A DNA stretch of 49,567 bases from Gemmatimonadota bacterium. GTDB lineage: Bacteria; Gemmatimonadota; Gemmatimonadetes; Palauibacterales; KS3-K002. This document shows, piece by piece, positions 1 through 49,567 of the stretch. The notes under the pieces were generated by a model. It did not search any database. It was not told the origin of the DNA and saw nothing but the letters and a program-made list of their open reading frames with translations. The DNA lies in assembly GCA_039589115.1 (NCBI GenBank), contig JBDHHZ010000011.1, positions 1-49,567 of the forward strand, given 5' to 3'. The position numbers and the translations under genes are program-made. The first letter of the stretch is position 1. Each line of letters begins with the position of its first letter.

Positions 1-113
1 TCGCGTACCATCTAGTGAAGTAGGCCGATCCTCTCGAAGCTCCGCAGTCTGCCATGACATCAAGCTTGACGAGTGCCGGGTGCGAGACTAGGGTGCAACC
101 GAATCGAGGTGCC

Positions 114-482
114 ATGCTAATCATCGTTGCCCATGGAAGCCGCGATCCGAAGTGGCGGGTTTCGGTCGAGAGCCTGACCGAATCGCTGCAGGCTGATCTC
201 GGCCCGGATAACCTGCGGCTCGCCTACATGGATGGTGGGCCTCCGACGCTCGATGACGTCGTGTCCGAGGCGGTCCAGACGGGAGTGACACGCATGCGAG
301 TGCTGCCGCTGTTCCTCGCCAACGAGGGGCATGTGGATCGCGACATTCGCCCCGTGGTCGATCAGCTGAGCAGCATCCATCGGTCTGTGGAAGTCGAGCT
401 ACTGCCCGCCGTGGGCCAGCACCGGTTGTTCCGGGAGCTGCTTGCCAAGATCGCCGAAGAGGAGTCCGAGTCTAACGCATGA
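114..482 (+). CDS. cbiX: Small CbiX/SirB-type sirohydrochlorin chelatase
   Basis: ORF 54..482. MLIIVAHGSRD and LPLFLANEGHVDRDI resemble the His-containing motifs of class II chelatases (CbiX/SirB). ATG at 114 follows GAGG. The stop overlaps the next start (ATGA at 479-482). A start at 54 cannot be excluded. Confidence 0.7.
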   Translation: MLIIVAHGSRDPKWRVSVESLTESLQADLGPDNLRLAYMDGGPPTLDDVVSEAVQTGVTRMRVLPLFLANEGHVDRDIRPVVDQLSSIHRSVEVELLPAVGQHRLFRELLAKIAEEESESNA

Positions 483-2002
483 CCACTGCACCCAGCATTC
501 CCCCAGGAAAGGTCTACTTGGTCGGCGCTGGTCCCGGCCATCCCGGCTTGATCACGTTGCGCGGCGTAGAGTGCCTGAAGCAAGCCGACGTGGTGTTGTA
601 CGACTACCTCGTCAACCCGATCGTGGTCGAGCATGCGTCCACATCGGCGGAGTTGGTGGGCCTGGGACATCACAAGATGGGCCGTGCCCTCTCCCCGAAG
701 GAGATCACCGCCCGGATGCTCGAGGAAGCCAGAAAGGGCCGCAGCGTCGTGCGACTGAAGGGTGGCGATCCATCGGTGTTCGGCCGCGGCGCCGAAGAAG
801 AGGAAGCGCTGCGCGCGGCCGGTATCTCCTACGAAATCGTACCCGGAATCACGGCCGGCCTCGCCGTCGCCGCCTACTGCGAGATTCCCATAACGCACCA
901 CGAGGAAGCTTCCGCGGTCGCGATGATCACCGGCCGGGAGCGCGACCATAAGGACGAGTCACACCTGGGCTGTGGACTGGCCGATTTCCCCGGCACGCTC
1001 ATCTACTACATGGGTGTGCGGAGCGCCGGCGAGTGGAGCCGGGCTCTGATCGAGCAGGGCAAACCGCCCGACACCCCGGTCGCGATCGTCCGTTGGTGCT
1101 CGCGGGCGCAGCAGCAGATGGTGCGGTGCACGCTGAGCACGGTACCGGAAGTCATCGAAGAACAAGATGTTGCACCGCCGGCCGTGTGCGTGGTCGGCTC
1201 GGTGGTCGATCGCGCTCCGCAGCTCTCATGGTTCGCGGCCCGCCCGTTGGCCAGCGCCCGCGTCTTGGTGACGGGATCGCCGGGTACCGCCGAGCCGCTG
1301 CGCGACGGGTTGGGCGAGTTGGGAGCGGAAGTGATAACGAGGCCTGCGATTCGCGTCACCGATCCGCCCGACTGGGGACCGGTCGACGCGGCACTGGAGC
1401 GGCTCGACGAGTATGACTGGCTGGTGTTCTCCAGCGCGAACGGAGTGGACTACCTGTTTCGGCGGCTGCGTGACCGTGGCGGTGACGTGCGCCGGCTAGG
1501 GCAGGTGAAGCTGGCGGCCATCGGCTCCGGCACGGCGGAGCGGTTGGCCCGCTACAGCCTGCAAGCCGACCTGGTGCCCGAGCAGTTCGTCGCCGAGTCG
1601 CTGGCCCAAGCCCTTGTGGCCGAGGCCGGAGGCCGCCGCTTCCTGCTAGCCCGGACGAACCGTGGCCGCCAGGTGTTGCCCACCGAGCTCGAGAGAGCAG
1701 GCGGCCATGTCGACCAGATCGTCGTCTACGGCAGCGTCGACGTGGAGGAGCCCGATCCAGCCATGGCAGCCGCGCTGTCGTCTGGAGAGATCGATTGGGT
1801 GTCGGTCACGAGCTCCGCGATAGCGCATGCCCTCGTCCGGCTCTACGGCGAAACCCTGCGGCAGGCTCGACTCGCGAGCATCGGTCCGCTGACATCTGCT
1901 ACGTTGCGCGAGCTCGGTTACGAGCCGGCGGTGGAGGCATCGCCGCACACTACAGCCGGTTTGATCGATGCGATCGTGAGCGGCGGCCTCACGAGAGGCT
2001 GA
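479..2002 (+). CDS. cobA-hemD: Bifunctional uroporphyrinogen-III C-methyltransferase / uroporphyrinogen-III synthase (CobA-HemD fusion)
   Basis: The N-terminal half has SUMT motifs (VYLVGAGPGHPGLITLRG, KGGDPSVFGRG). The C-terminal half (from about RVLVTGSPG) has HemD-like repeats (WLVFSSANGV, KLAAIGSGTAERL, WVSVTSSAIA). Translationally coupled to cbiX. Confidence 0.85.
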   Translation: MTTAPSIPPGKVYLVGAGPGHPGLITLRGVECLKQADVVLYDYLVNPIVVEHASTSAELVGLGHHKMGRALSPKEITARMLEEARKGRSVVRLKGGDPSVFGRGAEEEEALRAAGISYEIVPGITAGLAVAAYCEIPITHHEEASAVAMITGRERDHKDESHLGCGLADFPGTLIYYMGVRSAGEWSRALIEQGKPPDTPVAIVRWCSRAQQQMVRCTLSTVPEVIEEQDVAPPAVCVVGSVVDRAPQLSWFAARPLASARVLVTGSPGTAEPLRDGLGELGAEVITRPAIRVTDPPDWGPVDAALERLDEYDWLVFSSANGVDYLFRRLRDRGGDVRRLGQVKLAAIGSGTAERLARYSLQADLVPEQFVAESLAQALVAEAGGRRFLLARTNRGRQVLPTELERAGGHVDQIVVYGSVDVEEPDPAMAAALSSGEIDWVSVTSSAIAHALVRLYGETLRQARLASIGPLTSATLRELGYEPAVEASPHTTAGLIDAIVSGGLTRG

Positions 2003-2029
2003 CGCCGGCCTTCCTCACCCTCCTGCGGG

Positions 2030-2704
2030 TCACCCGGAGAGCGCGCGCCGCACCAGCGCGCCAACGCTGGTGCGCTCGAGCGATCCGTCTTCGTAGAGAG
2101 CGACGGGCCCCTCGTCGGAAAGCAGTTCCGACCGGTCTGCCAGGATCACCGCCTGCCCCACCTGACCCAGACACCAGACGGCCGTGCCCCGGACCTGAGG
2201 GTCAGGATCGTCCAGCGCCGACGCCACTGCCGTGTGGAGTTCCGTGAAGTAGTCTCCCGCAAGAGAGCCGAGTCGTCCTATGGCCCACAGGGCATCGGCC
2301 CTGAAATGGTCCAGGTCTTCCTCGGCCATGTTCGGGATGAGGAAGATGACGATGGGGACGTAGTCGGCAAACAGCTTCGGTTCGTGGCGAACGATCTCCG
2401 CCATCGCCGCCGGGGCATGCCAGCAGATGCCGCCGGACTCCTCACTGATCAGCCAATACAGGCGCCGCAAGTGCTCCCGCACGTAGTCGGGATCGAATTC
2501 GGAGACGCGCCGAGCCGCCACTCCCAACGCCTCGACCGCTCGCCAACCGATCTGCGGGTCCGCATCGTAGGTGAGCGACACGAGGCTTGCCAGGACGCGC
2601 CGCTTCTCGGCGGCCAGCTCGGCGATTCGCTCGAATTGCCCCTCGGCGAGCGCCTCGCGCAGGATTGTCTTGATAGGCACGTGCGCGCCTAGTGCATCTC
2701 CCAC
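2030..2704 (-). CDS. HEAT/armadillo-repeat protein of unknown function, last gene of a DsrMK-like module
   Basis: ORF 2030..2704. Helical-repeat composition with HEAT-like repeats (IGWRAVEALGV, ADALWAIGRLG, DPDPQVRGTAVWCLGQVG). The start overlaps the stop of the upstream HdrD-like gene. No catalytic motif recognised. Confidence 0.5.
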   Translation of the reverse strand: MGDALGAHVPIKTILREALAEGQFERIAELAAEKRRVLASLVSLTYDADPQIGWRAVEALGVAARRVSEFDPDYVREHLRRLYWLISEESGGICWHAPAAMAEIVRHEPKLFADYVPIVIFLIPNMAEEDLDHFRADALWAIGRLGSLAGDYFTELHTAVASALDDPDPQVRGTAVWCLGQVGQAVILADRSELLSDEGPVALYEDGSLERTSVGALVRRALSG

Positions 2705-4299
2705 TTGATGAACGGCTCTTTGACATCCACCATCGCGTTGACGATCAGCTCCACGAGACCGCCGTAGGTGATGTTGCTCTTCTCCAGAACGTCATAGTAC
2801 TGCAGCAGGTCGCGAAGCTGACCCTTGCAGTTGGAGCACGGCGCGCAGAGGTACTTCTTGACCTCCGGTCCCGGCTGGTCAGCGAACGCGTCGAGGATCT
2901 GCTTCATTTTCACTCGGCTGCCGACACTTATGCGCCAGTCCGCGAAGTTGTTGGGCGACATTACGGCGAACCCGCTTCCGCCGCCACAGCAGTAGTTGTC
3001 CACCCCGTGCGGTGTCATCTCCCGGAACTGCGGGCACAAGTACCGCAGGATACGCCGTTGTGGTTCCACGATCCCCAGGTTGCGGACGATGTTGCACGGG
3101 TCGTGTAGAGTCACCGGGAAGTCGTTCTTGGACGGGTCGAACTCGATCTTCCCACTGAATACGATCTCCTCCAGCAGCGGCAGGCAGCTCTCACGGGCCA
3201 CAGCCAAGTCACCCGTAAGGACACGATCCGAGATGGTCATCAAGGCCTTGTGCTGATGCCCGCACTCGCCGGCGACGATCTTGTTCACCTTAAGCTTCTT
3301 GGCCGCCTCGGCGTGCTTGACTGTCACGCGAGCCAGCTGGACGTCATCGTAGAACAGGCCGTAGTTGACACCGTCATAGCCAAGCCCATCCGAGGATAAG
3401 GTCCAATCGATGCCCGCCGCGTTCAGGATGATGGCAAATGCCCCGGGATTCTCGGGCCAGGCCAGAATCTCCCCGGCGTTGTGGATCAGCAGGACGTCCG
3501 CGCCTTCCTTGTCCCACGGGGTCTCCACCTTTATGCCCGTCTCGTCTTCCATGTCCTCGTCGATGAACTCGATGTTGTCCTTCACGACCACGGCGTTCAT
3601 GCCCGTTGACGAGCCCACCTCAAGCTGGAGAACGGTACCCTTCTCGTGCAGCTCCTTGGGAGCCCAACCCAGCTCCTGACTGAACAGCTTCCGCAACTCG
3701 CGACTGATCAGGCCGTTGTCGAGCCCGATGGGACAGGCTTGAGCGCAGCGCCGGCACAGCGTGCAGCGGTAGCAGAGCTCGTACAGCCGAGTGATAGTGG
3801 TCCAGTTGAGCTCGATGTCACCGTGGGTGAACCTGGCGAACAGCTTTCCACCCGGCTTGGCGTACTTGGCGACCAGCCTCCGCAATACCTCGGCGCGGTA
3901 GGTCGGCCGGTAGATCTCCTTGCGGCCGCTCGCCGTGAAGACGGGACATGCGTCGTTACAACTCTGACAGTTCACGCAGTAGTCCAGCGAGAGCAGCAGC
4001 GGCTGCAAGAACGTCCAGTTGTTGTTCTTCTCGAGCAACTTCTTCAGGCCGGCACGGAACTTCTCGACGTATTCCTCTTCCTCGGCTGCGTCCGTCGGCT
4101 TGGGGATACTCAACCCGATGACGCCGTCCAGGTTGCAGACAAGGCGCTCCTTGGTCTCGGGACTGAGCTCCTTCCAGGCCGGCTCGTGCTCAGGGTTATC
4201 GTAGGGAGGTGGGAGGGGCGCGAGGTCCTCGGGTCCCACGGGACACAGCACCTCGTCTCCCCGCTTGCTGATGTCTATCACGCGTAGCTTGGTGCTCAC
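2689..4299 (-). CDS. HdrD/DsrK-like CCG-domain iron-sulfur oxidoreductase (module a)
   Basis: ORF 2689..4371 trimmed to the GTG at 4299 (GAGGAG upstream; GTGA overlap with the stop of the membrane gene). Two 4Fe-4S motifs (CVNCQSCNDACP, CYRCTLCRRCAQACP) are followed by CCG-type Cys-rich motifs (HDPCNIVRN, NYCCGGGSG, CAPCSNC). Confidence 0.8.
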   Translation of the reverse strand: MSTKLRVIDISKRGDEVLCPVGPEDLAPLPPPYDNPEHEPAWKELSPETKERLVCNLDGVIGLSIPKPTDAAEEEEYVEKFRAGLKKLLEKNNNWTFLQPLLLSLDYCVNCQSCNDACPVFTASGRKEIYRPTYRAEVLRRLVAKYAKPGGKLFARFTHGDIELNWTTITRLYELCYRCTLCRRCAQACPIGLDNGLISRELRKLFSQELGWAPKELHEKGTVLQLEVGSSTGMNAVVVKDNIEFIDEDMEDETGIKVETPWDKEGADVLLIHNAGEILAWPENPGAFAIILNAAGIDWTLSSDGLGYDGVNYGLFYDDVQLARVTVKHAEAAKKLKVNKIVAGECGHQHKALMTISDRVLTGDLAVARESCLPLLEEIVFSGKIEFDPSKNDFPVTLHDPCNIVRNLGIVEPQRRILRYLCPQFREMTPHGVDNYCCGGGSGFAVMSPNNFADWRISVGSRVKMKQILDAFADQPGPEVKKYLCAPCSNCKGQLRDLLQYYDVLEKSNITYGGLVELIVNAMVDVKEPFIKWEMH

Positions 4300-5210
4300 G
4301 TCTTCATCTCCTCGGTTGCAACATCCACCCAGTTCTTTCTTCCGTCGGACTTCACGTGGGGCCCTGCCCACGTCACGGGCTGATTCAGGAGCCGGACGGC
4401 CTCCCGCTCCAGCCGCCCGCCCGCAGCCAGCGGCTCATCGTCCCAGCGGACCTGGTGGTACGTGAAGTACTTCGCAACGAAGTGCATCATCCGGCTGAAG
4501 GGCAGATAGGCCAGAAACAGCAGGGCCAGCAGAACATGCACGGCCAGTATGCCAGGAAGCACGACTGAAAAATCAGCGGTCAGCAGAGCTACGGCGAAAC
4601 CCGTTACCTGCCCGGCAAAAGCCTGCGAGGCCGCAAGGGCTAGCGCGCCGCTAGCGAACACGGCTAGCAGGAGGACCAGGTTGAACAGGGCCGCCGGTGT
4701 CGTATAGGCCCGGAGCCGCGGATCGGCGAAACGGCTGCCGAGCAGTCCCAGCGCCCCGATGCCGCCCAGCGCGAAGCCAACTCCGGCGAGCAGCGATACA
4801 GCATCGCGCCAGGCGCCCGAGCCCGCGCTCTCCACTCCGGCCAACTGCAGCCCGCCACCGAGCAGCAGCACGGCAGCGGCCGCTATCAACACGTACATGC
4901 CGATATGGAACGGGAAAGAGAACCACCACAGTCGGCGATTGTGCTCCCACACACTCTTGAGGAACACGATTTCCTGGAACATGAAGAACAACTCGTTGAG
5001 CCGGTCCTTCTCACGCGGCTTCGTCCACCACTCGTACTCCTCGAGGTACGAGCCGCCGTAATGGCTCTTGCCCTTCTCGTGTGGCACCGGGGCGAGCTCC
5101 CAGCGGAGATGCACCGGAAGCCTCGCTATCCTCAAAGTTCTGAGCACGAACGCCACAATGAACACCGCCAACAACGCCCACGACATCACTATCAGTATGG
5201 ATCCGGACAT
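4296..5210 (-). CDS. NarI/DsrM-like integral membrane cytochrome b subunit (module a)
   Basis: ORF 4296..5210. Multiple hydrophobic helices and a C-terminal YLPFSRMMHF motif, as in NarI/DsrM/HdrE-type quinol-interacting subunits. The start directly abuts the stop of the MerR-like gene (TAAATG). Confidence 0.7.
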   Translation of the reverse strand: MSGSILIVMSWALLAVFIVAFVLRTLRIARLPVHLRWELAPVPHEKGKSHYGGSYLEEYEWWTKPREKDRLNELFFMFQEIVFLKSVWEHNRRLWWFSFPFHIGMYVLIAAAAVLLLGGGLQLAGVESAGSGAWRDAVSLLAGVGFALGGIGALGLLGSRFADPRLRAYTTPAALFNLVLLLAVFASGALALAASQAFAGQVTGFAVALLTADFSVVLPGILAVHVLLALLFLAYLPFSRMMHFVAKYFTYHQVRWDDEPLAAGGRLEREAVRLLNQPVTWAGPHVKSDGRKNWVDVATEEMKT

Positions 5211-5732
5211 TTAAGCCTCTTCCTCCGTCGAGTATCTCTTCCGCTGCATGAGCTCCTGGATGGCTGCACCCGCATCCTGCACGTCGTTCTCGTCATGCAG
5301 CAGCTGTTTGATGTCTTCGGTGCACAACGAACCGAATCGGTACACGGCGCAACCCCGGCACTCGTTCCCCTGCGGGGCGCAGTCGAGGCCCTTGATCATC
5401 CAGCACGGCCGCGTGCTGTCCTCATAGGCGGGACAGCTCCTGCGGGTCTCCGCCGTGCACGGGAGTAGATCCCAGCACGGCAGCAGCGCCTGCACCCTGT
5501 GAATTCCCTCTATGTTGAGTCCTAGGTCCTGGATCAGATGCTGGATGTTACGGACGCGGCTGATGTCCTCATGCGAGAACAGGCGGTGGCCCGAGGGAGT
5601 GCGGTGGGCGATGATGAGGCCCTCGTTCTCGTATTTCCGCACGGCGGAAACGGAAAGCCCCACCCGTTGTGCCAGAACGCCGATGGAGATTAGCGGGTCT
5701 TCGATTTCGTGATGCGCTGGTGCGTCGGGCAC
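5211..5732 (-). CDS. MerR-family HTH regulator with C-terminal 8-Cys domain
   Basis: The N-terminus ISIGVLAQRVGLSVSAVRKYENEGLI..HR..SGHRLF is a MerR-type HTH. The C-terminal stretch PCWDLLPCTAETRRSCPAYEDSTRPCWMIKGLDCAPQGNECRGCAVYRFGSLC holds 8 Cys in about 55 aa. Confidence 0.75.
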   Translation of the reverse strand: MPDAPAHHEIEDPLISIGVLAQRVGLSVSAVRKYENEGLIIAHRTPSGHRLFSHEDISRVRNIQHLIQDLGLNIEGIHRVQALLPCWDLLPCTAETRRSCPAYEDSTRPCWMIKGLDCAPQGNECRGCAVYRFGSLCTEDIKQLLHDENDVQDAGAAIQELMQRKRYSTEEEA

Positions 5733-5784
5733 AAAAAAAGCCCTTCCGGTGCCAAGTGAGATGAACCGGTTAGGGCTACAGGAA

Positions 5785-5804
5785 TCTACAATAAACGGTG
5801 TAGA
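5785..5804. promoter_or_regulatory. Perfect 6-8-6 palindrome TCTACA-N8-TGTAGA upstream of the MerR-like gene (candidate operator)
   Basis: Read directly in the AT-richer intergenic region 5733-5932, about 55-70 bp upstream of the MerR-like start codon. An additional CTACA copy lies at 5776-5780. No promoter hexamers confidently assigned. Confidence 0.25.
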
Positions 5805-5932
5805 AAATCTATACCCAAAGCTGCGGATAGTCTTTATTGACCAAGTAGAACAGAATGGGAGGCCCGGGCCGCAAGGCCTTGTGCTGTAAAGAGATACGGA
5901 GGCGACAACTCGGAGCTACCCGGAGCCCGACC

Positions 5933-6325
5933 TCAGCCGATCAGCTCTCTGACCTTGCGCACCAACTGCTCAGCGTCGACGGGCTTGCTGATGTACCCCT
6001 CGGGTGGGGGGACCTGTCGGCGGCTGGAGATGAACCTTTCGAACTCTTCGGAGATGCCTGTGATGATGATGACGGGAACGCTCTTGAGTCGTTCGTCTTC
6101 CTTCAGCTTCCGATAGACGGCCACGCCGGACTTCTCGGGCATGGAGATGTCGAGTGCGACGAGGTCGGGCACATCCTGCTCGAGCGCCGCGATGGCTTCG
6201 ACGCCATCATTGGCGGTCGTGGTCATGAAGCCGTTGTCCTGCAACACGGTGGTGAGATACTCCCGAGCATCGGGATCATCATCCACGACCAGAACGGTCT
6301 TGGCGTCGTCAGTCATTATCCGCAT
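5933..6325 (-). CDS. Stand-alone response-regulator receiver protein
   Basis: ORF 5933..6466 trimmed to MRIMTDDAKTVLVVDDD (ATG at 6325; ATG at 6316 also possible). REC motifs present: VVDDD, LVALDISMP, IIITG, SKPV. The start overlaps the 3' end of the upstream kinase gene. Confidence 0.85.
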   Translation of the reverse strand: MRIMTDDAKTVLVVDDDPDAREYLTTVLQDNGFMTTTANDGVEAIAALEQDVPDLVALDISMPEKSGVAVYRKLKEDERLKSVPVIIITGISEEFERFISSRRQVPPPEGYISKPVDAEQLVRKVRELIG

Positions 6326-7769
6326 CCATTTCAGACGTGTTGGATTCCTCCGACTCCTGCGTCGGAGGCCGCTTGCGGGGCAGCTTAACGATGAACCGCG
6401 TTCCGGCACCGGAGTCCGACTCCAGTTCGATGGTGCCGCCGTGAGAACGCGCGATGCGATCGGCAACGAAGAGCCCCAGCCCGGTGCCCTCCATTCCCTT
6501 TGAGGAGAAGAACATCGTGAATGCCTTCTCCCGGGTTTCCTGGTCCATCCCGATGCCGTTGTCCTCGACTTCGTACTGGACGACGTCGGGGAGTCCCTGA
6601 AGCCGCACGGCTACGATGTGTTCGGGCTTCTTCCCGTCCAGCCGGCAGGCGTCCAGGGAGTTCTCGACCAGGTTCACAAGTAGCGAACGGACCGCCTGCG
6701 CATCACCCTCGAAGTCGCCGGCGGCCGTGTCGAGCTCGGTGGTCAGCTGTATCCCCTGATCTTTGGCCCGCGACTCCATGAGACCGCAAACATCCTGGGC
6801 GACTTCCATGGCGGACAGGCGCTCCCACATGGGGACGCGATCCTTCGCATAGTAGAGGATGTCCGAGACCATGCTCTGGATGCGGGCGACGTTTCGATGG
6901 ACCGTCGCCCAGCCCTTGTCGATGCGCGTCCGATCCTCTTTAGCGAACCCGGAATCGACAAGATACATGCCGCCGGCCAGCCCGTTGAGCAGACCTTTCA
7001 GGCCGTGCGACACCGAACCGACCAACAGGCCCAGCGACGTGAGGCGGTCCTCCAGCTCGCGGACCTGGGTGATGTTGGCGCTCATCTCCATCACGCCGGT
7101 GATTCGACCCTGCCGATCTCGGATGGGAGCGGCCGTCACGAGCACGTTCTGGTGCCGGCCATCGAGCGACGTGACCACCTCTTCCCGAGTATGCGGCTCG
7201 CCGTCCTCGAAGGTCTCCTGGACCGGGCAGGGGACACACGGTTCTGAGCGATGCTTGTAGATCTCGAAGCACTTGCGGCCGAGGCAGTCACCGAAGTCTT
7301 CCTGGAAGGCGCGGTTGGCCTCCACGATGTTCAAGTCGAGGTCTTGAATCGAGATGTAACAGGGCACCACGTCGAACAGGAGGTGGTAGCGACGTTGGCT
7401 CCGCCGCAGTTGACGCTCCAGGTCCCTCATGTCGGTGATGTCGGTGGACATCTCCATGACGGCCACGACCTTGCCGCTCTCGTCGCGGATCGGCGTGGCG
7501 TCTACCAGCACCGAGATCTCCCGCCCGTCCAGGCTCGTGACTCGCTCTTTGCTGCGGTGGCTCTGCCCATCGTGGAACGCTTCGGCGACCGGACAAGTCT
7601 CACACCGCTCGGAGCGCTGCTTGTAGACCTGATAGCAGAACCGGCCGTCGATATCGCCGAAATCCGTCCGGAATCGCGCGTTCGCATCGATGATCCGGAA
7701 GTCGCGGTCCTGCACCGTGAGGTAGCACGGCAGCGTGTCGAAATAGACTTGGTAGTCGTTATTCATCAC
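6309..7769 (-). CDS. Cytoplasmic PAS-PAS sensor histidine kinase, each PAS with 4 conserved Cys
   Basis: No TM segment seen. Two PAS-like repeats carry the same Cys pattern (LPCYL..RFCYQVYKQRSERCETCP and VPCYI..RKCFEIYKHRSEPCVPCP). H-box SVSHGLKG, N-box LVENSLDAC, G-boxes DNGIGMD and GTGLGL. Confidence 0.85.
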   Translation of the reverse strand: MMNNDYQVYFDTLPCYLTVQDRDFRIIDANARFRTDFGDIDGRFCYQVYKQRSERCETCPVAEAFHDGQSHRSKERVTSLDGREISVLVDATPIRDESGKVVAVMEMSTDITDMRDLERQLRRSQRRYHLLFDVVPCYISIQDLDLNIVEANRAFQEDFGDCLGRKCFEIYKHRSEPCVPCPVQETFEDGEPHTREEVVTSLDGRHQNVLVTAAPIRDRQGRITGVMEMSANITQVRELEDRLTSLGLLVGSVSHGLKGLLNGLAGGMYLVDSGFAKEDRTRIDKGWATVHRNVARIQSMVSDILYYAKDRVPMWERLSAMEVAQDVCGLMESRAKDQGIQLTTELDTAAGDFEGDAQAVRSLLVNLVENSLDACRLDGKKPEHIVAVRLQGLPDVVQYEVEDNGIGMDQETREKAFTMFFSSKGMEGTGLGLFVADRIARSHGGTIELESDSGAGTRFIVKLPRKRPPTQESEESNTSEMDADND

Positions 7770-7829
7770 GAATCCCGAGCAGATGTTGTCCCGCGCGCTA
7801 CCCCATTCTTCACTACCTCACCAAGAACT

Positions 7830-9605
7830 TCAAGGCGTGCTCTCATCTCCGGCTGCTGACTCGTCGTGGGCCAGCTCCAGGATCCTGCGAACCGTGCTCA
7901 CGAGGGCCTCTTCGGTAACCGGCTTGTCCATATAGCCCTCGGGCTTCCTGACGGAGCGGTCATAGATCAGCTTGCGCAGCTCGGGTCTACCGGTGATCAC
8001 GCAGACCTTCAAGCTCTCAAGCTCCGGATCCTTGCGCAGAATCTCGTACACCTCGCCGACGTTTCTGCCGGGCATTTCGAGGTCGAGCGTCAACAGGTCT
8101 GGCTTCTCGCTACAGGCCATCGCCAGGGCCTCGTCGCCATTAGTGGCCCGCAGCACCGTGGCACCGTTATCCTCGAAGACCGTCGCCAGGTACTCGAGCT
8201 GATCGGGCTCGTCGTCGGCTACTAGCAATGTACGGCCGGCCAGCGGCAGCGCCTCGGCAACCACCTCTACCACCTCCTCGACTGGAATCGCCACCTTCGG
8301 CTCGATAACGAGGGCGTTCGCCACCAGGTTGACCAGCTGCGAAACCTCGATACCCAACTCGTAGTGCCTGATAACGTCAGTCAGGCCGTCGACACAGTTG
8401 TGACACGACGTGACGACGATCTCGGCGCCGGTCTCCTTCAGCTGGTTCGCCTTGATGACGCCCGACTTGAGCCGCCGCCCCGTGTACTCCGACATCGACA
8501 TAGCACCACCACCGCCCGTGCAACAGTAGTTCTCGGCGCGGTTCGGATACATCTCGCGAAAGTCGCTACACACCAACTGGAGCAGCTCGCGGGGCTCCTC
8601 GAACAGGCCGCAACTGCGGCCCATGTTGCAGGAGTCGTGATAAGTGACGGGCCTGGAGTTGCGGCTCTTGTCCACCTTGATCCGCCCTTCCTTGATGTAG
8701 CGGAGCATGGTGAAGATAGAACTCTCCATTACGAAAGGCACGTCGTACTTGGCCCAGTTGGGGCCCTCGCAGCGAGTCGATCGGTAGCCGTGGCCGCACT
8801 CCGAAATGACGAGCTGCTTTCCGCGAAGCTCGACCACCTTCTCGTACAGCCGCTGGGCGACGGAGCCGCCCAGATCGTCGTCGCCGGAGAACAGCCCGAA
8901 GTTGGTCATGTCCCAGCCCTCGCTGGCCATGGTCCACTTCTCTCCGGCCATGTGGAAGATCTTGGCCGCGTCCGCGATGGTGCGCGGGTCGTACTTCACC
9001 TCGCGCGGGTTGATGGAGTAGACCACATCGCAGTCGAACTGGTCGATCGGAATATCGGCCTCCGGGTCGTCCAGCTCGTCCTGCATCTCCTCCGCCATCC
9101 ACTCGAGCGTGTCTAGGTACTCCTCTTTGAGCACGCCCATCTGGTTGCCTATCTCCCACTGGTCCTTGCTGACGACGGCCACGCCTTCGGGCATGACCCC
9201 GACCGAGACAAGGAGACCCCGCGCCATCCGGTTGAACGTGGCCAAATCGACGCCCATCGGGCAGTTCAGGGAGCAACGCCGGCAATTGGTGCACTTGCCG
9301 AACACGGTATCCTTCAATTCCTCCAATTCCTCATCGGTCCAGACGCTGCCGGCCTTCACCCACCAGGGGAACACCCGACCCGTCCAATCGAAATGGCGCT
9401 TGAACAGCTTGCGGACCAGGTCGCCTTTGTATGCGGGGGCATAGGTCGGGTCGCCGGGATTGGCCAGGACGTAGTGACAGGACTCGGTACACAGGCCGCA
9501 GTGCACACAGGCCAGCAGCGAGCCCGCCATCTGCCGGTTCAGCTTCTGGCCCATCCGCTCGAGGACCTTCTCAGCCTTCAGGGATCTAGTATTCGCGTTG
9601 CTCAT
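7830..9605 (-). CDS. HdrD/DsrK-like CCG-domain iron-sulfur protein fused to a C-terminal receiver (REC) domain (module b)
   Basis: The N-terminal part has 2x4Fe-4S motifs (CVHCGLCTESCH, CTNCRRCSLNCPMG) and CCG motifs (YHDSCNMGRSCG, NYCCTGGGGA, TSCHNC). The last ~125 aa (about 7833-8210) form a complete REC: LLVADDEPD, LLTLDLEMPG, VCVITG, MDKPV. Confidence 0.8.
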   Translation of the reverse strand: MSNANTRSLKAEKVLERMGQKLNRQMAGSLLACVHCGLCTESCHYVLANPGDPTYAPAYKGDLVRKLFKRHFDWTGRVFPWWVKAGSVWTDEELEELKDTVFGKCTNCRRCSLNCPMGVDLATFNRMARGLLVSVGVMPEGVAVVSKDQWEIGNQMGVLKEEYLDTLEWMAEEMQDELDDPEADIPIDQFDCDVVYSINPREVKYDPRTIADAAKIFHMAGEKWTMASEGWDMTNFGLFSGDDDLGGSVAQRLYEKVVELRGKQLVISECGHGYRSTRCEGPNWAKYDVPFVMESSIFTMLRYIKEGRIKVDKSRNSRPVTYHDSCNMGRSCGLFEEPRELLQLVCSDFREMYPNRAENYCCTGGGGAMSMSEYTGRRLKSGVIKANQLKETGAEIVVTSCHNCVDGLTDVIRHYELGIEVSQLVNLVANALVIEPKVAIPVEEVVEVVAEALPLAGRTLLVADDEPDQLEYLATVFEDNGATVLRATNGDEALAMACSEKPDLLTLDLEMPGRNVGEVYEILRKDPELESLKVCVITGRPELRKLIYDRSVRKPEGYMDKPVTEEALVSTVRRILELAHDESAAGDESTP

Positions 9606-9644
9606 CGGGTCGTCTTCCCTTTCCGTCGGCGTGTGCTCGCCAAC

Positions 9645-10313
9645 CTATCCACGCCGGACCGGGTATACTCCCCGGTAACCCATGGTTTTGCCCAGGTAAT
9701 AGCGCGTGAAGGGGTAGTAGAGGTAGTGGGATATCTTGCTGAACGGCACATAGACCAGGAAGAAGGCCGTCAGGATGAAATAGCCCAGCAGGTGCCACTC
9801 GCCGCCGGCGATCTGGTTCGGCACCGCCAGCACCGCGAAGAAGAACCACGTCGTCAGCAGCACCAGCGAGAAGTAGTCGTCCGGCGAGCTGATCGCACGC
9901 ATATACGGACTGCCGACCCGCCGGATGATTCTGATCACCCCGACCAGGAAGGCCGCGCCGATCACGATCTGCAGGATCAGCACGACGGCTCGACTCTCGA
10001 GCAGGCCCGGCCAGTACGGGATGACGAACGATAGGGCGATGGCGGCGGTCACCCCGATGTGGAACGCCGCGAACTGGACATAGATCAAGTAGTGCCGTCG
10101 TGTGCTCTCCATCGCCCAGGGCATGGCGATATTCGCCCAAGAATACAGGATGCCCTTGGCCGGGGTGGTGTTCGGCGGACCGGTCGCCGCCTGGCGCTCG
10201 CCGCCGGCCTTGAAGCCGAAGAGCCATAGGATGCGGATCGTATAGACCAGGGCCATGAATCCCAGGGCGACCTCTTGCAGCGTATGCTCGGAGAAGTGTA
10301 GCAGCTCGCTCAT
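9645..10313 (-). CDS. NarI/DsrM-like integral membrane cytochrome b subunit (module b)
   Basis: Hydrophobic multi-helix protein ending in VYVPFSKISHYLYYPF, comparable to the YFPFSKLAHM of the canonical DsrM in this window. The start overlaps the macro-domain stop (ATGA). Confidence 0.7.
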   Translation of the reverse strand: MSELLHFSEHTLQEVALGFMALVYTIRILWLFGFKAGGERQAATGPPNTTPAKGILYSWANIAMPWAMESTRRHYLIYVQFAAFHIGVTAAIALSFVIPYWPGLLESRAVVLILQIVIGAAFLVGVIRIIRRVGSPYMRAISSPDDYFSLVLLTTWFFFAVLAVPNQIAGGEWHLLGYFILTAFFLVYVPFSKISHYLYYPFTRYYLGKTMGYRGVYPVRRG

Positions 10314-10852
10314 GGCGTATTCTCTATTTGGGCCTTGAAAGCGTCGTATTGGCTAGTGTCCAACACGCAGATGACGACTTCCTTGATTGCGGTCTCACCC
10401 TCCAAGTGACCCCTGATCACTTCGAGCATCACCCGGGCACAAAGACCCGGCGCGATCCCGTAATACCCCGCACCCATAGCCGGAAAGGCGATCCGCCCGA
10501 CAGCTATCTCCTCGGCGCGTTTCAGGGAGTTGAGAACCGTCGTTCGCAGCTTGCCTTGCGTATCCTCTTCCTGAAACCGGGGGCCGACTGCGTGGATGAT
10601 GTGCTGGGCTTTGAGGTTCCCTGCCGCGGAGACCACAGCCTCGCCGTTTGCGACCGGGCCCAGCTGCTCCAGTTCCTTCTGGACCGTGGGCCCGCCTCGC
10701 ACGGAGATCGCCCCTCCGAATCCCGTACCGAGAGCCAGATCGGGCTGGGCGTAGAACACGAAGGCGTCAACGTCGAGGTCTGTGATGTCGTCTTTGATGA
10801 GGCGTAAGACGCTCTGATTTATCTGTAAGCCCTCCTCAACTGCCTTGGTCAC
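10310..10852 (-). CDS. Macro-domain protein (ADP-ribose binding / de-ADP-ribosylating family)
   Basis: ORF 10310..10891 trimmed to the GTG at 10852, which follows a strong SD (GGGAGGG, 4-nt spacer). Macro-like motifs: LIKDDITDLDVDAFV, GFGGAI, IIHAVGPRF, IAFPAMGAGYYG. Confidence 0.7.
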   Translation of the reverse strand: MTKAVEEGLQINQSVLRLIKDDITDLDVDAFVFYAQPDLALGTGFGGAISVRGGPTVQKELEQLGPVANGEAVVSAAGNLKAQHIIHAVGPRFQEEDTQGKLRTTVLNSLKRAEEIAVGRIAFPAMGAGYYGIAPGLCARVMLEVIRGHLEGETAIKEVVICVLDTSQYDAFKAQIENTP

Positions 10853-10968
10853 TGCGCCCTCCCTTTTGCTTTGCGGAGTCCAACCTCGCACCGTATGCCT
10901 TCGAGACCCTCCGACTTCCCCGAATCACCTTCGAAACTCTCCGACCGGCGTTCTCCGGGTTCCACATC

Positions 10969-11616
10969 TCATCCATAGAACGGCAAGCCCGCCACCCGGC
11001 ACGCCCCCCGCCGATACCCGGCCGGAAATAGCTCTCGCAGCTCATCGAGGCTCAGGTCGTTGGCGGAGCAAGCCTCGTAGACTGTCGGGAGCATTCGGTT
11101 GGCGACGTAGTAGTCGCGCAAGTAACGCACGATCTGCAGGTGCCTCTCCGTCGTCACGACCGGCGGTTCCCTCTGCGACATGGCCAGCTCGACGAAGTCT
11201 TCATCCCACTCCTCGAAGTTCTCGAGGAATCCCAATTCGTCCAGTCCATAGCGCGGCTTTGCGGGAGGCGCAGTCTCGTACGTGAGCCAGTAGTTCGTCT
11301 CCCACATGAACTTGTAGTTGATGCCGGCGACCTTGCAGGCGCCCCGATGGTATCCGGTAGGAAACAGCGAGCGCAGCTCCGAGAGCCGCATGTGATTGTC
11401 CGCGCACGCCATGACGAGCACCGGCACGGTGTTCTCGTCGAGGAACTTGTGCCGCAGATAATTGATGAGCTGCCAGTGCCGTTCCGTGAGCCCCGACGCA
11501 ACCCCCACCAGCTTCGCCATTCCTTCGGCGAAGTCCTCTTCCCACTGCTCCGGCGGGTCCAAGAACCCGTAGGCGTCCAGCTGGTAGGTCTTGCCCTTGA
11601 ACGCTACTGAACTCAT
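10969..11616 (-). CDS. Tandem (two-domain) DsrC/TusE-like protein lacking the C-terminal CysA
   Basis: Two DsrC-family repeats in one 215-aa ORF. Repeat 1 ends ...LFPTGYHRGACKVAGINYKF and repeat 2 ends ...LFPAGYRRGACRVAGLPFYG-stop. Both keep the GAC(K/R)VAG position (CysB) but lack the terminal PKPTGCV arm of the canonical DsrC at 27754..28071. Confidence 0.8.
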   Translation of the reverse strand: MSSVAFKGKTYQLDAYGFLDPPEQWEEDFAEGMAKLVGVASGLTERHWQLINYLRHKFLDENTVPVLVMACADNHMRLSELRSLFPTGYHRGACKVAGINYKFMWETNYWLTYETAPPAKPRYGLDELGFLENFEEWDEDFVELAMSQREPPVVTTERHLQIVRYLRDYYVANRMLPTVYEACSANDLSLDELRELFPAGYRRGACRVAGLPFYG

Positions 11617-11631
11617 TTGTTGCTACCTATC

Positions 11632-11654
11632 TTGAAGTCAAACGGCGACTTCAA
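11632..11654. promoter_or_regulatory. Inverted repeat TTGAAGTC-N7-GACTTCAA between the regulator gene and the tandem dsrC-like gene
   Basis: 8-bp perfect arms read directly. Lies 16-38 nt upstream of the tandem DsrC-like start codon and about 40 nt downstream of the regulator stop. Could be an RNA hairpin or a protein-binding palindrome; no U-tract follows. Confidence 0.3.
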
Positions 11655-11692
11655 AGAAGGTCTGAAGGCCACATCAACCGGTGGCTTGCGGC

Positions 11693-12484
11693 CTATGCAG
11701 CGTCGCCCGCCGCTCTGCGACTGGCGCCCGCAACGCTATCGACTAGCTGTTCGATCTGCTCTGCCGTCAGAGGGGCACTCAGGGTGGGCGCGGAGAGTTG
11801 CCCTACGACCTCTTCGTCCACCGCACGACGTGCCACAAAGACCTTCACCCCGGGAATTCGGTCATCCCGGATGATGGACTCCAACAGGCTGCCGTCGCTC
11901 ACCTCAGGCAGCTCGCTATCCAGCACCACCACGGCGGGGCGAAACGTCCCGATCAGCGTGGAGCTTTCATACCCAGATCGGGCGAACTGCAGGGAGACCC
12001 TGTCCGCGTCCGTGTCTTTCTCGAGCCGGCGGGTCAATGCCTCGTCCCGAGTGATCACCAAAACGGTCATCGCCATGCCGTGACAGGCCCTATAAAACGG
12101 GCAGTCCAAGCAATCAGTCTTGCAGAAGTCATGCCTGTGCCCGGCCTCCCTCCCCAGTTCGGCCAGCCTGTAGCAGTACTGTGCCCGGGCCTGGTAGACC
12201 AGGCAATTCCGGCAGCTTTCGGGTGGAGCGCCCGGCTGCCCGAAGTACTCCCAACAGCGCTGTGGGACTCCATCCCCGTTCCCTCGATCGGCGGTCGCGC
12301 CAACAGGATCCTCGCCGTTCGAGTCGCAAAGACCCAGGGCAGTACAGGCCTCTCGAGAGACCCGGTAGTGTCCACCGGCGGTGCGGGTCGCCGGCAGCCT
12401 GCCCTTCTTGATCCACTTCAGCACGGCGTCTGGTGTGACGCCGCAGAGCTTGGCCACCTCGCCTGTACTGAGCATAGAACCCAT
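11693..12484 (-). CDS. Excisionase/MerR-superfamily HTH regulator with central 8-Cys domain and C-terminal receiver-like domain (paralogue 1)
   Basis: ORF 11693..12553 trimmed to ATG 12484 (MGSMLSTGEVAKLCGVTPDAVLKWIKKGRL..GGHYRV); the trim is supported by the putative promoter at 12544-12572. Cys block RCWEYF..SCRNCLVYQ..YCY..FCKTDCLDCPFYRAC. Receiver-like tail VLVITRDE..VVVLDSE. Confidence 0.7.
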   Translation of the reverse strand: MGSMLSTGEVAKLCGVTPDAVLKWIKKGRLPATRTAGGHYRVSREACTALGLCDSNGEDPVGATADRGNGDGVPQRCWEYFGQPGAPPESCRNCLVYQARAQYCYRLAELGREAGHRHDFCKTDCLDCPFYRACHGMAMTVLVITRDEALTRRLEKDTDADRVSLQFARSGYESSTLIGTFRPAVVVLDSELPEVSDGSLLESIIRDDRIPGVKVFVARRAVDEEVVGQLSAPTLSAPLTAEQIEQLVDSVAGASRRAAGDAA

Positions 12485-12543
12485 AATGCAAATTCGATGG
12501 TTTATGGATTTTCTTGACATCTCGCATAAATCGCCTGCTGAGA

Positions 12544-12572
12544 ATTCTACCAAAATTTGGCGGTTCTGTCAA
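12544..12572 (-). promoter_or_regulatory. Putative sigma70-type promoter for regulator paralogue 1 (TTGACA-N17-TAGAAT)
   Basis: The minus strand reads TTGACA (12572-12567), a 17-nt spacer, then TAGAAT (12549-12544). This sits about 60 bp upstream of the ATG at 12484. The -35 is embedded in the 9-bp repeat TTCTTGACA, which recurs inverted at 12511-12519. Confidence 0.4.
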
Positions 12573-12697
12573 GAACAGTTCGCGTTCCAGACGGGGTCTG
12601 GGTCGGCGATTTCCTAGATGTTACTTAATGATACTCGTTCTCGACTGAGCTGGTCTTCGGTTCGAGGGCACCTCAAATTTTTGCGTTTTCTTGCTCA

Positions 12698-12726
12698 TTG
12701 ACTCCTGAGAGCCGCGTATGTATTTT
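12698..12726 (+). promoter_or_regulatory. Putative sigma70-type promoter for regulator paralogue 2 (TTGACT-N17-TATTTT)
   Basis: TTGACT at 12698-12703, a 17-nt spacer, TATTTT at 12721-12726, about 55 bp upstream of the ATG at 12781. Preceded by TTTTCTTG (12686-12693), a motif shared with the divergent promoter. Confidence 0.35.
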
Positions 12727-12780
12727 ATGCAATCAGGGTGGTCGGGAAATGCGGTACCCCATAAAAGCCATACCTGCGCC

Positions 12781-13590
12781 ATGAAGCAGCAGAAAGACGG
12801 TACCTGGCTAACCACCGGGCAAGCTGCCAGGCTTTGCTCGGTCACTTCCGATACTGTCCTCAAGTGGATAAAGAAGGGGTCGCTCAAGGCCGTGCGCACG
12901 GCGGGCGGCCACTATCGCATCAGACGCCAGGAGCTCGCACCCCTCCTCACGTTAGGCCGGACCTCGCGGATTTTCCCGGACAGGACGAGCAGCGCGCCGC
13001 AGCAGTTGCGGTGTTGGGAGTACTTCAGCCGCGGAGGCGCCATCAGGGAAGAATGCGAGGCGTGCGCGGTCTACCGCGCGCGGGCTTCGCGGTGCTTCCG
13101 GATGGCGACGATGGGACCTGACATCGGCCACGCTCGTCAATTCTGCCAGACATCCTGCGACGATTGTGTCTACTTCCAGCGGCTGAGCGGACAGCCGACA
13201 AAGGTGCTCGTTGTCACGTCGGACTCTGATCTCGTTCAGCGGCTGAAGAGTCATGAGTCAGAGGGGATGGAGTTGCGCTTCGCGCGGAACGCCTACGAAG
13301 CCTCGGCTGTGGTGCAGGCTTTCCTGCCGGGCTTCGCGGTGGTCGACCAGGACGCGTTTCCGGGCGGTGACTACGGACTGCTGGAGAACCTGGCGAACGA
13401 CCCCCGCCTTCCGGGTCTGAAGATCATCGTAGCGGTGCAGCGCGGTGAGGATCAGCGACTGGGCAACTTACAGGATGGACATTTCGTATCTCGAGTGATT
13501 GAAAAGCCGTTCGGTTCGGAGGAGATCGCGGCCGTGATCGACGGTTTTCCGGTGGGATCGGTTGAGATGGAGAGATTGGGCAACGTCTGA
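12781..13590 (+). CDS. Excisionase/MerR-superfamily HTH regulator with central 7-Cys domain and C-terminal receiver-like domain (paralogue 2)
   Basis: ORF 12718..13590 trimmed to ATG 12781 (MKQQKDGTWLTTGQAARLCSVTSDTVLKWIKKGSL..GGHYRI). Cys block RCWEYF..ECEACAVYR..RCF..FCQTSCDDCVYFQ. Receiver-like tail VLVVTSDSD..FAVVDQD..EKPF. Confidence 0.7.
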   Translation: MKQQKDGTWLTTGQAARLCSVTSDTVLKWIKKGSLKAVRTAGGHYRIRRQELAPLLTLGRTSRIFPDRTSSAPQQLRCWEYFSRGGAIREECEACAVYRARASRCFRMATMGPDIGHARQFCQTSCDDCVYFQRLSGQPTKVLVVTSDSDLVQRLKSHESEGMELRFARNAYEASAVVQAFLPGFAVVDQDAFPGGDYGLLENLANDPRLPGLKIIVAVQRGEDQRLGNLQDGHFVSRVIEKPFGSEEIAAVIDGFPVGSVEMERLGNV

Positions 13591-13604
13591 CAACGGGGGT
13601 AACA

Positions 13605-13922
13605 GTGAGCCCAGTGAATCGGGAAGTTTTAGAAGCCAGTAGCGATGAGGACGGGTTCCTCAAGGCTATGGCGAACTGGGATCGAGCGACGGCCGAGACC
13701 CTCGCCGAGCTGCACAATATCGGTGAGCTCACGGACGAGCACTGGATGGTGATCGAGTTCGTGCAAGAGTATTACGCGACCTACGGCACAGGGCCGCCGG
13801 TGGTGAAGGTGCACAAGGAGACCGGGCTGACGTCGGAAGAGATCTGCCAGCTGTTCCCTTGCGGCATGGTGAAGGGGGCATACCGGCTAGCCGGACTCCC
13901 ACGCCCGCCCGGCTGCGCCTGA
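13605..13922 (+). CDS. DsrC/TusE-like protein with CysA only (CysB replaced by Tyr, extra Cys upstream)
   Basis: 105-aa DsrC-family ORF with a GTG start. The C-terminus LFPCGMVKGAYRLAGLPRPPGCA compares with the canonical LFPSGPAKGACKVAGLPKPTGCV at 27754..28071. Confidence 0.8.
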   Translation: MSPVNREVLEASSDEDGFLKAMANWDRATAETLAELHNIGELTDEHWMVIEFVQEYYATYGTGPPVVKVHKETGLTSEEICQLFPCGMVKGAYRLAGLPRPPGCA

Positions 13923-13961
13923 GCGCCGAGTGGTAGTGACGCCACTCTAGAAAGGAACGAC

Positions 13962-14681
13962 ATGGACTTCGTGAGTTTGATGTTGGGCGGAATTCTGCCC
14001 TACGTAGCGGTCGCGGTGTTCATCGTGGCCATGGCCTACCGCATCTATACGTGGAAGAGACTCGCGGCGCCCTCGATGACGCTGTTCCCGGCGCCGGCCG
14101 ATGAGAAAGCCAACAGGCGAAACGTGGTCAAAGAGGCCCTGCTGTTCCGGAGCTTGTTCGGAGGCGACCGGCTGCTGTGGGGATTCGCTTGGATGTTCCA
14201 CGCGGTGTTGGCTTTGATCGTTCTGGGGCACTTTCGCGTCTTCACGAACGTGGACGGGACCCTGATGACGATGGGGATGAGCGAAGGGGCAATCCAGGCC
14301 ATGTCCGGCGGCGCGGGTGGAGCAGCCGGTGTGGTGATACTGGTCGCGACGATTCTGTTGTTAGTTCGGAGGTTGGCGCTGCCGCGCGTCCGCGAGGTCA
14401 CGGGTTCGGCCGACTATCTCGCCCTGCTGCTGATCGCGGCCATCATCGTGACCGGCAACATGATGCGGTTCGGGGCCGAGCACTTCGACCTAACCCTGAC
14501 GCGGCAGTACTTCGCCAGTCTGGCGACCTTCGGGGGTGTCATGGATGAGGCCGCCTTGCAGAACAACGTGTTCGTAGTCCACATGAGCCTGGCGTTCCTG
14601 CTGATCATGATCATCCCATTCAGCAAGATCCTCCATTTCGGCGGGATCTTCTTCACGCATCAGCTCATCCGGAAGCATTGA
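13962..14681 (+). CDS. NarI/DsrM-like integral membrane cytochrome b subunit (module c)
   Basis: Hydrophobic multi-helix protein with a C-terminal IIPFSKILHFGGIFF motif as in DsrM/NarI-type subunits. Directly followed by an HdrD-like gene. Confidence 0.7.
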   Translation: MDFVSLMLGGILPYVAVAVFIVAMAYRIYTWKRLAAPSMTLFPAPADEKANRRNVVKEALLFRSLFGGDRLLWGFAWMFHAVLALIVLGHFRVFTNVDGTLMTMGMSEGAIQAMSGGAGGAAGVVILVATILLLVRRLALPRVREVTGSADYLALLLIAAIIVTGNMMRFGAEHFDLTLTRQYFASLATFGGVMDEAALQNNVFVVHMSLAFLLIMIIPFSKILHFGGIFFTHQLIRKH

Positions 14682-14694
14682 GGCGGAGGCGAGG

Positions 14695-16026
14695 ATGTCC
14701 GAAAACAATGTGAAAGAGCAAGTTGTCGACTCTATCAATGCCATCAAAGATGGCCCCCGTGCGATGCGGATGTATATGGAGATGTGCGTCAAGTGCGGGA
14801 CGTGCGCATCGGTCTGCCCGGTGTACTACGGCAAGAGCGAGAAGCGCTACAACCCAGCGGAGCGCACCGACCTGATCCGCCGCATCTACCGCAAGTACAA
14901 CACGCTCAGTGGGAAGTTGTTCGGGAGGTTCGCCGGAGCGGAGGACTTCGACCCGGCGGACATCGATGACTGGCAGACGATCTTCTACGAGTGCACCGGT
15001 TGCCGCCGCTGCGCCATGTTCTGCCCTTTCGGTATCGATCACTCGGTCATCACGCGGAAGGGCCGCGCGATCCTGGACAAGGTCGGTATGACGCCTGAGA
15101 CGATGGCGAGAGTGGTTCAGGTCTCGCTAGAGACGGGGAACACGGACGGCGCCGGGGAGGCGGCGTTCCGGGCAGCGATCGACTTCCTCGAAGAGGAGAT
15201 GAACGACGAGCACGGCATCGACATCAAGATTCCGATCGACGCGAAAGGCGCGGAGTACTTCTATGTCCCACCCTCCGGCGATGTGCTTGTCAACCCGGAG
15301 GCCACGATGGGCGTCGCCAAGGTGTTCCACGCCCTTGGGATGGCGGACCGCTGGACCATGAGCTCCAAGTGCTTCGACGGGGCCAACTACGGGCTGTTCA
15401 CCGGTAACGACGGCGACATGAAGGCCGATAACAAGCTCTATGTGGAGGAAGCCAAGGAGCTAGGCACCAAGGTCATGTTGATGGGCGAGTGCGGCCACGC
15501 GTATCGGATCATGAAGATGATGATGGAGAAGACCGGCTGGTGGGGTGAGCTGCCCTTCGAGATCGTCAACTGCATGGAATGGACCGCCGATCACATCAGG
15601 AACGGCCAGCTCGAGTTCGACAAGTCCCAGAACCAACAGCCCGTCACCTACCACGACCCGTGCAACTTCGGACGTTCTTGTGGCATCACCGAGGAGCCGC
15701 GGGTCATTCTAGAGGCCTCTTGCGCCGACTTCCGAGAGATGCATCCCAACCGCGGCGAGAACTGGTGCTGCGGCGGCGGCGGTGGGCTGTCGGCGATGGA
15801 CGATATCATAGAGTTCCGGATGGAGATCTCCGGTACGAAGAAGCTGGAGCAGATCCGCGAGACCGGGGCCACCTATGTGTCCACCGCCTGCTCCAACTGC
15901 AAGCGCCAGCTGACGCAGTTGCTCGAGCATCACGAGGAGCAGATCGAGGTCGGGGGCGTTCACGACATGCTCTCCCGCTCGATTCTCATCAACGGGAAGG
16001 CCGCGGAAAGGGAGGAGTACGTGTAG
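14695..16026 (+). CDS. HdrD/DsrK-like CCG-domain iron-sulfur oxidoreductase (module c)
   Basis: 2x4Fe-4S motifs (CVKCGTCASVCP, CTGCRRCAMFCPFG) plus CCG motifs (YHDPCNFGRSCG, NWCCGGGGG, TACSNCKRQL). Confidence 0.8.
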   Translation: MSENNVKEQVVDSINAIKDGPRAMRMYMEMCVKCGTCASVCPVYYGKSEKRYNPAERTDLIRRIYRKYNTLSGKLFGRFAGAEDFDPADIDDWQTIFYECTGCRRCAMFCPFGIDHSVITRKGRAILDKVGMTPETMARVVQVSLETGNTDGAGEAAFRAAIDFLEEEMNDEHGIDIKIPIDAKGAEYFYVPPSGDVLVNPEATMGVAKVFHALGMADRWTMSSKCFDGANYGLFTGNDGDMKADNKLYVEEAKELGTKVMLMGECGHAYRIMKMMMEKTGWWGELPFEIVNCMEWTADHIRNGQLEFDKSQNQQPVTYHDPCNFGRSCGITEEPRVILEASCADFREMHPNRGENWCCGGGGGLSAMDDIIEFRMEISGTKKLEQIRETGATYVSTACSNCKRQLTQLLEHHEEQIEVGGVHDMLSRSILINGKAAEREEYV

Positions 16027-16052
16027 TAGCGAGCCCCGACCGGGAGTAGGAG

Positions 16053-16090
16053 AAAGGGGTGGCGCCCGACGGGCGCCGCCCCTTTGCTTT
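16053..16090 (+). terminator. Rho-independent terminator downstream of the module c HdrD-like gene
   Basis: AAAGGGGTGGCGCCC-gac-GGGCGCCGCCCCTTT forms a 15-bp stem (one G-U pair) with a 3-nt loop, followed by TTTGCTTT. It starts 27 nt after the stop codon. The A-tract on the left arm would allow bidirectional function. Confidence 0.65.
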
Positions 16091-16108
16091 GCTAGACTGG
16101 TCCGGAAG

Positions 16109-16270
16109 AACAGCCGACAGCCGACATTCGATATTCGACCTCCGAGTACTGCCCGACGATCGACTTTCGACTCCCGACTCTCGACGGTGGGACGTTGAGC
16201 GTCGGAAGTCGAACGTCGGTTGTTGGGCAGTACTCGAATGTTGGCTGTCGGTTGTCGGCTGTCGGCTGTT
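16109..16270. repeat. About 160-bp imperfect palindromic element built from CCGAC-type short repeats
   Basis: The outer 18-bp arms are perfect inverted copies (AACAGCCGACAGCCGACA at 16109-16126; TGTCGGCTGTCGGCTGTT at 16253-16270). An inner 11-bp pair is GAGTACTGCCC (16144-16154) / GGGCAGTACTC (16225-16235). Further imperfect pairing extends to the centre near 16190. Located between convergent genes. Confidence 0.7.
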
Positions 16271-16285
16271 GAGTAGGACGCGAGA

Positions 16286-17668
16286 CTACCGCTGCCTTCT
16301 GAAGCGGACCGCCGCCTGGATGAGTGCCGGCGCCCAGCTTTCGGTGCCCAAAGCGTGCACGTGCGTGTAGCACGCCAGCACATTGCGATGGCACAGTCCA
16401 TCCCTTTCGCCGTCGAAGCCATGTCCACGATGCACGCGGAAGGCGAAGGCGAGGTCGTCCGCAGACGACTGCATGTAGGTGTAGTGGAACTCGTGCCCTC
16501 GTAGGGCATCGCCAACCGCATAGAAGGGATTGCTCTCGACCGTCTCGAGCACGGTGTAGCCGTGTCCCTGTGGCTTGGCGCGGAATGCGAAGACCGCGGG
16601 CAGTGCGGCCACCATCGGGTACTCCTTCCCTTCGAACAGGAGCTTCTCACCCAGATAGACGGTGCCGCCGCACTCGGCATACACCGGTAGTCCCCCCTCG
16701 ATCGAGCGGCGCAGCGAGTCGAGGAACGGTCGGTTCTCAGCCAACGCGGGGGCCAACGTCTCCGGGAAGCCGCCGCCGAGGTAGAGCGCATCGACCTCCG
16801 GCAGTGCCGCGTCGCGAATCGGCGAGATCTCTATCAAGCGCGCTCCAAGCCGTTCCAGGGCCTCGAGGTTCTCGGGGTAGTAGAACTGAAACGCCTCATC
16901 CCGGAACACGCCGATCCGTGCCACCTCCGTCTTCGGTTCCTCGTCGCCGGCCGAGATCCGGGCAAGCGGCTCGAGGGCCGGGGCCTGGAGGGCGATGTTC
17001 CACAACGCCTCCAGGTCGAGGTATCGCTCGGCCACGCCGGCGGCACCCTCTATGGCGTCCGCAAGTCCGCCGTGCTCCTGGGGTGGCACGAGGCCAAGAT
17101 GCCTCTCCGGAAAGAACTGTTCGGGAATCCGTGGGACCGCACCGAGCACGGGCGTTCCGCAGGTACTCTCGATGGCTTCGCGCAGCACGGACTCGTGGCG
17201 CGGGCCGGCCACCTGGTTCAGGATCACTCCCTGGAGTAGGACCTGTGGATCGAGCCGCTGACATCCCAGGACGAGGGCGGCGACGGTGCGTGTCGCCTTG
17301 GCGCAGTCAATGCAAAGAACGACCGGAGCCTGCAGCAGCTTAGCGAGCTCGGCCGAGCTGTAGCTGCCCTGCGCGTCCATGCCGTCGAACAGGCCGCGGT
17401 TGCCCTCGATGACGGCCACATCGGCTTCGGCGGTCGACCCGATGAAGGAATGCAGCGCGGCGTGGGGGGACATGAGGAAGAGATCGAGATTCCGGCAGGG
17501 CTGGTCCGCAGCCAGAGACAGCCAGGCCGCGTCGATGTAGTCTGGCCCCTTCTTGAAGGGGGCCACGCGATGGCCACCCTTCCGCCAGGCCGCCAGGAGT
17601 CCCAGGGATATGAGCGTCTTGCCGCTGCCCCCGCGCAGGCCGGCGATCAAAACGCGGGGGCTACTCAT
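16286..17668 (-). CDS. dsrN: Cobyrinic acid a,c-diamide synthase family protein, DsrN-type siroheme amidase
   Basis: N-terminal P-loop-like LIAGLRGGSGKT and C-terminal glutamine amidotransferase-like region (YAECGG), as in the CbiA/CobB family. Position at the end of the dsr operon matches DsrN. Confidence 0.8.
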   Translation of the reverse strand: MSSPRVLIAGLRGGSGKTLISLGLLAAWRKGGHRVAPFKKGPDYIDAAWLSLAADQPCRNLDLFLMSPHAALHSFIGSTAEADVAVIEGNRGLFDGMDAQGSYSSAELAKLLQAPVVLCIDCAKATRTVAALVLGCQRLDPQVLLQGVILNQVAGPRHESVLREAIESTCGTPVLGAVPRIPEQFFPERHLGLVPPQEHGGLADAIEGAAGVAERYLDLEALWNIALQAPALEPLARISAGDEEPKTEVARIGVFRDEAFQFYYPENLEALERLGARLIEISPIRDAALPEVDALYLGGGFPETLAPALAENRPFLDSLRRSIEGGLPVYAECGGTVYLGEKLLFEGKEYPMVAALPAVFAFRAKPQGHGYTVLETVESNPFYAVGDALRGHEFHYTYMQSSADDLAFAFRVHRGHGFDGERDGLCHRNVLACYTHVHALGTESWAPALIQAAVRFRRQR

Positions 17669-17672
17669 GCGG

Positions 17673-19355
17673 TTACGCCATTTCGATGAAGCCGCACGGA
17701 CATATCTCCGCGCACTTCTCGCAGCCCGTACAGTTCTGCATCTTGAACGAGTAGAGCACGCCCTTCTCGAACGGCTTGTCGATCGCCTGGTCCTGGCAAT
17801 ACATCCAGCACTTCTCGCAGTCGAAGCAGTAGCCGCAGCTCATACAGCGCTGCGCTTCCACGATCACCTTGTCCTGGGTGAATCCCAGGTTGACCTCGAG
17901 GTCCACCGCATCCATCCGCTTGTCGACGTCGATGGCGGTGGGCTCTCCGCGCTCCTGCTTATCGTAGTGGTCCAGGAGCATCTTATCGGTCCGGATGACC
18001 AGCATGTGATCGGGCTCGGCGGCGATACCGGTGAACTTACGGTCGATCGCTTCGGCCGCCCGGCGCCCGTGCCCGACCGCCGTGGTGACCAGGTCGAGCT
18101 GGGTGACGTCGCCGCCCGCCCAGATGCCGTCGACTTTTGTGGCCCCTTCGTCATCCACACGAATCCAATCCCTGCCCTCGATCAGCATCTCGAAGCCACC
18201 GAAGTCCGGCTCCTGGCTGACCGCGGAGATGATCGCACTGGCAGGGATCTCGAATCCCGATCCCTCTATGGGTACAGGCCGACGGCGGCCTGAAGCGTCG
18301 GGCTCACCCAACTCCATGCGGATGGCGGTCATGGCGACCACCCGGCCGTTCTCTTTCCTGAAGCCGACCGGTGCGGCCAGAAACTCTATAACGATCCCCT
18401 CGTTGATCGCCTCGTCTATCTCCTCCTCGATCGCTGGCATCTCCTTGCGGGTGCGGCGGTAGAGAATCGTCACGTTGGCGCCGAGGCGCTTGCAGATCCG
18501 CGCGGCGTCGATAGCCGTATCGCCGCCGCCAACCACTATCGCCACCACGTCTTTACCCAGCTCCAGCTTCTCACCGTGGTGGAAGCGACTGAGGAAATCC
18601 ACACCGGAGAACACGTTGGGGGCATCCTCACCCTCGACTCCAAGGCTGACTCCCTGCTGGGCGCCGAGAGCGACATAGACGGCTTCGTAAGACTTCTGAA
18701 GCTCTGCCAGGTCCGTCTCCTTGCCGACCTTCACGCCGCACTTCAGCTCCACGCCCACGTCGACGATCTTCTGGATCTCGGCGTCGAGTACCGACTCGGG
18801 TAGCCGATAGCCCGGGATGCCGTAGCGCAGCATTCCCCCCGGCTTCTCCAGCGCCTCTAGCACCGTCACGCCGTAGCCCCGCCGGGCCAGCTGGTAGGCG
18901 CAAGAGAGGCCGCTGGGTCCGCCGCCGACCACGGCGATCTTCTGCGGCTTCTTCTCATCGCTCAGCGTCTTGAGCGCGAGGCCCTTTTCGATGCCGTAGT
19001 CGCCGATCGCCCGCTCGACTTTGTTGATGTTGACCGCGCCCTCCAGCTCCTTCCGGTTGCACTCGGTCTCGCAAGGCGCCGGGCAGACACGGCCGCACAC
19101 CGAAGGAAAGGGGCTGGTGTCCGTGTAGATATGCCAGGCTTCCTCGAGAGCCTGGTCCGGCGATTTCTCCAGCCGTTCCGCCTGAGCGATAGTCGTCAGG
19201 AACTTGCGGATCCGGTTACCGCTAGGACAGGTATCGTGACACGGCGGCTTCTTCTCTACGTGCTTGGGTCGCAAAGTCGACTGCGAGGCGCCGGCGGAGA
19301 AACCCCTCGTCCCGAAGCTCTTCTTTTTCTTCTTCTTAACCTTCTTCACAGCCAT
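17673..19355 (-). CDS. dsrL: DsrL, GltD-like NAD(P)H oxidoreductase with C-terminal ferredoxin domain
   Basis: N-terminal Fe-S motif CGRVCPAPCETECN and two dinucleotide folds (VVGGGPSGLSCA, VVGGGDTAIDAA) with ILYRRTRKEMPA. C-terminal 2x4Fe-4S (CMSCGYCFDCEKC, CTGCEKCAEICPCG). Sits between dsrD and dsrN. Confidence 0.8.
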   Translation of the reverse strand: MAVKKVKKKKKKSFGTRGFSAGASQSTLRPKHVEKKPPCHDTCPSGNRIRKFLTTIAQAERLEKSPDQALEEAWHIYTDTSPFPSVCGRVCPAPCETECNRKELEGAVNINKVERAIGDYGIEKGLALKTLSDEKKPQKIAVVGGGPSGLSCAYQLARRGYGVTVLEALEKPGGMLRYGIPGYRLPESVLDAEIQKIVDVGVELKCGVKVGKETDLAELQKSYEAVYVALGAQQGVSLGVEGEDAPNVFSGVDFLSRFHHGEKLELGKDVVAIVVGGGDTAIDAARICKRLGANVTILYRRTRKEMPAIEEEIDEAINEGIVIEFLAAPVGFRKENGRVVAMTAIRMELGEPDASGRRRPVPIEGSGFEIPASAIISAVSQEPDFGGFEMLIEGRDWIRVDDEGATKVDGIWAGGDVTQLDLVTTAVGHGRRAAEAIDRKFTGIAAEPDHMLVIRTDKMLLDHYDKQERGEPTAIDVDKRMDAVDLEVNLGFTQDKVIVEAQRCMSCGYCFDCEKCWMYCQDQAIDKPFEKGVLYSFKMQNCTGCEKCAEICPCGFIEMA

Positions 19356-19484
19356 AGGTCACCCCGCGCGCCGCGTTGTCAAACGCTGGTTGCTGCCAAG
19401 CGCATTCGCCTGGCCGAAAAGGCAGTGAACGCGCGCCCCGGCCACCGTTGCCGACCGGAGCGCGGTCCCGTTCCGCTGCCGCTC

Positions 19485-19739
19485 TTAGCCGCCGCCTTCG
19501 GCAGCCCCCTCATCTGGTGGAACTTCGATGAAGCTGCCGCCGAAGTACGTGTAGACGCACCTTCCGGAATCCATCAAGGTGCGAATAGCGGCCTTGCAAG
19601 CCTTCTTGTCGACTTCGCCTTCACCGAACTTCTGGATCATCGCCTTGGTCAGATCGCCGGCCTTGAACTTCTTCTTGCCCTGGTACTCGGCGACCAGATC
19701 GTACATGGCGTCCGCGATTTGTTCAGTCGTGACGGCCAT
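19485..19739 (-). CDS. dsrD: DsrD-like small protein
   Basis: 84-aa ORF starting 10 nt after the dsrB stop, the canonical dsrD position. KKKF..GDLTK...VDKK...L.DSG..VYTYFGGS resembles the DsrD winged-helix pattern recalled from Desulfovibrio. Confidence 0.7.
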   Translation of the reverse strand: MAVTTEQIADAMYDLVAEYQGKKKFKAGDLTKAMIQKFGEGEVDKKACKAAIRTLMDSGRCVYTYFGGSFIEVPPDEGAAEGGG

Positions 19740-19749
19740 CGCGCGCCTC

Positions 19750-20826
19750 CTATTGGTGTCTCAGATGCGTGGACCGCTTGTAAGTGAGGCCCGCGTGCTT
19801 AAAGTCGTCGATATGCTCCTTCTGGAACTCGATACCCGCCATCTTGAAGAAGCGGGGCCAGCCGATACGCTCGATGAACTCGCCCATCCGCTCGTACTTG
19901 CGGGCGTGCTTGACCCAGATCTCGACTATGTTCCGAACCGACTCGACCACCTCCGGCCAGCGGGGTGGAGTGTTCGGCAGGAACGGGATCGCCAGCTTTG
20001 AGAACCTGGGCTCCGAGCGAGCATTGGAGACCTTCCCTCCGACCCAGATGGATACACCGTCGTTGAGCGGGTCGGCCATCGGCATCGACGGGCACACCGT
20101 GAAGCAGTTCCCGCAGAACATGCACAGGTCCTCTTCCAGATCGACGGAGCTCTTGCCCTCGACAGTCGTCGGCCGGATTGCCGCAGTGGGGCATGAGGCG
20201 ATCACGTTGGGGATCTCGCACACCTTGTTGAGGTTGTCGTGCACGATCTTCGGCGGCCTGCGGTGGATGCCGAGGATCGCGATGTCGGAGCAGTGCACCG
20301 CGCCGCACATGTTGAGGCAGCAGGCCAGGGCGATCCGCAGCTTGCCGGGCACTTCCTGCCCGGTGAAGTAGCCGCAGAGATCGTCCATCACGGCTTTCAC
20401 GATCCCAGAAGCGTCCGTCGCCGCTGAGTGGCAGTGCACCCAGCCCTGGGTGTGGACGATGTTCGAGATGGCGTTGCCGATGCCGCCCACCGGGTGGCCG
20501 ATTTTATCGAGGTCCTTGATCAGCGGGTCGATCTTCGATTCGTCCGTTAGCAGGAACTCGACGTTGTTGCGGCTCGTGAACCGCAGGAAGCCATCGCAAT
20601 ACTTGTCCGCCAGGTCCGCGAAGTCGCGAATCCTGTCCACACCCAGCAAGCGAGGCGAGCTGGCGCGCACCGTATAGAGCTTGTCGCCGGACTCGCCGAC
20701 GTGGACCATCACGCCGGGCTTGATGATCTCGTGGTAGTCCCACTTCCCGTAATTGTCCTTTATCACAGGCGGCAGGAACTTCTCGTAGTTCGGAGGCCCG
20801 ATATCGGTCAGTCTTTCCGTTGCCAT
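19750..20826 (-). CDS. dsrB: Dissimilatory sulfite reductase beta subunit
   Basis: N-terminus ..[25 protein letters not shown]. Siroheme/Fe-S Cys motifs ([26 protein letters not shown]) and a ferredoxin insert ([12 protein letters not shown]). Follows dsrA. Confidence 0.95.
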
Positions 20827-20889
20827 GTCTCAATCTCCCGAAAGAGTGCTATTCTGTCACTGGTCCGCAAGTTGCACCGGCCAGTCGCT

Positions 20890-22098
20890 TTATTCCTCTT
20901 CCTCGTCCTCTTCCTCGAAGTATTCCTCGTAGAAGACGTAGGGGTTCTCTCTGGGGTGGGCGATCATCTCGGGGATGGGCTCCACCTCGATGGCCTCCAG
21001 GAAGTTGCCGAGCCCGATGCGCTGCATGAGCTCGCCGGTCCGCTCCCGGTTCTTGCCGTGCTCGCCCCAGAAGTCCCAAATGCGCTCAATCAGGTCCTTG
21101 AGCTCCTCGTAAGGCGGTTCGAGCTTCATGAACGGCACGATCACCGATGAGAGCAGCGCGCCCTCGACGATCGGCGCCTTGGAGCCCAGCAGAATTGTGG
21201 CACCGCGGTCCACACCAGGCTTGAGAGCCTTAGGCATCGCGTTGATGCAGTGCATGCACTTCACACAGTTCTCATCGTCGATCTCGAGCTTCTTCCCGTC
21301 CCACTCGATGCACTTCGTGGGACAGTTGCCGCAGATATCCCTCTGGATGTCGAGTCCCGCGTCGGCAGCGGCCCTCACCTCGGCCTGATTGATCCGGATC
21401 TGATCGCGCCAGGTCCCGATGATCGACATGTCGGCGCGCGCGACCGACGCCACGCAGTCGTTGGGACAGCCCGAACATTTGATCTTGAACTTGTACGGGA
21501 ACGCAGGACGGTGCAGCTCATCCTGGAACGTCTGCGTGAGATCGTTGGTGAGGTGCAGCGTGTCGAAACACGCCCATTCGCACCGCGCAGGACCCACGCA
21601 GCAGCTCGGCGTGCGCATGTCCGAACCAGAGCCGCCCAGATCGAAGTCATTCGCGGTGAGCTCCGCGAACGTGGGCTCGAGCTCGTCCGTGGTCGTTCCG
21701 AGCAGGATGATATCACCTGTGGACCCGTGCATATTGGTGAGCCCGGACCCATGGCGTTCCCAGATATCGCAGATCGTCCGTAGAGCGTCGGACGTGTAGA
21801 ACCAGCCGCTGGGCATGTTGACGCGCAGCGTGTGGAAGTGAGCGATATTGGGGAAATCCTCCTGCAAGTCGCTATAGCGGCCGATTACGCCTCCGCCATA
21901 CCCCATGACACCTACGATGCCGCCGTGCTTCCAGTGGCCGAGCTTCTCGTCGTAGGACCTCTCCAACAGCCCAAGAAGGTCCTCGCACATCTTGTTCTTC
22001 TTGGCCATGTCCTTGATCTGCGTTACGAAACTGGGCCACGGTCCCTTCTCAAGCTCGTCCAGCATCGGGGTACCGTTCTTGCCTGAATCTGCCATCAT
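20890..22098 (-). CDS. dsrA: Dissimilatory sulfite reductase alpha subunit
   Basis: ORF 20890..22119 trimmed to the ATG at 22098 (AAAGGAG SD upstream). [17 protein letters not shown] is a typical DsrA N-terminus. Cys motifs [43 protein letters not shown]. Acidic C-terminal tail EEEDEEEE. Confidence 0.95.
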
Positions 22099-22144
22099 TA
22101 GCTCCTTTCGGACGGGCATGATGCCGCTTCCGTTGCCCTTCTGG

Positions 22145-23305
22145 TCAGGTGACTTCCAGCCGTTCCCTGACGTTGACTACCATCTTATATAGAACCGTTA
22201 ACACGAAGAAACCAAGTGCATAGACACCGATGGTGATCGCGATCTCGGGAGCCGTCGGCGCGTATTCGGTTATCTCTCCCAGCGGCGCGGGAATGAACCC
22301 CGCCACGACCATCGCCAGGCCCTTCTCGATCCAAATAGCGAGGATCACCGCGGCACAGACGAGCGCCAGAAGCTTCTCGTGCCTGCGGACCCTCGGTATC
22401 ATGAGGAGCACCACTGCGCAGGCCGTGAGCGCCGCACCGATCCACATCCAGGGGACGAGGGCGGCCTGTCCCTCGAGCCCGACGAAGAGGTACTCGAAGG
22501 TGTGCAAGTGGTGCGGCATGTCGCTGTAGAGGCCGGTGAACAACTCCACGAGGACGAAGAACAGGTTGATCACCAGGGCATAGGCGACGATCGTGACGAG
22601 CTTCTGAATCGCCTCCCAACCCGGGTCGAACTTGGTGAAACGGCGCAGGATCAGGGCCAGCAGGATCAACAGACTGGGACCGGATGCGAACGCCGAGGCC
22701 AGGAATCGGGGTGCCAGGATAGCCGTCATCCAGAACGGCCTGGCTTCCAGGCCCGAGTAGAGGAAGGCGGTGACGGTATGGATGCTGACCGCCCACGGAA
22801 TCGACAGGTATATGAGCGGTTTCACCCACTTGGGCGGCGCACCTCCCTTGCGTTCGGCCTCGAAGGTCACGGCCCCGATGATCAGGTTGAGCACCAGGTA
22901 GCCGGTCAGCACCAGCATGTCCCAGAACATCACCGAGTTGGGAGACGGGTGCAGGATGATGTTCGCGACGCGCGCCGGCTGGCCCATGTCGACAACGATG
23001 AACAGGCTGCACATGAGCACCGCCGCCACGGCCAGGAACTCGCCGAGGATCACCATCCTGCCGAACGCCCTGTAATTGTGTAGGTAGTAGGGCAGGACTA
23101 CCATCACTGCTGAGGCCGCCACGCCGACCAGGAAGGTGAACTGTGAGATGTAGAGCCCCCAGGTCACGTCCTGGCTCATCCCGGTGATGTACAGGCCTTC
23201 GCTCAACTGCCGGCCGTAGGCCGCCATGCCGATCACGATGAGCAGCGCCCAGATTCCCAGGAGGATCCAGTATCGTCTGCCTCCGCGGAACGCATCCTGG
23301 AGCAT
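22145..23305 (-). CDS. dsrP: DsrP, NrfD/PsrC-like integral membrane quinone-interacting subunit
   Basis: 386-aa polytopic membrane protein directly downstream of dsrO and upstream of dsrA. NrfD-family-like hydrophobic profile. Confidence 0.85.
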
Positions 23306-23335
23306 TACGGTCTCCCGTTTCCGTGCGGGACAGCT

Positions 23336-24128
23336 CTAGACGACGTAGTAGACGTTGGGACCGGTCCCAAGGTTCACTCTCCTACTGATCGTGTGTTTCT
23401 CGCCGAGGATCCGGTTGACCTCAGAATCCGGCTCCCCCAAATCACCGAAGGTCAGCGCTCCCGCGCCGCCCGGCACCGCGTTCGCGGCTTCCACGCAAGC
23501 CGGCTCGAGCCCATCGCGCAGCCGCTCCGCGCAGAAGTTGCACTTCTCCACCACCCCTTTGGCACGCGTGGGATAGTCCGACAGCATCTCTCCGTTCGCG
23601 CCGGTCCTGACGAACCCACGCGGATCTCTCCAGTTGAAGCTCCTCGACCCGTACGGACACGCCGCCATGCAGTAGCGACAGCCGATGCAGCGGTGCTGGT
23701 CCATCATCACAAGACCATCCGACTCGCGCTTCCAGGTGGCCTGGGTCGGGCAGACCCGGACGCAGGGTGGATTCGTGCAGTGGTTGCACAGCACGAGCAC
23801 CGGCATCTCCTGCACCTCGGCCGGGCTGTGCTCGTGAACCTGATCGGGAAAGACATGCTTGTATTCTTCATCCCAGATCCAGTCGATCTTCGGGGATCTC
23901 GGGCACGTTGTGTTCGCGGTGGCAGGCCTCGACGCAGGCGGCGCGCACTCGCTCGTCCAGGCACTTCTCCATGTCGACCACCATGGCCAACTGGCTCGAG
24001 GACTGTACTTCCGGGTCGGAGGCGTGCTGAGTGGTCGCGAAGGCGCCGCGCACGAGCGGAAGGCCGCAGCCCACACCCAGCGCTGCCAGTCCGACCTCTT
24101 TCAGAAACGTCCTTCGGTCCTCGCTCAT
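23336..24128 (-). pseudogene. dsrO: DsrO (periplasmic Tat-exported ferredoxin-like subunit) interrupted by a 1-nt frameshift
   Basis: The N-terminal part (ORF 23868..24128) has a Tat signal (RRTFLK) and first Fe-S region ending ..CVEACHREHNVPEIP. The remainder continues in another frame (ORF 23336..24076, from ..KIDWIWDEEYKH with CNHCTNPPCVRVCP, CIGCRYCMAACP, CNFCAERL). The frames switch at the G4 run 23892-23895 (C4 on the coding strand). Confidence 0.8.
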
Positions 24129-24131
24129 CGG

Positions 24132-24512
24132 TCAGAGATCCTCGGGCTCTATGTGGCAGCTCCAGCAGCGCGGTGCGACGTTGGAATAGTCGTGGCACCG
24201 GGTGCAGAACGCCTCACGGTTGTCGTGACAGTCCATGCAGGTCCCCGTGAGGCTAATGCTGTAGGTCTCACCTGATGTCGACGTGTACTCAGTCTCTCCC
24301 TCGCGGACCACCGCGTTGCGCCACTGGTTCAGCAGCTCCATGTGCCGCGCGCTCATGTACTCGGTGTCTTCGACGCACTGCGTCTCGTCCTCGGGCAGCT
24401 CGAGCTCGGGGCGGCCAGCCTCATCAGCCGCTACCAGCGTCTGCCACATGGGGAACGCCGCCAGGATCAGAACGGCGGCCAAGCCTGTCAGGGCCTTCGC
24501 TCTATCACCCAT
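24132..24512 (-). CDS. dsrJ: DsrJ, membrane-anchored periplasmic trihaem cytochrome c
   Basis: ORF 24132..24539 trimmed to MGDRAKALTGLAAVLILAAF (ATG 24512, overlaps the dsrK stop). Three CXXCH motifs: CMDCH, CTRCH, CWSCH. Confidence 0.85.
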   Translation of the reverse strand: MGDRAKALTGLAAVLILAAFPMWQTLVAADEAGRPELELPEDETQCVEDTEYMSARHMELLNQWRNAVVREGETEYTSTSGETYSISLTGTCMDCHDNREAFCTRCHDYSNVAPRCWSCHIEPEDL

Positions 24513-26172
24513 TGCCGGCGACCTCCACCACCTCGCCATGCTCCTCGACCTCCGCCATGCCCGGGATCGGCTCCAGTCGCAGGTTGTGCGTGCGCTTCTT
24601 CTCGCCTTTGAAGATCATCGCGTTGGCCACGAGCTCGCTGATGCCGGTCACTTCGACACCCGGCGCCCAATAGTCACAGACCGTCACGAGGGTCGCCCGG
24701 TCGATGGCACACATCGCGGCGAGCTGGTTGACGCCGTGCTGCTCCTGCACGTGTCGCACGGCGCTGCCTCTGGGCAGGCCGCCGCGCAATCGCATCTCCA
24801 TGTTCTCGTCTGTTCCCAGCCCTGCACCGCCACCGCAGCAAAACGTCTGTTCGCGGATGGTGTTCTCCGGCATCTCGTAGAAGTTGTTGCAAGCGCTCCG
24901 TATTACGTACCGCGGCTCCTCCAGGATGCCCATGCCGCGGGCTGTGTTGCAGGAGTCATGGAACGAGACGCGAAGGTGATCGTTCCTCGACGGATCGAGC
25001 TTCAGCTTGCCGTGGCGAATCGCGTCGGCCAGGAACTCCATGATATGAACGACCTTGGTGGACCGGGCATTCTCGAATACCGTACCGGTGAGCGGTGAGC
25101 TGGGCACCTCCAGGAAGTCGGCGGGCCCAGTCATGGTGCTCATGTACTGGTTGATCACCCTCCACATGTGCCCGCATTCACCGCCCAGGATCCACTTGAC
25201 ACCGAGGCGCTCGGCCTCGGCGTAGATCTTGGCATTCAGGCGCTTCATCGCCTCGTGGGACGTGAACAGCCCGAAGTTCCCTCCGTCGGATGCGTAGGTG
25301 CTCCAGGTGTAGTCGATCCCCAGCTCGTGGAACAGCAGCATGTAGGACATGCAGGTGTAGATGCCGGGAGCGGCGACGAAATCACCCGACGGCGTGAAGA
25401 ACAGGATCTCGGCGCCCTTCTTGTTGATCGGGATGTCGATGCTGATGCCCGTGGCCTCCTCGATGTCCTCCGCCATGAACTCCAGGGTGTCCTTGAGGCC
25501 GTGGGGCTGGATACCGAGATGGTTGCCGAACCGATAGCAGTTGGCCACCGGCTCGATGACCCAGTTGACGTAGAGGCCGAGCAGACCCAGCAGCTCCCTG
25601 CCCATCATGGTGATCTCGGCCGTATCGATCCCGTACGGACAGAAGACCGAGCAGCGCCGGCACTCGGTGCACTGGAAGAAGTAGTAGAACCACTCCTTTA
25701 TGACATCGGGTGTGAGCTCGCGGCCTCCCGCCAGCTTCCCGAACACCTTACCCAGCGCCGTGAAGTCCCTTCGATAGATGGACCGTAACAGCTCGGCCCG
25801 TAGCACCGGCATGTTCTTGGGATCGCCGCTGCCGATGAAGAAGTGGCACTTGTCGGAACAGGCACCGCACCGGACACAGATGTCCATGAAGACCTTGAAG
25901 GTGCGGTACTTGCCCAGCCGCTCCGCCATCCCGTCAAGGACGATCTCTTTCCAGTTCTCCGGGAGCTGCCAGTCCTCGTCGGTGACGGCCCAGTCCCTCG
26001 CGTACGGCAGATCGAGGACCCGGAGTTTCTTGGCCTTGCCCGGGTAGATGTAGGTGCCCGGCCTGAAGTCGACCGGCGTGTTCATCCACGGCGTCCCGGG
26101 CGGGCGCCAATCCAGCTTCAACAGCTCTTCCTGCTTGTAGTACGCCGCTTCGTCCGGTTTTGGTGTCTTCAT
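24505..26172 (-). CDS. dsrK: DsrK, catalytic HdrD-like CCG iron-sulfur subunit of DsrMKJOP
   Basis: CVRCGACSDKCHF and CTECRRCSVFCPYG ferredoxin motifs; CCG motifs FHDSCNTARGMG and FCCGGGAGLG. The start overlaps the dsrM stop (ATGA). Confidence 0.9.
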   Translation of the reverse strand: MKTPKPDEAAYYKQEELLKLDWRPPGTPWMNTPVDFRPGTYIYPGKAKKLRVLDLPYARDWAVTDEDWQLPENWKEIVLDGMAERLGKYRTFKVFMDICVRCGACSDKCHFFIGSGDPKNMPVLRAELLRSIYRRDFTALGKVFGKLAGGRELTPDVIKEWFYYFFQCTECRRCSVFCPYGIDTAEITMMGRELLGLLGLYVNWVIEPVANCYRFGNHLGIQPHGLKDTLEFMAEDIEEATGISIDIPINKKGAEILFFTPSGDFVAAPGIYTCMSYMLLFHELGIDYTWSTYASDGGNFGLFTSHEAMKRLNAKIYAEAERLGVKWILGGECGHMWRVINQYMSTMTGPADFLEVPSSPLTGTVFENARSTKVVHIMEFLADAIRHGKLKLDPSRNDHLRVSFHDSCNTARGMGILEEPRYVIRSACNNFYEMPENTIREQTFCCGGGAGLGTDENMEMRLRGGLPRGSAVRHVQEQHGVNQLAAMCAIDRATLVTVCDYWAPGVEVTGISELVANAMIFKGEKKRTHNLRLEPIPGMAEVEEHGEVVEVAGNG

Positions 26173-27155
26173 TGCCGCTCCACAGGAATCCCAGCCCGCT
26201 TCATTTTGTCCCTGAGTTCGTCCTCGTACTCCTCGTACGTATGCACCTTAACCGGGTAGTCCCAGGGGTTGAGGTGTCGCACCGCTCGGTTGCTGTTCGC
26301 CATGTTCCTGGTCGGACTCAAGAAGACACCCGCCATATGGGCCAGCTTGCTGAACGGGAAATAGGCCAGCAACACGCAGACCAGGAACAGGTGGCCGTAG
26401 AACAGAGGGCTGATCGTATCGGGCACCACCGGCGCGAAACGCGCCAGCCCGAGCGCCAGCTCTTTTACACTCGCGATGTCCGTCTTGGCCAAGTGCCGCA
26501 GCCAGAACCCACTGATACCGATCCCCAACAGCAGGAACAGCGCGAAGTAGTCACCCAGCAGCGAGATGTACCGCACCTGGCCGATCGCGAGGCGTCTGTA
26601 AAGCAGGTAAATCGTGGCAACAACGAAGACGACTGACGTGATGAAGAAGACCGGCAGGCCTACCTCCATGAACCCGTCGGCCCTCTCCAGGACCGTCACG
26701 AAGAGGGGCACCGGGTTACTGAGTAGCCGCAGATGCCTGATCAGAATGACCAGCAGCGACCAGTGCATGGCCAGCGCGGCGATCCACAGCCCCAGGTCAG
26801 TCGCATAGACCAACCTGCGCCCTTCGACCAGCTCCGTCTTCGTGTTCCTCAGCAACGAGCGAAAGAAGAGGACCTCCAGGGCCATTCTCCCGATCACCCA
26901 GAGCGTGTTGTGCGGGTTCTCCAGCTTCTGCTGCTCGAGCCAGCCGAGCGACTTATGCTGACCGCACGTCGTGGGGATGCGGAAGGGAACGGGAACGTTC
27001 GCCCAGCTCAGGACCCGGTGGATGAGTCCACCGACGAACAGCACCAGGGCCACGTAGGTGAGTAGGACGAACACCAACCCCGCGCCTGGCAACCCGCCGA
27101 GGGTTCCCAGCAGGAAGAGGCCGACCACAGCCAGCAAGGCGACCACCACGTTCAT
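26169..27155 (-). CDS. dsrM: DsrM, NarI-like dihaem cytochrome b membrane subunit
   Basis: 328-aa polytopic membrane protein with AYFPFSKLAHMAGVF. First gene of the dsrMKJOP block. Confidence 0.9.
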   Translation of the reverse strand: MNVVVALLAVVGLFLLGTLGGLPGAGLVFVLLTYVALVLFVGGLIHRVLSWANVPVPFRIPTTCGQHKSLGWLEQQKLENPHNTLWVIGRMALEVLFFRSLLRNTKTELVEGRRLVYATDLGLWIAALAMHWSLLVILIRHLRLLSNPVPLFVTVLERADGFMEVGLPVFFITSVVFVVATIYLLYRRLAIGQVRYISLLGDYFALFLLLGIGISGFWLRHLAKTDIASVKELALGLARFAPVVPDTISPLFYGHLFLVCVLLAYFPFSKLAHMAGVFLSPTRNMANSNRAVRHLNPWDYPVKVHTYEEYEDELRDKMKRAGIPVERQ

Positions 27156-27185
27156 CGGATACCCTCTCGCTGCACGTTCCCTCCT

Positions 27186-27728
27186 CTATCGCTCCGGCTT
27201 CGGACCGATCTGGACAAGCTGTGGGTCCGGATCCTGCCGGTTCACTTTGTCCACGATCCACGAGACCTGTCGCTTCACTTCGTTGACGCGAAGCTCGTAT
27301 ACCTGCTCACGGCAGCCGACGTAGATGTCGAACGCCTCGAGGGCGATCTGGTCGATCTGCGAGTCGAGCTCCGCCAGTTCCGAGGAGAACCGCGGATCCG
27401 CCGCCATCTCTCCCGCTGCCGCCCGAACGATCTCTCTCAAGCGGAGCACGAAACCGACAGCCTGGGAAGGAGCGAACTGCTGAACCGCTCTGATCCTCAT
27501 GATCTCATGCAGGTGCTCGCGTATCTCGCCCACGTCCGTATTGTCGAGCAGGACGTCGAGAATCCCCTGAGTACCTACACGCAGGCTGTGGCCCACAGGG
27601 TTTGCGAACGGGTCCCTCTCGCGCCCAAAAATAGCGGCCGAGTCCCCGGGGTACGTCGCCAGCACGCCCTCGAGCCAGTCCCGGGCGATGGCATCTCTCC
27701 TGTCCCGCAATAGCTGCCTGAGCGTCAC
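27186..27728 (-). CDS. dsrT: DsrT-like protein (RsbRD N-terminal-domain-like helical protein)
   Basis: ORF 27186..27815 trimmed to the GTG at 27728 (GGGAGA SD, 7-nt spacer), which removes the overlap with dsrC. Helical protein with DPFANPVGHSL. Position immediately upstream of dsrM matches dsrT in other dsr loci. Family assignment is from memory, not verified. Confidence 0.5.
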   Translation of the reverse strand: MTLRQLLRDRRDAIARDWLEGVLATYPGDSAAIFGRERDPFANPVGHSLRVGTQGILDVLLDNTDVGEIREHLHEIMRIRAVQQFAPSQAVGFVLRLREIVRAAAGEMAADPRFSSELAELDSQIDQIALEAFDIYVGCREQVYELRVNEVKRQVSWIVDKVNRQDPDPQLVQIGPKPER

Positions 27729-27753
27729 AGTCAGTTCTCCCGTGCCGCCGGAA

Positions 27754-28071
27754 TCACACACATCCGGTCGGCTTCGGCAGGCCGGCCACCTTGCAGGCCC
27801 CCTTTGCCGGCCCACTCGGGAACAGATCGTAGATCTCCTTCAGCTTGAAGCCCGTCTGCTTGCAGAGCTTGCGGATCATTGGCGCCATGCTGTACTCGAG
27901 GTAATACTCACGCAGGTAGTTGACGACCTTCCAATGGTCATCGGTCAGTTCGTCGACGCCTTCCGTCTTTGCCAGATCTGTGGCAACGCCCTGGTCCCAA
28001 GCATCGGGATCCTGGATGAACCCGTCTTCGTCGATCTCGATCTGCTTCCCGCCTAGTTCCTTCGTCTCCAT
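27754..28071 (-). CDS. dsrC: DsrC, canonical (both C-terminal arm cysteines present)
   Basis: 105 aa ending LFPSGPAKGACKVAGLPKPTGCV. CysB and the penultimate CysA are separated by 10 residues, as in functional DsrC. Confidence 0.95.
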   Translation of the reverse strand: METKELGGKQIEIDEDGFIQDPDAWDQGVATDLAKTEGVDELTDDHWKVVNYLREYYLEYSMAPMIRKLCKQTGFKLKEIYDLFPSGPAKGACKVAGLPKPTGCV

Positions 28072-28120
28072 CAGTATCCTCCGTTCCTGGGCCGCCGTAT
28101 CCTCATCGCATCATTGAGGG

Positions 28121-28513
28121 CTACACGAACTCGATATCCACCCGCGGTGGATGGCTGAACGACTCATGAATCGTACATTTTTCTGCTATGCGCTTTAGGA
28201 CCTCCCAGCGTTCTTCGGGCACCCCCTCGGGCAGTTCAACATCGACAACGATGGCACCCACGCGTTTGGGATCGTCCGCGAGCTCGAGTGTGAGATTGAC
28301 GCCGACATCGCCGTCGGTGTACCCGTGCCTATCGCAGTAGCCCTGCACCATCATCGCGATGCACGCCCCGAGCGATCCCGCAAGCAACTCCGCCGGCGAG
28401 GGGGCAGCATCCGTGCCCCCATCGCTCACGGACATGTCGCTCGCCACGGTGTGTCCGCGTACGTTGAACTCGAACACTAGCCCGCTCTTCCTGGTGACAG
28501 TGATCAGGTCCAT
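28121..28513 (-). CDS. OsmC/Ohr-family protein
   Basis: 130 aa with the OsmC-like core GGTDAAPSPAELLAGSLGACIAMMV and a second Cys in KCTIHESF. Confidence 0.75.
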   Translation of the reverse strand: MDLITVTRKSGLVFEFNVRGHTVASDMSVSDGGTDAAPSPAELLAGSLGACIAMMVQGYCDRHGYTDGDVGVNLTLELADDPKRVGAIVVDVELPEGVPEERWEVLKRIAEKCTIHESFSHPPRVDIEFV

Positions 28514-28536
28514 TCCATCGCCCTCACACTCGCTCT

Positions 28537-29802
28537 CTACTTCTTCTTGGCCTTCCCCGTTGCCGCACCGTGCAGCTTGACTTCCACCTTCTCATCAAGA
28601 CCCGCATAGTACTCGCGCAAGATCGCGACGACCTCGGGCTTGCTGAACTCCGGCGGAACCGGCTTGCCTTCAGACAGCATCTTGCGCAGCATCGTTCCGG
28701 ACAGCAGGAGCCGGGCTCCTGATACATAGTTGCCATCCTCATCCAGGACGGCCTTGTCTTCGTGCGGCGAGGTCTTCATTGAAGCCATCTCGCCGAGTTT
28801 GTAGTCGTAGAAGGTCCAATCCATCTTGAGTGGCTGAGTTCCCAGCGCGCCCTTTGGAACCTCGTCGAAGATCTCCTGCGCGTCGAAAGGCCCGTAGTAA
28901 TCACCGACACCGGCGTGGTCTCTTCCCACGATCAGGTGGCTGCAGCCGTAGTTCTGGCGGAACACCGCGTGCAGCAGTGCCTCCCGCGGGCCGGCGTAAC
29001 GCATGTCCAGCGGGTAACCACCCATGACGACCCGCTCCGGCCTGAAGTAGTTCTGGACCAGCGCGTCAATGCAACGCACCCTCACATCCGCCGGGATGTC
29101 ACCCGGTTTCAGCTCGCCCAGGAGCTGGTGGATGTAGACTCCGTCCGTGACCTCAATGGCGACCTTTGCCAGATAGGCGTGGGAGTTGTGCATCGGGTTG
29201 CGGAGCTGAAGTGCCGCGACCGAGCTCCAGCCGCGTTCGGCGAAGAGCGCTCGGGCTTCCGCCGGGCGTTGATAGATTCCCGGGAAGTCTCCAGGGAAGA
29301 AGCTCTCGCTCAAGACCTTGATGGGCCCACCCAAGTTCACGTCCTTCTGAGCCACCACCATCGCCACACCGGGGTGCTCCGGATCGGTGGTCCTAAAGAC
29401 TTCCTTGCACTCGAGCTCCTTGTCGATGGTGTACTTCTCGTTGACCGTCATGATGGCCATCGCAGTGCCACGCTCTTCATCGACCAGGGCCACATCTTCA
29501 CCGGTTGCGATGGCCTCGGCGTCTTCCTTTGTGACCGATACGGTCACCGGGATGGGCCAGAACACGCCGTCCGTCATCTGCATGTCCTTGACCACACCTT
29601 TCCAGTCCGCTTCGCCCATGAAGCCATCCAGGGGCGTGAACCCTCCAATCCCCATCATGATGGCGTCGCCCGTCTCGCGTGACGTGATGGGGATTTTGCG
29701 AAGCGTCTCGGCGCGCTTCTGCTCCTCGTTCAATTCCCCACCCTCGAGCAGCAACGGCTTCAGCTGCTGCTCTTTTCCATGCGGCTTAACCAGCTTTGAC
29801 AT
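28537..29802 (-). CDS. sat: Sulfate adenylyltransferase (ATP sulfurylase)
   Basis: Motifs [13 protein letters not shown] and GRDHAGVG, with an N-terminal PUA-like region. 421 aa. Confidence 0.95.
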
Positions 29803-29888
29803 CTCTCTGCCCTCTGTAAGGGTTTGTTGGTTGTTTCTTCTATCGTGTCCAGAGGGATCCGGCTTCCTGCGATCCCCCGTGCTGAATC

Positions 29889-31145
29889 TCAGTTATTGGC
29901 TGTGACCCCCTCCACGGCCGCTCGCGTTTCAGCTTCTAGCTGGCCGCTCCCGACCAATCTAGCCGGCGCGCGCGCACCGTTCGTTCGCCCCGTGTGCTCC
30001 GCGTACACCATTGCCGTGGTTCGGTAGAGCAAGTGGGCGAACTTGGAGTACGGCAGATACACCAGGAGCTGGAACACTAAGACCAGGTGTGCGAAGTAGA
30101 GCGCGTAGGCGACCGTCACAGCCGACTCAATCGTGGGGTCGATCGTGAACCGCAGTATCTCGATCGCGAACCCCGTCAGCGCTACGCCGAGCAGCAGCCA
30201 GATGAACATCCAGTCGAACGCCGTAGTCGTCTGCGCATCATTCGGGTCGCGCAACCGGTCGAGGATACCCTTCGCACATCCGAAGACCAGCAGCACGCCG
30301 CCGACGTTGGCTAGGATCTTCATGGGATGCGCCAAGTCGAACGGATACAGGGATTCGACTCCCATATAGGGAAGCACGTATAGGTCGAGCACGGCCCAGA
30401 TCGTGACGACGTAGAGCGCCATGAATCCGTAGAAGGCCGCCAGGTGCGTGATCCGACGTGAAGGCCGGGCGCTGCACTTGGCGAACCTATTATGGACAAA
30501 TATCGACACGACGGTCCGAACGATGCTCTTGACCACCCCGACAGGCGGAGACAGCGAACCGTACAGGCCATCGGCTTCTTTCATCGCTCGCCATAACCGC
30601 ACGATCCCCACCACGGCCGCCACGAACGCAAGGACGGTGAAGAACGCGAAGAAAACGATGAGCAACCAGTGCGGGAAGAACTCGGCATAAAAGCCGTGGG
30701 GCTCGCCGAAGCTCAGCGCGCCCTCTATGGGATCGCGGACCATCAGCGCCAGGGCGAGCAGCGCCGCCGTGAGCAACATCAGCGGCGGCTGGAGCTTAGC
30801 GTTGTTCACCCAGCGGCCGAGGAACTTGGGCACGGCGAAGTGCCGCACCGCCTGCTGGCGGACCGCCGCCAGCACATCGCCCGGGCGCGCGCCGCGCGGG
30901 CACCTGAGCGAGCAGTCGTTGCACTGGTGACAGAGCCAGACGTCGGGGTCCGCCACGAGCCGGTCCTTCAATCCCCACTGGGCCCAGATCATCTCCTTGC
31001 GTGGGAAGGGCCGATCGTCAGGAGCCAGCTCGCAGATTACCGAGCAGGTGGCGCACTGGTAGCACTTCTTCAGATCGCCACCACCTGATGCGATAATCTC
31101 TTTTACAAACTCTCTGTCCGGTACCAGCAAGCAGGATTCGGCCAT
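29889..31145 (-). CDS. qmoC: QmoC, HdrC-like ferredoxin domain fused to HdrE/NarI-like membrane cytochrome b
   Basis: ORF 29889..31361 trimmed to ATG 31145 ([10 protein letters not shown]..), which removes the overlap with qmo[12 protein letters not shown] and [12 protein letters not shown] motifs are followed by hydrophobic helices ending [13 protein letters not shown]. Confidence 0.85.
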
Positions 31146-31159
31146 CCTCACCACGCTCC

Positions 31160-33409
31160 CTAGAACCCTTTGAACGGGTTCAGCCCAATCTCGTCGATCT
31201 GCTCTGCGAATTCGTTGATGATTTGCGGTAGCTTCTCGAAGTCGGAGATGGGAAGTTGCTCCAAGCGGACGCGTTCCTCTTCCAAGGCGAGCTGCTTGAG
31301 CTTCTCGCGGATGTTCTCGCTCCGCGTCTCCATCAGCTCGCTGCCGCGAATAAAGTGACACTGGTAGTCGTCACCCGACTTGCAGCCGACGAGCAGGATG
31401 CCGTCGAAGCCGGCGGACAGGGCGTCGGCCACCCAGACCGTGTTGACCGACCCCAGGCAGCGGACCGGGACGAACCTGATGAAGGCGCTGTGCTGGATGC
31501 GCTTGAGCCCGGCGACGTCGAGGGCCGGATAGGCGTCGTTCTCACACAGCAGTCCGAGCAGGCGGGGCTTCTCCTCGAACTCGTCGGGGATCTCCACCGC
31601 CTTGATCATCGCGGAGATGATCTCGACCGAGTAGTCCTTGAACGAGATGATCCGCTCGGGGCAGCAGCCAAGGCAGATACCGCAGCGGCGGCAGCGGGTG
31701 GTGTTGACCAGTGGCGTGCCCTTCTCATCCTCGTTTAGCGTTCCGAACGGACACTCCTCGGTACAGCGCTTGCACTGTGTGCAGCGCTGCATGAAGAAGT
31801 CCGGGTAGGAAGTGTCGCCCCAGCGGGGATGGACCGCCTGGCCGCTGCTCGTCAGCTCGAGGCTCTGAATCGCCTTTAGCGCCGCGCCGGCGCCGTCTTC
31901 CATACTGACGAGCGAATCGTTCGGCGCCCGTACACAGCCGGCCGCGTAGATGCCGGTGCGCCGGGTCTCGTACGGGAAGCAGATGAAGTGTGAGTCTGGG
32001 AAGTCATACTTCAAGACCGGCAGGTCCGGGCCTTGCCGATAGTCCAGATTCAGAATGGCGGTTCCTTCGAGGTGCTGGAGTTCCTCGGCCGTTACCTTCG
32101 CCGCTTCCAGTTGCGCGCCCGCTTCACCCTTCTCGATTAGCGCCTTGGCGTCGGTGAGCTTCCGGATGCCCTCACCGTCGGCCGCCGCCGGCACCATGCC
32201 GGTCGCCAGGACCACGAGGTCCGCCTCGATGCGGATCCGGTCTCCCAACAGGGTGTTCTCGGCCTCCACCTGCAGGTTTCCGTCGCCGACTTCTTCGACG
32301 CCGAGTACGTCGGCTTTGGTGAAGAAGATGCTCGGATCGTCCTGGGCGCTGCGGTAGAATTCCTCGTACTGTCCCGGAGTGCGGATGTCCTTGTACAGCA
32401 CGTAAGCCTCTGCCTCGGAGTCGAGCTGCCGAGCCACCAGGGCCTGCTTGATCGTCACGCGACAGCAAACGGCCGAGCAGTAAGGCAGGTGGTTCTCGTC
32501 GCGCGAGCCGGCGCACTGGACGAAGGCGATCCGGCGGGCCGGCTTACCGTCGCTGGGCCGTGTGATCGCACCAGCGGCGATCAGTTCCTCCATCTCCACG
32601 TTGGTGATGACGTTGGGACTGCGGCCGTAGCCCAGGTGGTCAAGCCGCGAGGCGTCGTACGGCTTCCAGCCGGTGGCCTGGACGATGGCGCCGACGCGGA
32701 ACTCCGCGCTCGAGCCGTTGGCCTTGAGCGAGACGTCGAACTGGCCGGGCTGGCCCGTGATCCGCTCGATCGTCGCACTGGTGTGGACGCTGATCCGCTC
32801 GTTGCCCTCGATCTCGGCGATGCGCCCGCTGAGGTCGACCGGTTCGAGCTCCCGATACGGAGGGTTGAGGGGGAACCGCCAGCCACACTTGCCCGCAAAA
32901 CCGCCCAGTTGCGGTTCCTTCTCCACCAAGACGACGTCGTAGCCGGCGCCGGCGGCATCCAACGCCGCCGCCATCCCGGTCACGCCGCCACCCACGACCA
33001 GGAGCGTCTTGTCGATGTCGGCCTCGAACGGTTCCGGCATTTCTGCCTTCTTCGCCCGAGCGATGCCCATGCGCAGGTAATCGGCGCCGAGCATCTGGGT
33101 GTCTTCGTCGTTCGGCTCGTGGCTCCAGACCACGTGCTCGCGCAGGTTGACCCGCTCCGTTCGGCACCCGTCGAAGGTGAAGTCGTCGGTCTTGAATCGG
33201 GGCGAGCACGCGGCGACGACCAGCGCGTTCGCGCCCTGCTCGATGTCCGCCTTGATCAGCTCGAGACCCGCATCGCCGCAGAGGCATTCGTGGTCGCGAC
33301 AGAGGTCGACCTCGCACTCCCCGGTAGCAACTTCACTCAGCGCCTCGACATCTAGCGATCCGCCGATCTCACAGCCATGGCATATGTAGACGGCTACTTT
33401 CTTCTCCAC
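31160..33409 (-). CDS. qmoB: QmoB, HdrA-like flavoprotein with C-terminal MvhD-like domain
   Basis: GTG start. FAD fold VVGGGVTGMAAA; ferredoxin motifs CTQCKRCTEECP and CRRCGICLGCCP. C-terminal VRCLGSVN..LLVGCKSGDDYQCHF is typical of MvhD-type domains. Confidence 0.9.
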   Translation of the reverse strand: MEKKVAVYICHGCEIGGSLDVEALSEVATGECEVDLCRDHECLCGDAGLELIKADIEQGANALVVAACSPRFKTDDFTFDGCRTERVNLREHVVWSHEPNDEDTQMLGADYLRMGIARAKKAEMPEPFEADIDKTLLVVGGGVTGMAAALDAAGAGYDVVLVEKEPQLGGFAGKCGWRFPLNPPYRELEPVDLSGRIAEIEGNERISVHTSATIERITGQPGQFDVSLKANGSSAEFRVGAIVQATGWKPYDASRLDHLGYGRSPNVITNVEMEELIAAGAITRPSDGKPARRIAFVQCAGSRDENHLPYCSAVCCRVTIKQALVARQLDSEAEAYVLYKDIRTPGQYEEFYRSAQDDPSIFFTKADVLGVEEVGDGNLQVEAENTLLGDRIRIEADLVVLATGMVPAAADGEGIRKLTDAKALIEKGEAGAQLEAAKVTAEELQHLEGTAILNLDYRQGPDLPVLKYDFPDSHFICFPYETRRTGIYAAGCVRAPNDSLVSMEDGAGAALKAIQSLELTSSGQAVHPRWGDTSYPDFFMQRCTQCKRCTEECPFGTLNEDEKGTPLVNTTRCRRCGICLGCCPERIISFKDYSVEIISAMIKAVEIPDEFEEKPRLLGLLCENDAYPALDVAGLKRIQHSAFIRFVPVRCLGSVNTVWVADALSAGFDGILLVGCKSGDDYQCHFIRGSELMETRSENIREKLKQLALEEERVRLEQLPISDFEKLPQIINEFAEQIDEIGLNPFKGF

Positions 33410-33412
33410 CCT

Positions 33413-34678
33413 TTACTCCCCGCAGCTTTTGAGAGCCTTCATGGCGACGCCGGTGGCGTCTCGCACGCATGTGGCCACATCCGTGGGGCGCTTGGCACAT
33501 CCGGCGGCCAGCAGCCCCGCTTGCTCCTGCTCGCTGGTCAGAAATCCGAACTCGTCGGTCCGCAGACCGCCGTCCACCTGCACATCACCAGCGTCGGCCG
33601 GTACCAGGCCGGTCGCCAGCACGACGAGGTCGACCTTCTGTCTCACACGCTCGGTCGTGAGCGTGTCTTCTGCCTCGACTTCCAGGTATCCAGAAGCATC
33701 CTCGGTGATCTTCGCCACCTTGCCCTTGATCAGGCTGAGCTTCTCGTCCTTCTCGGTCGCGGCGAAGAAATCCTCCAGCCGGCCCGGCGCGCGGATGTCT
33801 ATATAGAAGACATAGATCTGCGCTTCCGGGTATTGCTCGCGGACGTAGCGTGCCTGCTTGAGAGAGCCCAGGCAGCAGACCCCGGAGCAGTGTTTCAGGT
33901 AGTCCTCGTCGCGCGAGCCGGCGCACTGCACGAACGCAATGCTGTCGATTCCCTTCCCGTCGGAAGGCCTCTGGATCTTCCCGCCCGTCGGCCCGTTGCC
34001 CGAGGCCAGGCGCTCCATCATGAGATTCGTGATCACGTTGGGATACACCCCGAATCCCAGGTTCTCGATCTTCTCCGCGGCGAACGGGCTCCAGCCCGTC
34101 GCCCAGATCACCGCCTGAACCTCCAGCTCGATCGTCTCGGGCTGCATTTCGAGGTCGATCGCATCGTACGGGCACGCCGGAACGCATTTCGCGCATTCGC
34201 TACCCGGACACACGCTGCCGTCGATCACGAACTGCATGGGGTGAGCCATCTCGAACGGCAGATAGACCGCCTTCGTCACACTCATACCGCAGTTGAACTC
34301 GTCGGAGCGCTCCACCGGGCAGGCTTCGACGCAAGCTCCGCACGCCGTGCACTTTGCGTTCACATAACGCGGGGTACGCTGGATCGTGGCTTTGTAGTCA
34401 CCGGGTCCGCCCGTGATCTTCTCGACCTGTGACAGCGTCAGGCACCGAATGCGTGGGCTCGTTCTGATGCGACGGAAGTTGATCTCCAGGCCGCAGGTCG
34501 GTGGGCAGAGCTTCGGGAAGTACTGGCTCATCTGTGCCACGCGGCCGCCGAGGTAGGGGTTCTTCTCGACCAGAACCACCTCACAGCCCGCTTCGGAGGC
34601 TTCTATGGCGGCGGTGATGCCGCTAATGCCTCCGCCGATCACGAGGACGCTTCCCCGCTTCCCGTTTCCGCTCATCAT
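33413..34678 (-). CDS. qmoA: QmoA, HdrA-like flavoprotein
   Basis: VIGGGISGITAA FAD fold; CTACGACVEACP and CAKCVPACP ferredoxin motifs; CAGSRD. The start overlaps the stop of the upstream Cys-cluster gene. Confidence 0.9.
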   Translation of the reverse strand: MMSGNGKRGSVLVIGGGISGITAAIEASEAGCEVVLVEKNPYLGGRVAQMSQYFPKLCPPTCGLEINFRRIRTSPRIRCLTLSQVEKITGGPGDYKATIQRTPRYVNAKCTACGACVEACPVERSDEFNCGMSVTKAVYLPFEMAHPMQFVIDGSVCPGSECAKCVPACPYDAIDLEMQPETIELEVQAVIWATGWSPFAAEKIENLGFGVYPNVITNLMMERLASGNGPTGGKIQRPSDGKGIDSIAFVQCAGSRDEDYLKHCSGVCCLGSLKQARYVREQYPEAQIYVFYIDIRAPGRLEDFFAATEKDEKLSLIKGKVAKITEDASGYLEVEAEDTLTTERVRQKVDLVVLATGLVPADAGDVQVDGGLRTDEFGFLTSEQEQAGLLAAGCAKRPTDVATCVRDATGVAMKALKSCGE

Positions 34679-35568
34679 GTATCCTCGTCGCGGGCCGTGG
34701 CCGGCTTTCCGCTGAACACTTCCCTCTTGTCGACGCTGCCCTTGAACGCATCGACGACCTCCGGCCTGGCCCTTACGGTCGGCTCGCCGAATAGGCTGAA
34801 CCGCAGCCAGAGGAACGCGAAGCGCAACAGCGCCTCGTCGTCGTTGCGCATCTCTTCCACGAAGTCCTCATCCACATCAAACCGCTGCAGCAGCGTGCTG
34901 TCGAACACGAACTCCCTGAACTTGTCCAGGTCGTAGGCCGCGGTGAACAGCATGTGCATCTTCGGTGGGGAGAGGACCCCGCCATCCTCGAAGAACGAGT
35001 GGAGCGTCAGTTCCTTGAACGCTTCACCCCACTCGTCGTATTCATCGATACCCTGGTCGTCGAGGAATTCGCGAATCGTCCACTCGTGCGACTCGCCGAA
35101 CCCTTTACAGCCCTCTTCCTGCAGGAGGAAGTAGAAGCGGTCCCCTCGCCAGCCGTCCGGGGTGTCCTTCTGAGCCGCCAGCCCCAGGGGGTACATACGG
35201 CAGGGCCACGGCCGGTCGGAGTAGATGCCGCAGCCGCCTTCCGTCAAGAACGGACAGGTTTTGACCTCCCCGTCATTCATGCGCATCATGACTACGGGAG
35301 TCTTCATGTCCTTCTGGACGGGGAGCAGCGCGTACTTGTCGAGGAACTCGCTGGACGTCATGCCCAGGCGTCGCTTCATGCGCAGGACGTCGTAAGGGGA
35401 CAGGAAGATGTTCACGTCACTGCAGCACTTATTGAAACAGGAGACGCCTGGGTGACACGCGAACTTGAACGTGTCGTCCGGGCCCAGTCTGGGGTGATCT
35501 GTCAGGATCTTCTCTTCTAGTTGGCCACGCGGGTCCTCGATGACCGGGGGTTTCTTCTCGTCGGTCAT
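34675..35568 (-). CDS. YkgJ/UPF0153-type Cys-cluster protein with ~150-aa C-terminal extension, inserted between aprA and qmoA
   Basis: FACHPGVSCFNKCCSDVNIFL..CPFLTEGGCGIYSDRPWPCRMYP matches the CxxCxxCC zinc/iron-chelating family pattern. ATGA-type overlaps with both neighbours. Confidence 0.65.
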   Translation of the reverse strand: MTDEKKPPVIEDPRGQLEEKILTDHPRLGPDDTFKFACHPGVSCFNKCCSDVNIFLSPYDVLRMKRRLGMTSSEFLDKYALLPVQKDMKTPVVMMRMNDGEVKTCPFLTEGGCGIYSDRPWPCRMYPLGLAAQKDTPDGWRGDRFYFLLQEEGCKGFGESHEWTIREFLDDQGIDEYDEWGEAFKELTLHSFFEDGGVLSPPKMHMLFTAAYDLDKFREFVFDSTLLQRFDVDEDFVEEMRNDDEALLRFAFLWLRFSLFGEPTVRARPEVVDAFKGSVDKREVFSGKPATARDEDT

Positions 35569-35849
35569 TCGTCCTCTCCTTCCTCATCCTCCACGATCAT
35601 CTCCCGCGTCGCGGAGTCCGACCAGACCGGAATCATCGACGAGACACCGGTGGTGGGATTGACCATGTATCGGTACGACGCATGTTGGCTGAACTGCTGC
35701 TCCATCCACGCCCATCCCTCCTGGTAGTACGAGCAGTCGTCGTTGAAGCAGACGAAGAGGAATTCCTCGATCCACGTGGCGGCGTCCGGGACAAGCCATT
35801 TCTTGAGACGGGCGCCACAATGTGCGCAGGTTCGGGATGCTTCAGACAT
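35565..35849 (-). CDS. Small 4-Cys (zinc-ribbon-like) protein with acidic tail
   Basis: ORF 35565..35939 trimmed to ATG 35849 (GAGGAG SD, 4-nt spacer). MSEASRTCAHCGARL..FVCFNDDCSYY gives CxxC...Cx4C. Ends EDEEGEDE. The stop overlaps the next start. Confidence 0.45.
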   Translation of the reverse strand: MSEASRTCAHCGARLKKWLVPDAATWIEEFLFVCFNDDCSYYQEGWAWMEQQFSQHASYRYMVNPTTGVSSMIPVWSDSATREMIVEDEEGEDE

Positions 35850-35964
35850 CGGGCTCCTCGATCCGTCTCGGACTGCCGGGGTGACCATAGAGCGGTCGAT
35901 CACCACACCGGTGTGGCGTAAGGAAACAGCGCTTGACATAGGACGAGCCTGGGAATGAGGAGCG

Positions 35965-36007
35965 CCCGGATCTTCGAGCGTCGCGATGCGACGCTCGAAG
36001 ATCCGGG
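35965..36007 (-). terminator. Perfect 20-bp stem / 3-nt loop hairpin immediately downstream of aprA (partial terminator or mRNA-stabilising element)
   Basis: CCCGGATCTTCGAGCGTCGC-gat-GCGACGCTCGAAGATCCGGG read directly. It begins 13 nt after the aprA stop (36021). No U-tract follows on the minus strand, so classical intrinsic termination is uncertain. Confidence 0.5.
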
Positions 36008-36020
36008 AACTCGTGAATCA

Positions 36021-37913
36021 CTAACTCGCGATGTACTTGACGGGCTTCTTCATCATCGTCCACTCGCCCGTGTCCTTGTCGTACGTGCAGTTGCAAAAGG
36101 CAAGCCAGTTCTTGTTGTCCATGCTCGGCTTGTCCGTGCGGAAGTAGTAGCCCGGCCAGCGGGTCTCCTCCCGGAACAAGATGGAGCGCATGTGGGCATC
36201 CGCCTGGAACATGCGGTGGACGTTCTCCCAGCAGCGCATCAGCTCGTGCAGGTCCTTTGCGGCCAGTTTGTCGGCATCCTCCCTCAAGAAGGTCAGCAGC
36301 TCCATTCCCTTCTCGAGGAGCTTGTCGCTGGTCTTGAACTGACTGGACACGCCACCCGCGTACTCGTCCATGATCTTCTGCAAGCGGTACATGAACTGCG
36401 TAGGACGGATGTAGTTGGGGTTGATGTCCGGGTCAGTGGTCTGAGCACTATGCTCCTCGAAGGTGGCCAAGGGCTTGAGGATCTCGGCCGTTAGCGCGTC
36501 GACCTGGGCCTGATCCACCTTGGGCGCCTCGTTGTTGTCGACGATATAGGAGATCGCGGCCTTAGCTGCGATGCGCCCTTCGGCGTGTGAGCCGGATGAG
36601 AACTTGTGGCTCGAGGCTCCGGAGGCGTCGCCGGCGGCGAACATGCCGCTTACCGTGGTCATGTGCGGGTAGCCCCAGAAGTACTCGTCCTTGGTCTCGG
36701 CGGTCTGCAGGTCTTCCGGACCGGAGAGCCAGGCGCCGGACGCGCCGGAGTGCGACCCGATGAAGTACGGGTCACAGGCCATGATCTCGGAGGCCTTCTT
36801 CTCGGGCTCGACGTTCGTGGCGGCCCAGAGGATCGCCTGCGAGATCGTCATGTCGAGGAAGTCCTCCCAAGCCTCGGCCTCCAGCTCCTTCAGCTTCTTC
36901 TTCGCCGCCTTCTCGTCGGGCGCTGTGTCGGCGATCTTCTTGATCGCTTCGGCGGTCTGCATATAGATCGGGCTCTTGCCGTCCGCCACGTCCAGCATCA
37001 TCAGCCAGTTGCGAATATTGGCGGGCCGCGGCTTCACCTTGCCGTAGGGCTCCCACTTGTCCAGCTCGCCGGCGTTCTCCTGCATGTAGTTGCCACCCTC
37101 GGCGTTGGTCGCGATGGCCTTGAAGAGCAGGAACCACGCGCCCACCGGGCCGTAGGCGTCCTTGAAACGTACGGGGATGAAGCGGACTTCCTGGCAGGTC
37201 ATCTCGGCGCCGCCGTAGATGGTGAAGAAGGCGCTGGCGCCGGAATTGAACGGTGGGTACCAGGAGCGGCCGAAGCCCTCACCGGTCGAACGCGGCTTGA
37301 ACACGTGCACCGCGCCGCCCATGGCGACCATCGTGGCCTTCGCCTTGAACACGTACATCTTGTTTTCCCTGACGCTGAATCCGATGGCGCCTACGCACTT
37401 ATCGCCATCCACCAGCGGATGCGTGATGAACACGCGCTCGAAGTACTCGCCGCCGGCCTCTGCCAGTGCGTTCTTCGCGGCCTCAGCAACGATGACCTTG
37501 TAGGACTCGCCGTTGATCATCAACTGCCAGCGGCCCTCGTGGACGTACTTGCCGTCCTTGTCCTTCCAAATCGGCAGGCCCCACTTCTCGAACAGGTGGA
37601 CACTCGAATCCACGTGGCGCGCGATGCTGACCACGAGGTCCTCGCGGGTGATGCCCATGAGGTCGTTGCGGACGTAGTCGACGTAGTCCTTCAGCGTGTT
37701 GTTGCCGCTGTTCAGGTCCACGTACTGGTTGATGGCCGACAGCCCCATGGCGACCGCACCCGAGCGGTCCATGGCAGCCTTGTCGACCACGGTAACCTTC
37801 AACCCCTGCTTCTTCGCCCAGTAGGACGCTTCGACCGCCGCGCCGCAAGCGGCCATTCCGCCGCCGCAGATCAGCAGATCGGTCTCAACCGTTACGGTCT
37901 CGAAATCCGGCAT
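36021..37913 (-). CDS. aprA: Adenylylsulfate (APS) reductase alpha subunit
   Basis: 630 aa. FAD fold DLLICGGGMAACGAA; fumarate-reductase/succinate-dehydrogenase-like flavoprotein with AprA-typical length. Follows aprB. Confidence 0.95.
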   Translation of the reverse strand: MPDFETVTVETDLLICGGGMAACGAAVEASYWAKKQGLKVTVVDKAAMDRSGAVAMGLSAINQYVDLNSGNNTLKDYVDYVRNDLMGITREDLVVSIARHVDSSVHLFEKWGLPIWKDKDGKYVHEGRWQLMINGESYKVIVAEAAKNALAEAGGEYFERVFITHPLVDGDKCVGAIGFSVRENKMYVFKAKATMVAMGGAVHVFKPRSTGEGFGRSWYPPFNSGASAFFTIYGGAEMTCQEVRFIPVRFKDAYGPVGAWFLLFKAIATNAEGGNYMQENAGELDKWEPYGKVKPRPANIRNWLMMLDVADGKSPIYMQTAEAIKKIADTAPDEKAAKKKLKELEAEAWEDFLDMTISQAILWAATNVEPEKKASEIMACDPYFIGSHSGASGAWLSGPEDLQTAETKDEYFWGYPHMTTVSGMFAAGDASGASSHKFSSGSHAEGRIAAKAAISYIVDNNEAPKVDQAQVDALTAEILKPLATFEEHSAQTTDPDINPNYIRPTQFMYRLQKIMDEYAGGVSSQFKTSDKLLEKGMELLTFLREDADKLAAKDLHELMRCWENVHRMFQADAHMRSILFREETRWPGYYFRTDKPSMDNKNWLAFCNCTYDKDTGEWTMMKKPVKYIAS

Positions 37914-37965
37914 TTTTGCATATCTCCCTTGATGTTCGTCGTCTGAAGAGATCAGGAATCCCCGA

Positions 37966-38433
37966 CTACAGCGTCGGTATCTTGTCCAACTTGACCGGAC
38001 CTAGCTCGGTGTTCAGGCCGGCCGGCTCGCACATCAGCGTCGGGCTCTTCAGGTCGTCGTCGCCGGTCGGATAGTGATCGAACGGCTGTGCCTTGCCTTC
38101 GTCGACACCCCTGCGGATCGGGAACTTGAACCGCTTCGGCTTGATCTCCTTGCTGCGGAACTGCAGGGTCCACATGATGTCCTCACTGCTGCGCAGCGCC
38201 GTCACGCTCGCGCCCAGCGGAATGAAGTCCTGGTAACCGCGCACCTCGATCGCCTGGGTCGGGCAGATCTTCACGCAGCTGTAGCACTCCCAGCACATCT
38301 GCGGATCCTGGTTGAAAGCCTTCATGGCCTCCTTGTCCAAGACCATGAGATCGTTCGGGCAAATGTGCTGGCAGGCGGTCTTGTCTAGCGCCTTGCACCC
38401 GTCACACTTGTCCGCAATCACGTAACTCGGCAT
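37966..38433 (-). CDS. aprB: Adenylylsulfate (APS) reductase beta subunit
   Basis: MPSYVIADKCDGCKALDKTACQHICPNDLM and CWECYSCVKICPTQAI (2x4Fe-4S), plus the AprB-type C-terminal tail. Confidence 0.95.
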   Translation of the reverse strand: MPSYVIADKCDGCKALDKTACQHICPNDLMVLDKEAMKAFNQDPQMCWECYSCVKICPTQAIEVRGYQDFIPLGASVTALRSSEDIMWTLQFRSKEIKPKRFKFPIRRGVDEGKAQPFDHYPTGDDDLKSPTLMCEPAGLNTELGPVKLDKIPTL

Positions 38434-38607
38434 CTCCGCGCCTCCTGGTCGAATTGTACGTAATCGGACACCCCTACAAAGCTATCGCCGCACGTCCGCG
38501 GGTAGCTTCCCCCTGGCTGGAAGCGCGTCACTGCTGCGGACGCTTCGCCTACGGCCGGTCTTTCCCTGATGTTCCGGGACCGCGCCAGGGCTCTAACAAG
38601 TCTGTGC

Positions 38608-38654
38608 GATTTTAATCACGATTGGGGCTGGCTTCCGAGATTTTTGTCACGATT
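38608..38654. promoter_or_regulatory. Two 16-nt direct repeats (GATTTTAATCACGATT / GATTTTTGTCACGATT) in the AT-richer region upstream of aprB
   Basis: 14/16 identical, start-to-start spacing 31 bp, 175-221 bp upstream of the aprB start inside the 344-bp intergenic region 38434-38777. Candidate transcription-factor sites; no regulator assigned. Confidence 0.3.
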
Positions 38655-38777
38655 AAGATGGCAAGGTATTTCCTCCGGCGCAAGACCGGCTAGACCGGGC
38701 AGGAAAGGTCCCAGTATTTGGAGCCTATTTGGGGGGTGCGCGGCCCTCGAAGGGCAGTGAGTCTCCGCGGTACGCGC

Positions 38778-40985
38778 CTAGGAACCGGCCAGCGAGCGCA
38801 GGCGATTCTCGATCGACTCCTCCGCCTCCTCTACAGCGCGGAGGAAGTGCGGTCGGGAGCGCATCGCTTCGGCGAAGGCGGCCACCGCCAGGTCGAGATC
38901 CTCCGCGGTCCAGAGTGTGAGACCGGGCGGCGTCTCCCTGCTGCTGATCGAGCCGAACGTATTGAAGTCGACCACTCGGAGGGGCCGCTCGGCGAAATCC
39001 CGCAAGCCGCTGAGCGTCTCGACATCGAGGACGGGTTCCTCGTAGTCGATGCCGAAGTACACGAAGTCCGCATCCGCGATCGCACGAGTGACGCCGGCCT
39101 CCGAGTATGACTGGACACGTAGGCGTTTCCCGTGACCGATGGCGCCGCGCAGCAGCTTCAGCTGGCCATGGTGCCCTCTGTGCACCAGCGTCATCTGGTT
39201 CTTGGGTACGTCGAAGTGGTCGGACAGCGCGGCCAGGATCGAACGCGAGGTGGCCGATCCGCCAATCACCACGTGGCGACACTCGTCCATGTGGGCGCCG
39301 TCCACCTCATGGACCCGTGTGAGGGCAGCCAGACAGAAACCGGGGCTGAAGCGGCTCCACGTGGTCTCGGCCCGCACATCGTGCGACAGCGCCACCGCGC
39401 TCTTCACCAGACAGGTCGCACGAGGGCCTGCGGTTCCGGCGCGCTCCGCCATCCGGCACGCCGTCTGCAGCTGCGCTACCACATCGCTGTCTCCGGGCAA
39501 CGCACTGTTGAGGCCGGCTGCGGTACGCATCATATGATGCCAAGCGTCGATGCCGAACAGCGTGTTCAACTCGAGCCCTTCGGGCTCGGCACCGTACAGC
39601 CGGCCGCGTATCTGCTCCACAGCGCGCTTACGAGCGGCCAGGTCGCCTGGATCCGCGAGCCATCCGTAGAACTCGATTCGCTGACAGGTATTCCAGACGA
39701 ACGCCTCGCGAGCGTCCGGCAGTTCCCGCACCCAGTCCAGGAACGCGAGGACCTCCTTGCGGGTCTTCCTCACCTTCCCGAAGGCGCGCGGATGGCTGTA
39801 CCTCATGTGTGGGCCGCGGCCCGAACGGACCCCACCCTCGAACGAGACGCCGATCATCACCAGCGACTCGGGTTCGCCGTCGCAGACCTCCGACTCCGGC
39901 TTCGGTCTCAGCAGTGGAATCGGCGCCGCCCGATCCGGCGTCATCGGACGTGGCCCGCGAAGTACCAGATTCCTCAGAGCTGCGATGAACGGCTCGGAAG
40001 CGTTCAGCGCCGGGCACAGGTGGAGGTGGCCGCCGCCGGCCTCGAAGGCCTCCCGGCATACCAGACCGATCTCTCCCAGCGTCTCCATGCCATCGACGGG
40101 TGAGGTGATCGGGCAGATTAGCACCTTCTTCTCACCCGCCGCGGCAAGCTCGGCAAGCCTCTCCCGGATGTCGGGGCGGAGCGACCGAACAGGAGCGGGG
40201 CGAGGCTGGTAGGCCAGAGAGGTCCGCTCCATCGGCCAGCCCAGCCGGTCGGCGACCAGCCTGACCGTCCGTCTCACCTGCCCGGCATAGAGGGATCCCC
40301 CGTGAGCCCTGGAGGCCGGTTGGTCGTGCGCGCAGAACACCAGGTGCGTGTCGTCCGGCCACAGATTTCGCGACGCCGCGTAGTCGGCGAGGGTTCGGGC
40401 CTGCGCCTTCACGTACCCCACGTCGTCATACCACGTGGAACGCAACGCCACATTGATGTGCTGCCCCGTGTGTCTGAGGACTCGGTGCAGCTCGCGCATG
40501 ATGGTGCCGGACGTGGCACGATTGAACTGCGGATGCATCGGCACGACCACAAGGTCGTCGATGCCGTCCGCCTCCACCTGGCTCATGACCTCGGCGACCG
40601 CTGGCTGGCCATAGCGCTTTGCCACGTAGACGGTCCAGCCTTCGGGCAGCGCGGTGGCGAGGGCCGAGGCCTGATCCGATATGATGACCGCCAACGGAGC
40701 CCCGCGAACATCCCAGATCTGGCGGTACAGGTCGGCCGAGCGAGGTGCCAGGCGCGCGGCGCGAGACCGGCCGAGGACCTTGTGAAGCCACCTCAGCCCC
40801 AGAGGCCACTTGACGACCGAAGAGTCGGTGAAGGACTCCGCCAGGAACTCGCGCACCGACCCAACGTCTGGCCCATCGGGTGTTCCCAGACCGATCAGCA
40901 CGACGCCCCGGCGCCGCCGAGCCGGCGACGAGCGGTCGCCGCGCGATGACGGCACAGATGATTCGGAGTTGGCTAGCTGCCCCAA
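38778..40985 (-). CDS. Fusion protein: ferrochelatase-like N-terminal half + glutamyl-tRNA reductase-like C-terminal half
   Basis: Continuous 735-aa ORF. The N-terminal half is ferrochelatase-like (VVLIGLGTPDGPD..VREFL, VVVPMHPQF, LVFCAHDQP). The C-terminal half is GluTR-like (LVMIGVSF.., WNTCQRIEFYGW with catalytic-type Cys, MMRTAAGLNSALPGDSDVVAQL, Rossmann-like VVIGGSATS). Junction near 39900-39950. Confidence 0.7.
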   Translation of the reverse strand: MGQLANSESSVPSSRGDRSSPARRRRGVVLIGLGTPDGPDVGSVREFLAESFTDSSVVKWPLGLRWLHKVLGRSRAARLAPRSADLYRQIWDVRGAPLAVIISDQASALATALPEGWTVYVAKRYGQPAVAEVMSQVEADGIDDLVVVPMHPQFNRATSGTIMRELHRVLRHTGQHINVALRSTWYDDVGYVKAQARTLADYAASRNLWPDDTHLVFCAHDQPASRAHGGSLYAGQVRRTVRLVADRLGWPMERTSLAYQPRPAPVRSLRPDIRERLAELAAAGEKKVLICPITSPVDGMETLGEIGLVCREAFEAGGGHLHLCPALNASEPFIAALRNLVLRGPRPMTPDRAAPIPLLRPKPESEVCDGEPESLVMIGVSFEGGVRSGRGPHMRYSHPRAFGKVRKTRKEVLAFLDWVRELPDAREAFVWNTCQRIEFYGWLADPGDLAARKRAVEQIRGRLYGAEPEGLELNTLFGIDAWHHMMRTAAGLNSALPGDSDVVAQLQTACRMAERAGTAGPRATCLVKSAVALSHDVRAETTWSRFSPGFCLAALTRVHEVDGAHMDECRHVVIGGSATSRSILAALSDHFDVPKNQMTLVHRGHHGQLKLLRGAIGHGKRLRVQSYSEAGVTRAIADADFVYFGIDYEEPVLDVETLSGLRDFAERPLRVVDFNTFGSISSRETPPGLTLWTAEDLDLAVAAFAEAMRSRPHFLRAVEEAEESIENRLRSLAGS

Positions 40986-41029
40986 GCCCTGATCCCCCGC
41001 GTCACACCCTGATAATCTCTAATGGAAGC

Positions 41030-41536
41030 TCACGGCTGGGGCCCGAACCTGCCTTCCTGGCCGATGAGATCCGCGATCTGGTCGCGTGTGCGCCTCGCTA
41101 GCGCTGGATCGCGGCCGCCGGTGAAGACGGCGATCGTGACGTCGTCGCCTTCCAGTAGGGCACCGAAGATCACCTGTGAGCGCTCGGCCGATGAGGCGTC
41201 GCACGCCAGTACACGGTTTTGGACTGCAGCCTGGATGACGGCCGCGTTTCGCTCATCGTCATCCGTGGCGGCGACGGCGAAGAATGCACCGCCCACATGC
41301 TCCTCGCGGAAGGAGTCCCGCACCCAGCGGACGCGGCCGGCGTCGATCTGCTCGGCCAACTCGTCTGTGACCGCAGGTGAGACCACCGTCACGACTGCCC
41401 CGGCACGCGTGAGGGTGACGGCCTTGCGAGTCCCAACGCTTCCGCCACCGACGACCAGGCAGTTCTTGCTCCGGACGTCGAGTCCTACCGGAAGGAAGCG
41501 GGTTGTGTCCGAGGGATCGCTGGTCATGTCCTCCAA
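41030..41536 (-). CDS. sirC: Precorrin-2 dehydrogenase / siroheme synthase N-terminal-domain protein (SirC/Met8-like)
   Basis: FLPVGLDVRSKNCLVVGGGSVGTRKAVTLTRAGAVVTVVSP is the typical NAD-binding N-terminus of CysG(N)/SirC. 168 aa. Confidence 0.8.
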   Translation of the reverse strand: MEDMTSDPSDTTRFLPVGLDVRSKNCLVVGGGSVGTRKAVTLTRAGAVVTVVSPAVTDELAEQIDAGRVRWVRDSFREEHVGGAFFAVAATDDDERNAAVIQAAVQNRVLACDASSAERSQVIFGALLEGDDVTIAVFTGGRDPALARRTRDQIADLIGQEGRFGPQP

Positions 41537-41557
41537 GACCTCATCGACTGTCTCGGT

Positions 41558-42010
41558 TCAGTGCCCGACGCTCAGAATCCCGCTCGCCGCAAGCGCCAGG
41601 ATCAAGACCTCCAGTAGGGCCATGGCCACGTAGGCCTTCTCCTTCTTCCTGATCAGCGTTGGGACGATTCCCAGGAAGCAGACTATGGTCACTCCGGAAA
41701 GCAGGGCGATTCCTAAGAAGTTAAGATAGTCTCCCTTTCCAAGCACTGACAGCCAGGACCATCCTGATACGGGGTGCTCCCGGTGCAAATGGTCATTGTT
41801 TGTTGCTTCCAGGTACTCCTGGACGCTCATCGTCCAGTAATCGGGCAGTTGTTCCACGGGTATGGCCGGCTGGACGATGCCGGAGGTGTAGAGGGCAAAG
41901 GTCACGAATAGAAGCGCCAGCCCAGTGTACATGCCGGCCTGGAGGATCTTGGCGTAGAGCAGCTGTTCCTCGTCTGCGCTCGGGCAGTCTGCTTCGCCAT
42001 TCATGTCCAT
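41558..42010 (-). CDS. Small membrane protein, DUF1634-like partner of the TauE/SafE permease
   Basis: 150 aa with about 3-4 hydrophobic helices, immediately downstream of the TSUP-type permease gene, the usual DUF81/DUF1634 pairing. Family assignment from memory. Confidence 0.5.
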   Translation of the reverse strand: MDMNGEADCPSADEEQLLYAKILQAGMYTGLALLFVTFALYTSGIVQPAIPVEQLPDYWTMSVQEYLEATNNDHLHREHPVSGWSWLSVLGKGDYLNFLGIALLSGVTIVCFLGIVPTLIRKKEKAYVAMALLEVLILALAASGILSVGH

Positions 42011-42025
42011 GTCTACCCTCGTTCC

Positions 42026-43087
42026 CTACACGATAAACGGGAGGCCCAGTCCCTTGGTAAGGGCCTTGGCCCCGGCGAATAGCAGCAGGCCGATCACGAT
42101 CCAGCGAACGAATCCCGGCCTCGCTATCCGCAGGATCCGTACACCGATGAACGAACCCAACATGATGCCAACCAGTGACGGCACGACCATCATCGGGATC
42201 ACGGCACCTCTGTTGATATAGATCCAGGCCGCCGATGTATCCGTGATGGATAGGAGGAACTTGCTGGTTGCGACGCTGACCTTGAGCGGCGCACCCATGA
42301 CCAGGTTCAGAACCGGAATGTTGGCCCAGCCCGCACCCAGTCCGAACATCCCCGCCATGACGCCAATCACGATGAACAGGAGCAGGCCGGGCACGGTCCG
42401 GTGCACCTTCCAGTTGATCGTCTGTCCCATGCTGGCCTCTGTGTACACACCGCAGATCCGCAGGGCCGAGGAAACGCGATCCGCCTCCTTGACCTCCGGG
42501 AACACGGACTTCTTCGCCGCGATCATCAGGGCTACGATCCCCAGGATGGTTGCCCCAAGCGCCGTCTGGATGATGTGCGTCGGTAGAGCGAGGCCGATCA
42601 TCGCACCCACGATCGCGCAGCTCGAGGCGATCAAGGCCACCGGCATCGCCAGGCGAAGGCTTGCCAGGTTCATCTTCAGGAAACCCGGCCCGGCGGCGAG
42701 GGCGCCGCTCAGAGCTACCAGAAGGCCGCAGCCACGAACGAAGTCAATGTGAAAGGGGAAGAAACCGCTGACGATCGGAACGTAGAGAACCCCTCCGCCC
42801 ACACCGCCCAGGGCCGCGAGAATCCCCATGACGAACGTGAGTACGAACAGGATGAGCGGCCACACCCACCAGGCCGTCGTGCTGCTGGCAATCGCAGCCG
42901 TCGTCAGCTCGCTCGCTTGGATGACTGTTGGGTGGAACAGCAGGATGAGGCCGAGCAGCGCGATGATACGGCCGAGCGAAGCAAGAGCGCGCACTCTCCC
43001 GGGGCAGCGGTCCGATCCGACGACCCATAGCGATCCTGGGATGCCCAACCCTCTTACTCCTCGCTCCTCTTCCCTCGATACGAGCAC
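42026..43087 (-). CDS. TauE/SafE (TSUP, DUF81) family anion exporter-like permease
   Basis: Polytopic membrane protein with repeated glycine-rich helices (LGGVGGGVLYVPI, GLGAGWANIPVL). The ORF starts with a GTG abutting the upstream stop; the true start is uncertain. Confidence 0.7.
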   Translation of the reverse strand: MLVSREEERGVRGLGIPGSLWVVGSDRCPGRVRALASLGRIIALLGLILLFHPTVIQASELTTAAIASSTTAWWVWPLILFVLTFVMGILAALGGVGGGVLYVPIVSGFFPFHIDFVRGCGLLVALSGALAAGPGFLKMNLASLRLAMPVALIASSCAIVGAMIGLALPTHIIQTALGATILGIVALMIAAKKSVFPEVKEADRVSSALRICGVYTEASMGQTINWKVHRTVPGLLLFIVIGVMAGMFGLGAGWANIPVLNLVMGAPLKVSVATSKFLLSITDTSAAWIYINRGAVIPMMVVPSLVGIMLGSFIGVRILRIARPGFVRWIVIGLLLFAGAKALTKGLGLPFIV

Positions 43088-43906
43088 CTAGGGATACGGG
43101 TCAAACCACTCAACCTTCAGGCGAACCTCCTCAACGCCCGGTACGGAGCGGGCGATCTCCGCGATCTGATCCCCCATCCGGCCGGACGACAGGGCGGGGG
43201 CACTGCCAGATACGTCTACTACTCCGCCTTTCCCCTCGATCTGGAGATCGAGAGAGCGGGTCTCGCGTGCGCTCGCCAGAGCGACCTTGACCCGACACGC
43301 CAAGCGGAAATCAATGAGCTTCGCCTTTACTTCGTCCGTGATGGCAAAGTCCGGCTGCTCTACCGTCGTTGCCACTATGTCGCACGCGGAGGGTATCGAC
43401 AGCGTCTGCAGGTTGATCACCATGTCGTACAACGCCGGGTCCTCGATATCTTCACCGTACACCATCTTGACCCAGCGTGCCCGCACTGCGTCCACATGCC
43501 GTATGTACTGCTCCGCCGACGTCGGGTCCAACTCTTCACTTTCCACCAGCATACGCACTCGCACGCCCATCGGGGCAATCAGGCGCACCCGCAGGACACC
43601 AGGAAGTCCCGCCAGGAGTATTTGGCCCGCACGCCCGTGGTAGACTAACTCTCCACCGACGACGTGCTCCGCCAGGGCTGCCTGTAATGTCGCGATGAAC
43701 ATCCGGCGTGCCGACGCATGCCGATCCCACAATCTCGGTGTGCGCTCGAACTCTTGACTCAGATCCTCCTCCGATACATCCAGCTCGGCAGCCGCTTCCC
43801 GAATGACTTCCCGCGCAACGAGGGGATACTGAAGCCGCTCGGCAAGGCATTCCGCCAACGCCTGCCCGCCGCTCTTCGTGCCTCGACAAACGCTGATGAT
43901 TGCCAC
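43088..43906 (-). CDS. Cytidylate-kinase-like family protein with C-terminal BON-like domain
   Basis: MAIISVCRGTKSGGQALAECLAERLQYPLV resembles the AAA/cytidylate_kin2-type N-terminus. The C-terminal GVVDVSGSAP..IARSVPGVEEVRLKV is BON-like. Confidence 0.6.
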   Translation of the reverse strand: MAIISVCRGTKSGGQALAECLAERLQYPLVAREVIREAAAELDVSEEDLSQEFERTPRLWDRHASARRMFIATLQAALAEHVVGGELVYHGRAGQILLAGLPGVLRVRLIAPMGVRVRMLVESEELDPTSAEQYIRHVDAVRARWVKMVYGEDIEDPALYDMVINLQTLSIPSACDIVATTVEQPDFAITDEVKAKLIDFRLACRVKVALASARETRSLDLQIEGKGGVVDVSGSAPALSSGRMGDQIAEIARSVPGVEEVRLKVEWFDPYP

Positions 43907-43909
43907 GCC

Positions 43910-44557
43910 TCAGTCTTCTCCTAGCTGCTGGAGCTGCTCACGGCACGCGGTCGCAAAGGCTTCAAGCTTTCTCTTCACGTCGGCCGTTACCTCGAACTGC
44001 GGCTGTGCCGCTGCTTGTCCAATGATCCTGCACGCCGTCTCGAGGGAGATGGACCGCAGGTTGACCGTCACATCGTACAACGACGGATCCTCGACGTCGG
44101 CCCCGTACATAAGCTTGACCCAGCGCCGGCGGTCTTCGTCCACGTTGTGGATGTACTCCTCGGCCGCCTTTCGGCTCATGCGGTGTTGCGGCTCCATCAA
44201 TGCCTGGGCTCGCATGTCCAGTGGAGCGATGAGCCGCGCAGATAGCACGCCGGGAACGTCTCGCAGGAGGAATTGCCCGGCCAGGCCGTGGTAGACCAGA
44301 CTACCGGTCACACAGTGCTCGGCCAGGGCGGCCTTCACCGCGAGCAGGTATGTCTTGCGCTCCTGCGTCAGTCGAGCCCACCGAGACGGAGGAGACTCTA
44401 GCTTGCCGCTCAGATCCTCCACCGCCACCCCCAGCTTCCTGGCGGCCTCTTGGAGGATCTCGCGCCCGACGCAGGGGTACCCGAGCATACTTGCCAGGCA
44501 ATCAGCCGTGACCCGGCCTCCGCTCAGAGTTCCACGCGAAATCGTGATAATCGGCAC
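43910..44557 (-). CDS. Cytidylate-kinase-like family protein (paralogue of 43088..43906)
   Basis: MPIITISRGTLSGGRVTADCLASMLGYPCV, and colinear similarity to the downstream paralogue (LVYHG.AGQ.LL..VPGVL..RLIAP). Confidence 0.6.
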   Translation of the reverse strand: MPIITISRGTLSGGRVTADCLASMLGYPCVGREILQEAARKLGVAVEDLSGKLESPPSRWARLTQERKTYLLAVKAALAEHCVTGSLVYHGLAGQFLLRDVPGVLSARLIAPLDMRAQALMEPQHRMSRKAAEEYIHNVDEDRRRWVKLMYGADVEDPSLYDVTVNLRSISLETACRIIGQAAAQPQFEVTADVKRKLEAFATACREQLQQLGED

Positions 44558-44717
44558 AGTTGATTCCTTTCGGCTGCTGCTGCCAGTGTAGCTCTGCAGC
44601 GTGCCGTGTCAAGCTGCGCGGAGTTGTGGTCTACGCGATTAGTGGAGAAAGGCCCTTCAATATTGTATCTTGCGGTGGCCGCACGTCTCGTGAGAGCCCA
44701 CACGTGGACCATGAGTC

Positions 44718-45368
44718 ATGAGCACGACTGAAAACCGAGAAGCAGCATTCATAGGCAAGATCACCGCCAGCGCCACGCATGAACTCCGCAACGTTCTGGC
44801 AATCGTCAAGGAATCTGCGGGTCTGATCGAAGACATAGTCAGTGCATCCGATCAGCTTGGGTCATCAAGCCCGGACAGATTGATGCGGACGGTCGGTCGA
44901 ATCAAAGCTCAGGTCAAGCGCGGAGCGGAACTGCTCACGAGCCTCAATCGATTCGCCCATAGCCTGGATCATGCCGAGGAAGAGATCGACCTCAATGAGG
45001 CGGTTCAGCATGTTTCGTTTCTGTGCCGGCGGATTGCCAGACAGGGGAAGCACGTCGTACAGGCACAGCCCGTGAACGATGACCTGACGGTGTTGGCCAA
45101 CTCGCTGCGGCTACAGATGGCTCTATATGAGGCCGTCGAGTGCTGTTTGGAGCAGCTGCCAGATGGTGGCACGTTGAACCTCCATCCGGTTCGGCATGGA
45201 GATCGACCGTCGTTCGAGTTCAACGGCGCGGTAGGCGGTGAGGCGGTTTCGCTCGCCCCAACCGAGGCCGCGGCCTGGAGCCGGCTAGCGGCGGTTCTCG
45301 ATGACCTGGGTGCTTCGGTTGAGAAAGTCGAAGCAGCGCAGGGTTTTCGGCTCGTCCTCTCGGGGTGA
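44718..45368 (+). CDS. Soluble histidine-kinase-like protein with H-box but degenerate ATPase domain
   Basis: ITASATHELRNVLAIV is a HisKA-type H-box. The C-terminal half lacks recognisable N/G1/G2 boxes. First gene of the plus-strand signalling cluster. Confidence 0.5.
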   Translation: MSTTENREAAFIGKITASATHELRNVLAIVKESAGLIEDIVSASDQLGSSSPDRLMRTVGRIKAQVKRGAELLTSLNRFAHSLDHAEEEIDLNEAVQHVSFLCRRIARQGKHVVQAQPVNDDLTVLANSLRLQMALYEAVECCLEQLPDGGTLNLHPVRHGDRPSFEFNGAVGGEAVSLAPTEAAAWSRLAAVLDDLGASVEKVEAAQGFRLVLSG

Positions 45369-45392
45369 CGTAAGCTAGGTGGTAGGGAGGCT

Positions 45393-46319
45393 GTGATGAG
45401 TAAGATCAAGGTGCTACTCGTCGATGACGAAGAAGCCTATGTGAAAACGTTGGCTGAGCGTATGGAAATGCGCGACGTCGGCAGTCGAGTGGCCTTGAGC
45501 GGCGAGCAGGCGCTGCAGATGCTGGAGGACGAGCCACCCGACGTGATGGTTCTCGACCTCCGCATGCCGGGCATCGACGGGATGGAGGTGTTGGAGCGGG
45601 TCAAGCAGAAGCATCCCCACATAGAAGTAATCATCCTCACCGGGCACGGCTCGGATAGAGAGGAGAAAGAGGCCCGCAGGCTGGGAGCATTCGAGTACCT
45701 GCAGAAGCCGGCGGATACGAAACACCTCTTGAAGACGGTCAGGGCCGCTTGGAAAAAGAGCTTGCAGGCCGCCGCCGAATTTATCAAGGACTCGCAGGAA
45801 GAATTTGACAGGAGCATGACCGCGGCAGCCTTCGCCGAGGCGGGCGCGCCCGAGATGGCCAGGGAAACGATGCAGGAGTCCTCTACCCGACAGGCCGACG
45901 AAGCTCACGAGCCCACCGCCGGCGCGACCGACACCTCCGCTCAGGCGCTCAAGGTTCTTTTCGTCGATGACGAAGAGGACTTCGTGCGCACCATGGCAGA
46001 GAGAATGGAGATGCGCGAGGTCGGCAGCGAGGTGGCTTTGGACGGGCAGCAAGCGCTGCAGATGCTCGAGGACGAGGTTCCAGACGTCATGGTTCTCGAC
46101 CTCCGTATGCCGGGCATCGACGGGTTGGAGGTATTGCGGCGCGTCAAGAAGATGTATCCCCAGATGGAAGTGATCATCATGACCGGCCACGGGTCGGAGG
46201 TGGACGAAGCAGAGGCCCGCCGGTTGGGAGCGTTCGACTACCTGCGGAAGCCGGTCGACATCAATGACCTCATGGAGGCTGTTAGGAACGCTGGTCGTGC
46301 GGGCCGGGAAGTGGAGTAG
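45393..46319 (+). CDS. Tandem receiver (REC-REC) response regulator without output domain
   Basis: Two complete REC domains (VLLVDDEE..VMVLDLRMPGIDG..IILTGHG..LQKP and VLFVDDEE..VMVLDLRMPGIDG..IIMTGHG..LRKP) joined by a ~65-aa linker. Confidence 0.85.
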   Translation: MMSKIKVLLVDDEEAYVKTLAERMEMRDVGSRVALSGEQALQMLEDEPPDVMVLDLRMPGIDGMEVLERVKQKHPHIEVIILTGHGSDREEKEARRLGAFEYLQKPADTKHLLKTVRAAWKKSLQAAAEFIKDSQEEFDRSMTAAAFAEAGAPEMARETMQESSTRQADEAHEPTAGATDTSAQALKVLFVDDEEDFVRTMAERMEMREVGSEVALDGQQALQMLEDEVPDVMVLDLRMPGIDGLEVLRRVKKMYPQMEVIIMTGHGSEVDEAEARRLGAFDYLRKPVDINDLMEAVRNAGRAGREVE

Positions 46320-46359
46320 GGAGTGGGAATAGCGGGATTCTGCTGAGTCAATATCGGTC

Positions 46360-48120
46360 ATGGCGGACGAAGTGAGGCAGAGAAGCTTAGTGGAGGAAGA
46401 TCAGGACCAGCTGATCTCGAGGCGGCGCTATCGGAAGATGATTCTCGTGGCGGTGCTTTCGGTTTCAGCCGTTGCCGTGGTTCCGCTCCTCATTATGTCG
46501 GGTATCACCTACCACCAGTATCAAGAGGCATTCCGTACAGAACTGACTCGTCCCATGCTGCGATTCGCCGCGGCCGGGAAGCAGTCGATCGAGGCATACC
46601 TCTCTGAGCGGCTATCGGCTCTCGCCATGATGGCGCGGGAGAGATCGTTCAGGGAGCTTCGCGACACGGGGAGGCTGGGCTCGGCGCTCGCCAGCTTGAA
46701 TCAGACCTTTGGCGGAGTGATCGACCTCGGCCTGATCGACGAGGAGGGCACACAGGTTGCCTATACCGGACCGAGGGAACCGGGTGCCGTCAGCTACGCG
46801 AACGAGCCGTGGTTCCGAGAGGTCAGCACCCGCGGCGCGTATGTGAGCGACGTGTTCCTGGGGTACCGAGGCCTCCCCCACATCATTGTCGCGATCCAGC
46901 AAAATGACCCGGAGGGAAATCGGTACGTCTTACGTGCCACGATCGATACTGACGCATTCCACTGGTTAGTGCGCGCTCGCACAGCTCGCCGTCCGGAGCT
47001 GGATCCGGTTTGTAGTAGATGCCATTCGCTGGGGGTCCAGCCATTCAGCGACGCATTCATCGTCAACCGCGAGGGTGTCCTGCAAAGCTCCTCGCGGCTG
47101 TACGGTGACGTGCTGGAGCGCACCCCCTTGCCGGCACTCCCGCGCAGCAGTCAGGCGGAGCTTGTCGATTTAGTGGACGAGCAGGGAGAGCCGTTGATCG
47201 TCAGCTACGCGCAGATCGATCGATCGCCATTCACGCTGGTGGTGTTGAGTCCTCGAGTCGCGCTGCACGCGGGCTGGCTGCCGCTGCGCCGCGACCTGCT
47301 GGTATTCCCAGCGATCAGTGTCGCGCTGATCCTGGCAGTGGTCGTCTGGGGCTCGATCTACGCGGTGAGCCGCGTTCGCGAGGCAGACGCAAAGCGGGCG
47401 GCGCTCTACCACAAGATAGAGTACACCAACAAGATGGCCGCTATCGGGCGTCTGGGTGCCGGTGTGGCTCACGAGATCAACAACCCGCTCTCGATCATCA
47501 CCCAGAACGCGGGGCTGCTCAAGGATCTGATCACGCTGCCCGAGGAGTTACCCTCGAGGGAGAAGCTGACCCCACTCGTGAATACGGTTCTTAACGCGGC
47601 TGAGCGCTGTGGTGGGATCACGCACCGTCTCCTGGGTTTCGCCAGGCACATGGAAGTGCAATGGGAAACCATCGATCTCGGTGTGCTGCTCAGAGAGGTC
47701 CTGGAGTTTCTTGGAAAGGAAGCCAGCTACCGAGACATTCACATCGAATTCAAGTATCCCGATGCACCGCCTCCCGTCGTCAGCGACAGGGGGCAGTTGC
47801 AGCAGGTGTTCCTGAACATCATCAACAATGCCTTTGCCGCAGTCGAGGATGGTGGCCGGATCGAGTTAGGGATCGAACAAGTTGGGGACGACGCGGTGGC
47901 GGTCACTATCGCGGATGATGGCGTGGGCATCCCTGAGGAGCACCTGGGGCACATCTTCGATCCGTTCTTCACGACCAAGAAGGGTGCGGGGACGGGCCTC
48001 GGTCTCTCCATTACGTACGGAATCGTGCAGAAACTGGGTGGGCAAATCAGCGTGGAGAGCAAGGTGGGTGAAGGCACCCGTTTCACAGTCACACTGCCGT
48101 TACGTCGCGCGCACGCCTAG
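46360..48120 (+). CDS. Membrane sensor histidine kinase with extracytoplasmic Cache-like domain containing a CXXCH motif
   Basis: TM1 (ILVAVLSVSAVAVVPLLIMSGI), a ~250-aa loop, TM2 (LLVFPAISVALILAVVVWGSIYAV). H-box GVAHEINNPL, N-box IINNAFAA, G-boxes DDGVGIP and GTGLGL. CSRCH is encoded at 47011-47025 within the loop. Confidence 0.85.
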   Translation: MADEVRQRSLVEEDQDQLISRRRYRKMILVAVLSVSAVAVVPLLIMSGITYHQYQEAFRTELTRPMLRFAAAGKQSIEAYLSERLSALAMMARERSFRELRDTGRLGSALASLNQTFGGVIDLGLIDEEGTQVAYTGPREPGAVSYANEPWFREVSTRGAYVSDVFLGYRGLPHIIVAIQQNDPEGNRYVLRATIDTDAFHWLVRARTARRPELDPVCSRCHSLGVQPFSDAFIVNREGVLQSSSRLYGDVLERTPLPALPRSSQAELVDLVDEQGEPLIVSYAQIDRSPFTLVVLSPRVALHAGWLPLRRDLLVFPAISVALILAVVVWGSIYAVSRVREADAKRAALYHKIEYTNKMAAIGRLGAGVAHEINNPLSIITQNAGLLKDLITLPEELPSREKLTPLVNTVLNAAERCGGITHRLLGFARHMEVQWETIDLGVLLREVLEFLGKEASYRDIHIEFKYPDAPPPVVSDRGQLQQVFLNIINNAFAAVEDGGRIELGIEQVGDDAVAVTIADDGVGIPEEHLGHIFDPFFTTKKGAGTGLGLSITYGIVQKLGGQISVESKVGEGTRFTVTLPLRRAHA

Positions 48121-48129
48121 GAGCGGCAT

Positions 48130-48510
48130 ATGGACCCCTTACGTGTTCTGATCGTGGACGATGAAGCAGAGCTGGTCAGCGCCCTAGAGGAGCGTCTGAA
48201 CCTACGGGGGTTCCAGGCCAGTGGTGTGACCACCGGCGCCGAGGCGCTCTCGTTAGTTGCGGAGATGCCGTTCGACGTGGTGCTGCTGGACTTGAAGATG
48301 CCGGGGCTCGGCGGGCTGGAGGTCATCAGGAGGATCAAAGCGGAGCAGCCGGACTTGCAGGTGATCCTGCTGACGGGTTGGGGCTCTGAGGAGGACGCCG
48401 AGAAGGGGAAGCAACTCGGAGCCTACGACTACCTCATGAAGCCTGTGAAGATCAGCGATTTAGTACGGGTCCTGCTCTCCGCTTGCGCCCGGGAGGAGGA
48501 GGAAGAATGA
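48130..48510 (+). CDS. Stand-alone response-regulator receiver protein
   Basis: VLIVDDEAE, VVLLDLKMPGLGG, ILLTGWG, LMKPV. Confidence 0.85.
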   Translation: MDPLRVLIVDDEAELVSALEERLNLRGFQASGVTTGAEALSLVAEMPFDVVLLDLKMPGLGGLEVIRRIKAEQPDLQVILLTGWGSEEDAEKGKQLGAYDYLMKPVKISDLVRVLLSACAREEEEE

Positions 48511-48938
48511 GCGAGAGCACTGTCCTGCTCGTCGATGACGAGGAGGAGTTCGTCGATGTCCTGGCCGAACGGCTGGAAGCGCGCGGTCTCACGGTGGACA
48601 CGGCGGCGAACGGCGAGCTGGCGCTGGAGAAAGCTGGGAAGCGGCCGTTCGATGCCATCGTGCTGGATATGGCCATGCCGGGGATGGACGGCATCCAGAC
48701 TCTGAAAGGGCTTCTCAAGATCAACCCGGACCTCCAGGTCATTTTGCTGACCGGCCGCGCGACTCTGGGCCAGGCAGTGGAGGCGATGAAGCTGGGGGCG
48801 CTGGATTTTCTGGAGAAACCGGTGGACATCGAAACGCTGGTGGCGAAAATCGAGGAGGCGGCAACTAAGAGGTCGTCACTCAAAGACAAGCGCATCGAGG
48901 ACAAGTTGTCGGACATCATGCGAAAGAAGGGCTGGTAA
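48507..48938 (+). CDS. Stand-alone response-regulator receiver protein
   Basis: ORF 48483..48938 trimmed to ATG 48507 (ATGA overlap with the previous stop). VLLVDDEEE, AIVLDMAMPGMDG, ILLTGRA, LEKPV. Confidence 0.85.
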   Translation: MSESTVLLVDDEEEFVDVLAERLEARGLTVDTAANGELALEKAGKRPFDAIVLDMAMPGMDGIQTLKGLLKINPDLQVILLTGRATLGQAVEAMKLGALDFLEKPVDIETLVAKIEEAATKRSSLKDKRIEDKLSDIMRKKGW

Positions 48939-48952
48939 AGAACGTGGAAGGC

Positions 48953-49471
48953 ATGAGGCGCGTCAAAGAAGTCATGATTCCCGTGGAGCAGTACCCCTCG
49001 GTACGAGACAACGCCACCCTGCGAGAAGCGGTCGCGAAGATCGAGGAGGCACAGCTGGAGGTCGAACGGCGCAAGTCTCTGCCTCGCGTACTCCTGGTGT
49101 TCGATGAGATCAACGTGCTGGTCGGGACCGTTCGGCGCAGGGACATCATGCGGGGGTTGGAGCCAAAGTACTTGCTGAGCAAGCCACTGGAGTACAAGAA
49201 GAAGCTGTTTGACGTAGACGTCGATCCCAATCTGGCGGAGCTCTCCTACGATCGGGTCGTACGAGGGATCAGGGAGCAGGCGAATAGGCGAGTCAGCGAC
49301 GTGATGCTTCCGATCGCAGCGATCCTCGACGCCGAGGATCACGTCATGAAGGCGGTCCAGGCGATGGTCGCTCTAGATGTGAACCTGATTCCTGTGCTTC
49401 AGGAGGGGAGGCTCGTGGGGGTCGTGCGGTCGGTCGACGTGTTTCACGACCTGGCCCAACTGGTGAGATAG
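48953..49471 (+). CDS. CBS-domain pair protein
   Basis: VKEVMIPVEQYPSV..ATLREAV and VSDVMLPIAAIL..DHVMKAVQAM..NLIPVLQEGRLVGVVRSVDV are two CBS-like repeats. ATG at 48953; a GTG at 48944 is also possible. Confidence 0.7.
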   Translation: MRRVKEVMIPVEQYPSVRDNATLREAVAKIEEAQLEVERRKSLPRVLLVFDEINVLVGTVRRRDIMRGLEPKYLLSKPLEYKKKLFDVDVDPNLAELSYDRVVRGIREQANRRVSDVMLPIAAILDAEDHVMKAVQAMVALDVNLIPVLQEGRLVGVVRSVDVFHDLAQLVR

Positions 49472-49473
49472 TC

Positions 49474-49495
49474 GTGGCCTCCTCTGGGAGGCCGC
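49474..49495 (+). terminator. Weak hairpin after the CBS gene
   Basis: GTGGCCTCC-tctg-GGAGGCCGC (7-9 bp stem) directly after the stop codon. No T-tract follows, so the call is low confidence. Confidence 0.25.
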
Positions 49496-49567
49496 TCGCG
49501 AGGTCGTCGCTACCATGACCGATGAGGCGTTGTCCGAGAGAGTGACAGCCATGGCCGGCACCGGTCC

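Follow-up and report, generated by a model that had tools for sequence, protein, structure and literature searches.

Two families of helix-turn-helix regulators with a conserved cysteine block: a probable new kind of switch, sensing metal or redox state, for genes of sulfur respiration

Introduction

SoxR, the [2Fe-2S] redox sensor of the MerR family, in which a MerR-type helix-turn-helix (HTH) is followed by a Cys cluster, provides a precedent for a transcriptional switch based on an Fe-S centre. Members of the TnrA/GlnR subgroup of MerR proteins (with HspR and CarH) lack the long coiled-coil and carry a C-terminal sensor part, such as a B12 domain or a tail that binds glutamine synthetase; the TnrA box reads TGTNA-N7-TNACA. 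BldC, a 68-aa protein consisting of an HTH only, represents the excisionase-like HTH_17 type. In RsrA/ZAS (Hx3Cx2C) and WhiB-like (C-xn-C-x2-C-x5-C) proteins, a small Cys module holds a metal site that serves as the redox sensor. The persulfide sensors known so far rely on two or three Cys, and small zinc domains typically have CxxC knuckles and invariant aromatic residues. DsrC/RspA-type proteins have been proposed as regulators of dsr genes, tying the DsrC family to transcriptional control of sulfur genes. Finally, the NCBIfam model NF045718 describes an uncharacterised "two-CW domain", rich in Cys and containing two Cys-Trp dipeptides, for which a literature search returned no published function.

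Here we describe three regulators from an uncultured sulfur-cycling Gemmatimonadota bacterium, encoded in a window of 49,567 nt (the whole stretch of DNA that was analysed). Because they couple a conserved, uncharacterised Cys cluster with a position at the head of an operon for a spare redox module, they probably represent a novel kind of switch that senses metal or redox state and serves genes of sulfur respiration.

Results

An HTH and a dense Cys block are encoded by each of three genes, at 5211-5732 (reverse strand), 11693-12484 (reverse) and 12781-13590 (forward). These open reading frames, and the peptide strings quoted for them in the first-pass annotation, were confirmed, the strings exactly; the start codons match orthologue gene calls in other assemblies, giving products of 173, 263 and 269 aa. 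The proteins fall into two families. The second and third (family B, paralogues 1 and 2) share 40% identity across 254 residues (E 4e-62), whereas BLASTP similarity between them and the first (family A) is marginal (E 1e-4 to 0.02). The earlier grouping of the three thus stands as far as HTH and block are concerned, but paralogy is confined to the two family B proteins and does not include the MerR-like one.

The family A regulator comprises a winged HTH (residues 13-83) that scores well above the Pfam MerR_1 cut-off (55.2 versus 21.6 bits), an 8-Cys block and C-terminal helices. The winged HTH is of the GlnR/TnrA-like MerR type, its best Foldseek match being a GlnR-DNA complex (4r4e_B, 40% identity, rmsd 1.7 Å), and like that subgroup it lacks the long MerR dimerisation helix; in place of their tail or B12 domain stands the Cys block. 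Every NCBIfam equivalog scored under its cut-off. The SoxR model TIGR01950 reached 39.6 bits (cut-off 116.9) over the HTH alone, and the CIGCGC-x5-C motif and coiled-coil of SoxR are missing, with eight Cys instead of four. The block (residues 86-137; 5322-5477, reverse strand) reads CW-x4-C-x7-C-x9-CW-x6-C-x6-C-x2-C-x8-C; the first-pass annotation had added four Cys to the five in its quoted string, where there are three more. Among 651 homologues found, the 120 best matches are 72-99% identical in sequence, and across these 120 each of the eight Cys is at least 97% conserved and HTH residues rank among the best conserved positions. A search for a sequence relative of the block in the PDB found none, and its structure model is of low confidence (pLDDT 55-69). 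NF045718 resembles the block in its two Cys-Trp dipeptides and matches 63 of 70 family A members, all below threshold: it aligns to residues 85-132 with 14.6 bits (best E 0.0018), far under its 35-bit cut-off, and fitting the model's 80 positions requires a large gap. It gave no match to family B.

In family B the HTH is of the excisionase/BldC type. Both paralogues pass HTH_17 (PF12728; 41.6 and 43.3 bits, cut-off 27) and TIGR01764, behind which BldC is the second-best NCBIfam match (NF033787, 37-43 bits, cut-off 77); unlike BldC, they add a 7-Cys block and a receiver-like domain. The block occupies residues 77-131 of paralogue 1 (12092-12256, reverse) and 78-132 of paralogue 2 (13012-13176, forward), where it reads CW-x12-C-x2-C-x9-CF-x15-C-x3-C-x2-C. 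Over 274 unique domain instances, among them cluster representatives at 50% identity or below, the seven Cys are 96-100% and the Trp 99% conserved; the only nearby His, His117, is 66% conserved. Loss of the Cys in homologues had been named in the first-pass annotation as an outcome that would refute its claim; in both families they are kept. We take the Cx3Cx2C and C-x13-C-x2-C-x9-C spacings to resemble the RsrA/ZAS and WhiB-like patterns, although no sequence similarity to those proteins was detected (Pfam, E up to 1) and the domain context differs. Searches of Pfam, NCBIfam and the PDB with the family B block gave no match.

As a domain the block is autonomous and can be repeated: in other proteins it follows the HTH in one to three tandem copies, once it forms the C-terminal end of a protein of 505 aa that has no HTH, and some family B members, about 135 aa long, consist of HTH and block alone, the receiver being absent. 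Paralogue 2 has an AF2 model with a pLDDT of 88.6. For the receiver-like C-terminal domain previously noted in both paralogues, Foldseek finds a divergent CheY-like receiver fold (13198-13545, forward, in paralogue 2; TM 0.7-0.8 normalised to the target) that is below the Pfam threshold by sequence (13 versus 30.2 bits). The phospho-acceptor D189 is conserved (99%/93%) and K242-P243 is retained, but the acidic pair is reduced and Ala replaces the conserved Thr; having lost that Thr and half of the acidic pocket, the domain may not be phosphorylated.

Comparison of the two blocks initially aligned 13 profile columns; with richer profiles the alignment became co-linear over 51 columns (hhalign probability 88%), and the second half of the family A block matched the first half of the family B block at 94.7%. 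From these profiles, the blocks are probably distantly related, and each looks like a duplicated C[W/F]...CxxCx[V/Y]Y half-unit. The Cys block is invariant across hundreds of homologues from several phyla. No Pfam model matched it at E up to 1, and no literature on a characterised family with such a block was found; the first-pass annotation could name none either, in agreement with our Pfam, NCBIfam, PDB and literature searches.

Each regulator gene opens a unit of genes in one orientation, among them those for a NarI-type cytochrome b and an HdrD/DsrK-type protein. In unit A (reverse strand) the start codon of the DsrM-like NarI-type cytochrome b (4296-5210; Pfam Nitrate_red_gam) abuts the family A stop codon, and a DsrK-like HdrD/CCG protein follows (2689-4299; Pfam Fer4_8 and CCG; NCBIfam DsrK 332.6 bits, under the cut-off of 400). 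Unit B2 (forward), behind paralogue 2, encodes a DsrC-like protein (13605-13922; Pfam DsrC, TIGR03342) that keeps CysA, the C-terminal Cys, and has Tyr where CysB would be, then a DsrM-like cytochrome b (13962-14681; DsrM 100 bits, cut-off 300) and a DsrK-like protein (14695-16026; DsrK 368.6 bits, cut-off 400). Units A and B2 agree with the earlier claim that a regulator lies beside each DsrMK-like pair. The unit of paralogue 1 does not: B1 (reverse) is nearer to HmcEF/TmcBC than to DsrMK, with an HmcE/TmcC-like membrane cytochrome b (9645-10313) and an HmcF/TmcB/DsrK-like CCG protein fused to a receiver domain (7830-9605), and two genes, for a tandem double DsrC-like protein (10969-11616; Pfam DsrC in two stretches) and a Macro-domain protein (10310-10891), separate this pair from the regulator. 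The reverse strand also encodes a single-domain response regulator (5933-6320) and a PAS-PAS histidine kinase (6309-7769), syntenic in related loci and putatively the phosphodonor of the receiver domains encoded here.

This linkage of regulator and DsrMK-type unit recurs in about 100 independent loci. A DsrMK-type unit directly follows family A in all 51 loci with downstream room, its DsrM-like gene coming first in 44 of them, and the association is kept in a locus (L003) whose neighbourhood is otherwise unrelated. For family B, 47 of 58 loci drawn from species-representative genomes have such a unit next to the regulator, and at least 18 protein clusters contain fusions of family B with a DsrC-like protein. 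In Pirellulaceae-type loci, family A stands in for family B before a Macro-DsrM2-DsrK-REC unit; the two families swap positions, substituting for each other between lineages. These data support regulators dedicated to paralogous DsrMK-type modules, with the exception of 11 Acidobacteriota family B genes in unrelated neighbourhoods far from any DsrMK unit, so that family B is not confined to controlling DsrMK units.

Each of the three regulator genes has conserved operator-like repeats upstream. For family A, the candidate operator (5783-5813, reverse strand, some 70-80 nt before the GTG start codon) consists of the palindrome TATAGA-TTT-TCTACA (5799-5813) and a third half-site, TGTAGATT (5783-5790); its form TGTAG-N5-CTACA recalls the TnrA/GlnR box. 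The palindrome has a single match in the window, but at least one match also occurs in 25 of 100 shuffles, so support rests on conservation: across loci the two arms show matched changes (TAGA/TCTA, TAGC/GCTA). No sigma-70 match was found at 16-18 bp spacing for family A, and a candidate with a 19-bp spacer was rejected, as it is not conserved across related loci. Sigma-70-like promoters precede paralogue 1 (TTGACA-17-TAGAAT, 12544-12572, reverse; 11/12 matches, kept in related loci) and paralogue 2 (TTGACT-17-TATTTT, 12698-12726, forward; both hexamers, -35 and -10, kept in loci L004, L005 and L006). Two inverted TTTATG/CATAAA pairs, against none expected by chance, precede the family B genes: TTTATG-N18-CATAAA in the paralogue 1 leader (12501-12530), a candidate family B operator, and TTTATG-N30-CATAAA (12724-12765), which overlaps the paralogue 2 -10 element and ends 15 nt before the ATG. 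Of 65 family B genes whose assigned query was paralogue 2, 31 carry CATAAA in their upstream region (1.3% expected), and a proximal CCATAAAA element upstream of family B is conserved across phyla. The second pair contains the conserved CCATAAAAGCC, which, lying in the transcribed leader near the start codon, could act on RNA or translation and not as an operator; an Rfam search of the region found no family.

Discussion

The explanation that we favour, and hold to be somewhat better than an even bet, is that these are transcription factors of two families whose Cys blocks act as metal-binding sensors controlling DsrMK- and HmcEF-type operons. Both blocks would be versions of a single small, uncharacterised "two-C[W/F]" domain that binds metal, most likely holding one or more Fe-S clusters, alternatively a zinc thiolate, and their redox or ligation state would report cytoplasmic thiol, sulfane-sulfur or redox status. 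We infer that each regulator binds the repeats in its own promoter or leader and so controls the operon that it heads, an accessory quinone-linked thiol/disulfide module with a DsrC-like partner; in family B, input from the block would be combined with phosphorylation of the receiver by the PAS kinase encoded nearby. Metal content, the kind of signal and phosphotransfer are likewise parts of this proposal, as are the Fe-S or zinc ligation and the redox, sulfide or polysulfide sensing that the first-pass annotation suggested. Counting against a metal sensor are the odd number of Cys in family B and its incompletely conserved His.

In an unlikely alternative, the blocks are purely structural modules for zinc binding, oligomerisation or scaffolding and signals enter elsewhere: in family B by receiver phosphorylation from the PAS kinase, in family A through a partner protein, as glutamine synthetase acts on TnrA/GlnR, which might be a DsrC-like protein or a DsrK-like subunit. 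The CxxC knuckles and invariant aromatics do fit small zinc domains, a winged HTH without the long MerR helix needs another dimerisation device, the receiver has its acceptor Asp and a conserved kinase nearby, and the DsrC-like fusions suggest protein-protein signalling. However, in the members of about 135 aa the block must be either the sole input or the oligomerisation device, tandem triplication would be odd for a purely structural module, and the exclusive tie to thiol/disulfide redox modules favours a redox-active role.

Metal-free thiol switches modelled on SqrR, CstR or BigR, in which sulfane sulfur would generate disulfides, persulfides or polysulfide bridges and alter DNA binding, suit the sulfur-metabolic setting and the fused or adjacent DsrC-like partners with their reactive C-terminal Cys. 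We nevertheless regard them as improbable: there are 7-8 invariant Cys within 52 residues here, against the two or three of known sensors, and the invariance of all of them, in CxxC and Cx3Cx2C spacings, is a metal-ligation pattern. Least credible are Fe-S carrier, maturation or electron-transfer accessory subunits of DsrMK-type complexes with a retained HTH, since the abutting codons of unit A (translational coupling to DsrM that would reflect stoichiometric assembly) and sequence conservation extreme for a regulator are outweighed by the well-conserved HTH residues, DNA complexes as the closest structures, conserved upstream repeats and the 11 family B members remote from any such unit.

As in the DsrC/RspA-type proposal, a DsrC-family protein is tied here to regulation of sulfur genes, since it adjoins family B or is fused to it. 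The difference is that the DNA-binding part is a separate HTH_17 domain; the DsrC-like part keeps CysA and would more likely act as a signal carrier.

Results

An uncultured Gemmatimonadota-like bacterium is the source of the window, a dsr supercluster whose gene order is identical to that of the closest complete genome, CP070812.1. The canonical genes, called by NCBIfam equivalog cut-offs or a clear Pfam match, encode DsrC (27754–28071, minus strand), with both Cys present, DsrM (26169–27155) and DsrK (24505–26172), which pass their NCBIfam models at 461 and 711 bits, and DsrO, DsrP, DsrA, DsrB, DsrL-like and CbiA/DsrN-like proteins. Three accessory units accompany them. Unit A (minus strand) comprises the family A regulator, a MerR-type protein with a Cys block (5211–5732), a NarI-type cytochrome b (4296–5210) and a DsrK-like protein (2689–4299). 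Unit B1, also on the minus strand, consists of paralogue 1 of the family B regulators, which carry a Cys block and a receiver-like domain (11693–12484), a double DsrC-like protein (10969–11616), a Macro-domain protein (10310–10891), an HmcE/TmcC-like cytochrome b (9645–10313), an HmcF/TmcB/DsrK-like protein fused to a receiver domain (7830–9605), a PAS-PAS histidine kinase (6309–7769) and a single-domain response regulator (5933 to about 6320). Unit B2 (plus strand) contains family B paralogue 2 (12781–13590) and DsrC-like (13605–13922), DsrM-like (13962–14681) and DsrK-like (14695–16026) proteins.

The first-pass annotation gave the coordinates, start codons and quoted peptides of all three regulators exactly, and placed each beside a DsrMK-like pair. 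The linkage holds, but the description suits unit B1 less well. Against DsrK (NF045796, cut-off 400 bits) the three K proteins of these units reach 332.6, 368.6 and 250.4 bits; among the M proteins one gives no score, one gives 100.5 and one matches HmcE/TmcC (44), with no DsrM score reaching the 300 bits required by NF038037. ‘DsrMK-like’ is thus the right wording for these proteins. The K protein with the lowest DsrK score finds its best matches in HmcF (332) and TmcB (311), and by these scores unit B1 is nearer to HmcEF/TmcBC than to DsrMK.

All three regulators pass curated thresholds for a helix-turn-helix (HTH) domain, and the noted combination of a MerR-superfamily HTH with a dense Cys block is borne out in each. 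The family A domain (PF13411/PF00376) scores 55.2 bits for MerR_1 (cut-off 21.6) and 45.4 for MerR (28.2), above the gathering thresholds. The family B paralogues, which are 40% identical to each other (E 4e-62), score 39.1 and 31.1 bits for Pfam MerR (28.2), 41.6 and 43.3 for PF12728 (27), and 44.1 and 49.5 for TIGR01764 (28.8). The winged HTH of family A has its best Foldseek match in a GlnR–DNA complex (40% identity, rmsd 1.7 Å); its top structural matches, GlnR, TnrA and RacA, all lack the coiled-coil found in canonical MerR, CueR and SoxR. In the AF2 model a helix at residues 74–82 is followed directly by the Cys block from residue 85, and the long antiparallel dimerization helix of the canonical MerR type was not found after the winged HTH in this model, whose confidence is low beyond residue 85. 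We therefore did not class family A as canonical MerR; its HTH is of the GlnR/TnrA/HspR/CarH-like MerR kind, and that of family B is an excisionase/BldC-type HTH_17. Neither closer assignment survived: family A reaches 39.6 bits against the SoxR model TIGR01950 (cut-off 116.9), over the HTH only, and lacks the C-x2-C-x-C-x5-C [2Fe-2S] motif, and the family B proteins reach 37.0 and 43.2 bits against BldC (NF033787, cut-off 77).

The family A block has eight Cys, at positions 86, 92, 100, 110, 118, 125, 128 and 137, rather than the nine implied at first. Each is at least 97% conserved across 120 homologues, and the dipeptides C86-W87 and C110-W111 are invariant (100%). The block of paralogue 2 has seven (78, 92, 95, 105, 122, 126 and 129), and in 274 unique family B domain instances, taken from representatives of clusters at ≤50% identity, the Cys are 96–100% and the Trp 99% conserved. 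Loss of the Cys positions in homologues would have spoken against the proposed sensor role; the positions are retained in both families. A common grammar can be read in the two blocks, a duplicated half-unit C-[W/F/Y]-x(n)-C-(x2-C)-x-[V/A/Y]-[Y/F]. BLASTP between the families is marginal, and a first hhalign run aligned 13 columns only (ECxxCxVYR, 77% probability); with richer alignments the blocks are co-linear over 51 columns (88%). Half 2 of family A matches half 1 of family B at 94.7%, and the two halves of the family B block match each other at 63%. Because these profile comparisons are single pairwise E-values on Cys-biased sequence, we grade the homology of the A and B blocks as likely, not proven. 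The two blocks are probably one kind of module.

No characterized family had been named for this block, and that statement stands: Pfam and NCBIfam, searched at permissive E-values, place no model on the family B block, and family A has a sub-threshold match to the two-CW domain NF045718 (14.6 bits, E 0.032; cut-off 35 bits). Like family A, this domain has two Cys-Trp dipeptides in a Cys-rich block, and sub-threshold matches to it occur in 63 of 70 family A members (best E 0.0018). The family B block answers the two-Cys-Trp pattern in part only, with one CW (99%) and one C[F/Y]; the two family B proteins of the window show no match to NF045718 at E up to 1, and the model is absent from the 25 families listed for 150 family B members. 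The NF045718 accession falls among Desulfovibrio models for HmcE/HmcF, TmcB/TmcC and the DVU0259 receiver (NF045711–NF045724), which hints that the model may derive from the hmc/tmc neighbourhood; it would then share its genomic theme with the window. A PDB sequence search with both block profiles (E up to 10) returned nothing, and a literature search found nothing on a two-CW domain, these regulators or the Desulfovibrio tmc neighbours. In a word-index protein search the family A block by itself retrieved 21 short same-family fragments and no new architectures, and Foldseek with whole-protein models matched mainly the receiver and HTH domains. The family B block is therefore described here without a curated model, a sequence-related solved structure or a paper that we could find.

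An exhaustive HMM search with the 65-column family B block retrieved 227 clusters at E ≤0.001; one 1716-aa match is a low-complexity artefact. Most proteins have the order HTH–block–receiver (about 240–290 aa), some consist of HTH and block only (about 135 aa), some carry tandem blocks (two in P0293, P0366 and P0389, three in P0272), and one 505-aa protein (P0296) has a C-terminal block and no HTH. The family B block forms an autonomous domain. In the AF2 model of paralogue 2 (pLDDT 88.6 overall) it has short helices around the Cys, at pLDDT 82–92.

The C-terminal region of family B had been called receiver-like, and its model bears this out: at pLDDT >90 the paralogue 2 region adopts a CheY-like (βα)5 fold, and among the best 50 of 224 PDB matches at E ≤0.001 almost all are receiver domains or response regulators (TM about 0.7–0.8). 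The Pfam receiver model PF00072 scores 13.3 and 13.4 bits on the two paralogues, below its cut-off of 30.2, and reaches E ≤0.01 in 21 of 150 family B members. The phospho-acceptor D189 at the end of β3 is 99% conserved (93% in a diverse set), K242 at the end of β5 95% and P243 98%; the acidic pair after β1 is reduced to T/S-x-D148, with one acidic residue, and the Thr/Ser position at the end of β4 is mostly Ala218. On score and on these two motifs the domain is not a canonical response-regulator receiver. It is an atypical one that might still be phosphorylated. The locus encodes one PAS-PAS kinase and four receiver-bearing proteins.

Linkage to the accessory units extends well beyond the window. 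Family A was followed in 65 metagenome loci, of which the 51 with at least 300 nt downstream were counted; in 51 of 51 a DsrMK-type unit lies directly 3′ and co-directional, being DsrM1-DsrK1 (the unit A pair) in 44, Macro-DsrM2-DsrK-REC (the unit B1 type) in six and DsrK3-like in one. Stop and start codons between the regulator and the next gene often abut or overlap, and in one locus (L003) the three-gene family A cassette sits within an otherwise unrelated neighbourhood. Family B genes, located with the block alignment in 58 loci from species-representative genomes, adjoin a DsrC-like/DsrM3/DsrK3 (unit B2 type) or Macro-DsrM2-DsrK-REC unit in 47; their genomes are mostly Gemmatimonadota, with Pirellulaceae, Myxococcota, Acidobacteriota and one ‘Elusimicrobia’ MAG. 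In at least 18 clusters family B is fused to a DsrC-like protein. The 11 loci without such an adjoining unit are all Acidobacteriota (Bryobacterales, Solibacteraceae, Terriglobia), and in the four inspected the neighbours are unrelated, so that family B is not confined to DsrMK control. Beside orphan genes of Bryobacterales and Solibacteraceae (L044, L050, L056 and L024, around 7700–8600) we noted an aldo-keto reductase, a multihaem cytochrome, and genes for menaquinone synthesis and for sugar transport and isomerases.

Family A holds the place of paralogue 1 in Pirellulaceae-type loci, where it stands before the Macro-DsrM2-DsrK-REC unit and often overlaps the first gene of that unit; family A directly precedes the Macro gene in L028, L064, L066, L080, L088, L091, L104 and L114. 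This exchange of A for B looks like a non-orthologous swap.

Upstream of family A lies a 15-bp palindrome, TATAGA-TTT-TCTACA (5799–5813), with a third half-site, T[A/G]TAG[A/C]TT, 8–10 bp downstream of it. The palindrome recurs in orthologous loci with its arms changed in step (TGTAGA/TCTACA, AGTAGC/GCTACT, GTATAG/CTATAC). The pattern occurs once in the window, and since at least one match appeared in 25 of 100 shuffles, the weight rests on its conservation. Its form resembles the TnrA/GlnR box, which fits the structural likeness of the family A HTH. Upstream of family A no sigma-70 promoter with a 16–18 bp spacer was found; for the arrangement of canonical MerR activators, with the operator palindrome inside a promoter spacer of 19–20 bp, a 19-bp reading fits the window, L028 and L064, and is not conserved across loci.

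Between the divergent family B genes (12485–12780, 296 bp) lie two divergent sigma-70-like promoters, TTGACA-17-TAGAAT and TTGACT-17-TATTTT, both conserved in relatives. Both genes have an inverted pair, TTTATG-N18/30-CATAAA, in front of them, ending 15–16 nt before the start codon (two matches, none expected); the whole 49.6-kb window has seven CATAAA/TTTATG hexamers, four of them in this intergenic region. Eight related loci retain the paralogue 2 pair. Of the 65 family B genes that fall to the paralogue 2 query, 31 have a proximal element, CCATAAAA[G/C]CC, upstream (background 1.3%), and this element spans Gemmatimonadota, Pirellulaceae, Bryobacterales and the ‘Elusimicrobia’ MAG. We read the repeats upstream of the regulator genes as candidate operators for autoregulation. 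An RNA hairpin formed by TTTATG...CATAAA is unlikely, because the paralogue 2 pair has its left arm across the -10, and hence upstream of the likely transcription start; the stem would also have only six A/U-rich pairs. The conserved leader element itself may have an RNA- or translation-level role; Rfam found no RNA family at 5000–14000 and the conserved leader motifs are not accounted for by it. Downstream of the paralogue 1 stop and ahead of the double DsrC-like gene are two small hairpins (11620–11665, minus strand), GCCACC...GTGGC and GAAGTC...GACTTC, which are partly conserved in related loci and might serve as attenuator, processing site or additional operator.

Discussion

We propose that the regulators would be dedicated transcription factors, probably autoregulated, for accessory quinone-linked thiol/disulfide modules. 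The small Cys-rich domain, holding a metal, would be the sensor of these factors; in family B the receiver would supply a second input, and the fusions to DsrC-like proteins suggest that the sulfur carrier itself participates in the signal. The C-terminus of the DsrC-like protein linked to family B is strongly conserved, ending ...LFPCGMVKGAYRLAGLPRPPGC[A/G/V]; the penultimate Cys (CysA) is retained there, and Tyr replaces the CysB of DsrC.

The chemistry of the block can be apportioned roughly, by judgement and not by calculation. A redox-active metal centre is favoured because all the Cys are invariant, because their CxxC and Cx3Cx2C spacings suit one, and because the link to Fe-S and thiol redox machinery is exclusive. 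Among such centres an Fe-S cluster is plausible, though far from assured, and a zinc thiolate, as had also been proposed, is a possibility of a more doubtful kind. A metal-free thiol switch seems unlikely. A still more specific version of the Fe-S reading, which we consider quite improbable, is that the Cx3Cx2C triad and a 66%-conserved His leave the cluster an open or exchangeable site, which the cognate DsrC-like protein ligates or modifies through its C-terminal Cys or through the persulfide or trisulfide of that Cys; in this way the regulator would directly sense how far the carrier is loaded with sulfur and turn on the spare DsrMK module that matches it. If true, it would be the first demonstrated case of a transcription factor that follows the flux of dissimilatory sulfite metabolism via DsrC.

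SoxR is the classic MerR-superfamily regulator with a Cys-based metal or redox sensor, and the general idea is already known; a Cys-rich regulator that senses redox state is not in itself a surprising concept, and the function here is one that we infer. Membership in each specific group considered (SoxR, canonical MerR, BldC, the canonical receiver and, at cut-off, the two-CW domain) fails on score or motif. What the locus adds is a small Cys-rich domain, putatively sensory, widespread and so far without annotation, placed on simple DNA-binding domains and tightly tied to spare modules and DsrC-like partners. Regulation of dissimilatory sulfur metabolism is poorly understood, chiefly in the uncultured dsr-bearing phyla (Gemmatimonadota, Acidobacteriota, Planctomycetota), and the reason why these organisms keep several DsrMK/HmcEF-type paralogues is unclear; the regulators provide a concrete handle, and the candidate operators add to this experimental entry point. 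Should the block prove to be an Fe-S or zinc-thiolate sensor, it would be a new sensory domain family worth a Pfam entry, and the inducing conditions of each accessory module would become testable.

Several minor features of the locus deserve mention. The CCG iron-sulfur protein of unit B1 (7830–9605, minus strand), HmcF/TmcB/DsrK-like, has a C-terminal receiver whose best NCBIfam receiver match is of the DVU0259 type, and the neighbouring kinase (6309–7769) has a C-x10-C-x2-C motif in each PAS domain; the order of DsrK-REC fusion, PAS-PAS kinase and single-domain response regulator is syntenic in dozens of loci, an arrangement that suggests a respiratory subunit under phosphorylation control. 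The Macro-domain gene (10310–10891, minus strand) runs into the start of the gene for the HmcE/TmcC-like cytochrome b, and its product, an ADP-ribose-binding or hydrolase protein, is invariably present in B1-type units of other genomes, an unexpected companion for a membrane redox module. Three DsrC-family proteins occur in the window with different Cys complements: besides the canonical one, the tandem double DsrC-like protein (10969–11616, minus strand) has the CysB position only and lacks the C-terminal arm, and that at 13605–13922 (plus strand) has CysA, Tyr at CysB and an additional FPCG Cys. Finally, a DsrL-like NAD(P)H oxidoreductase gene (17673–19355, minus strand) adjoins dsrAB and an ATP sulfurylase-like gene (28537–29802, minus strand) adjoins dsrC, so that the locus could serve either sulfite/sulfate reduction or sulfur oxidation.

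Follow-up and report, generated by a model that had tools for sequence, protein, structure and literature searches.

A conserved cassette of at least eight bacterial phyla combines a receiver-fused HmcF/TmcB/DsrK-superfamily Fe-S protein with a dedicated PAS-PAS histidine kinase

The window, i.e., the whole stretch of 49,567 nucleotides analyzed here, derives from a Gemmatimonadota bacterium. An ORF check of the window verified six co-directional minus-strand ORFs with short gaps or overlaps at positions 5933-11616, all of them at the coordinates given in an earlier note on this DNA. The cluster and its surroundings comprise the following features:

2689-5732, minus strand: downstream trio of a Cys-rich MerR, M3 and K3 (Pfam)
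2689-4371, minus strand: CCG protein K3 (Pfam)
4296-5210, minus strand: NarI-family protein M3 (Pfam)
5211-5732, minus strand: Cys-rich MerR (Pfam)
5933-6325, minus strand: stand-alone receiver (Pfam Response_reg, E 8e-24)
6309-7769, minus strand: soluble PAS-PAS histidine kinase (Pfam, two PAS_4 and HATPase_c)
7830-9605, minus strand: K::REC, an Fe-S protein of the HmcF/TmcB/DsrK superfamily with a C-terminal receiver (Pfam Fer4_8/Fer4_17, CCG and Response_reg)
9645-10313, minus strand: five-TM membrane subunit, distantly HmcE/TmcC/NarI-like (weak NCBIfam HmcE/TmcC match, E 2e-11)
10310-10852, minus strand: Macro-domain protein of a distinct subfamily (Pfam Macro, E 4e-22)
10969-11616, minus strand: tandem DsrC-like protein with two DsrC stretches (Pfam, E 2e-37, and NCBIfam)
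11693-12484, minus strand: MerR/excisionase-type HTH with a Cys-rich segment and a degenerate receiver-like C-terminus (Pfam HTH_17/MerR)
12544-12572, minus strand: candidate sigma-70-like promoter upstream of the HTH gene, serving either this gene or the operon, TTGACA-17-TAGAAT with TG, 11/12, by consensus match only
12718-16026, plus strand: divergent companion module of an HTH-Cys regulator, a DsrC variant, M2 and K2 (Pfam/NCBIfam)
12718-13590, plus strand: HTH-Cys regulator of the companion module (Pfam/NCBIfam)
13605-13922, plus strand: DsrC variant with CysA present and Tyr at CysB (C-terminus comparison)
13962-14681, plus strand: DsrM-like M2 (DsrM model, 100 bits)
14695-16026, plus strand: DsrK-like K2 (DsrK model, 369 bits)

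The HTH regulator lies 76 nt upstream of the tandem DsrC-like gene, and the stop of the Macro gene shares ATGA with the start of the membrane gene (-4); both observations had been made before and were reproduced. The Macro protein is read as translationally coupled to the membrane anchor. The spacing between the tandem DsrC-like and the Macro gene is 116 nt from the GTG start at 10852, which is preceded by a Shine-Dalgarno-like motif (GGGAGGG) and agrees with the orthologues, or 77 nt from a GTG start at 10891. Gaps of 39 nt and 60 nt separate the membrane gene from the K gene and the K gene from the kinase gene, the latter overlaps the gene of the stand-alone receiver by 17 nt, and the minus strand of the cluster showed no internal terminator-like site.

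A search for the same gene order in other genomes, which had been proposed as a check, revealed 82 non-redundant loci with a conserved neighborhood. The conserved unit consists of the Macro protein, the membrane protein with five TM segments, K::REC, in which an Fe-S and CCG protein is joined to a complete receiver, and the cytoplasmic PAS-PAS kinase. Counting only loci with enough flank, K::REC is accompanied by the membrane protein in 76/76, by the kinase in 69/69 and by the Macro protein in 68/70 loci, so that the Macro gene, initially treated as a passenger, belongs to the conserved core. The stand-alone receiver, regarded as a further member of the unit, is indeed present in 49 of 65 loci and is dispensable in some lineages, since it is absent from 16 loci and mostly lacking in Ignavibacteria and Zixibacteria. 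As the membrane protein, K::REC and the kinase occur together in all of the 82 loci wherever the flank is sufficient, the recurrence of the cassette exceeds chance. The genomes carrying it are all MAGs from at least eight phyla, including Gemmatimonadota, Planctomycetota, Acidobacteriota, Zixibacteria, Ignavibacteria, Calditrichota, deltaproteobacterial MAGs and others; a separate additional locus derives from Elusimicrobiota. Even an outlier with 51% identity retains the membrane protein, K::REC and the Cys4-PAS kinase. The proposal that a redox pair of the M/K type is hard-wired to a two-component system is thus borne out by a fusion and a gene order which are kept across phyla.

K::REC contains CX2CX2CX3C motifs at C33 and C105, the sequence SECGH at residues 268-272, a CCG motif (C326...C361C362...C401xxC404) and, behind a variable linker of about 25 amino acids, the receiver at residues 458-580. 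Both ferredoxin-type motifs, C270 of the SECGH, C326, C361, C362, C401 and C404 are invariant within the family, and K therefore looks catalytic; the receiver looks functional, because D464, D465, D508, T538 and K561 (D-D-D-T-K) are invariant as well. The cysteine of the T/GECGH motif is probably essential to disulfide reduction in DsrK, HmcF and TmcB (PMC10861901). Identities of 72-91% between phyla argue that the enzyme and its partners are under constraint. The NCBIfam scores of K are 332 bits for HmcF, 311 bits for TmcB and 250 bits for DsrK, each below the family cut-off (400 for DsrK), and K::REC is 30% identical to DsrK of the same genome and 36% to the DsrK-like K2. An assignment as DsrK proper was rejected on these scores; judged by its profiles, K is HmcF/TmcB-like, not DsrK-like. 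Thus the pair described earlier as DsrMK-like is a redox pair of the M/K type which stands closer to HmcEF/TmcCB. With a poor, low-confidence AF2 model of K (pLDDT 60), the best Foldseek matches were EtfD (9ojn), LutA, HdrB and receivers. CCG proteins also catalyze non-thiol reactions, as the top fold matches EtfD and LutA illustrate, which counts against a disulfide reading.

The original domain calls were right by Pfam and NCBIfam with the exception of the membrane protein, which has no Pfam match (including PF02665), does not match the NCBIfam DsrM model and shows the weak similarity to HmcE/TmcC instead; it was accordingly rejected as DsrM proper. By hhalign it is related to the M3, M2 and DsrM families with probabilities of 96, 88 and 83%, restricted to the C-terminal half, which includes the sequence PFSKxxH. 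Five hydrophobic segments were predicted here and none in the six other proteins of the cluster, including the kinase and the HTH regulator. Among 79 sequences, H85 and H196 are conserved in 79 and H10 in 71, while H74 and H174 are not conserved. Only two of the four NarI-type heme histidines are therefore invariant, so that neither di-heme b binding nor coupling to quinol can be taken for granted.

Each PAS domain of the kinase carries the pattern C-x29-C-x10-C-x2-C, and H255 is the predicted phospho-acceptor. C45, C56, C59, C137, C167, C178, C181 and H255 are invariant in 72 of 72 sequences (C15 in 56/72), and a diverged homologue at locus L087 with a single PAS retains the Cys motif; the invariant motif and H255 indicate a sensory site and a phospho-His. 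The stand-alone receiver and that of K::REC share 43% identity (BLASTP E 4e-26); the former has the DVU0259/DivK family as its best NCBIfam match, and the latter also matches best to the DVU0259 family. In the Macro family a conserved FYAQ replaces the NAAN motif, and the nearest PDB entries are TTHA0132 and macro domains of PARP14. The gating model described below gives no account of what the Macro protein does.

The best profile matches for both subunits are HmcEF/TmcCB of Desulfovibrio, which likewise combine a cytoplasmic Fe-S subunit with a small membrane anchor and share one CCG motif and the [T/G/S]ECGH cysteine with K::REC, although the equivalog cut-offs are far from reached (332 vs. 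750; 44 vs. 275). Unlike Hmc/Tmc, the cassette has neither a periplasmic cytochrome c nor HmcB/C/D-like subunits; it possesses a dedicated Cys4-PAS kinase, its Macro protein occupies the place of a Usp protein, its receiver and its catalytic subunit form one fused chain, where Hmc has the receiver encoded nearby, and its hosts are Gemmatimonadota, Planctomycetota, Acidobacteriota and other phyla instead of Desulfovibrionales. In D. vulgaris, rrf1/rrf2 come after hmc, and genes for a kinase, a receiver and Usp (DVU0258-0261) come before tmc. DsrMK/DsrMKJOP, the menaquinol:DsrC-trisulfide oxidoreductase, shares the superfamily, the cofactor-binding motifs, the logic of a membrane anchor with a cytoplasmic CCG subunit and the location in a dsr island; canonical DsrK, however, lacks a receiver. 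CheV, CheB and PleD, response regulators whose receiver is C-terminal or whose output is enzymatic, resemble K::REC in that a receiver controls, or is tethered to, a function other than DNA binding. ArcB and NreB are redox-sensing kinases, with PAS domains and cysteine- or Fe-S-based sensing as in the cassette kinase, which is soluble, unlike ArcB, and whose Cys pattern differs from that of NreB, which we take to be C-x2-C-x11-C-x2-C. We know of no respiratory Fe-S/CCG oxidoreductase that serves as a response-regulator output. In the literature, no paper on a cassette of such composition and no characterized equivalent were found, in line with the earlier note; a precedent exists nonetheless in D. 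hydrothermalis, where hmcF is followed by genes for UspA and a CheY-like receiver which are co-regulated with hmc (PMC4162548).

The window also holds dsrABD, dsrMK(J)OP, sat, aprAB, qmoABC and, like dsrMK(J)OP apart from the cassette, a gene for a genuine DsrC (27754-28071), and looks like a sulfate-reduction island of the Gemmatimonadota type. Many cassette loci have dsrAB, dsrC, dsrN, dsrL or genes for DsrMK paralogues at a distance of up to 10 kb; the 10-kb flanks of many others (e.g., L001, L002 and L014) are free of sulfur genes, and the link between cassette and dsr may therefore be facultative. The companion DsrC-M2-K2 module adjoins the cassette in seven loci, with kinase and receiver following M2-K2 in L085. 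The downstream trio, 200 nt from the receiver gene here, occurs within 10 kb in about 24 of 83 loci.

Tentatively, and with slightly less than even confidence, we interpret the cassette as a kinase-gated, quinone-linked disulfide oxidoreductase whose catalytic subunit is itself the response regulator of the kinase. Through putative ligands of its Cys4-PAS sites the kinase would sense a signal in the cytoplasm, be it redox, oxygen or a metal cluster, and would phosphorylate Asp508 in the tethered receiver of K as well as the paralogous stand-alone receiver where present. Phosphorylation would switch the electron flow in the membrane/K pair, which would connect the menaquinone pool with a thiol/disulfide acceptor in the cytoplasm, possibly of the DsrC family or similar. 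Because the cassette lies within a reductive dsr/apr/sat/qmo island, it would here gate one of several parallel paths that lead to sulfite reduction or away from it. The conserved core contains no DNA-binding response regulator and the fused receiver is the only one always present, so that K alone is a phosphorylation target in all loci. As the receiver sits C-terminally on a variable, probably flexible linker, it is not evident how it would act allosterically on the active site of K.

The earlier note had offered two mechanisms, K as a phosphorylation target or the pair as a redox sensor, and these are still the two leading hypotheses. The second, which we consider rather unlikely, reverses the direction: the membrane/K pair would be the input, a redox sensor which equilibrates with the quinone pool and feeds a phosphorelay by oxidizing or reducing the PAS cysteines or a cluster of the kinase, comparable to the quinone control of the ArcB cysteines. 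The fused receiver would then dock the kinase onto the membrane complex or serve as a phosphate sink, and the real output would pass from the stand-alone receiver to the neighboring HTH/Cys-rich regulators. Invariant cysteines in both PAS domains, the disulfide-reductase type of K, a soluble kinase with no other evident input and a flexible linker suited to docking are consistent with this, and Cys-rich HTH or MerR genes are found near the cassette in 29 of 48 loci. The HTH regulator here carries a receiver-like C-terminus (residues 162-251, weak NCBIfam match to the PmrA receiver) and shares 40% identity with the paralogous regulator at 12718-13590, the C-terminus of which matches the receiver of K::REC (E 8e-5). 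However, sequence inspection revealed that these receiver-like domains lack the acid pocket and the Thr, and one of the two also the Lys. Moreover, the output path is not universal, with the stand-alone receiver missing in 16/65 and the regulators in 19/48 loci, the PAS Cys4 resembles a metal or Fe-S site more than a dithiol switch, and an upstream sensor has no need of a receiver.

It is improbable that the cassette is a dedicated menaquinol:tandem-DsrC-like oxidoreductase in which the receiver-fused K acts specifically on the tandem protein, as the earlier note had proposed. The gene does lie directly upstream of the cassette, in the same orientation, both here and in five close Gemmatimonadota loci and three Pirellulaceae loci, and directly after K::REC in L085. 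The chain of 215 amino acids consists of two fused DsrC domains, each with a Cys at the CysB position and one more Cys, which could form intradomain disulfides (C71/C94 and C183/C206) and are near-invariant (118-120 of 120 homologues). In an alignment with DsrC of A. fulgidus (1sau), C206 falls on CysB (Cys103), and the chain stops nine residues later; no homologue has a Cys within the last eight residues (0/120), and CysA and its C-terminal arm are lacking in 120/120. What DsrMK reduces is the CysA-CysB trisulfide of DsrC (PMC10861901), which the tandem protein cannot form, and a regulatory role is considered probable for DsrC-like proteins that lack CysA (PMC9371685). The tandem protein resembles these RspA-type members of the family formed by DsrC, TusE and RspA (PMC9371685, PMC8477390) and differs from them by two domains per chain, the four near-invariant Cys and a populous family of its own (at least 120 clusters), on which no paper was found. 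Its gene occurs in just eight of 61 cassette loci and accompanies the DsrC-M2-K2 module in 10/10 assessable loci, in L084 and L086 in the absence of the REC cassette. The lack of CysA and this distribution led us to reject it as the defining substrate; it is an accessory located where the cassette meets the divergent DsrC-M2-K2 module.

Least probable is a general, non-sulfur, quinone-linked CCG electron-transfer module like EtfD, LutA or GlpC with a substrate unrelated to DsrC, perhaps tied to an ADP-ribose/NAD-derived ligand via Macro and merely often co-located with dsr, since this, although compatible with the EtfD and LutA fold matches leading the list, with Macro in the core and with the many loci devoid of sulfur genes within 10 kb, including that of a complete Gemmatimonadota genome, is opposed by a SECGH motif common specifically to DsrK, HmcF and TmcB, by best profiles which are all sulfate-respiration proteins, by dsr genes and DsrMK paralogues repeatedly adjoining the cassette across phyla, and by a cross-phylum identity of K (72-77%) which parallels that of DsrAB (71-79%) in the same loci.

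Adjacent, unfused CheY-like regulators are known already from hmc; new are the fusion of the receiver and the unit with a dedicated kinase. Taken as kinase-gated oxidoreductase, the cassette suggests that bacteria of at least eight phyla switch a membrane-anchored Fe-S enzyme directly by phosphorylation.

The row of genes proposed in the earlier note was confirmed by ORF listing and by Pfam and NCBIfam profile searches as seven co-directional genes on the minus strand.

Genes of the cluster (ORF listing and profile searches)
12484-11693, minus strand: Cys-rich HTH protein of the MerR/excisionase type
11616-10969, minus strand: tandem DsrC-like protein, a single 215-aa chain with two DsrC domains
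10852-10310, minus strand: Macro domain protein
10313-9645, minus strand: membrane protein, 222 aa
9605-7830, minus strand: K::REC, Fer4, CCG and Response_reg domains, 591 aa
7769-6309, minus strand: kinase, PAS-PAS-HATPase_c, 486 aa
6325-5933, minus strand: stand-alone receiver, 130 aa

From the HTH gene to the receiver gene, neighbors are closely spaced (76 nt, 77 or 116 nt, -4 nt with ATGA, 39 nt, 60 nt and -17 nt), and a gap of 200 nt follows the last gene. Upstream of the HTH gene lies a strong sigma-70-like site, as judged by its match to the consensus. The only two short palindromes of the cluster are both located within the HTH gene, and the Rfam scan of the whole window gave zero matches, so a riboswitch or another RNA element was rejected for the cluster. 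Hydrophobic segments are confined to the membrane protein, which has five; by Pfam search and segment prediction, the six other proteins have no signal or TM segment and none of the seven has a cytochrome c domain. The HTH gene (11693-12484, -) and a divergent gene at 12718-13590 (+) encode paralogous regulators with 40% identity. In both, an HTH of the MerR/excisionase type and a Cys-rich segment are combined with a degenerate receiver-like C-terminus, which has other residues at the acid pocket and Ala in place of Thr; one of these C-termini matches the receiver of K::REC with an E-value of 8e-5.

K::REC, the Fe-S/CCG protein with a fused C-terminal receiver, belongs to the DsrK/HmcF/TmcB/HdrD superfamily, for which two CX2CX2CX3C motifs, one CCG motif (CXnCCXnCXXC) and a catalytic Cys within [T/G]ECGH have been described (PMC10861901). 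Its ferredoxin-type motifs are C33/36/39/43 and C105/108/111/115, SECGH is found at 268-272 (C270) and the CCG motif is C326...C361C362...C401xxC404; all these cysteines are invariant in 28/28 homologs. The NCBIfam scores decrease from HmcF (332 bits) over TmcB (311 bits) to DsrK (250 bits). The first two are the highest among all NCBIfam models and lie far below the equivalog cut-offs of 750 (NF045711) and 735 bits (NF045724), so that K::REC is not an equivalog of either protein; the DsrK score, which refers to the whole protein, is likewise below its cut-off of 400 bits (NF045796), compared with 369 bits for K2, the DsrK-like protein of a neighboring module. The receiver (PF00072) is joined to the core by a linker of variable length. 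With an acidic pocket (D464, D465), the phospho-acceptor Asp (D508), Thr (T538) and Lys (K561) it is predicted to be a functional response regulator, and since all five signature residues are invariant, a pseudo-receiver was excluded. The AF2 model of K::REC was poor (pLDDT 60, pTM 0.49) and was used for coarse Foldseek matching only, by which EtfD (9ojn), LutA, HdrB and receiver domains were retrieved. Between 2689 and 27155 the window carries four separate M/K-type pairs, whose K subunits (K::REC, K2, K3 and DsrK) are 29-36% identical to each other and all contain [G/S]ECGH and CC[G/T]G.

The fusion is widespread. At least 120 database clusters with at least 78% identity were found, with the receiver present in all those listed; at the 50% cluster level there was one further full-length fused representative (P0121, 51% identity), and unfused relatives did not exceed 43% identity. 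A scan of species-representative genomes, in which 587 of 600 candidate stretches proved to be relatives among the matches listed, yielded at least 80 full-length fused loci with 72-91% identity. Among these matches, they derived from Gemmatimonadota, Planctomycetota, Acidobacteriota, Zixibacteria, Ignavibacteria, Calditrichota and deltaproteobacterial MAGs; CP070666 (L001; L-numbers denote homologous loci in other genomes) is one of the cassette-bearing genomes. Public annotations describe the proteins only as "response regulator" or "Fe-S oxidoreductase/CheY-like". For a neighborhood census the proteins of the window were searched against the fused loci, and only loci with sufficient flanking sequence were counted.

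Occurrence of neighboring genes at the fused loci (neighborhood census)
Membrane protein: 76/76 loci
Macro protein: 68/70 loci
PAS kinase: 69/69 loci
Stand-alone receiver: 49/65 loci
Tandem DsrC-like protein: 8/61 loci
Cys-rich HTH or MerR protein nearby: 29/48 loci

These counts therefore define a core of Macro protein, membrane protein, K::REC and kinase, here called the REC cassette, with the DsrC-like gene outside of it, and they rule out a chance juxtaposition of independent genes. The outlier with 51% identity has retained membrane protein, K::REC and a kinase with a single PAS domain.

The assumption of the earlier note that the tandem DsrC-like protein is the substrate of the cassette was weakened by these analyses, as the gene is present at so few loci, tracks another module and encodes a protein without CysA. 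The protein scores above the DsrC/TusE/RspA cut-offs (PF04358, 128 vs. 24.9 bits; TIGR03342, 104 vs. 53.5 bits), matching in two stretches, and each half has a Cys at the CysB position, which aligns to Cys103 of Archaeoglobus fulgidus DsrC, and one further Cys. The C-terminal arm bearing CysA is missing, the chain ends with ...GACRVAGLPFYG, and none of 120 homologs has a Cys within the last eight residues. A canonical DsrC was thus rejected, since a trisulfide-forming DsrC needs both CysB and the penultimate CysA on the arm. A regulatory role is considered probable for DsrC-like proteins that lack CysA (PMC9371685). The automatic annotation of this 215-aa family as TusE or "tRNA 2-thiouridine synthesizing protein E" is almost certainly wrong.

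In every assessable case the tandem gene accompanies a module of DsrC variant, DsrM-like and DsrK-like protein (L004, L005, L007, L012, L013, L021, L023, L084, L085, and L086), which corresponds to the divergent M2K2 module of the window (12718-16026, +). L084 and L086 carry the tandem gene and such a module with no REC cassette nearby, and in L085 both modules interleave, with kinase and receiver genes following M2-K2. The tandem gene thus lies where two related modules adjoin, and its neighborhood favors an assignment of the protein to M2K2 or to both modules. The DsrC variant (13605-13922, +) is always encoded directly upstream of the DsrM-like/DsrK-like pair and has orthologs in L004, L005, L007, L012, L013, L021, L023, L025, and L084-L086. 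Its conserved C-terminus, LFPCG..[KR]GAYRLAGLPRPxGC[AL], retains CysA, has Tyr at the canonical CysB position and a conserved Cys eight residues upstream; an intermolecular thiol pair with the CysB-only tandem protein is a possibility.

The membrane protein gave zero matches to Pfam models including PF02665 and weak ones to HmcE/TmcC (E 2e-11, 44 bits; cut-offs 275/240); hhalign gave probabilities of 83-96% against the M3, M2 and DsrM families, for its C-terminal half only. By sequence it is probably a distant relative of HmcE/TmcC/NarI. In NarI-type anchors four conserved His residues ligate two hemes b, and their expected positions follow NarI. H85 and H196 are conserved in 79/79 sequences, the N-terminal H10 in 71/79, H174 in 36/79 and H74, mostly replaced by Lys, in 8/79; only two of the four predicted ligands are invariant. 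The kinase has no match to the Pfam HisKA model; the conserved phospho-acceptor His (H255) and the HATPase_c domain (E 6e-23) indicate a histidine kinase. Each of its PAS domains contains C-x29-C-x10-C-x2-C, and seven of these eight cysteines are invariant together with H255 (72/72 sequences); the motif is retained in the diverged L087 kinase. NreB-type sensors hold an Fe-S cluster in their PAS domain by four Cys residues, which are spaced differently. A PDB sequence search matched the kinase core only, with no solved homolog of the Cys4-PAS region. The fold of the Macro protein was confirmed (PF01661, E 4e-22), and all NCBIfam equivalogs scored below cut-off. MacroD-type ADP-ribosyl hydrolases use the catalytic motifs NAAN and GGG-V-D; here, unlike in that type, a conserved FYAQ occupies the NAAN position and G/S the Asp/His positions, and the protein belongs to a subfamily with FYAQ replacing NAAN. 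The stand-alone receiver has the consensus DD...D...T...K and is 43% identical to the receiver of K::REC; the top NCBIfam match of both is the DVU0259 family.

Its gene content identifies the window as an island for reductive dissimilatory sulfur metabolism from a Gemmatimonadota-like organism, and the closest homologs among the matches listed are from Gemmatimonadota MAGs.

Sulfur genes of the window
20890-22119: dsrA
19750-20826: dsrB
19485-19739: dsrD
22145-27155: dsrM, dsrK, dsrO, dsrP
27754-28071: canonical dsrC (true DsrC), protein ending in ACKVAGLPKPTGCV

DsrL-like and DsrN-like genes, sat, qmoABC and aprAB are also present. Clusters of DsrAB/Sat/AprAB/QmoABC are known from marine Gemmatimonadota (PMC11316326). 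DsrA and DsrB encoded at L029, L035, L048, L067, L073, and L083 (Ignavibacteria, Zixibacteria) are 71-79% identical to those of the window, about equal to K::REC of the same loci (73-77%), which is consistent with a common, possibly horizontal, history of cassette and dsr genes. A third module (2689-5732, -) encodes a Cys-rich MerR protein, a 304-aa NarI-family protein (M3) and a 560-aa CCG protein (K3), followed by a HEAT-repeat protein (2030-2704, -) and a CobA/HemD fusion of the siroheme branch (479-2002, +); about 24 of 83 loci, from different phyla, have this module no more than 10 kb away from the cassette. Adjoining aprAB, a 735-aa ORF (38778-40985, -) joins a ferrochelatase domain to the glutamyl-tRNA reductase N-terminal domain, an unusual fusion of the tetrapyrrole pathway. 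Between dsrC and dsrM an RsbRD_N-domain protein is encoded (27186-27815, -), whose real start is probably further downstream because the longest ORF overlaps the 3' end of dsrC. Similarly, the longest QmoC-like and QmoB-like ORFs (29889-33409, -) overlap by about 200 nt (31160-31361), which suggests that the mechanically called QmoC start is too far upstream. Further genes encode a TauE/SafE-type sulfite exporter, followed by two tandem cytidylate-kinase-like (Cytidylate_kin2) proteins (42026-44557, -), and a second, unrelated two-component pair of a double-receiver protein (308 aa) and a dCache_1-HisKA-HATPase_c kinase (45393-48120, +).

Among known systems, Hmc and Tmc come closest. CheY-like and Usp genes presumably adjoin the hmc and tmc operons of D. 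vulgaris. For the hmc operon of D. hydrothermalis such neighbors have been published (PMC4162548), and the cytoplasmic partner of Hmc/Tmc has been described as still unresolved (PMC4215793). Unlike the cassette, Hmc/Tmc operons encode a periplasmic multiheme cytochrome c (HmcA/TmcA); the cassette in turn has a receiver fused to its catalytic subunit, a Cys4-PAS kinase of its own and a Macro subunit, and it differs in phyletic range. Literature searches for HmcF/DsrK/HdrD-like proteins with receiver or kinase, Macro, tandem DsrC and DsrMK paralogs revealed no paper describing the cassette.

The most economical reading, we infer, is that the kinase controls the enzyme, which would act as a phosphorylation-gated, quinone-linked disulfide oxidoreductase, because the only receiver always present is fused to the enzyme, the core is devoid of a DNA-binding regulator and the catalytic set of K is full. 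In its widest form, which we propose tentatively, this two-component system would act universally not on transcription but on a respiratory membrane oxidoreductase, which it would control directly by phosphorylation: the Cys4-PAS kinase would gate, within seconds, the passage of electrons between quinones and a DsrC-type thiol pool, a nucleotide (ADP-ribose-like) signal would enter through the Macro subunit, and the whole would represent a previously unrecognised post-translational layer of control on dissimilatory sulfur respiration, common to lineages of at least eight phyla that bear dsr genes and are connected by horizontal transfer. The main rival, a membrane/K pair serving as quinone or thiol redox sensor that acts on the kinase cysteines, appears rather unlikely; both readings are not mutually exclusive. 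A role outside of sulfur metabolism, for which the many cassette loci without sulfur genes within 10 kb speak, including one in a complete Gemmatimonadota genome, is improbable.

The cassette combines familiar parts in a new arrangement of clear interest to specialists in sulfur metabolism and signalling. It may bear on the regulation of dissimilatory sulfur metabolism in non-classical sulfate/sulfite reducers among Gemmatimonadota, Acidobacteriota, Planctomycetota, Zixibacteria and Ignavibacteria. With kinase, receiver and enzyme in one operon it is a defined, highly conserved and experimentally tractable system, for which D508, H255, C270 and the PAS cysteines are clear sites for point mutants, and in metagenomes it could be used as a genomic marker for this style of regulation. 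Should the enzyme be the output, a respiratory Fe-S oxidoreductase would join the effector domains of response regulators, which would also account for the CheY-like genes kept beside the hmc and tmc operons.

What the first reader, a model, noticed from the sequence alone, without database searches (positions are those of the whole stretch)
7830..9605. Receiver domain fused to the C-terminus of a DsrK/HdrD-type CCG iron-sulfur protein
Seen: one uninterrupted 591-aa ORF. Residues 1 to about 450 carry two 4Fe-4S motifs and two CCG-type Cys-rich regions. After a short linker (IPVEEVVEVVAEALPLAG), the last ~125 aa are a receiver with every canonical position present: DD pocket in LLVADDEPD, acceptor Asp in LTLDLEMPG, Thr in VITG, Lys in DKPV. 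Its tail motif KPEGYMDKPV closely resembles PPEGYISKPV in the stand-alone receiver at 5933-6325, suggesting both are served by the same kinase.

Inference: phosphorylation could switch a catalytic heterodisulfide-reductase-like subunit on or off, which would be post-translational control of respiratory sulfur chemistry. Alternatively the Fe-S/CCG part is the output or sensor of a phosphorelay.
Basis: partly seen in the sequence, partly recalled or inferred. Interest (0 to 1): 0.8.

Follow-up and report, generated by a model that had tools for sequence, protein, structure and literature searches.

The report
Receiver-tagged DsrK-like iron-sulfur redox subunit
A membrane-associated iron-sulfur enzyme subunit of the kind used in sulfur respiration carries a working-looking two-component "receiver" switch on a flexible tether, and it always sits next to its membrane anchor and a cysteine-rich sensor kinase in many uncultured bacterial phyla; this suggests an undescribed way of wiring phospho-signalling directly to a quinone-linked redox enzyme.

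Summary
Window 7830-9605 (minus strand) is one 591-aa ORF. It holds two 4Fe-4S motifs, the DsrK/HmcF/TmcB-type SECGH cysteine, one complete CCG motif, a flexible Ala/Pro/Glu/Val linker and a canonical receiver. It is not a frameshift artefact. At least 79 species-level genomes from about 10 phyla, and hundreds of metagenomic protein clusters, encode the same full-length fusion at 50-93% identity. D464, D465 and D508 are invariant in all 85 sequences aligned, and T/S538 and K561 are nearly so.

The gene belongs to a conserved cassette: Macro protein (69/71 loci), shortened NarI/DsrM-like membrane protein (77/77), CCG-REC, soluble double-PAS histidine kinase with invariant Cys-rich motifs (69/69), and a paralogous stand-alone receiver (55/67). 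Where the free receiver is missing, the fused one is the only receiver in the operon.

The cassette lies in dsr/apr/sat islands in several lineages, including this window, but most loci show no dsr genes within 10 kb. The nearest non-receiver relatives carry DsrC at the same C-terminal position.

Best reading: a two-component-controlled DsrMK-like quinol:(DsrC-like) disulfide oxidoreductase. This is uncharacterised, and I rate it a new variant of a known kind. The direction of signalling is inferred, not shown.

The parts
7830..9605 (-). Full CCG-REC gene (591 aa): an HmcF/TmcB/DsrK-like iron-sulfur subunit with a C-terminal receiver
   Evidence: ORF list and translation. Pfam and NCBIfam domains. 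AF2 mean pLDDT 91.1. Orthologs in 84 non-redundant loci.
9477..9509 (-). First [4Fe-4S] motif, C33-x2-C36-x2-C39-x3-C43
   Evidence: Translation. All four Cys are conserved in 85/85 sequences.
9258..9293 (-). Second [4Fe-4S] motif, C105-x2-C108-x2-C111-x3-C115-P116
   Evidence: Translation. Conserved in 85/85 sequences.
8769..8804 (-). SECGHG...C279: remnant of the first CCG motif, holding the candidate catalytic cysteine C270 (T/GECGH motif of DsrK, HmcF and TmcB)
   Evidence: C270 and C279 are conserved in 85/85 sequences, and S268 and H272 are invariant in the 10-sequence alignment A2. The motif is described in PMC10861901.
8394..8630 (-). Complete CCG motif (C326, C332, C361, C362, C401, C404): predicted site of the noncubane [4Fe-4S] cluster
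   Evidence: Pfam CCG at 320-404, E = 5.5e-12. All these Cys are conserved in 85/85 sequences.
8235..8300 (-). Flexible linker rich in Ala, Pro, Glu and Val (residues about 436-457)
   Evidence: AF2 pLDDT below 50 for residues 442-450. Its length varies from 13 to 71 aa among 85 orthologs.
7866..8234 (-). Receiver domain (residues 458-580). Acceptor Asp D508 is at 8082-8084, with acidic pair D464/D465, T538, Y558 and K561
   Evidence: Pfam PF00072, 56.7 bits. Alignments to solved receivers and to CheY. D464, D465 and D508 in 85/85, T/S538 in 84/84, K561 in 83/84. Foldseek receiver hits.
9645..10313 (-). Membrane partner (222 aa): a shortened NarI/DsrM/HmcE-like protein whose gene ends 39 nt upstream of the CCG-REC start
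   Evidence: Weak NCBIfam hits to HmcE and TmcC, about 44 bits. It aligns to the three DsrM paralogs of the window, with H85 and H196 invariant. It lies directly upstream in 77/77 eligible loci.
10310..10891 (-). Macro-domain protein; its stop codon overlaps the start of the membrane-protein gene
   Evidence: Pfam Macro, E = 4e-22. Hits to solved macrodomains. Present upstream in 69/71 loci. The MacroD catalytic Asn and Asp positions are replaced in all 73 orthologs.
6309..7769 (-). Soluble histidine kinase with two PAS domains, each carrying a C...C-x10-C-x2-C pattern; phospho-acceptor H255
   Evidence: Pfam PAS_4 twice plus HATPase_c. Kinase cores in the PDB match it. C45, C56, C59, C137, C167, C178, C181 and H255 are 100% conserved in 75 orthologs. 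It lies directly downstream in 69/69 loci.
5933..6325 (-). Stand-alone receiver, a paralog of the fused one. The start is probably the ATG at 6316, which gives the 127 aa seen in L001; the gene overlaps the 3' end of the kinase gene
   Evidence: Pfam PF00072, 83 bits. 43% identity to the fused receiver, E = 4e-30. DNA read. Present in 55/67 loci.
10969..11616 (-). Tandem DsrC-like protein (two DsrC domains, CysB only, no C-terminal CysA). An accessory gene found in some lineages only
   Evidence: Pfam DsrC with two stretches. Translation. Similar genes occur in 11 of 84 loci.
11693..12553 (-). HTH_17/MerR-type regulator with a Cys-rich middle region, at the head of the operon. A sigma70-like promoter match lies at 12572-12544
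   Evidence: Pfam. Translation. Promoter scan, a consensus match only. A regulator of this kind lies within 2.1 kb upstream in 30/61 loci.
2689..5732 (-). Frequently linked second module: Cys-rich MerR (5211-5732), DsrM-like (4296-5210) and DsrK-like (2689-4371)
   Evidence: Pfam and NCBIfam. A DsrK' ortholog above 55% identity lies within the flanks of 24/84 loci. The same order is seen in L001 and L005.

Best explanation
The gene encodes the cytoplasmic catalytic subunit of a two-subunit, DsrMK/HmcEF-type membrane redox module. The adjacent 222-aa NarI-like protein would anchor it to the membrane and link it to the quinone pool. The two 4Fe-4S clusters would relay electrons to the noncubane CCG cluster and the ECGH cysteine, where a protein or small-molecule disulfide or trisulfide is processed. 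In this organism the likeliest substrate is a DsrC-family protein.

A genuine receiver hangs on a flexible 13-71-residue tether at the C-terminus. The soluble double-PAS kinase encoded immediately downstream probably senses redox state, O2 or metal through its Cys-rich PAS domains. It would phosphorylate D508 and also the paralogous free receiver. Phosphorylation would then switch the enzyme, by docking or undocking of the receiver on the catalytic face or by receiver-mediated dimerisation. On this reading the protein is an enzyme-output response regulator with inverted domain order, and it gates electron flow between quinol and cytoplasmic thiol/disulfide chemistry.

Shown here: the architecture, the conservation of catalytic and phospho-acceptor residues, the flexible tether, the invariant operon partners and the paralogy of the two receivers. 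Inferred: the substrate, heme binding, phosphotransfer from this kinase, and the direction and effect of the switch.
For: - Intact catalytic signature. Two Fe-S motifs, the SECGH cysteine and all CCG cysteines are conserved in 85/85 sequences. These are the features that define DsrK, HmcF and TmcB (PMC10861901).
- Fold. The AF2 model (pLDDT 91.1) matches M. smegmatis EtfD best (E = 2.7e-16) and also HdrB.
- Membrane partner in 77/77 loci, with two His that are invariant here and in the DsrM paralogs.
- Receiver chemistry is fully conserved.
- A kinase follows directly in 69/69 loci, with H255 invariant.
- In 12 of 67 loci, for example Ignavibacteria L028 and Zixibacteria L027, no free receiver follows the kinase, so the fused receiver is the only receiver in the operon. 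This argues that it is the kinase's terminal target.
- The fused and free receivers are 43% identical and have similar alpha1 helices. The unrelated REC-REC protein of the window differs there.
- DsrC link. The nearest non-receiver relatives (43% identity) carry DsrC at the same C-terminal position and sit beside a NarI-like gene and a further DsrC gene. A tandem DsrC-like gene lies in this operon. The cassette lies in dsr/sat/apr islands in Gemmatimonadota, Ignavibacteria, Zixibacteria, Syntrophaceae and the divergent P0284 branch.
Against: - There is no experimental datum of any kind; all homologs come from uncultured MAGs or metagenomes.
- The tools gave no coordinates or PAE for the model, so its inter-domain geometry could not be inspected. 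pTM is 0.72 and the linker is disordered, so no docking mode is supported.
- The membrane protein keeps only two invariant His and lacks a helix relative to DsrM. Heme content and quinone coupling are therefore uncertain.
- Most loci lack DsrC or dsr genes nearby, so the general substrate is unknown.
- The near-universal Macro protein has no place in this model.
- A C-terminal receiver could equally be a phosphate sink or an input.
Confidence: 0.5

Rival explanations
1. Sensor or sink model. The membrane-protein/CCG complex is not the output but the input. Its redox state, set by the quinone pool or a thiol/disulfide couple, changes how readily the tethered receiver accepts or loses phosphate. 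The fused receiver thereby competes with the free receiver for the kinase, and the free receiver, or the Cys-rich MerR/HTH regulators, carries the output.
For: Two paralogous receivers with similar alpha1 helices flank one kinase. The kinase H-box reads SHGLKG, without the E/D-x-x-T/N motif that I recall as needed for phosphatase activity (the motif rule is my own knowledge), so a sink would be useful. Cys-rich MerR/HTH regulators lie next to the cassette in 30/61 loci. An Fe-S-dependent receiver is known in FixT (PMC7078487, listed).
Against: The free receiver is absent from 12 of 67 loci, which leaves no downstream partner in the operon. The catalytic ECGH cysteine and the whole CCG motif are invariant and the CCG part averages 82% identity across phyla, which fits a working enzyme better than a mere reporter. 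No Hpt domain or DNA-binding response regulator is conserved in the cassette.
Confidence: 0.3
2. Structural or scaffold model. The receiver is mainly a docking module that holds the kinase, the free receiver or the Macro protein at the membrane complex, and phosphorylation plays little or no regulatory part.
For: The long tether of variable length suits a recruitment domain. One very divergent fragment, P0221, has Ala at the acceptor position and lacks the Thr, so a phosphorylation-independent form can exist.
Against: D464, D465 and D508 are conserved in 85/85 sequences, T/S538 in 84/84 and K561 in 83/84. That degree of conservation of the phospho-chemistry is not expected of a pure scaffold. 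A kinase is always adjacent.
Confidence: 0.08
3. Artefact. Two separate genes, a CCG protein and a receiver, were joined by a sequencing or assembly error around 8235-8300.
For: None found.
Against: The same uninterrupted architecture appears in independent assemblies: 120/120 and 119/120 protein clusters and 79 full-length genome loci, including complete chromosomes CP070812.1 and CP070666.1.
Confidence: 0.01

Closest known systems
DsrMK module of DsrMKJOP (menadiol:DsrC-trisulfide oxidoreductase; PMC10861901)
   Same: A NarI-type membrane protein paired with a cytoplasmic subunit that has two 4Fe-4S motifs, one CCG motif and the xECGH cysteine. It is encoded in a dsr island here, and DsrC-family genes lie in the operon.
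   Different: The DsrK model scores 250 bits against a cut-off of 400. A true DsrMKJOP is encoded elsewhere in the window at 22145-27155. This membrane partner is shorter and keeps two invariant His, not four. It carries a C-terminal receiver and has a dedicated kinase. It also occurs in genomes with no nearby dsr genes.
HmcEF of the Hmc complex and TmcBC of the Tmc complex (Desulfovibrio)
   Same: These are the best-scoring curated families for the CCG part (HmcF 332 bits, TmcB 311 bits) and for the membrane part (HmcE and TmcC, about 44 bits). They too have a single CCG motif plus the T/GECGH cysteine.
   Different: The scores are far below the cut-offs (750, 735, 275 and 240). No HmcA- or TmcA-like cytochrome c gene or other Hmc/Tmc subunit is adjacent. 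A receiver is fused.
HdrED heterodisulfide reductase of methanogens
   Same: Membrane cytochrome b plus a CCG iron-sulfur catalytic subunit. The HdrB fold matches the model.
   Different: HdrD has two complete CCG motifs, whereas this protein has one. HdrD has no receiver.
Mycobacterial EtfD (PDB 9ojn)
   Same: It is the best solved-structure relative by sequence (E = 2e-19) and by fold (E = 2.7e-16). It also combines a membrane cytochrome b part with an HdrD-like part.
   Different: In EtfD the membrane and soluble parts are one polypeptide, and its abstract describes it as coupling beta-oxidation to the respiratory chain rather than reducing a disulfide. Identity is 19%. It has no receiver.
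Enzyme-output response regulators such as CheB, PleD and RpfG (my own knowledge)
   Same: A canonical receiver is covalently linked to a catalytic domain and is served by a cognate kinase encoded alongside.
   Different: In those proteins the receiver is N-terminal and the output is a hydrolase or cyclase. Here the receiver is C-terminal, on a long flexible tether, and the partner domain is a multi-cluster respiratory-type redox subunit bound to a membrane protein.
CCG-DsrC fusion proteins of Chloroflexota/Dehalococcoidia (uncharacterised)
   Same: They are the closest non-receiver relatives (43% identity). They have the same CCG core and a NarI-like gene directly upstream, and the extra domain sits at the same C-terminal position.
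   Different: The appended domain is DsrC, a substrate or carrier, rather than a receiver. There is no kinase in the locus (L086).
FixT, an Fe-S-binding single-domain receiver (PMC7078487; known to me only from the title and abstract listed)
   Same: It links a receiver fold to iron-sulfur chemistry within a two-component system.
   Different: In FixT the cluster sits on the receiver itself and gives feedback control of the signalling system. Here the clusters are in a separate 440-residue enzyme domain.

Membership tests
Response regulator receiver domain (PF00072) | Profile match above the curated threshold | tested here: met
   56.7 bits against a gathering score of 30.2, covering profile positions 2-110 of 111.
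Response regulator receiver domain (PF00072) | Acidic pair, phospho-acceptor Asp, Thr/Ser, aromatic switch residue and Lys at the canonical positions | tested here: met
   D464, D465, D508, T538, Y558 and K561 align to CheY D12, D13, D57, T87, Y106 and K109. Conservation across 85 orthologs: 85/85, 85/85, 85/85, 84/84, 83/84 and 83/84.
Response regulator receiver domain (PF00072) | (beta-alpha)5 fold | tested here: met
   The AF2 secondary structure for residues 459-586 alternates E and H five times. Foldseek hits to Spo0F, RR468, DivK and CheY have target TM-scores of 0.84-0.90.
Response regulator receiver domain (PF00072) | Phosphorylation by a cognate histidine kinase | not testable with these tools
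   Context only: a kinase with invariant H255 lies directly downstream in 69/69 loci.
DsrK/HmcF/TmcB-type CCG proteins (HdrD-like, single CCG) | Two canonical CX2CX2CX3C [4Fe-4S] motifs | tested here: met
   Residues 33-43 and 105-115, invariant in 85 sequences.
DsrK/HmcF/TmcB-type CCG proteins (HdrD-like, single CCG) | One five-cysteine CCG motif, CXnCCGXnCX2C | tested here: met
   C326...C361C362(T)G...C401xxC404. Pfam CCG E = 5.5e-12. Invariant in 85 sequences. The motif is defined in PMC10861901.
DsrK/HmcF/TmcB-type CCG proteins (HdrD-like, single CCG) | Conserved cysteine in a T/GECGH motif | tested here: met
   S268-E-C270-G-H272. C270 is conserved in 85/85 sequences, and the motif is invariant in the 10-sequence alignment A2. 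Ser replaces Thr or Gly.
DsrK/HmcF/TmcB-type CCG proteins (HdrD-like, single CCG) | Adjacent NarI-family membrane cytochrome b partner | tested here: inconclusive
   A homologous membrane protein is always adjacent (77/77 loci) and aligns to DsrM paralogs. Only H85 and H196 are invariant and one helix is missing. Heme binding was not tested.
DsrK (NCBIfam NF045796 equivalog) | Score at or above the curated cut-off of 400 bits | tested here: not met
   250.4 bits. The window's true DsrK (24505-26172) scores 711 bits.
HmcF (NF045711) and TmcB (NF045724) equivalogs | Score at or above the cut-offs of 750 and 735 bits | tested here: not met
   332.1 and 311.2 bits.
HmcF (NF045711) and TmcB (NF045724) equivalogs | Co-encoded multiheme cytochrome c subunit (HmcA or TmcA) | tested here: not met
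   Nothing of this kind appears among the cassette genes here or in L001-L005, L087 or L089.
HdrD (methanogen heterodisulfide reductase subunit) | Two complete CCG motifs | tested here: not met
   One Pfam CCG stretch only. The first site is reduced to SECGH...C279.
DVU0259-type single-domain response regulators (NF045717) | Score at or above the curated cut-off of 160 bits | tested here: not met
   This is the best-scoring receiver family for both receivers, but it is below the cut-off: 72.4 bits for the fused receiver and 104.3 bits for the free one.
Hybrid histidine kinase or phosphorelay component | HisKA/HATPase or Hpt domain in the same polypeptide | tested here: not met
   No such domain in the 591-aa protein.

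The most novel reading that the evidence does not exclude
His-Asp phosphotransfer directly gates a quinone-linked, DsrK-like membrane redox enzyme. This would be a widespread and previously unrecognised class of two-component output, in which a signalling kinase switches respiratory-type electron flow to DsrC-like or other disulfide acceptors post-translationally rather than through transcription. The conserved non-catalytic Macro protein would add a nucleotide (ADP-ribose-type) input.
Probability: 0.4. Interest if true: 0.85.

Novelty: new variant of a known kind. Interest (0 to 1): 0.72.

Why it matters
DsrMK-, HmcEF- and HdrED-type modules are core energy-conserving machinery of anaerobes, and they are generally described as regulated at the level of transcription. 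A receiver tethered to the catalytic subunit, together with a dedicated Cys-rich PAS kinase, is conserved at 72-91% identity across Gemmatimonadota, Planctomycetota, Acidobacteriota, Zixibacteria, Ignavibacteria, Desulfobacterota and other phyla. That would mean fast phospho-dependent control, or sensing, of electron flow between the quinone pool and cytoplasmic thiol/disulfide chemistry.

It would give a function to a large family that is currently annotated only as 'response regulator' or 'Fe-S oxidoreductase/CheY-like'. It would offer a handle on the poorly understood extra DsrMK paralogs and DsrC-like proteins found in newly discovered sulfur-cycling lineages. It would also add an unusual output type and domain order to the catalogue of response regulators.

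Tried and rejected
- **Frameshift or assembly artefact.** Rejected: the architecture recurs in independent assemblies and complete genomes.
- **Pseudo-receiver.** Rejected for this protein and its 84 orthologs. Only the very divergent fragment P0221 lacks the acceptor Asp.
- **Membership of DsrK, HmcF or TmcB proper.** Rejected on curated cut-offs and on the missing cytochrome c partners.
- **HdrD.** Rejected, because there is only one CCG motif.
- **A device specific to sulfur respiration.** Rejected as a general statement, because most loci have no dsr genes within 10 kb. The link to sulfur islands does recur in several phyla.
- **Phosphorelay.** No Hpt domain was found in the cassette.
- **Literature.** Eight searches found no paper that describes a CCG/DsrK/HdrD-receiver fusion, and none that mentions DVU0259. 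The library misses most subscription journals, so absence is not proven.
- **Domain docking from AF2.** This could not be obtained. The tool returns no PAE or coordinates, and the linker is disordered.
- **Receiver-like C-termini of the HTH_17 regulators.** They stay below threshold (E = 0.016 and 0.09), so no claim is made.
- **The 84-aa ORF after dsrB.** It gave no DsrD Pfam hit.
Full report

Window 7830-9605 holds one uninterrupted ORF of 591 codons with an ATG start. Pfam places a 4Fe-4S dicluster domain at residues 30-119, one CCG domain at 320-404 and a Response_reg domain at 461-572 (56.7 bits against a gathering score of 30.2).

The sequence shows two CX2CX2CX3C motifs (C33-C43, and C105-C115 followed by P116). 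It also shows a SECGHG...C279 stretch and a complete CCG motif (C326, C332, C361-C362, C401xxC404). According to the DsrMKJOP paper (PMC10861901), that is the normal state of DsrK, HmcF and TmcB: one CCG motif plus a strictly conserved cysteine in a T/GECGH motif.

**2. Is the receiver canonical?**

Solved receivers align over residues 458-580. Aligned with CheY, D464/D465/D508/T538/Y558/K561 take the places of D12/D13/D57/T87/Y106/K109.

An AlphaFold2 model built on a 67-sequence alignment has mean pLDDT 91.1. It gives a well-folded N-terminal body (residues 1-440), a linker with pLDDT below 50 (442-450) and a (beta-alpha)5 domain (459-586). Foldseek matches the body best to M. smegmatis EtfD (E = 2.7e-16), and also to HdrB chains. 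It matches the tail to Spo0F, RR468, DivK and CheY with target TM-scores near 0.9.

**3. Is the fusion an artefact?**

No.
- In the 5.8-billion-protein collection, the 120 best hits (78-100% identity) all carry both PF02754 and PF00072.
- A second search seeded with a 51%-identical representative gave 119 of 120 with both domains.
- In the species-representative genome collection, 429 stretches encode a relative. Of the best 80 (71-91% identity), 79 match through residue 562 or beyond; the exception is cut by a contig end.
- These come from Gemmatimonadota (19), Zixibacteria (11), Ignavibacteria (9), Planctomycetota (8), Deltaproteobacteria/Syntrophaceae (6), Acidobacteriota (5), Calditrichota, Fibrobacterota, Pseudomonadota and unclassified MAGs. 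The divergent branch adds Kapabacteria and a cluster labelled Armatimonadetes.
- Two are complete chromosomes.
- Every source is a MAG or a metagenome. The names given are only 'response regulator' or 'Fe-S oxidoreductase/CheY-like'.

**4. Conservation**

Across 85 aligned sequences (the window protein and 84 orthologs), all eight Fe-S cysteines are invariant, as are C270, C279 and the six CCG-region cysteines. In the receiver, D464, D465 and D508 are found in 85/85 sequences, T/S538 in 84/84, K561 in 83/84 and Y/F558 in 83/84.

The CCG body averages 82.5% identity to the window protein across phyla, and the receiver averages 65%. Median identities of the neighbouring genes are lower: Macro 54.5%, membrane protein 69.8%, kinase 58.8% and free receiver 50.8%. 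The linker varies from 13 to 71 residues and is rich in Ala, Pro, Glu and Val. This fits the disordered stretch in the model and suggests a swinging tether rather than a fixed interface.

**5. The surroundings: a conserved cassette**

On the minus strand the order is:
- HTH_17/MerR regulator (11693-12553)
- tandem DsrC-like protein (10969-11616)
- Macro protein (10310-10891)
- 222-aa membrane protein (9645-10313)
- CCG-REC (7830-9605)
- double-PAS histidine kinase (6309-7769)
- stand-alone receiver (5933-6325)
- Cys-rich MerR (5211-5732), DsrM-like (4296-5210) and DsrK-like (2689-4371)

The Macro and membrane-protein genes overlap. The membrane-protein gene ends 39 nt before the CCG-REC start. 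The 3' end of the kinase gene overlaps the start of the receiver gene.

I ran tblastn with the window proteins against 84 non-redundant loci. Counts are for loci with enough flanking DNA:
- membrane protein directly upstream: 77/77
- Macro protein upstream: 69/71
- kinase directly downstream: 69/69
- free receiver after the kinase: 55/67

The loci without a free receiver are mostly Ignavibacteria and Zixibacteria. In L027 and L028 I checked that the cassette ends with the kinase. There the fused receiver is the only receiver in the operon.

The 52-57%-identity branch keeps the core: membrane protein, CCG-REC, kinase and receiver in a Kapabacteria MAG (L087), and membrane protein, CCG-REC and kinase in a Deltaproteobacteria MAG (L089).

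**6. The partners**

*Membrane protein.* It scores only about 44 bits against HmcE and TmcC. It aligns with the three DsrM-like paralogs of the window, shares the PFSKxxH motif and shares two invariant histidines (H85, H196). It lacks one helix and the other two heme-ligand positions. It may therefore bind one heme rather than two; this was not tested.

*Kinase.* It has no detected transmembrane part. Each PAS domain has a C...C-x10-C-x2-C pattern. C45, C56, C59, C137, C167, C178 and C181 are 100% conserved, C15 is 76% conserved, and H255 is invariant. This suggests a metal or Fe-S site, which is an inference.

*The two receivers.* They are 43% identical (E = 4e-30). They share the alpha1 sequence (PDQLEYLATVFEDNG versus PDAREYLTTVLQDNG) and a two-residue insertion before PEGYxxKP. 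The window's unrelated REC-REC protein has neither. Both score best against the DVU0259-type family but below its cut-off.

**7. Relation to sulfur metabolism**

The window is a complete dissimilatory sulfur island. It encodes Sat, an AprA-like flavoprotein (FAD_binding_2 and fumarate-reductase C-terminal domains), three Qmo-like genes (assigned from Pfam domains and position only), DsrMK(J)OP, DsrAB, a DsrL-like protein, a DsrN-like protein, canonical DsrC and siroheme biosynthesis genes. Only Sat, DsrA, DsrB, DsrM, DsrK, DsrO and DsrP pass curated family cut-offs.

The cassette also lies near dsrAB or sat/apr in Ignavibacteria, Zixibacteria, Syntrophaceae and the P0284 branch. Yet DsrAB is within 10 kb in only 7 of 58 eligible loci. 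Planctomycetota, a second Gemmatimonadota chromosome, the Kapabacteria locus and L089 show unrelated neighbours. The cassette is therefore a portable module that is recurrently, but not obligatorily, linked to sulfur islands.

A useful hint about the substrate comes from the closest non-receiver relatives (43% identity; Chloroflexota/Dehalococcoidia). They carry a DsrC domain at the same C-terminal position. They sit between a NarI-like gene and a further DsrC gene, with no kinase nearby.

**8. How it most likely works**

*Shown.* The protein has an intact DsrK-type catalytic signature, a canonical conserved receiver on a flexible tether, an obligatory membrane partner and an obligatory adjacent kinase.

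*Inferred.* The two subunits form a DsrMK-like quinol-linked oxidoreductase that acts on a DsrC-like or other disulfide/trisulfide. The kinase phosphorylates D508, and phosphorylation switches the enzyme by docking or by dimerisation.

I favour 'enzyme as output' (confidence 0.5) for two reasons. Some lineages have no other receiver in the operon, and the catalytic residues are under extreme constraint. The main rival (0.3) is that the redox module sets the phosphorylation behaviour of its receiver and so acts as a sensor or phosphate sink for the free receiver. The kinase H-box (SHGLKG) lacks the E/D-x-x-T/N motif that I recall as needed for phosphatase activity, and that would fit a sink. 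A pure scaffold role (0.08) is unlikely given the conserved phospho-chemistry. An artefact is excluded.

The near-universal Macro protein is unexplained. Its orthologs replace the MacroD NAAN and GGGVD catalytic positions with [FY]YA[QR] and GSGFG but keep the glycine-rich loops (the reading of these motifs rests on my own knowledge). It may be a nucleotide-binding component rather than a hydrolase.

**9. Comparison with what is known, and novelty**

The protein works like DsrK, HmcF or TmcB, but it fails the curated equivalog cut-offs of all three (250, 332 and 311 bits against 400, 750 and 735). No HmcA- or TmcA-like cytochrome c gene is present in the cassette. It is not HdrD, which has two CCG motifs. 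Its best structural relative, EtfD, is a single-chain enzyme with a different physiological partner.

Response regulators with enzyme outputs are well known, but I know of none whose partner domain is a respiratory-type multi-cluster subunit. Eight full-text searches found no description of such a fusion. The library is incomplete, so this does not prove absence.

I rate the finding a new variant of a known kind: real, widespread, conserved and uncharacterised. Interest is 0.72.

Noticed in passing
window 6309-7769 (-): Each of the kinase's two PAS domains has a C...C-x10-C-x2-C pattern. C45, C56, C59, C137, C167, C178 and C181 are 100% conserved in 75 orthologs, and C15 is 76% conserved. This suggests an Fe-S or metal-binding PAS sensor. 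The H-box reads SHGLKG and lacks an E/D-x-x-T/N motif.
   Followed up: partly
window 10310-10891 (-): The Macro-domain protein is present in 69/71 cassettes. In all 73 orthologs the MacroD-type NAAN and GGGVD positions read [FY]YA[QR] and GSGFG, while the glycine loops are kept. It is probably a nucleotide binder rather than a hydrolase. Its role in the cassette is unexplained.
   Followed up: partly
window 10969-11616 (-), 13605-13922 (+), 27754-28071 (-): The window has three DsrC-family genes with complementary cysteine patterns. The tandem DsrC-like protein has CysB only (GACKVAG, and GACRVAGLPFYG at the end). A 105-aa DsrC-like protein has CysA only (GAYRLAGLPRPPGCA). The canonical DsrC has both (GACKVAGLPKPTGCV).
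   Followed up: partly
window 5211-5732 (-), 11693-12553 (-), 12718-13590 (+): Three MerR/HTH_17 regulators have Cys-rich regions. The two HTH_17 paralogs are divergently transcribed and have sub-threshold receiver-like C-termini (Pfam E = 0.016 and 0.09). They may be redox-sensing transcription factors of the cassette. A regulator of this kind lies upstream of CCG-REC in 30/61 loci.
   Followed up: partly
window 2689-5210 (-), 13962-16026 (+), 22145-27155 (-): Besides the canonical DsrMK(J)OP (DsrK scores 711 bits), the window encodes two further DsrMK-like pairs that score below the DsrK cut-off (332 and 369 bits). That makes four NarI-like/CCG modules in 27 kb.
   Followed up: partly
L086 (Dehalococcoidia CP070667.1) and proteins P0130, P0390-P0469: A sister family of CCG proteins has a C-terminal DsrC domain (about 80 clusters, Chloroflexota). 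They are encoded between a NarI-like gene and a further DsrC gene. One member, P0434, also has N-terminal GAF domains.
   Followed up: partly
protein P0221 (230-aa fragment, 37% identity): A very divergent CCG-REC fragment has Ala at the acceptor-Asp position and lacks the conserved Thr. A pseudo-receiver variant of the fusion therefore exists.
   Followed up: no
window 7830-9605 against L006-L085: The CCG body is unusually conserved across phyla (mean 82.5% identity, minimum 75.6%), more so than its operon neighbours or the receiver. This implies very strong constraint, recent horizontal spread, or both.
   Followed up: partly
window 19485-19739 (-): An 84-aa ORF lies directly after dsrB, in the position usually taken by dsrD. 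It has no significant Pfam hit.
   Followed up: partly
window 479-2002 (+), 38778-40985 (-): Two fused tetrapyrrole-biosynthesis genes flank the sulfur island: a tetrapyrrole methylase joined to HemD, and a ferrochelatase joined to the N-terminal domain of glutamyl-tRNA reductase.
   Followed up: no
window 45393-48120 (+): A second, unrelated two-component pair: a protein with two receiver domains (308 aa) followed by a dCache-HisKA-HATPase kinase (586 aa).
   Followed up: no
L088 (JGI 3300025837 contig, P0284 branch): In the divergent (~52% identity) branch the cassette again sits in a sulfur island: DsrA/B-like, DsrM'K', receiver, HTH_17, membrane protein, CCG-REC, kinase, then Sat, AprB and AprA. 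There is no Macro gene, and the free receiver sits after DsrK'.
   Followed up: partly

Follow-up and report, generated by a model that had tools for sequence, protein, structure and literature searches.

A tandem DsrC-like protein without the CysA arm, encoded beside a DsrM/DsrK paralogue in Gemmatimonadota and other phyla

INTRODUCTION

What can a DsrC-like protein do when it consists of two DsrC bodies in one chain, neither of which carries the catalytic C-terminal cysteine? The question is raised by a gene on a contig of 49,567 nucleotides (JBDHHZ010000011.1, positions 1 to 49,567; assembly GCA_039589115.1) from a Gemmatimonadota bacterium; this whole stretch of DNA is called the window below. 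Dissimilatory sulfur metabolism has DsrC as its central sulfur carrier; in the canonical protein one cysteine, CysB, sits in the last helix, ten residues before a second one, CysA. TusE, which works in the sulfur relay of tRNA 2-thiouridine synthesis, keeps CysA (Cys108 in E. coli TusE) and lacks CysB. RspA is reportedly a single-domain DsrC-like protein, and DsrC bodies are said to contain a helix-turn-helix (HTH)-like motif. To our knowledge, no function has been shown for RspA and no mechanism assigned to it since it was named.

The DiSCo motif of the canonical DsrC arm (PMC8477390) is AGLPKPTG.C. with a penultimate CysA. In the cryo-EM structure of DsrMKJOP-DsrC, CysA lies on an extended arm more than 17 Å from CysB, in the catalytic pocket of DsrK, and the buried cluster is still more than 8 Å away from it; growth is only slowed by the loss of CysB, but CysA is essential (bioRxiv 10.64898/2026.08.25.746951). 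The "regulatory sulfur-related protein" RspA (Venceslau et al. 2014, as cited in PMC9371685 and PMC8477390) is DsrC-like without CysA and is taken as regulatory.

RESULTS

An armless tandem of two DsrC bodies

An earlier sequence-only reading of the window had described one open reading frame (ORF) of 215 aa with two DsrC repeats. The ORF list and a double Pfam match bear this out and place the gene on the minus strand, with the start ATG at 11616 and the stop codon at 10969-10971; the plus-strand reading of 10969-11616 contains many stops. The gene and its parts are as follows.

10969..11616, minus strand: tandem armless DsrC gene, 215 aa plus stop (ORF list; Pfam DsrC twice, E 2e-37)
11317..11616, minus strand: DsrC domain 1 (aa 1-100) with an N-terminal beta-hairpin, C71 and C94 (Pfam stretch 6-99, 1ji8 alignment, modelled secondary structure)
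11404..11406, minus strand: codon (tgc) of C71, the helix-3 cysteine of domain 1 (kept in 120/121 homologues and 205/212 tandem proteins)
11335..11337, minus strand: codon of C94, the CysB equivalent of domain 1 (invariant in the four-Cys subfamily; aligned with CysB of Pyrobaculum aerophilum DsrC)
11251..11316, minus strand: extension or linker (aa 101-122, YKFMWETNYWLTYETAPPAKPR), aromatic-rich and helical, which follows CysB and replaces the arm of domain 1
10972..11250, minus strand: DsrC domain 2 (aa 123-215) with C183 and C206, ending in AGLPFYG (PDB alignments; local HMM domain 113-215)
11068..11070, minus strand: codon of C183, the helix-3 cysteine of domain 2 (kept in 119/121 homologues)
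10999..11001, minus strand: codon of C206, the CysB equivalent of domain 2 (invariant in the four-Cys subfamily; Val in a sister subfamily)

The protein belongs to the DsrC/TusE/RspA superfamily: both PF04358 (128.3 bits, cutoff 24.9) and TIGR03342 (103.9 bits, cutoff 53.5) match it in two stretches and above their curated cutoffs. The search for a dedicated NCBIfam family gave only the generic TIGR03342. The GC3 of the gene (0.83) is similar to that of its neighbours. In the AlphaFold2 (AF2) model (pLDDT 90.1, pTM 0.77) the protein has the DsrC fold, a beta-hairpin with an orthogonal helical bundle, and the best Foldseek matches are the DsrC-type entries 3or2_C, 3or1_C, 2v4j_C, 2xsj_C, 1sau and 1ji8, with TM scores of 0.70 to 0.84 per target. 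The pTM suggests that the two modelled domains form a fixed unit and not beads on a string.

Repeat 1 had been read as running on into a linker and repeat 2 as ending at GLPFYG, and both are so in the sequence. Domain 1 continues as AGINYKFMWETNYWLTYETAPP (AGINYKFMWE...) and domain 2, of which residues 122-212 align to PDB entries 1sau, 2xsj, 3or1 and 2v4j, terminates in AGLPFYG, in each case without a PKPTGC arm. There is no cysteine after CysB in either domain, and hence no penultimate CysA; an arm-like C terminus is missing in 211 of 212 tandem relatives. Linker residues N100, F103, M104, N108, W110, T112, Y113 and E114 are invariant or almost so in the homologue alignment. The model places helices at 101-107 and 109-113 (pLDDT ~88), and residues 111-120 have a pLDDT of ~69.

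Four conserved cysteines

The sequence-only reading had counted one cysteine per domain. This is incorrect: the protein has four conserved cysteines, C71, C94, C183 and C206, and those on helix 3, C71 and C183, are as conserved as CysB (120/121 and 119/121). That both repeats keep CysB was confirmed by residue alignment to solved DsrC structures, in which C94 and C206 fall on CysB (e.g., A. fulgidus Cys103 in "aCriaglp" and the P. aerophilum residue in "gaCkvag"), in the last helix of each domain; C206 does so in four solved DsrC chains. In the alignment, the counterpart of C183 in A. fulgidus DsrC is Cys77 ("vkhCkke").

Across 212 tandem proteins, three cysteines are near-universal, namely those of domain 1 on helix 3 (205) and at CysB (205) and the helix-3 cysteine of domain 2 (206). 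The CysB position of domain 2 is occupied by Val in 72 of the 212. The residue four positions before it covaries, His pairing with Val (71 cases) and Arg with Cys (121 cases).

A cross-phylum family with a Val-type sister subfamily

The search for other tandem DsrC architectures returned the ~215-aa layout in at least 120 clusters at 90% identity, hosted by Gemmatimonadota, Zixibacteria, Latescibacteria, Elusimicrobiota and Syntrophales. All 120 homologue clusters listed have it as a single ORF (200-236 aa), which means that the halves are not separate genes; with contigs of up to 4.1 Mb among them, an assembly artefact is ruled out as well. We found no description of a tandem, fused or duplicated DsrC in the literature searched; its CysA-less kind is already known as RspA. 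Most homologues are labelled "tRNA 2-thiouridine synthesizing protein E" by JGI. This TusE label is misleading, because the cysteine pattern is the opposite of that of TusE, with CysA missing, and the TusE equivalog NF008562 gives the protein 60.7 bits against a cutoff of 191.

In a large sister subfamily (Val-type) the CysB of domain 2 is lost. Among loci of at least 5 kb, its genes adjoin DsrMK in just 4 of 41, and their most frequent neighbours are Sigma-54-type regulators. Two proteins, P0134 and P0136, encoded on contigs of 5.4 Mb and 121 kb, each join an Rrf2 transcription factor and a tandem DsrC in one chain. Their two-domain armless module is that of the window protein, with a helix-3 cysteine in each domain and with the CysB of domain 1, and an N-terminal Rrf2 winged-helix DNA-binding domain is added to it. 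Both proteins are Val-type, and their genes stand alone, away from DsrMK. A separate Rrf2 gene lies immediately upstream of the tandem gene in loci L092 and L103, opens the operon Rrf2-DsrM-DsrK-tandem in L076 and is convergent at the tandem locus in L008. The losses of CysB take other forms too. The L036 protein, whose gene directly follows dsrK, has lost CysB from both domains and retained the helix-3 cysteines, and P0125 has lost the CysB of domain 1 and kept that of domain 2.

A conserved operon with DsrM and DsrK paralogues

The neighbours of the tandem gene in the window, and the canonical DsrC gene, are as follows.

7830..9605, minus strand: HmcF/TmcB-like HdrD-type Fe-S protein fused to a receiver (REC) domain (Pfam CCG, Fer4_8, Response_reg)
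9645..10313, minus strand: HmcE/TmcC-like membrane protein (weak NCBIfam matches to HmcE and TmcC)
10310..10891, minus strand: Macro-domain protein, downstream of the tandem gene (Pfam Macro)
11693..12553, minus strand: MerR/HTH_17-type regulator MerR1, with a Cys-rich middle and a receiver-like C terminus (Pfam HTH_17, MerR)
12718..13590, plus strand: second MerR/HTH_17 regulator, MerR2, a paralogue of MerR1 that heads the divergent operon (Pfam)
13605..13922, plus strand: small DsrC2, 105 aa (Pfam DsrC)
13962..14681, plus strand: DsrM/NarI-like membrane cytochrome b paralogue (Pfam Nitrate_red_gam)
14695..16026, plus strand: DsrK paralogue, HdrD-like with CCG domain (NCBIfam DsrK, 368.6 bits, cutoff 400)
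27754..28071, minus strand: canonical DsrC (...GACKVAGLPKPTGCV) with both CysB and CysA (Pfam)

The canonical copy had been noted before and is confirmed, on the minus strand; it sits in a dsrAB / dsrMK..P / sat / aprA cluster, and dsrAB is ~8-10 kb from the tandem gene. Signalling genes are dense at the locus, with two MerR-like regulators, the REC domain on the HmcF-like protein, a histidine kinase and a further REC. MerR1, which has a weak PmrA receiver match at residues 162-251, is directly upstream of the tandem gene, and its orthologue adjoins the tandem gene in L001-L007 and L013. A promoter and terminator scan around the tandem gene gave nothing informative: no terminator separates MerR1 from the tandem gene or the latter from the Macro gene.

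Small DsrC2 retains the arm and CysA, has Tyr at the CysB position and carries an extra cysteine in ICxLFPCG; the tail is conserved in 10 loci. In a neighbour-joining tree of the domains it groups with canonical DsrC-type sequences, away from both tandem domains, an indication only, since this is one tree without bootstrap. The DsrM paralogue has DsrM as its best NCBIfam match (100 bits, under the cutoff), and the DsrK paralogue has a single match among the PDB chains searched, the distant Fe-S reductase 9ojn.

To ask which neighbours are conserved, we compared nine lineages with enough flanking sequence, extending down to 40% identity (window and L001-5; L006/7; L008; L012; L013; L014; L015; L016/17; L018/19). 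The four-Cys tandem gene lies within ~2.5 kb of a DsrM/DsrK paralogue in 9/9, usually immediately downstream of dsrK. The DsrK paralogue is its most conserved partner (72-91% identical), and wherever the flank of a four-Cys locus is long enough, both it and the DsrM paralogue are present. Small DsrC2, conserved together with the tandem gene across phyla, adjoins it in 8/9 and a MerR/HTH_17 gene is inside the locus in 5/9; orthologues of MerR2 open a DsrC2-DsrM-DsrK-tandem operon in L014, L015 and L016. A tenth lineage, L105 (38% identity), whose 2.8-kb contig is too short for DsrMK, has the tandem gene with MerR/HTH_17 and a small DsrC. DsrM-DsrK-tandem occurs without a nearby small DsrC in L008, L036 and L076.

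The conserved partner is thus the DsrM/DsrK paralogue at 13962-16026, usually with DsrC2 and MerR/HTH_17, and not the REC-fused module. The latter had been called DsrMK-like, but its best scores are to HmcF/TmcB and HmcE/TmcC (HmcF 332 bits, TmcB 311, DsrK 250), and its REC domain resembles the DVU0259 family. The Macro/HmcE/HmcF::REC block recurs near a tandem DsrC in three lineages (window, L013, L040); the HmcEF-like::REC module is missing from L007 (downstream), L008, L012 and L014-L019, and it is likewise absent from loci of Zixibacteria and Latescibacteria, among others. Genes for dsrAB lie at about the same distance from the tandem gene, ~8-10 kb, in L003. The loci of Zixibacteria, Latescibacteria, Elusimicrobiota and other orthologues have neither dsrAB nor other dsr genes within 8 kb. 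No DsrAB, DsrEFH, TusBCD or rhodanese was found among the conserved neighbours of the tandem operon.

DISCUSSION

Each half of the tandem protein shares its fold with DsrC (e.g., PDB 1SAU and 2V4J chain C; target-normalised TM 0.82-0.84, 33-40% identity) and keeps CysB in the same helix, and both proteins are encoded near HdrD-like, DsrK-type membrane modules. Unlike DsrC, the tandem protein has two bodies per chain, no flexible C-terminal arm and no CysA, an additional invariant helix-3 cysteine in each body, the signature GY[HR]RGAC instead of GPAKGAC and a conserved aromatic helical extension after the CysB of domain 1; its orthologues also occur in loci without dsrAB. Without arm and CysA it has no entry to the active sites of DsrAB and DsrK by the known mechanism, and the known DsrC chemistry is not possible. 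This agrees with the sequence-only reading, although its premise that both arm cysteines are required was overstated, because CysB lies outside the arm and slow growth is possible without it. Most likely, judging from the sequence, the tandem protein is not a sulfur-carrying substrate of sulfite reduction.

The closest described kind is RspA. Both lack CysA and the arm motif, are presumed regulatory and lie near sulfur or redox genes, and the tandem protein is DsrC-like without CysA, as RspA is defined. It has two domains, however, where RspA reportedly has one, and its fixed tandem layout comes with a linker of its own, four conserved cysteines and specific operon partners.

We tentatively favor the view, which we hold with somewhat less than even confidence, that the tandem protein is a non-catalytic RspA-type DsrC pseudo-dimer that links HdrD-like membrane redox modules to transcription regulators as a thiol-based sensor or adaptor. 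The two armless bodies would form a covalent pseudo-dimer that docks, in the manner of DsrC, on quinone-linked membrane modules via their cytoplasmic HdrD-like subunit; these would be the DsrM/DsrK paralogue and, in the lineage of the window, also the HmcEF-like::REC module. The switching thiols would be the helix-3 cysteine and CysB in domain 1 and the helix-3 cysteine, with or without CysB, in domain 2. Their redox or persulfide state would change, probably via the arm-bearing DsrC2, whose CysA may reach both the DsrK pocket and surface thiols of the partner, and the state would be handed over to a transcription regulator, MerR/HTH_17 in the window and Rrf2 in other lineages.

What is directly seen, and what the adaptor reading starts from, are the two-domain architecture, the pattern of cysteines, the missing arm, the conserved gene neighborhood and the Rrf2 fusions. 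The missing CysA arm, the synteny with DsrMK, the fused or adjacent Rrf2, the Sigma-54-type neighbors and the signalling-rich locus of the window all suggest such a role, and by analogy so does the fact that CysA-less DsrC-like proteins have already been read as regulatory (RspA, PMC9371685). On the other hand, a carrier or a catalyst could be expected to have near-invariant cysteines as well, and a complete quinone-linked reductase, as encoded by the operon, seems costly for a pure sensor. For the four-Cys subfamily the regulatory reading is an extrapolation, because the Rrf2 links are found in the Val-type, which is mostly not beside DsrMK.

It is possible, though rather unlikely, that the tandem protein is instead a co-substrate that provides CysB in trans to DsrC2, the pair forming a "split" DsrC that carries sulfur or electrons in a DsrAB-independent pathway. 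The DsrC2 arm would dock in the groove that the shortened tail of domain 2, of domain 1 or of both leaves vacant, and an intermolecular disulfide or trisulfide would be reduced or formed by the DsrM/DsrK paralogue with quinol or quinone. The losses are indeed complementary: in 10/10 loci DsrC2 has retained CysA and carries Tyr in place of CysB, and the tandem protein has two CysB and no CysA. Both genes occur with dsrMK-like genes in 8/9 lineages, a small DsrC also adjoins the tandem gene in L105, domain 2 retains the start of the arm (AGLP), and P0125, with its CysB in domain 2 only, still adjoins DsrC2-DsrM-DsrK. However, the extra conserved cysteines of DsrC2 (ICxLFPCG) could stand in for CysB in cis, three DsrM-DsrK-tandem loci lack a nearby small DsrC, the L036 gene directly follows dsrK with no CysB left in either domain of its product, and the conserved operon contains no sulfur-donating enzyme (DsrAB, DsrEFH, rhodanese).

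A variant that we consider unlikely joins split DsrC and regulation in one relay. Here the DsrC2 arm would alternate between the active site of the DsrK paralogue and the vacant groove of the tandem protein, forming a CysA-S(n)-Cys bridge, and the tandem protein would swap between the membrane subunit, of DsrK or HmcF type, and the transcription factor, MerR/HTH_17 in the window or Rrf2 elsewhere, where it may even be fused. The status of the quinone pool or of sulfane sulfur would then act on gene regulation by sequestration of the regulator at the membrane.

The sequence-only reading had proposed that the two CysB residues form an inter-domain disulfide or persulfide and that the protein is a dedicated substrate or redox reporter of the adjacent HdrD-like::REC module. 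Both CysB are invariant in the four-Cys subfamily, the AF2 model predicts a defined inter-domain arrangement, and the REC-fused block recurs in three lineages. Nevertheless, we regard this proposal as quite improbable. The Val-type sister subfamily and the loss of CysB in L036 lower the likelihood that a CysB-CysB bridge is the core function, the proposal leaves out C71 and C183, which are just as conserved, and the REC-fused module is missing from most loci that have the gene. Of the proposal, the idea of a reporter fits the regulatory context, but its tie to the REC module does not hold at many loci.

The chance that the tandem protein is itself a DNA-binding regulator, using the HTH-like motif of each body as a single-chain dimer, appears smaller still. 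The motif that DsrC bodies are said to contain, the tandem layout resembling a covalent dimer, and weak Foldseek matches to sigma factors and LexA (E > 0.1) are in line with it, as is the regulatory role assumed for RspA (PMC9371685). We down-weighted it because the protein is acidic (pI 5.1, net charge ~-9; domain 2 pI 4.5); in addition, the Foldseek matches beyond DsrC are not significant, and since dedicated DNA-binding proteins (Rrf2, MerR) are already fused to relatives or paired with them, another such function would be redundant. Least probable of all is that three or four of the conserved cysteines, with His90, bind a metal or Fe-S cluster inside one domain or between the two, the protein then serving the DsrK-like complex in electron transfer or as a structural subunit: three cysteines are near-universal and the His/Val and Arg/Cys pairing in domain 2 looks like a possible ligand swap, but the cysteine spacing is unlike any known cluster motif, the Pfam and NCBIfam profiles gave no Fe-S signature, the AF2 domains are ordinary DsrC bodies without a cofactor, and we know of no DsrC-family member that binds a cluster.

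In summary, the armless tandem DsrC proteins delineated by our analysis form a large family that spans several phyla, with a fixed cysteine signature, Rrf2 fusions and a conserved operon of MerR/HTH_17, CysA-only DsrC2, DsrM, DsrK and tandem DsrC. For metagenomic surveys it matters that the genes of this family are widely misannotated under the TusE name and that DsrC, DsrM and DsrK paralogues in loci without other dsr genes should not be counted as markers of sulfate reduction. If the relay between DsrC2, the membrane subunit and the regulator were true, it would give the RspA branch of the DsrC family its first defined function and represent a new, DsrAB-independent type of one-protein-thiol signalling chain. 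The family thus offers a concrete, testable hypothesis of how HdrD-like membrane modules may signal to gene regulation.

RESULTS

Gene, domains and cysteines of the tandem DsrC

The window contains a complete dissimilatory sulfur cluster, with dsrA, dsrB, DsrK (711 bits), DsrM, DsrP, aprA and sat above the NCBIfam cutoffs, together with a DsrN-like amidase, a GltD-like NAD(P)-binding protein, an HdrA-like protein and a canonical DsrC. The cluster's host appears to be a Gemmatimonadota genome, and the genomes and loci nearest to the tandem DsrC are those of Gemmatimonadota MAGs (~90% amino-acid identity). The tandem gene resides beside the cluster in a separate, regulator-rich block.

10969..11616, minus strand: tandem DsrC ORF, 215 aa, ATG start
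16286-38433, minus strand: sat / aprBA / qmo-like / dsrC / dsrMK..P / dsrAB / dsrL-like / dsrN-like cluster
27754-28071, minus strand: canonical DsrC, C-terminal end GACKVAGLPKPTGCV

The sequence-only reading had placed the tandem ORF exactly, but the gene lies on the minus strand, and the plus-strand translation of 10969..11616 is full of stops. The DsrC family (Pfam) matched the protein twice (whole-protein E 2e-37, 128 bits, cutoff 24.9), as did TIGR03342, and the repeats are seen directly when the halves are aligned to each other and to the window's canonical DsrC. Because phmmer aligned C206 with CysB, the cysteine of the last helix, in the solved DsrC structures of A. fulgidus (Cys103), D. 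norvegicum and D. gigas, and C94 with the 'GACKVAG' cysteine of P. aerophilum DsrC, both residues are homologous to CysB, as had been proposed. The absence of a 'PKPTGC' arm was likewise borne out: domain 1 runs on from 'AGI' into NYKFMWETNYWLTYE..., and domain 2 ends in 'AGLPFYG'.

The protein was thought to have one cysteine per domain; it has four in total, as C71 ('VMACADN') and C183 ('YEACSAN'), on helix 3 of domains 1 and 2, had been overlooked. Close homologues keep C71 in 120/121 cases, C183 in 119/121, and CysB in 121/121 (domain 1) and 120/121 (domain 2). A wider comparison covered 212 tandem proteins of all subfamilies, only one of which has an arm-like C terminus.

Table. Cysteines in the 212 tandem proteins
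Helix-3 Cys: domain 1, 205/212; domain 2, 206/212
CysB: domain 1, 205/212; domain 2, 124/212

By these counts, three cysteines make up the near-universal set, and the fourth, domain-2 CysB, defines the window protein's subfamily (the four-Cys type). In the same 212 proteins, the domain-2 residue four before the CysB site is Arg with CysB (121 cases) and His with Val (71 cases), a covariation that might reflect the exchange of a ligand or an adjustment of pKa. The domain-1 CysB goes with His, Leu or Gln.

The AF2 model (59-sequence alignment; pLDDT 90.1, pTM 0.77) has two DsrC bodies and two short helices (101-107 and 109-113), made by a highly conserved aromatic segment after domain-1 CysB. 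Significant Foldseek matches were DsrC chains only.

Family spread

A collection of 5.8 billion proteins gave 620 matches; those listed, at least 120, are all two-domain proteins of 200 to 236 aa with 59 to 92% identity, and among the sources given by name are Gemmatimonadota (Longimicrobiales), Elusimicrobiota, Latescibacteria and Zixibacteria. An exhaustive phmmer run over 1.84 billion representatives returned 594 proteins at E ≤ 0.001; about 30 of the clusters are full-length tandems, the most distant at 35% identity. Tandem DsrC proteins, for which the sequence-only reading had suggested a search, form a real and widespread family. One metagenomic representative of 541 aa (P0162) has five DsrC-like domains in a row (Pfam, 412 bits, five stretches); hence, there are DsrC arrays larger than two.

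Homologues are usually annotated as 'TusE/DsrC/DsvC family' or, by JGI, as 'tRNA 2-thiouridine synthesizing protein E'. The latter label is wrong: the homologues lack the TusE catalytic cysteine, and the tandem DsrC scores 60.7 bits on the TusE equivalog model, far below the cutoff of 191.

In a neighbor-joining tree of separated domains, built without bootstrap and indicative only, all first domains form one group, and four-Cys second domains form another, distinct from canonical DsrC and from DsrC2, the small DsrC of the divergent operon described below. This grouping suggests a single old duplication.

Conserved partners

On the minus strand, the order is a MerR/HTH_17 regulator (MerR1, 11693-12553), the tandem DsrC, a Macro-domain protein, an HmcE/TmcC-like membrane protein, an HmcF/TmcB-like HdrD protein fused to a receiver (REC) domain, a histidine kinase and a receiver. 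The divergent plus-strand operon encodes a paralogous MerR/HTH_17 regulator (MerR2), DsrC2, a DsrM-like cytochrome b (DsrM2) and a DsrK paralogue (DsrK2; 368.6 bits on NCBIfam DsrK, just below cutoff). MerR1 and MerR2 share a motif, CWE...C..C..VY, that is related to the 'two-CW' cysteine-rich domain and is picked up by no model.

Besides the true DsrMKJOP, the window has three HdrD-like membrane modules (2689-5732 and 7830-10313, minus strand; 12718-16026, plus strand), each with a NarI/HmcE-like membrane partner and each adjoining, or sharing a block with, a Cys-rich MerR/HTH_17-type HTH regulator. The first includes a third DsrK-like protein (2689-4371, minus strand, 560 aa, 332 bits on the DsrK model) and a third MerR-like regulator (5211-5732, minus strand) with a weak 'two-CW' match (NF045718, 17.6 bits, cutoff 35).

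The tandem gene adjoins small DsrC2, DsrM-like and DsrK-like genes in Zixibacteria, Latescibacteria, Syntrophales and a 40%-identity relative, and has the same neighbors on a 4.1-Mb JGI contig and a 102-kb contig. It usually lies directly downstream of dsrK, in an operon usually headed by MerR/HTH_17; on the short contig of a relative with 38% identity, it again diverges from a MerR/HTH_17 gene and a small DsrC gene. The DsrK paralogue has 72 to 91% identity in all compared loci with enough flank (tblastn). A DsrK-like neighbor accompanies the four-Cys type in 9/9 lineages with enough flank, versus 4/41 loci of at least 5 kb for the Val-type, the sister subfamily with Val at domain-2 CysB. The Syntrophales locus (L008) encodes, upstream of DsrM/DsrK/tandem, a histidine kinase (1885-3954) whose cysteine-rich domain is of the 'two-CW' type (NF045718, 36.5 bits, cutoff 35).

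The REC-fused module, earlier proposed as the partner of the tandem DsrC, is a lineage-specific addition, since the Macro-HmcE-HmcF::REC block is found only in some Gemmatimonadota, in the Elusimicrobiota locus L013 and in L040, near a Val-type tandem gene; minimal operons lack it, and in L007 it does not follow the tandem gene. What is conserved beside the gene is the DsrM2/DsrK2 pair, in most cases joined by DsrC2 and a MerR-type regulator.

The block occupies 7830-10891 (minus strand) in the window, 4975-7976 in L013 and 222-5708 in L040, an unassigned metagenome contig. Immediately after it, the window and L040 have a PAS histidine kinase and a receiver; in L013 these two genes come farther along, beyond the second DsrMK-like module. 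Its Macro domain, beside the redox module, is of the ADP-ribose-binding or hydrolysing type.

Links to transcription factors

In two representative clusters (P0134 and P0136), an N-terminal Rrf2-family regulator is fused to a tandem armless DsrC; the host genomes are rich in T9SS-sorted (Por_Secre_tail) proteins.

Table. Stand-alone Rrf2::tandem-DsrC genes
P0134: L024 7001-8095, 5.4-Mb contig
P0136: L023 7001-8110, 121-kb contig

Among 80 metagenomic Val-type loci, sigma-54-type regulators are the commonest neighbors, two loci (L092 and L103) have a separate Rrf2 gene directly upstream of the tandem gene, and one (L076) is an Rrf2-DsrM-DsrK-tandem operon. In L036, a DsrM-DsrK-tandem locus, CysB is gone from both domains and both helix-3 cysteines are kept. 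The Syntrophales tandem gene faces a convergent Rrf2 gene.

DISCUSSION

Neither the DsrC fold and family nor the notion of regulatory relatives lacking CysA is new; DsrC-like proteins without CysA (the arm cysteine) are called 'regulatory sulfur-related proteins', RspA (PMC9371685; family naming PMC8477390), and ours is a tandem version of this type. Full-text literature searches gave no match to tandem, fused or duplicated DsrC and no description of a two-domain architecture that is obligate and carries a cysteine signature of its own, of a MerR-DsrC2-DsrM-DsrK-tandem operon across phyla or of Rrf2::tandem-DsrC fusions, and NCBIfam holds no model specific to tandem DsrC.

Because both arm and CysA are absent, the tandem DsrC cannot act as a DsrC-type substrate, as the sequence-only reading held for canonical DsrC chemistry. 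DsrC2 (13605-13922, plus strand) keeps CysA and arm, with Tyr at CysB and two further cysteines upstream (ICxLFPCG), and its C terminus, 'ICxLFPCG[MV]xxGAYRLAGLPRPxGC', is kept in ten loci. With its orthologues in L001-L016 it forms a distinct small DsrC subfamily, whose gene is always directly upstream of the DsrM/DsrK paralogue and, in several phyla, outside dsrAB clusters. According to the cryo-EM study of DsrMKJOP-DsrC, the docked DsrC body bears its trisulfide 22 Å from the cluster, the extended arm takes CysA >17 Å from CysB, still >8 Å from the cluster, and of the two cysteines only CysA is essential (bioRxiv 10.64898/2026.08.25.746951). DsrC2 is the sole operon protein that could get to a DsrK-type active site in this way.

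The complementary cysteine losses of the two proteins would fit a true carrier that gives CysB in trans to DsrC2. We consider this main rival unlikely, as some operons lack DsrC2 and some members lack CysB altogether. A CysB-CysB bridge between the domains, the model first put forward, seems improbable, and a metal or Fe-S site, on which the Arg/His covariation may bear, more improbable still. Direct DNA binding is at odds with an acidic protein (pI 5.1, charge about -9).

The fixed DsrK-type association, the conserved surface cysteines and the recurrent adjacency or fusion to transcription factors are, taken together, most economically read as a thiol-based sensor/adaptor, a reading that we favor tentatively and at a little under even confidence. 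The mechanism is an unproven proposal: DsrC2 would be the likely mobile thiol partner, and the tandem DsrC would join HdrD-like, quinone-linked membrane modules to transcription regulators.
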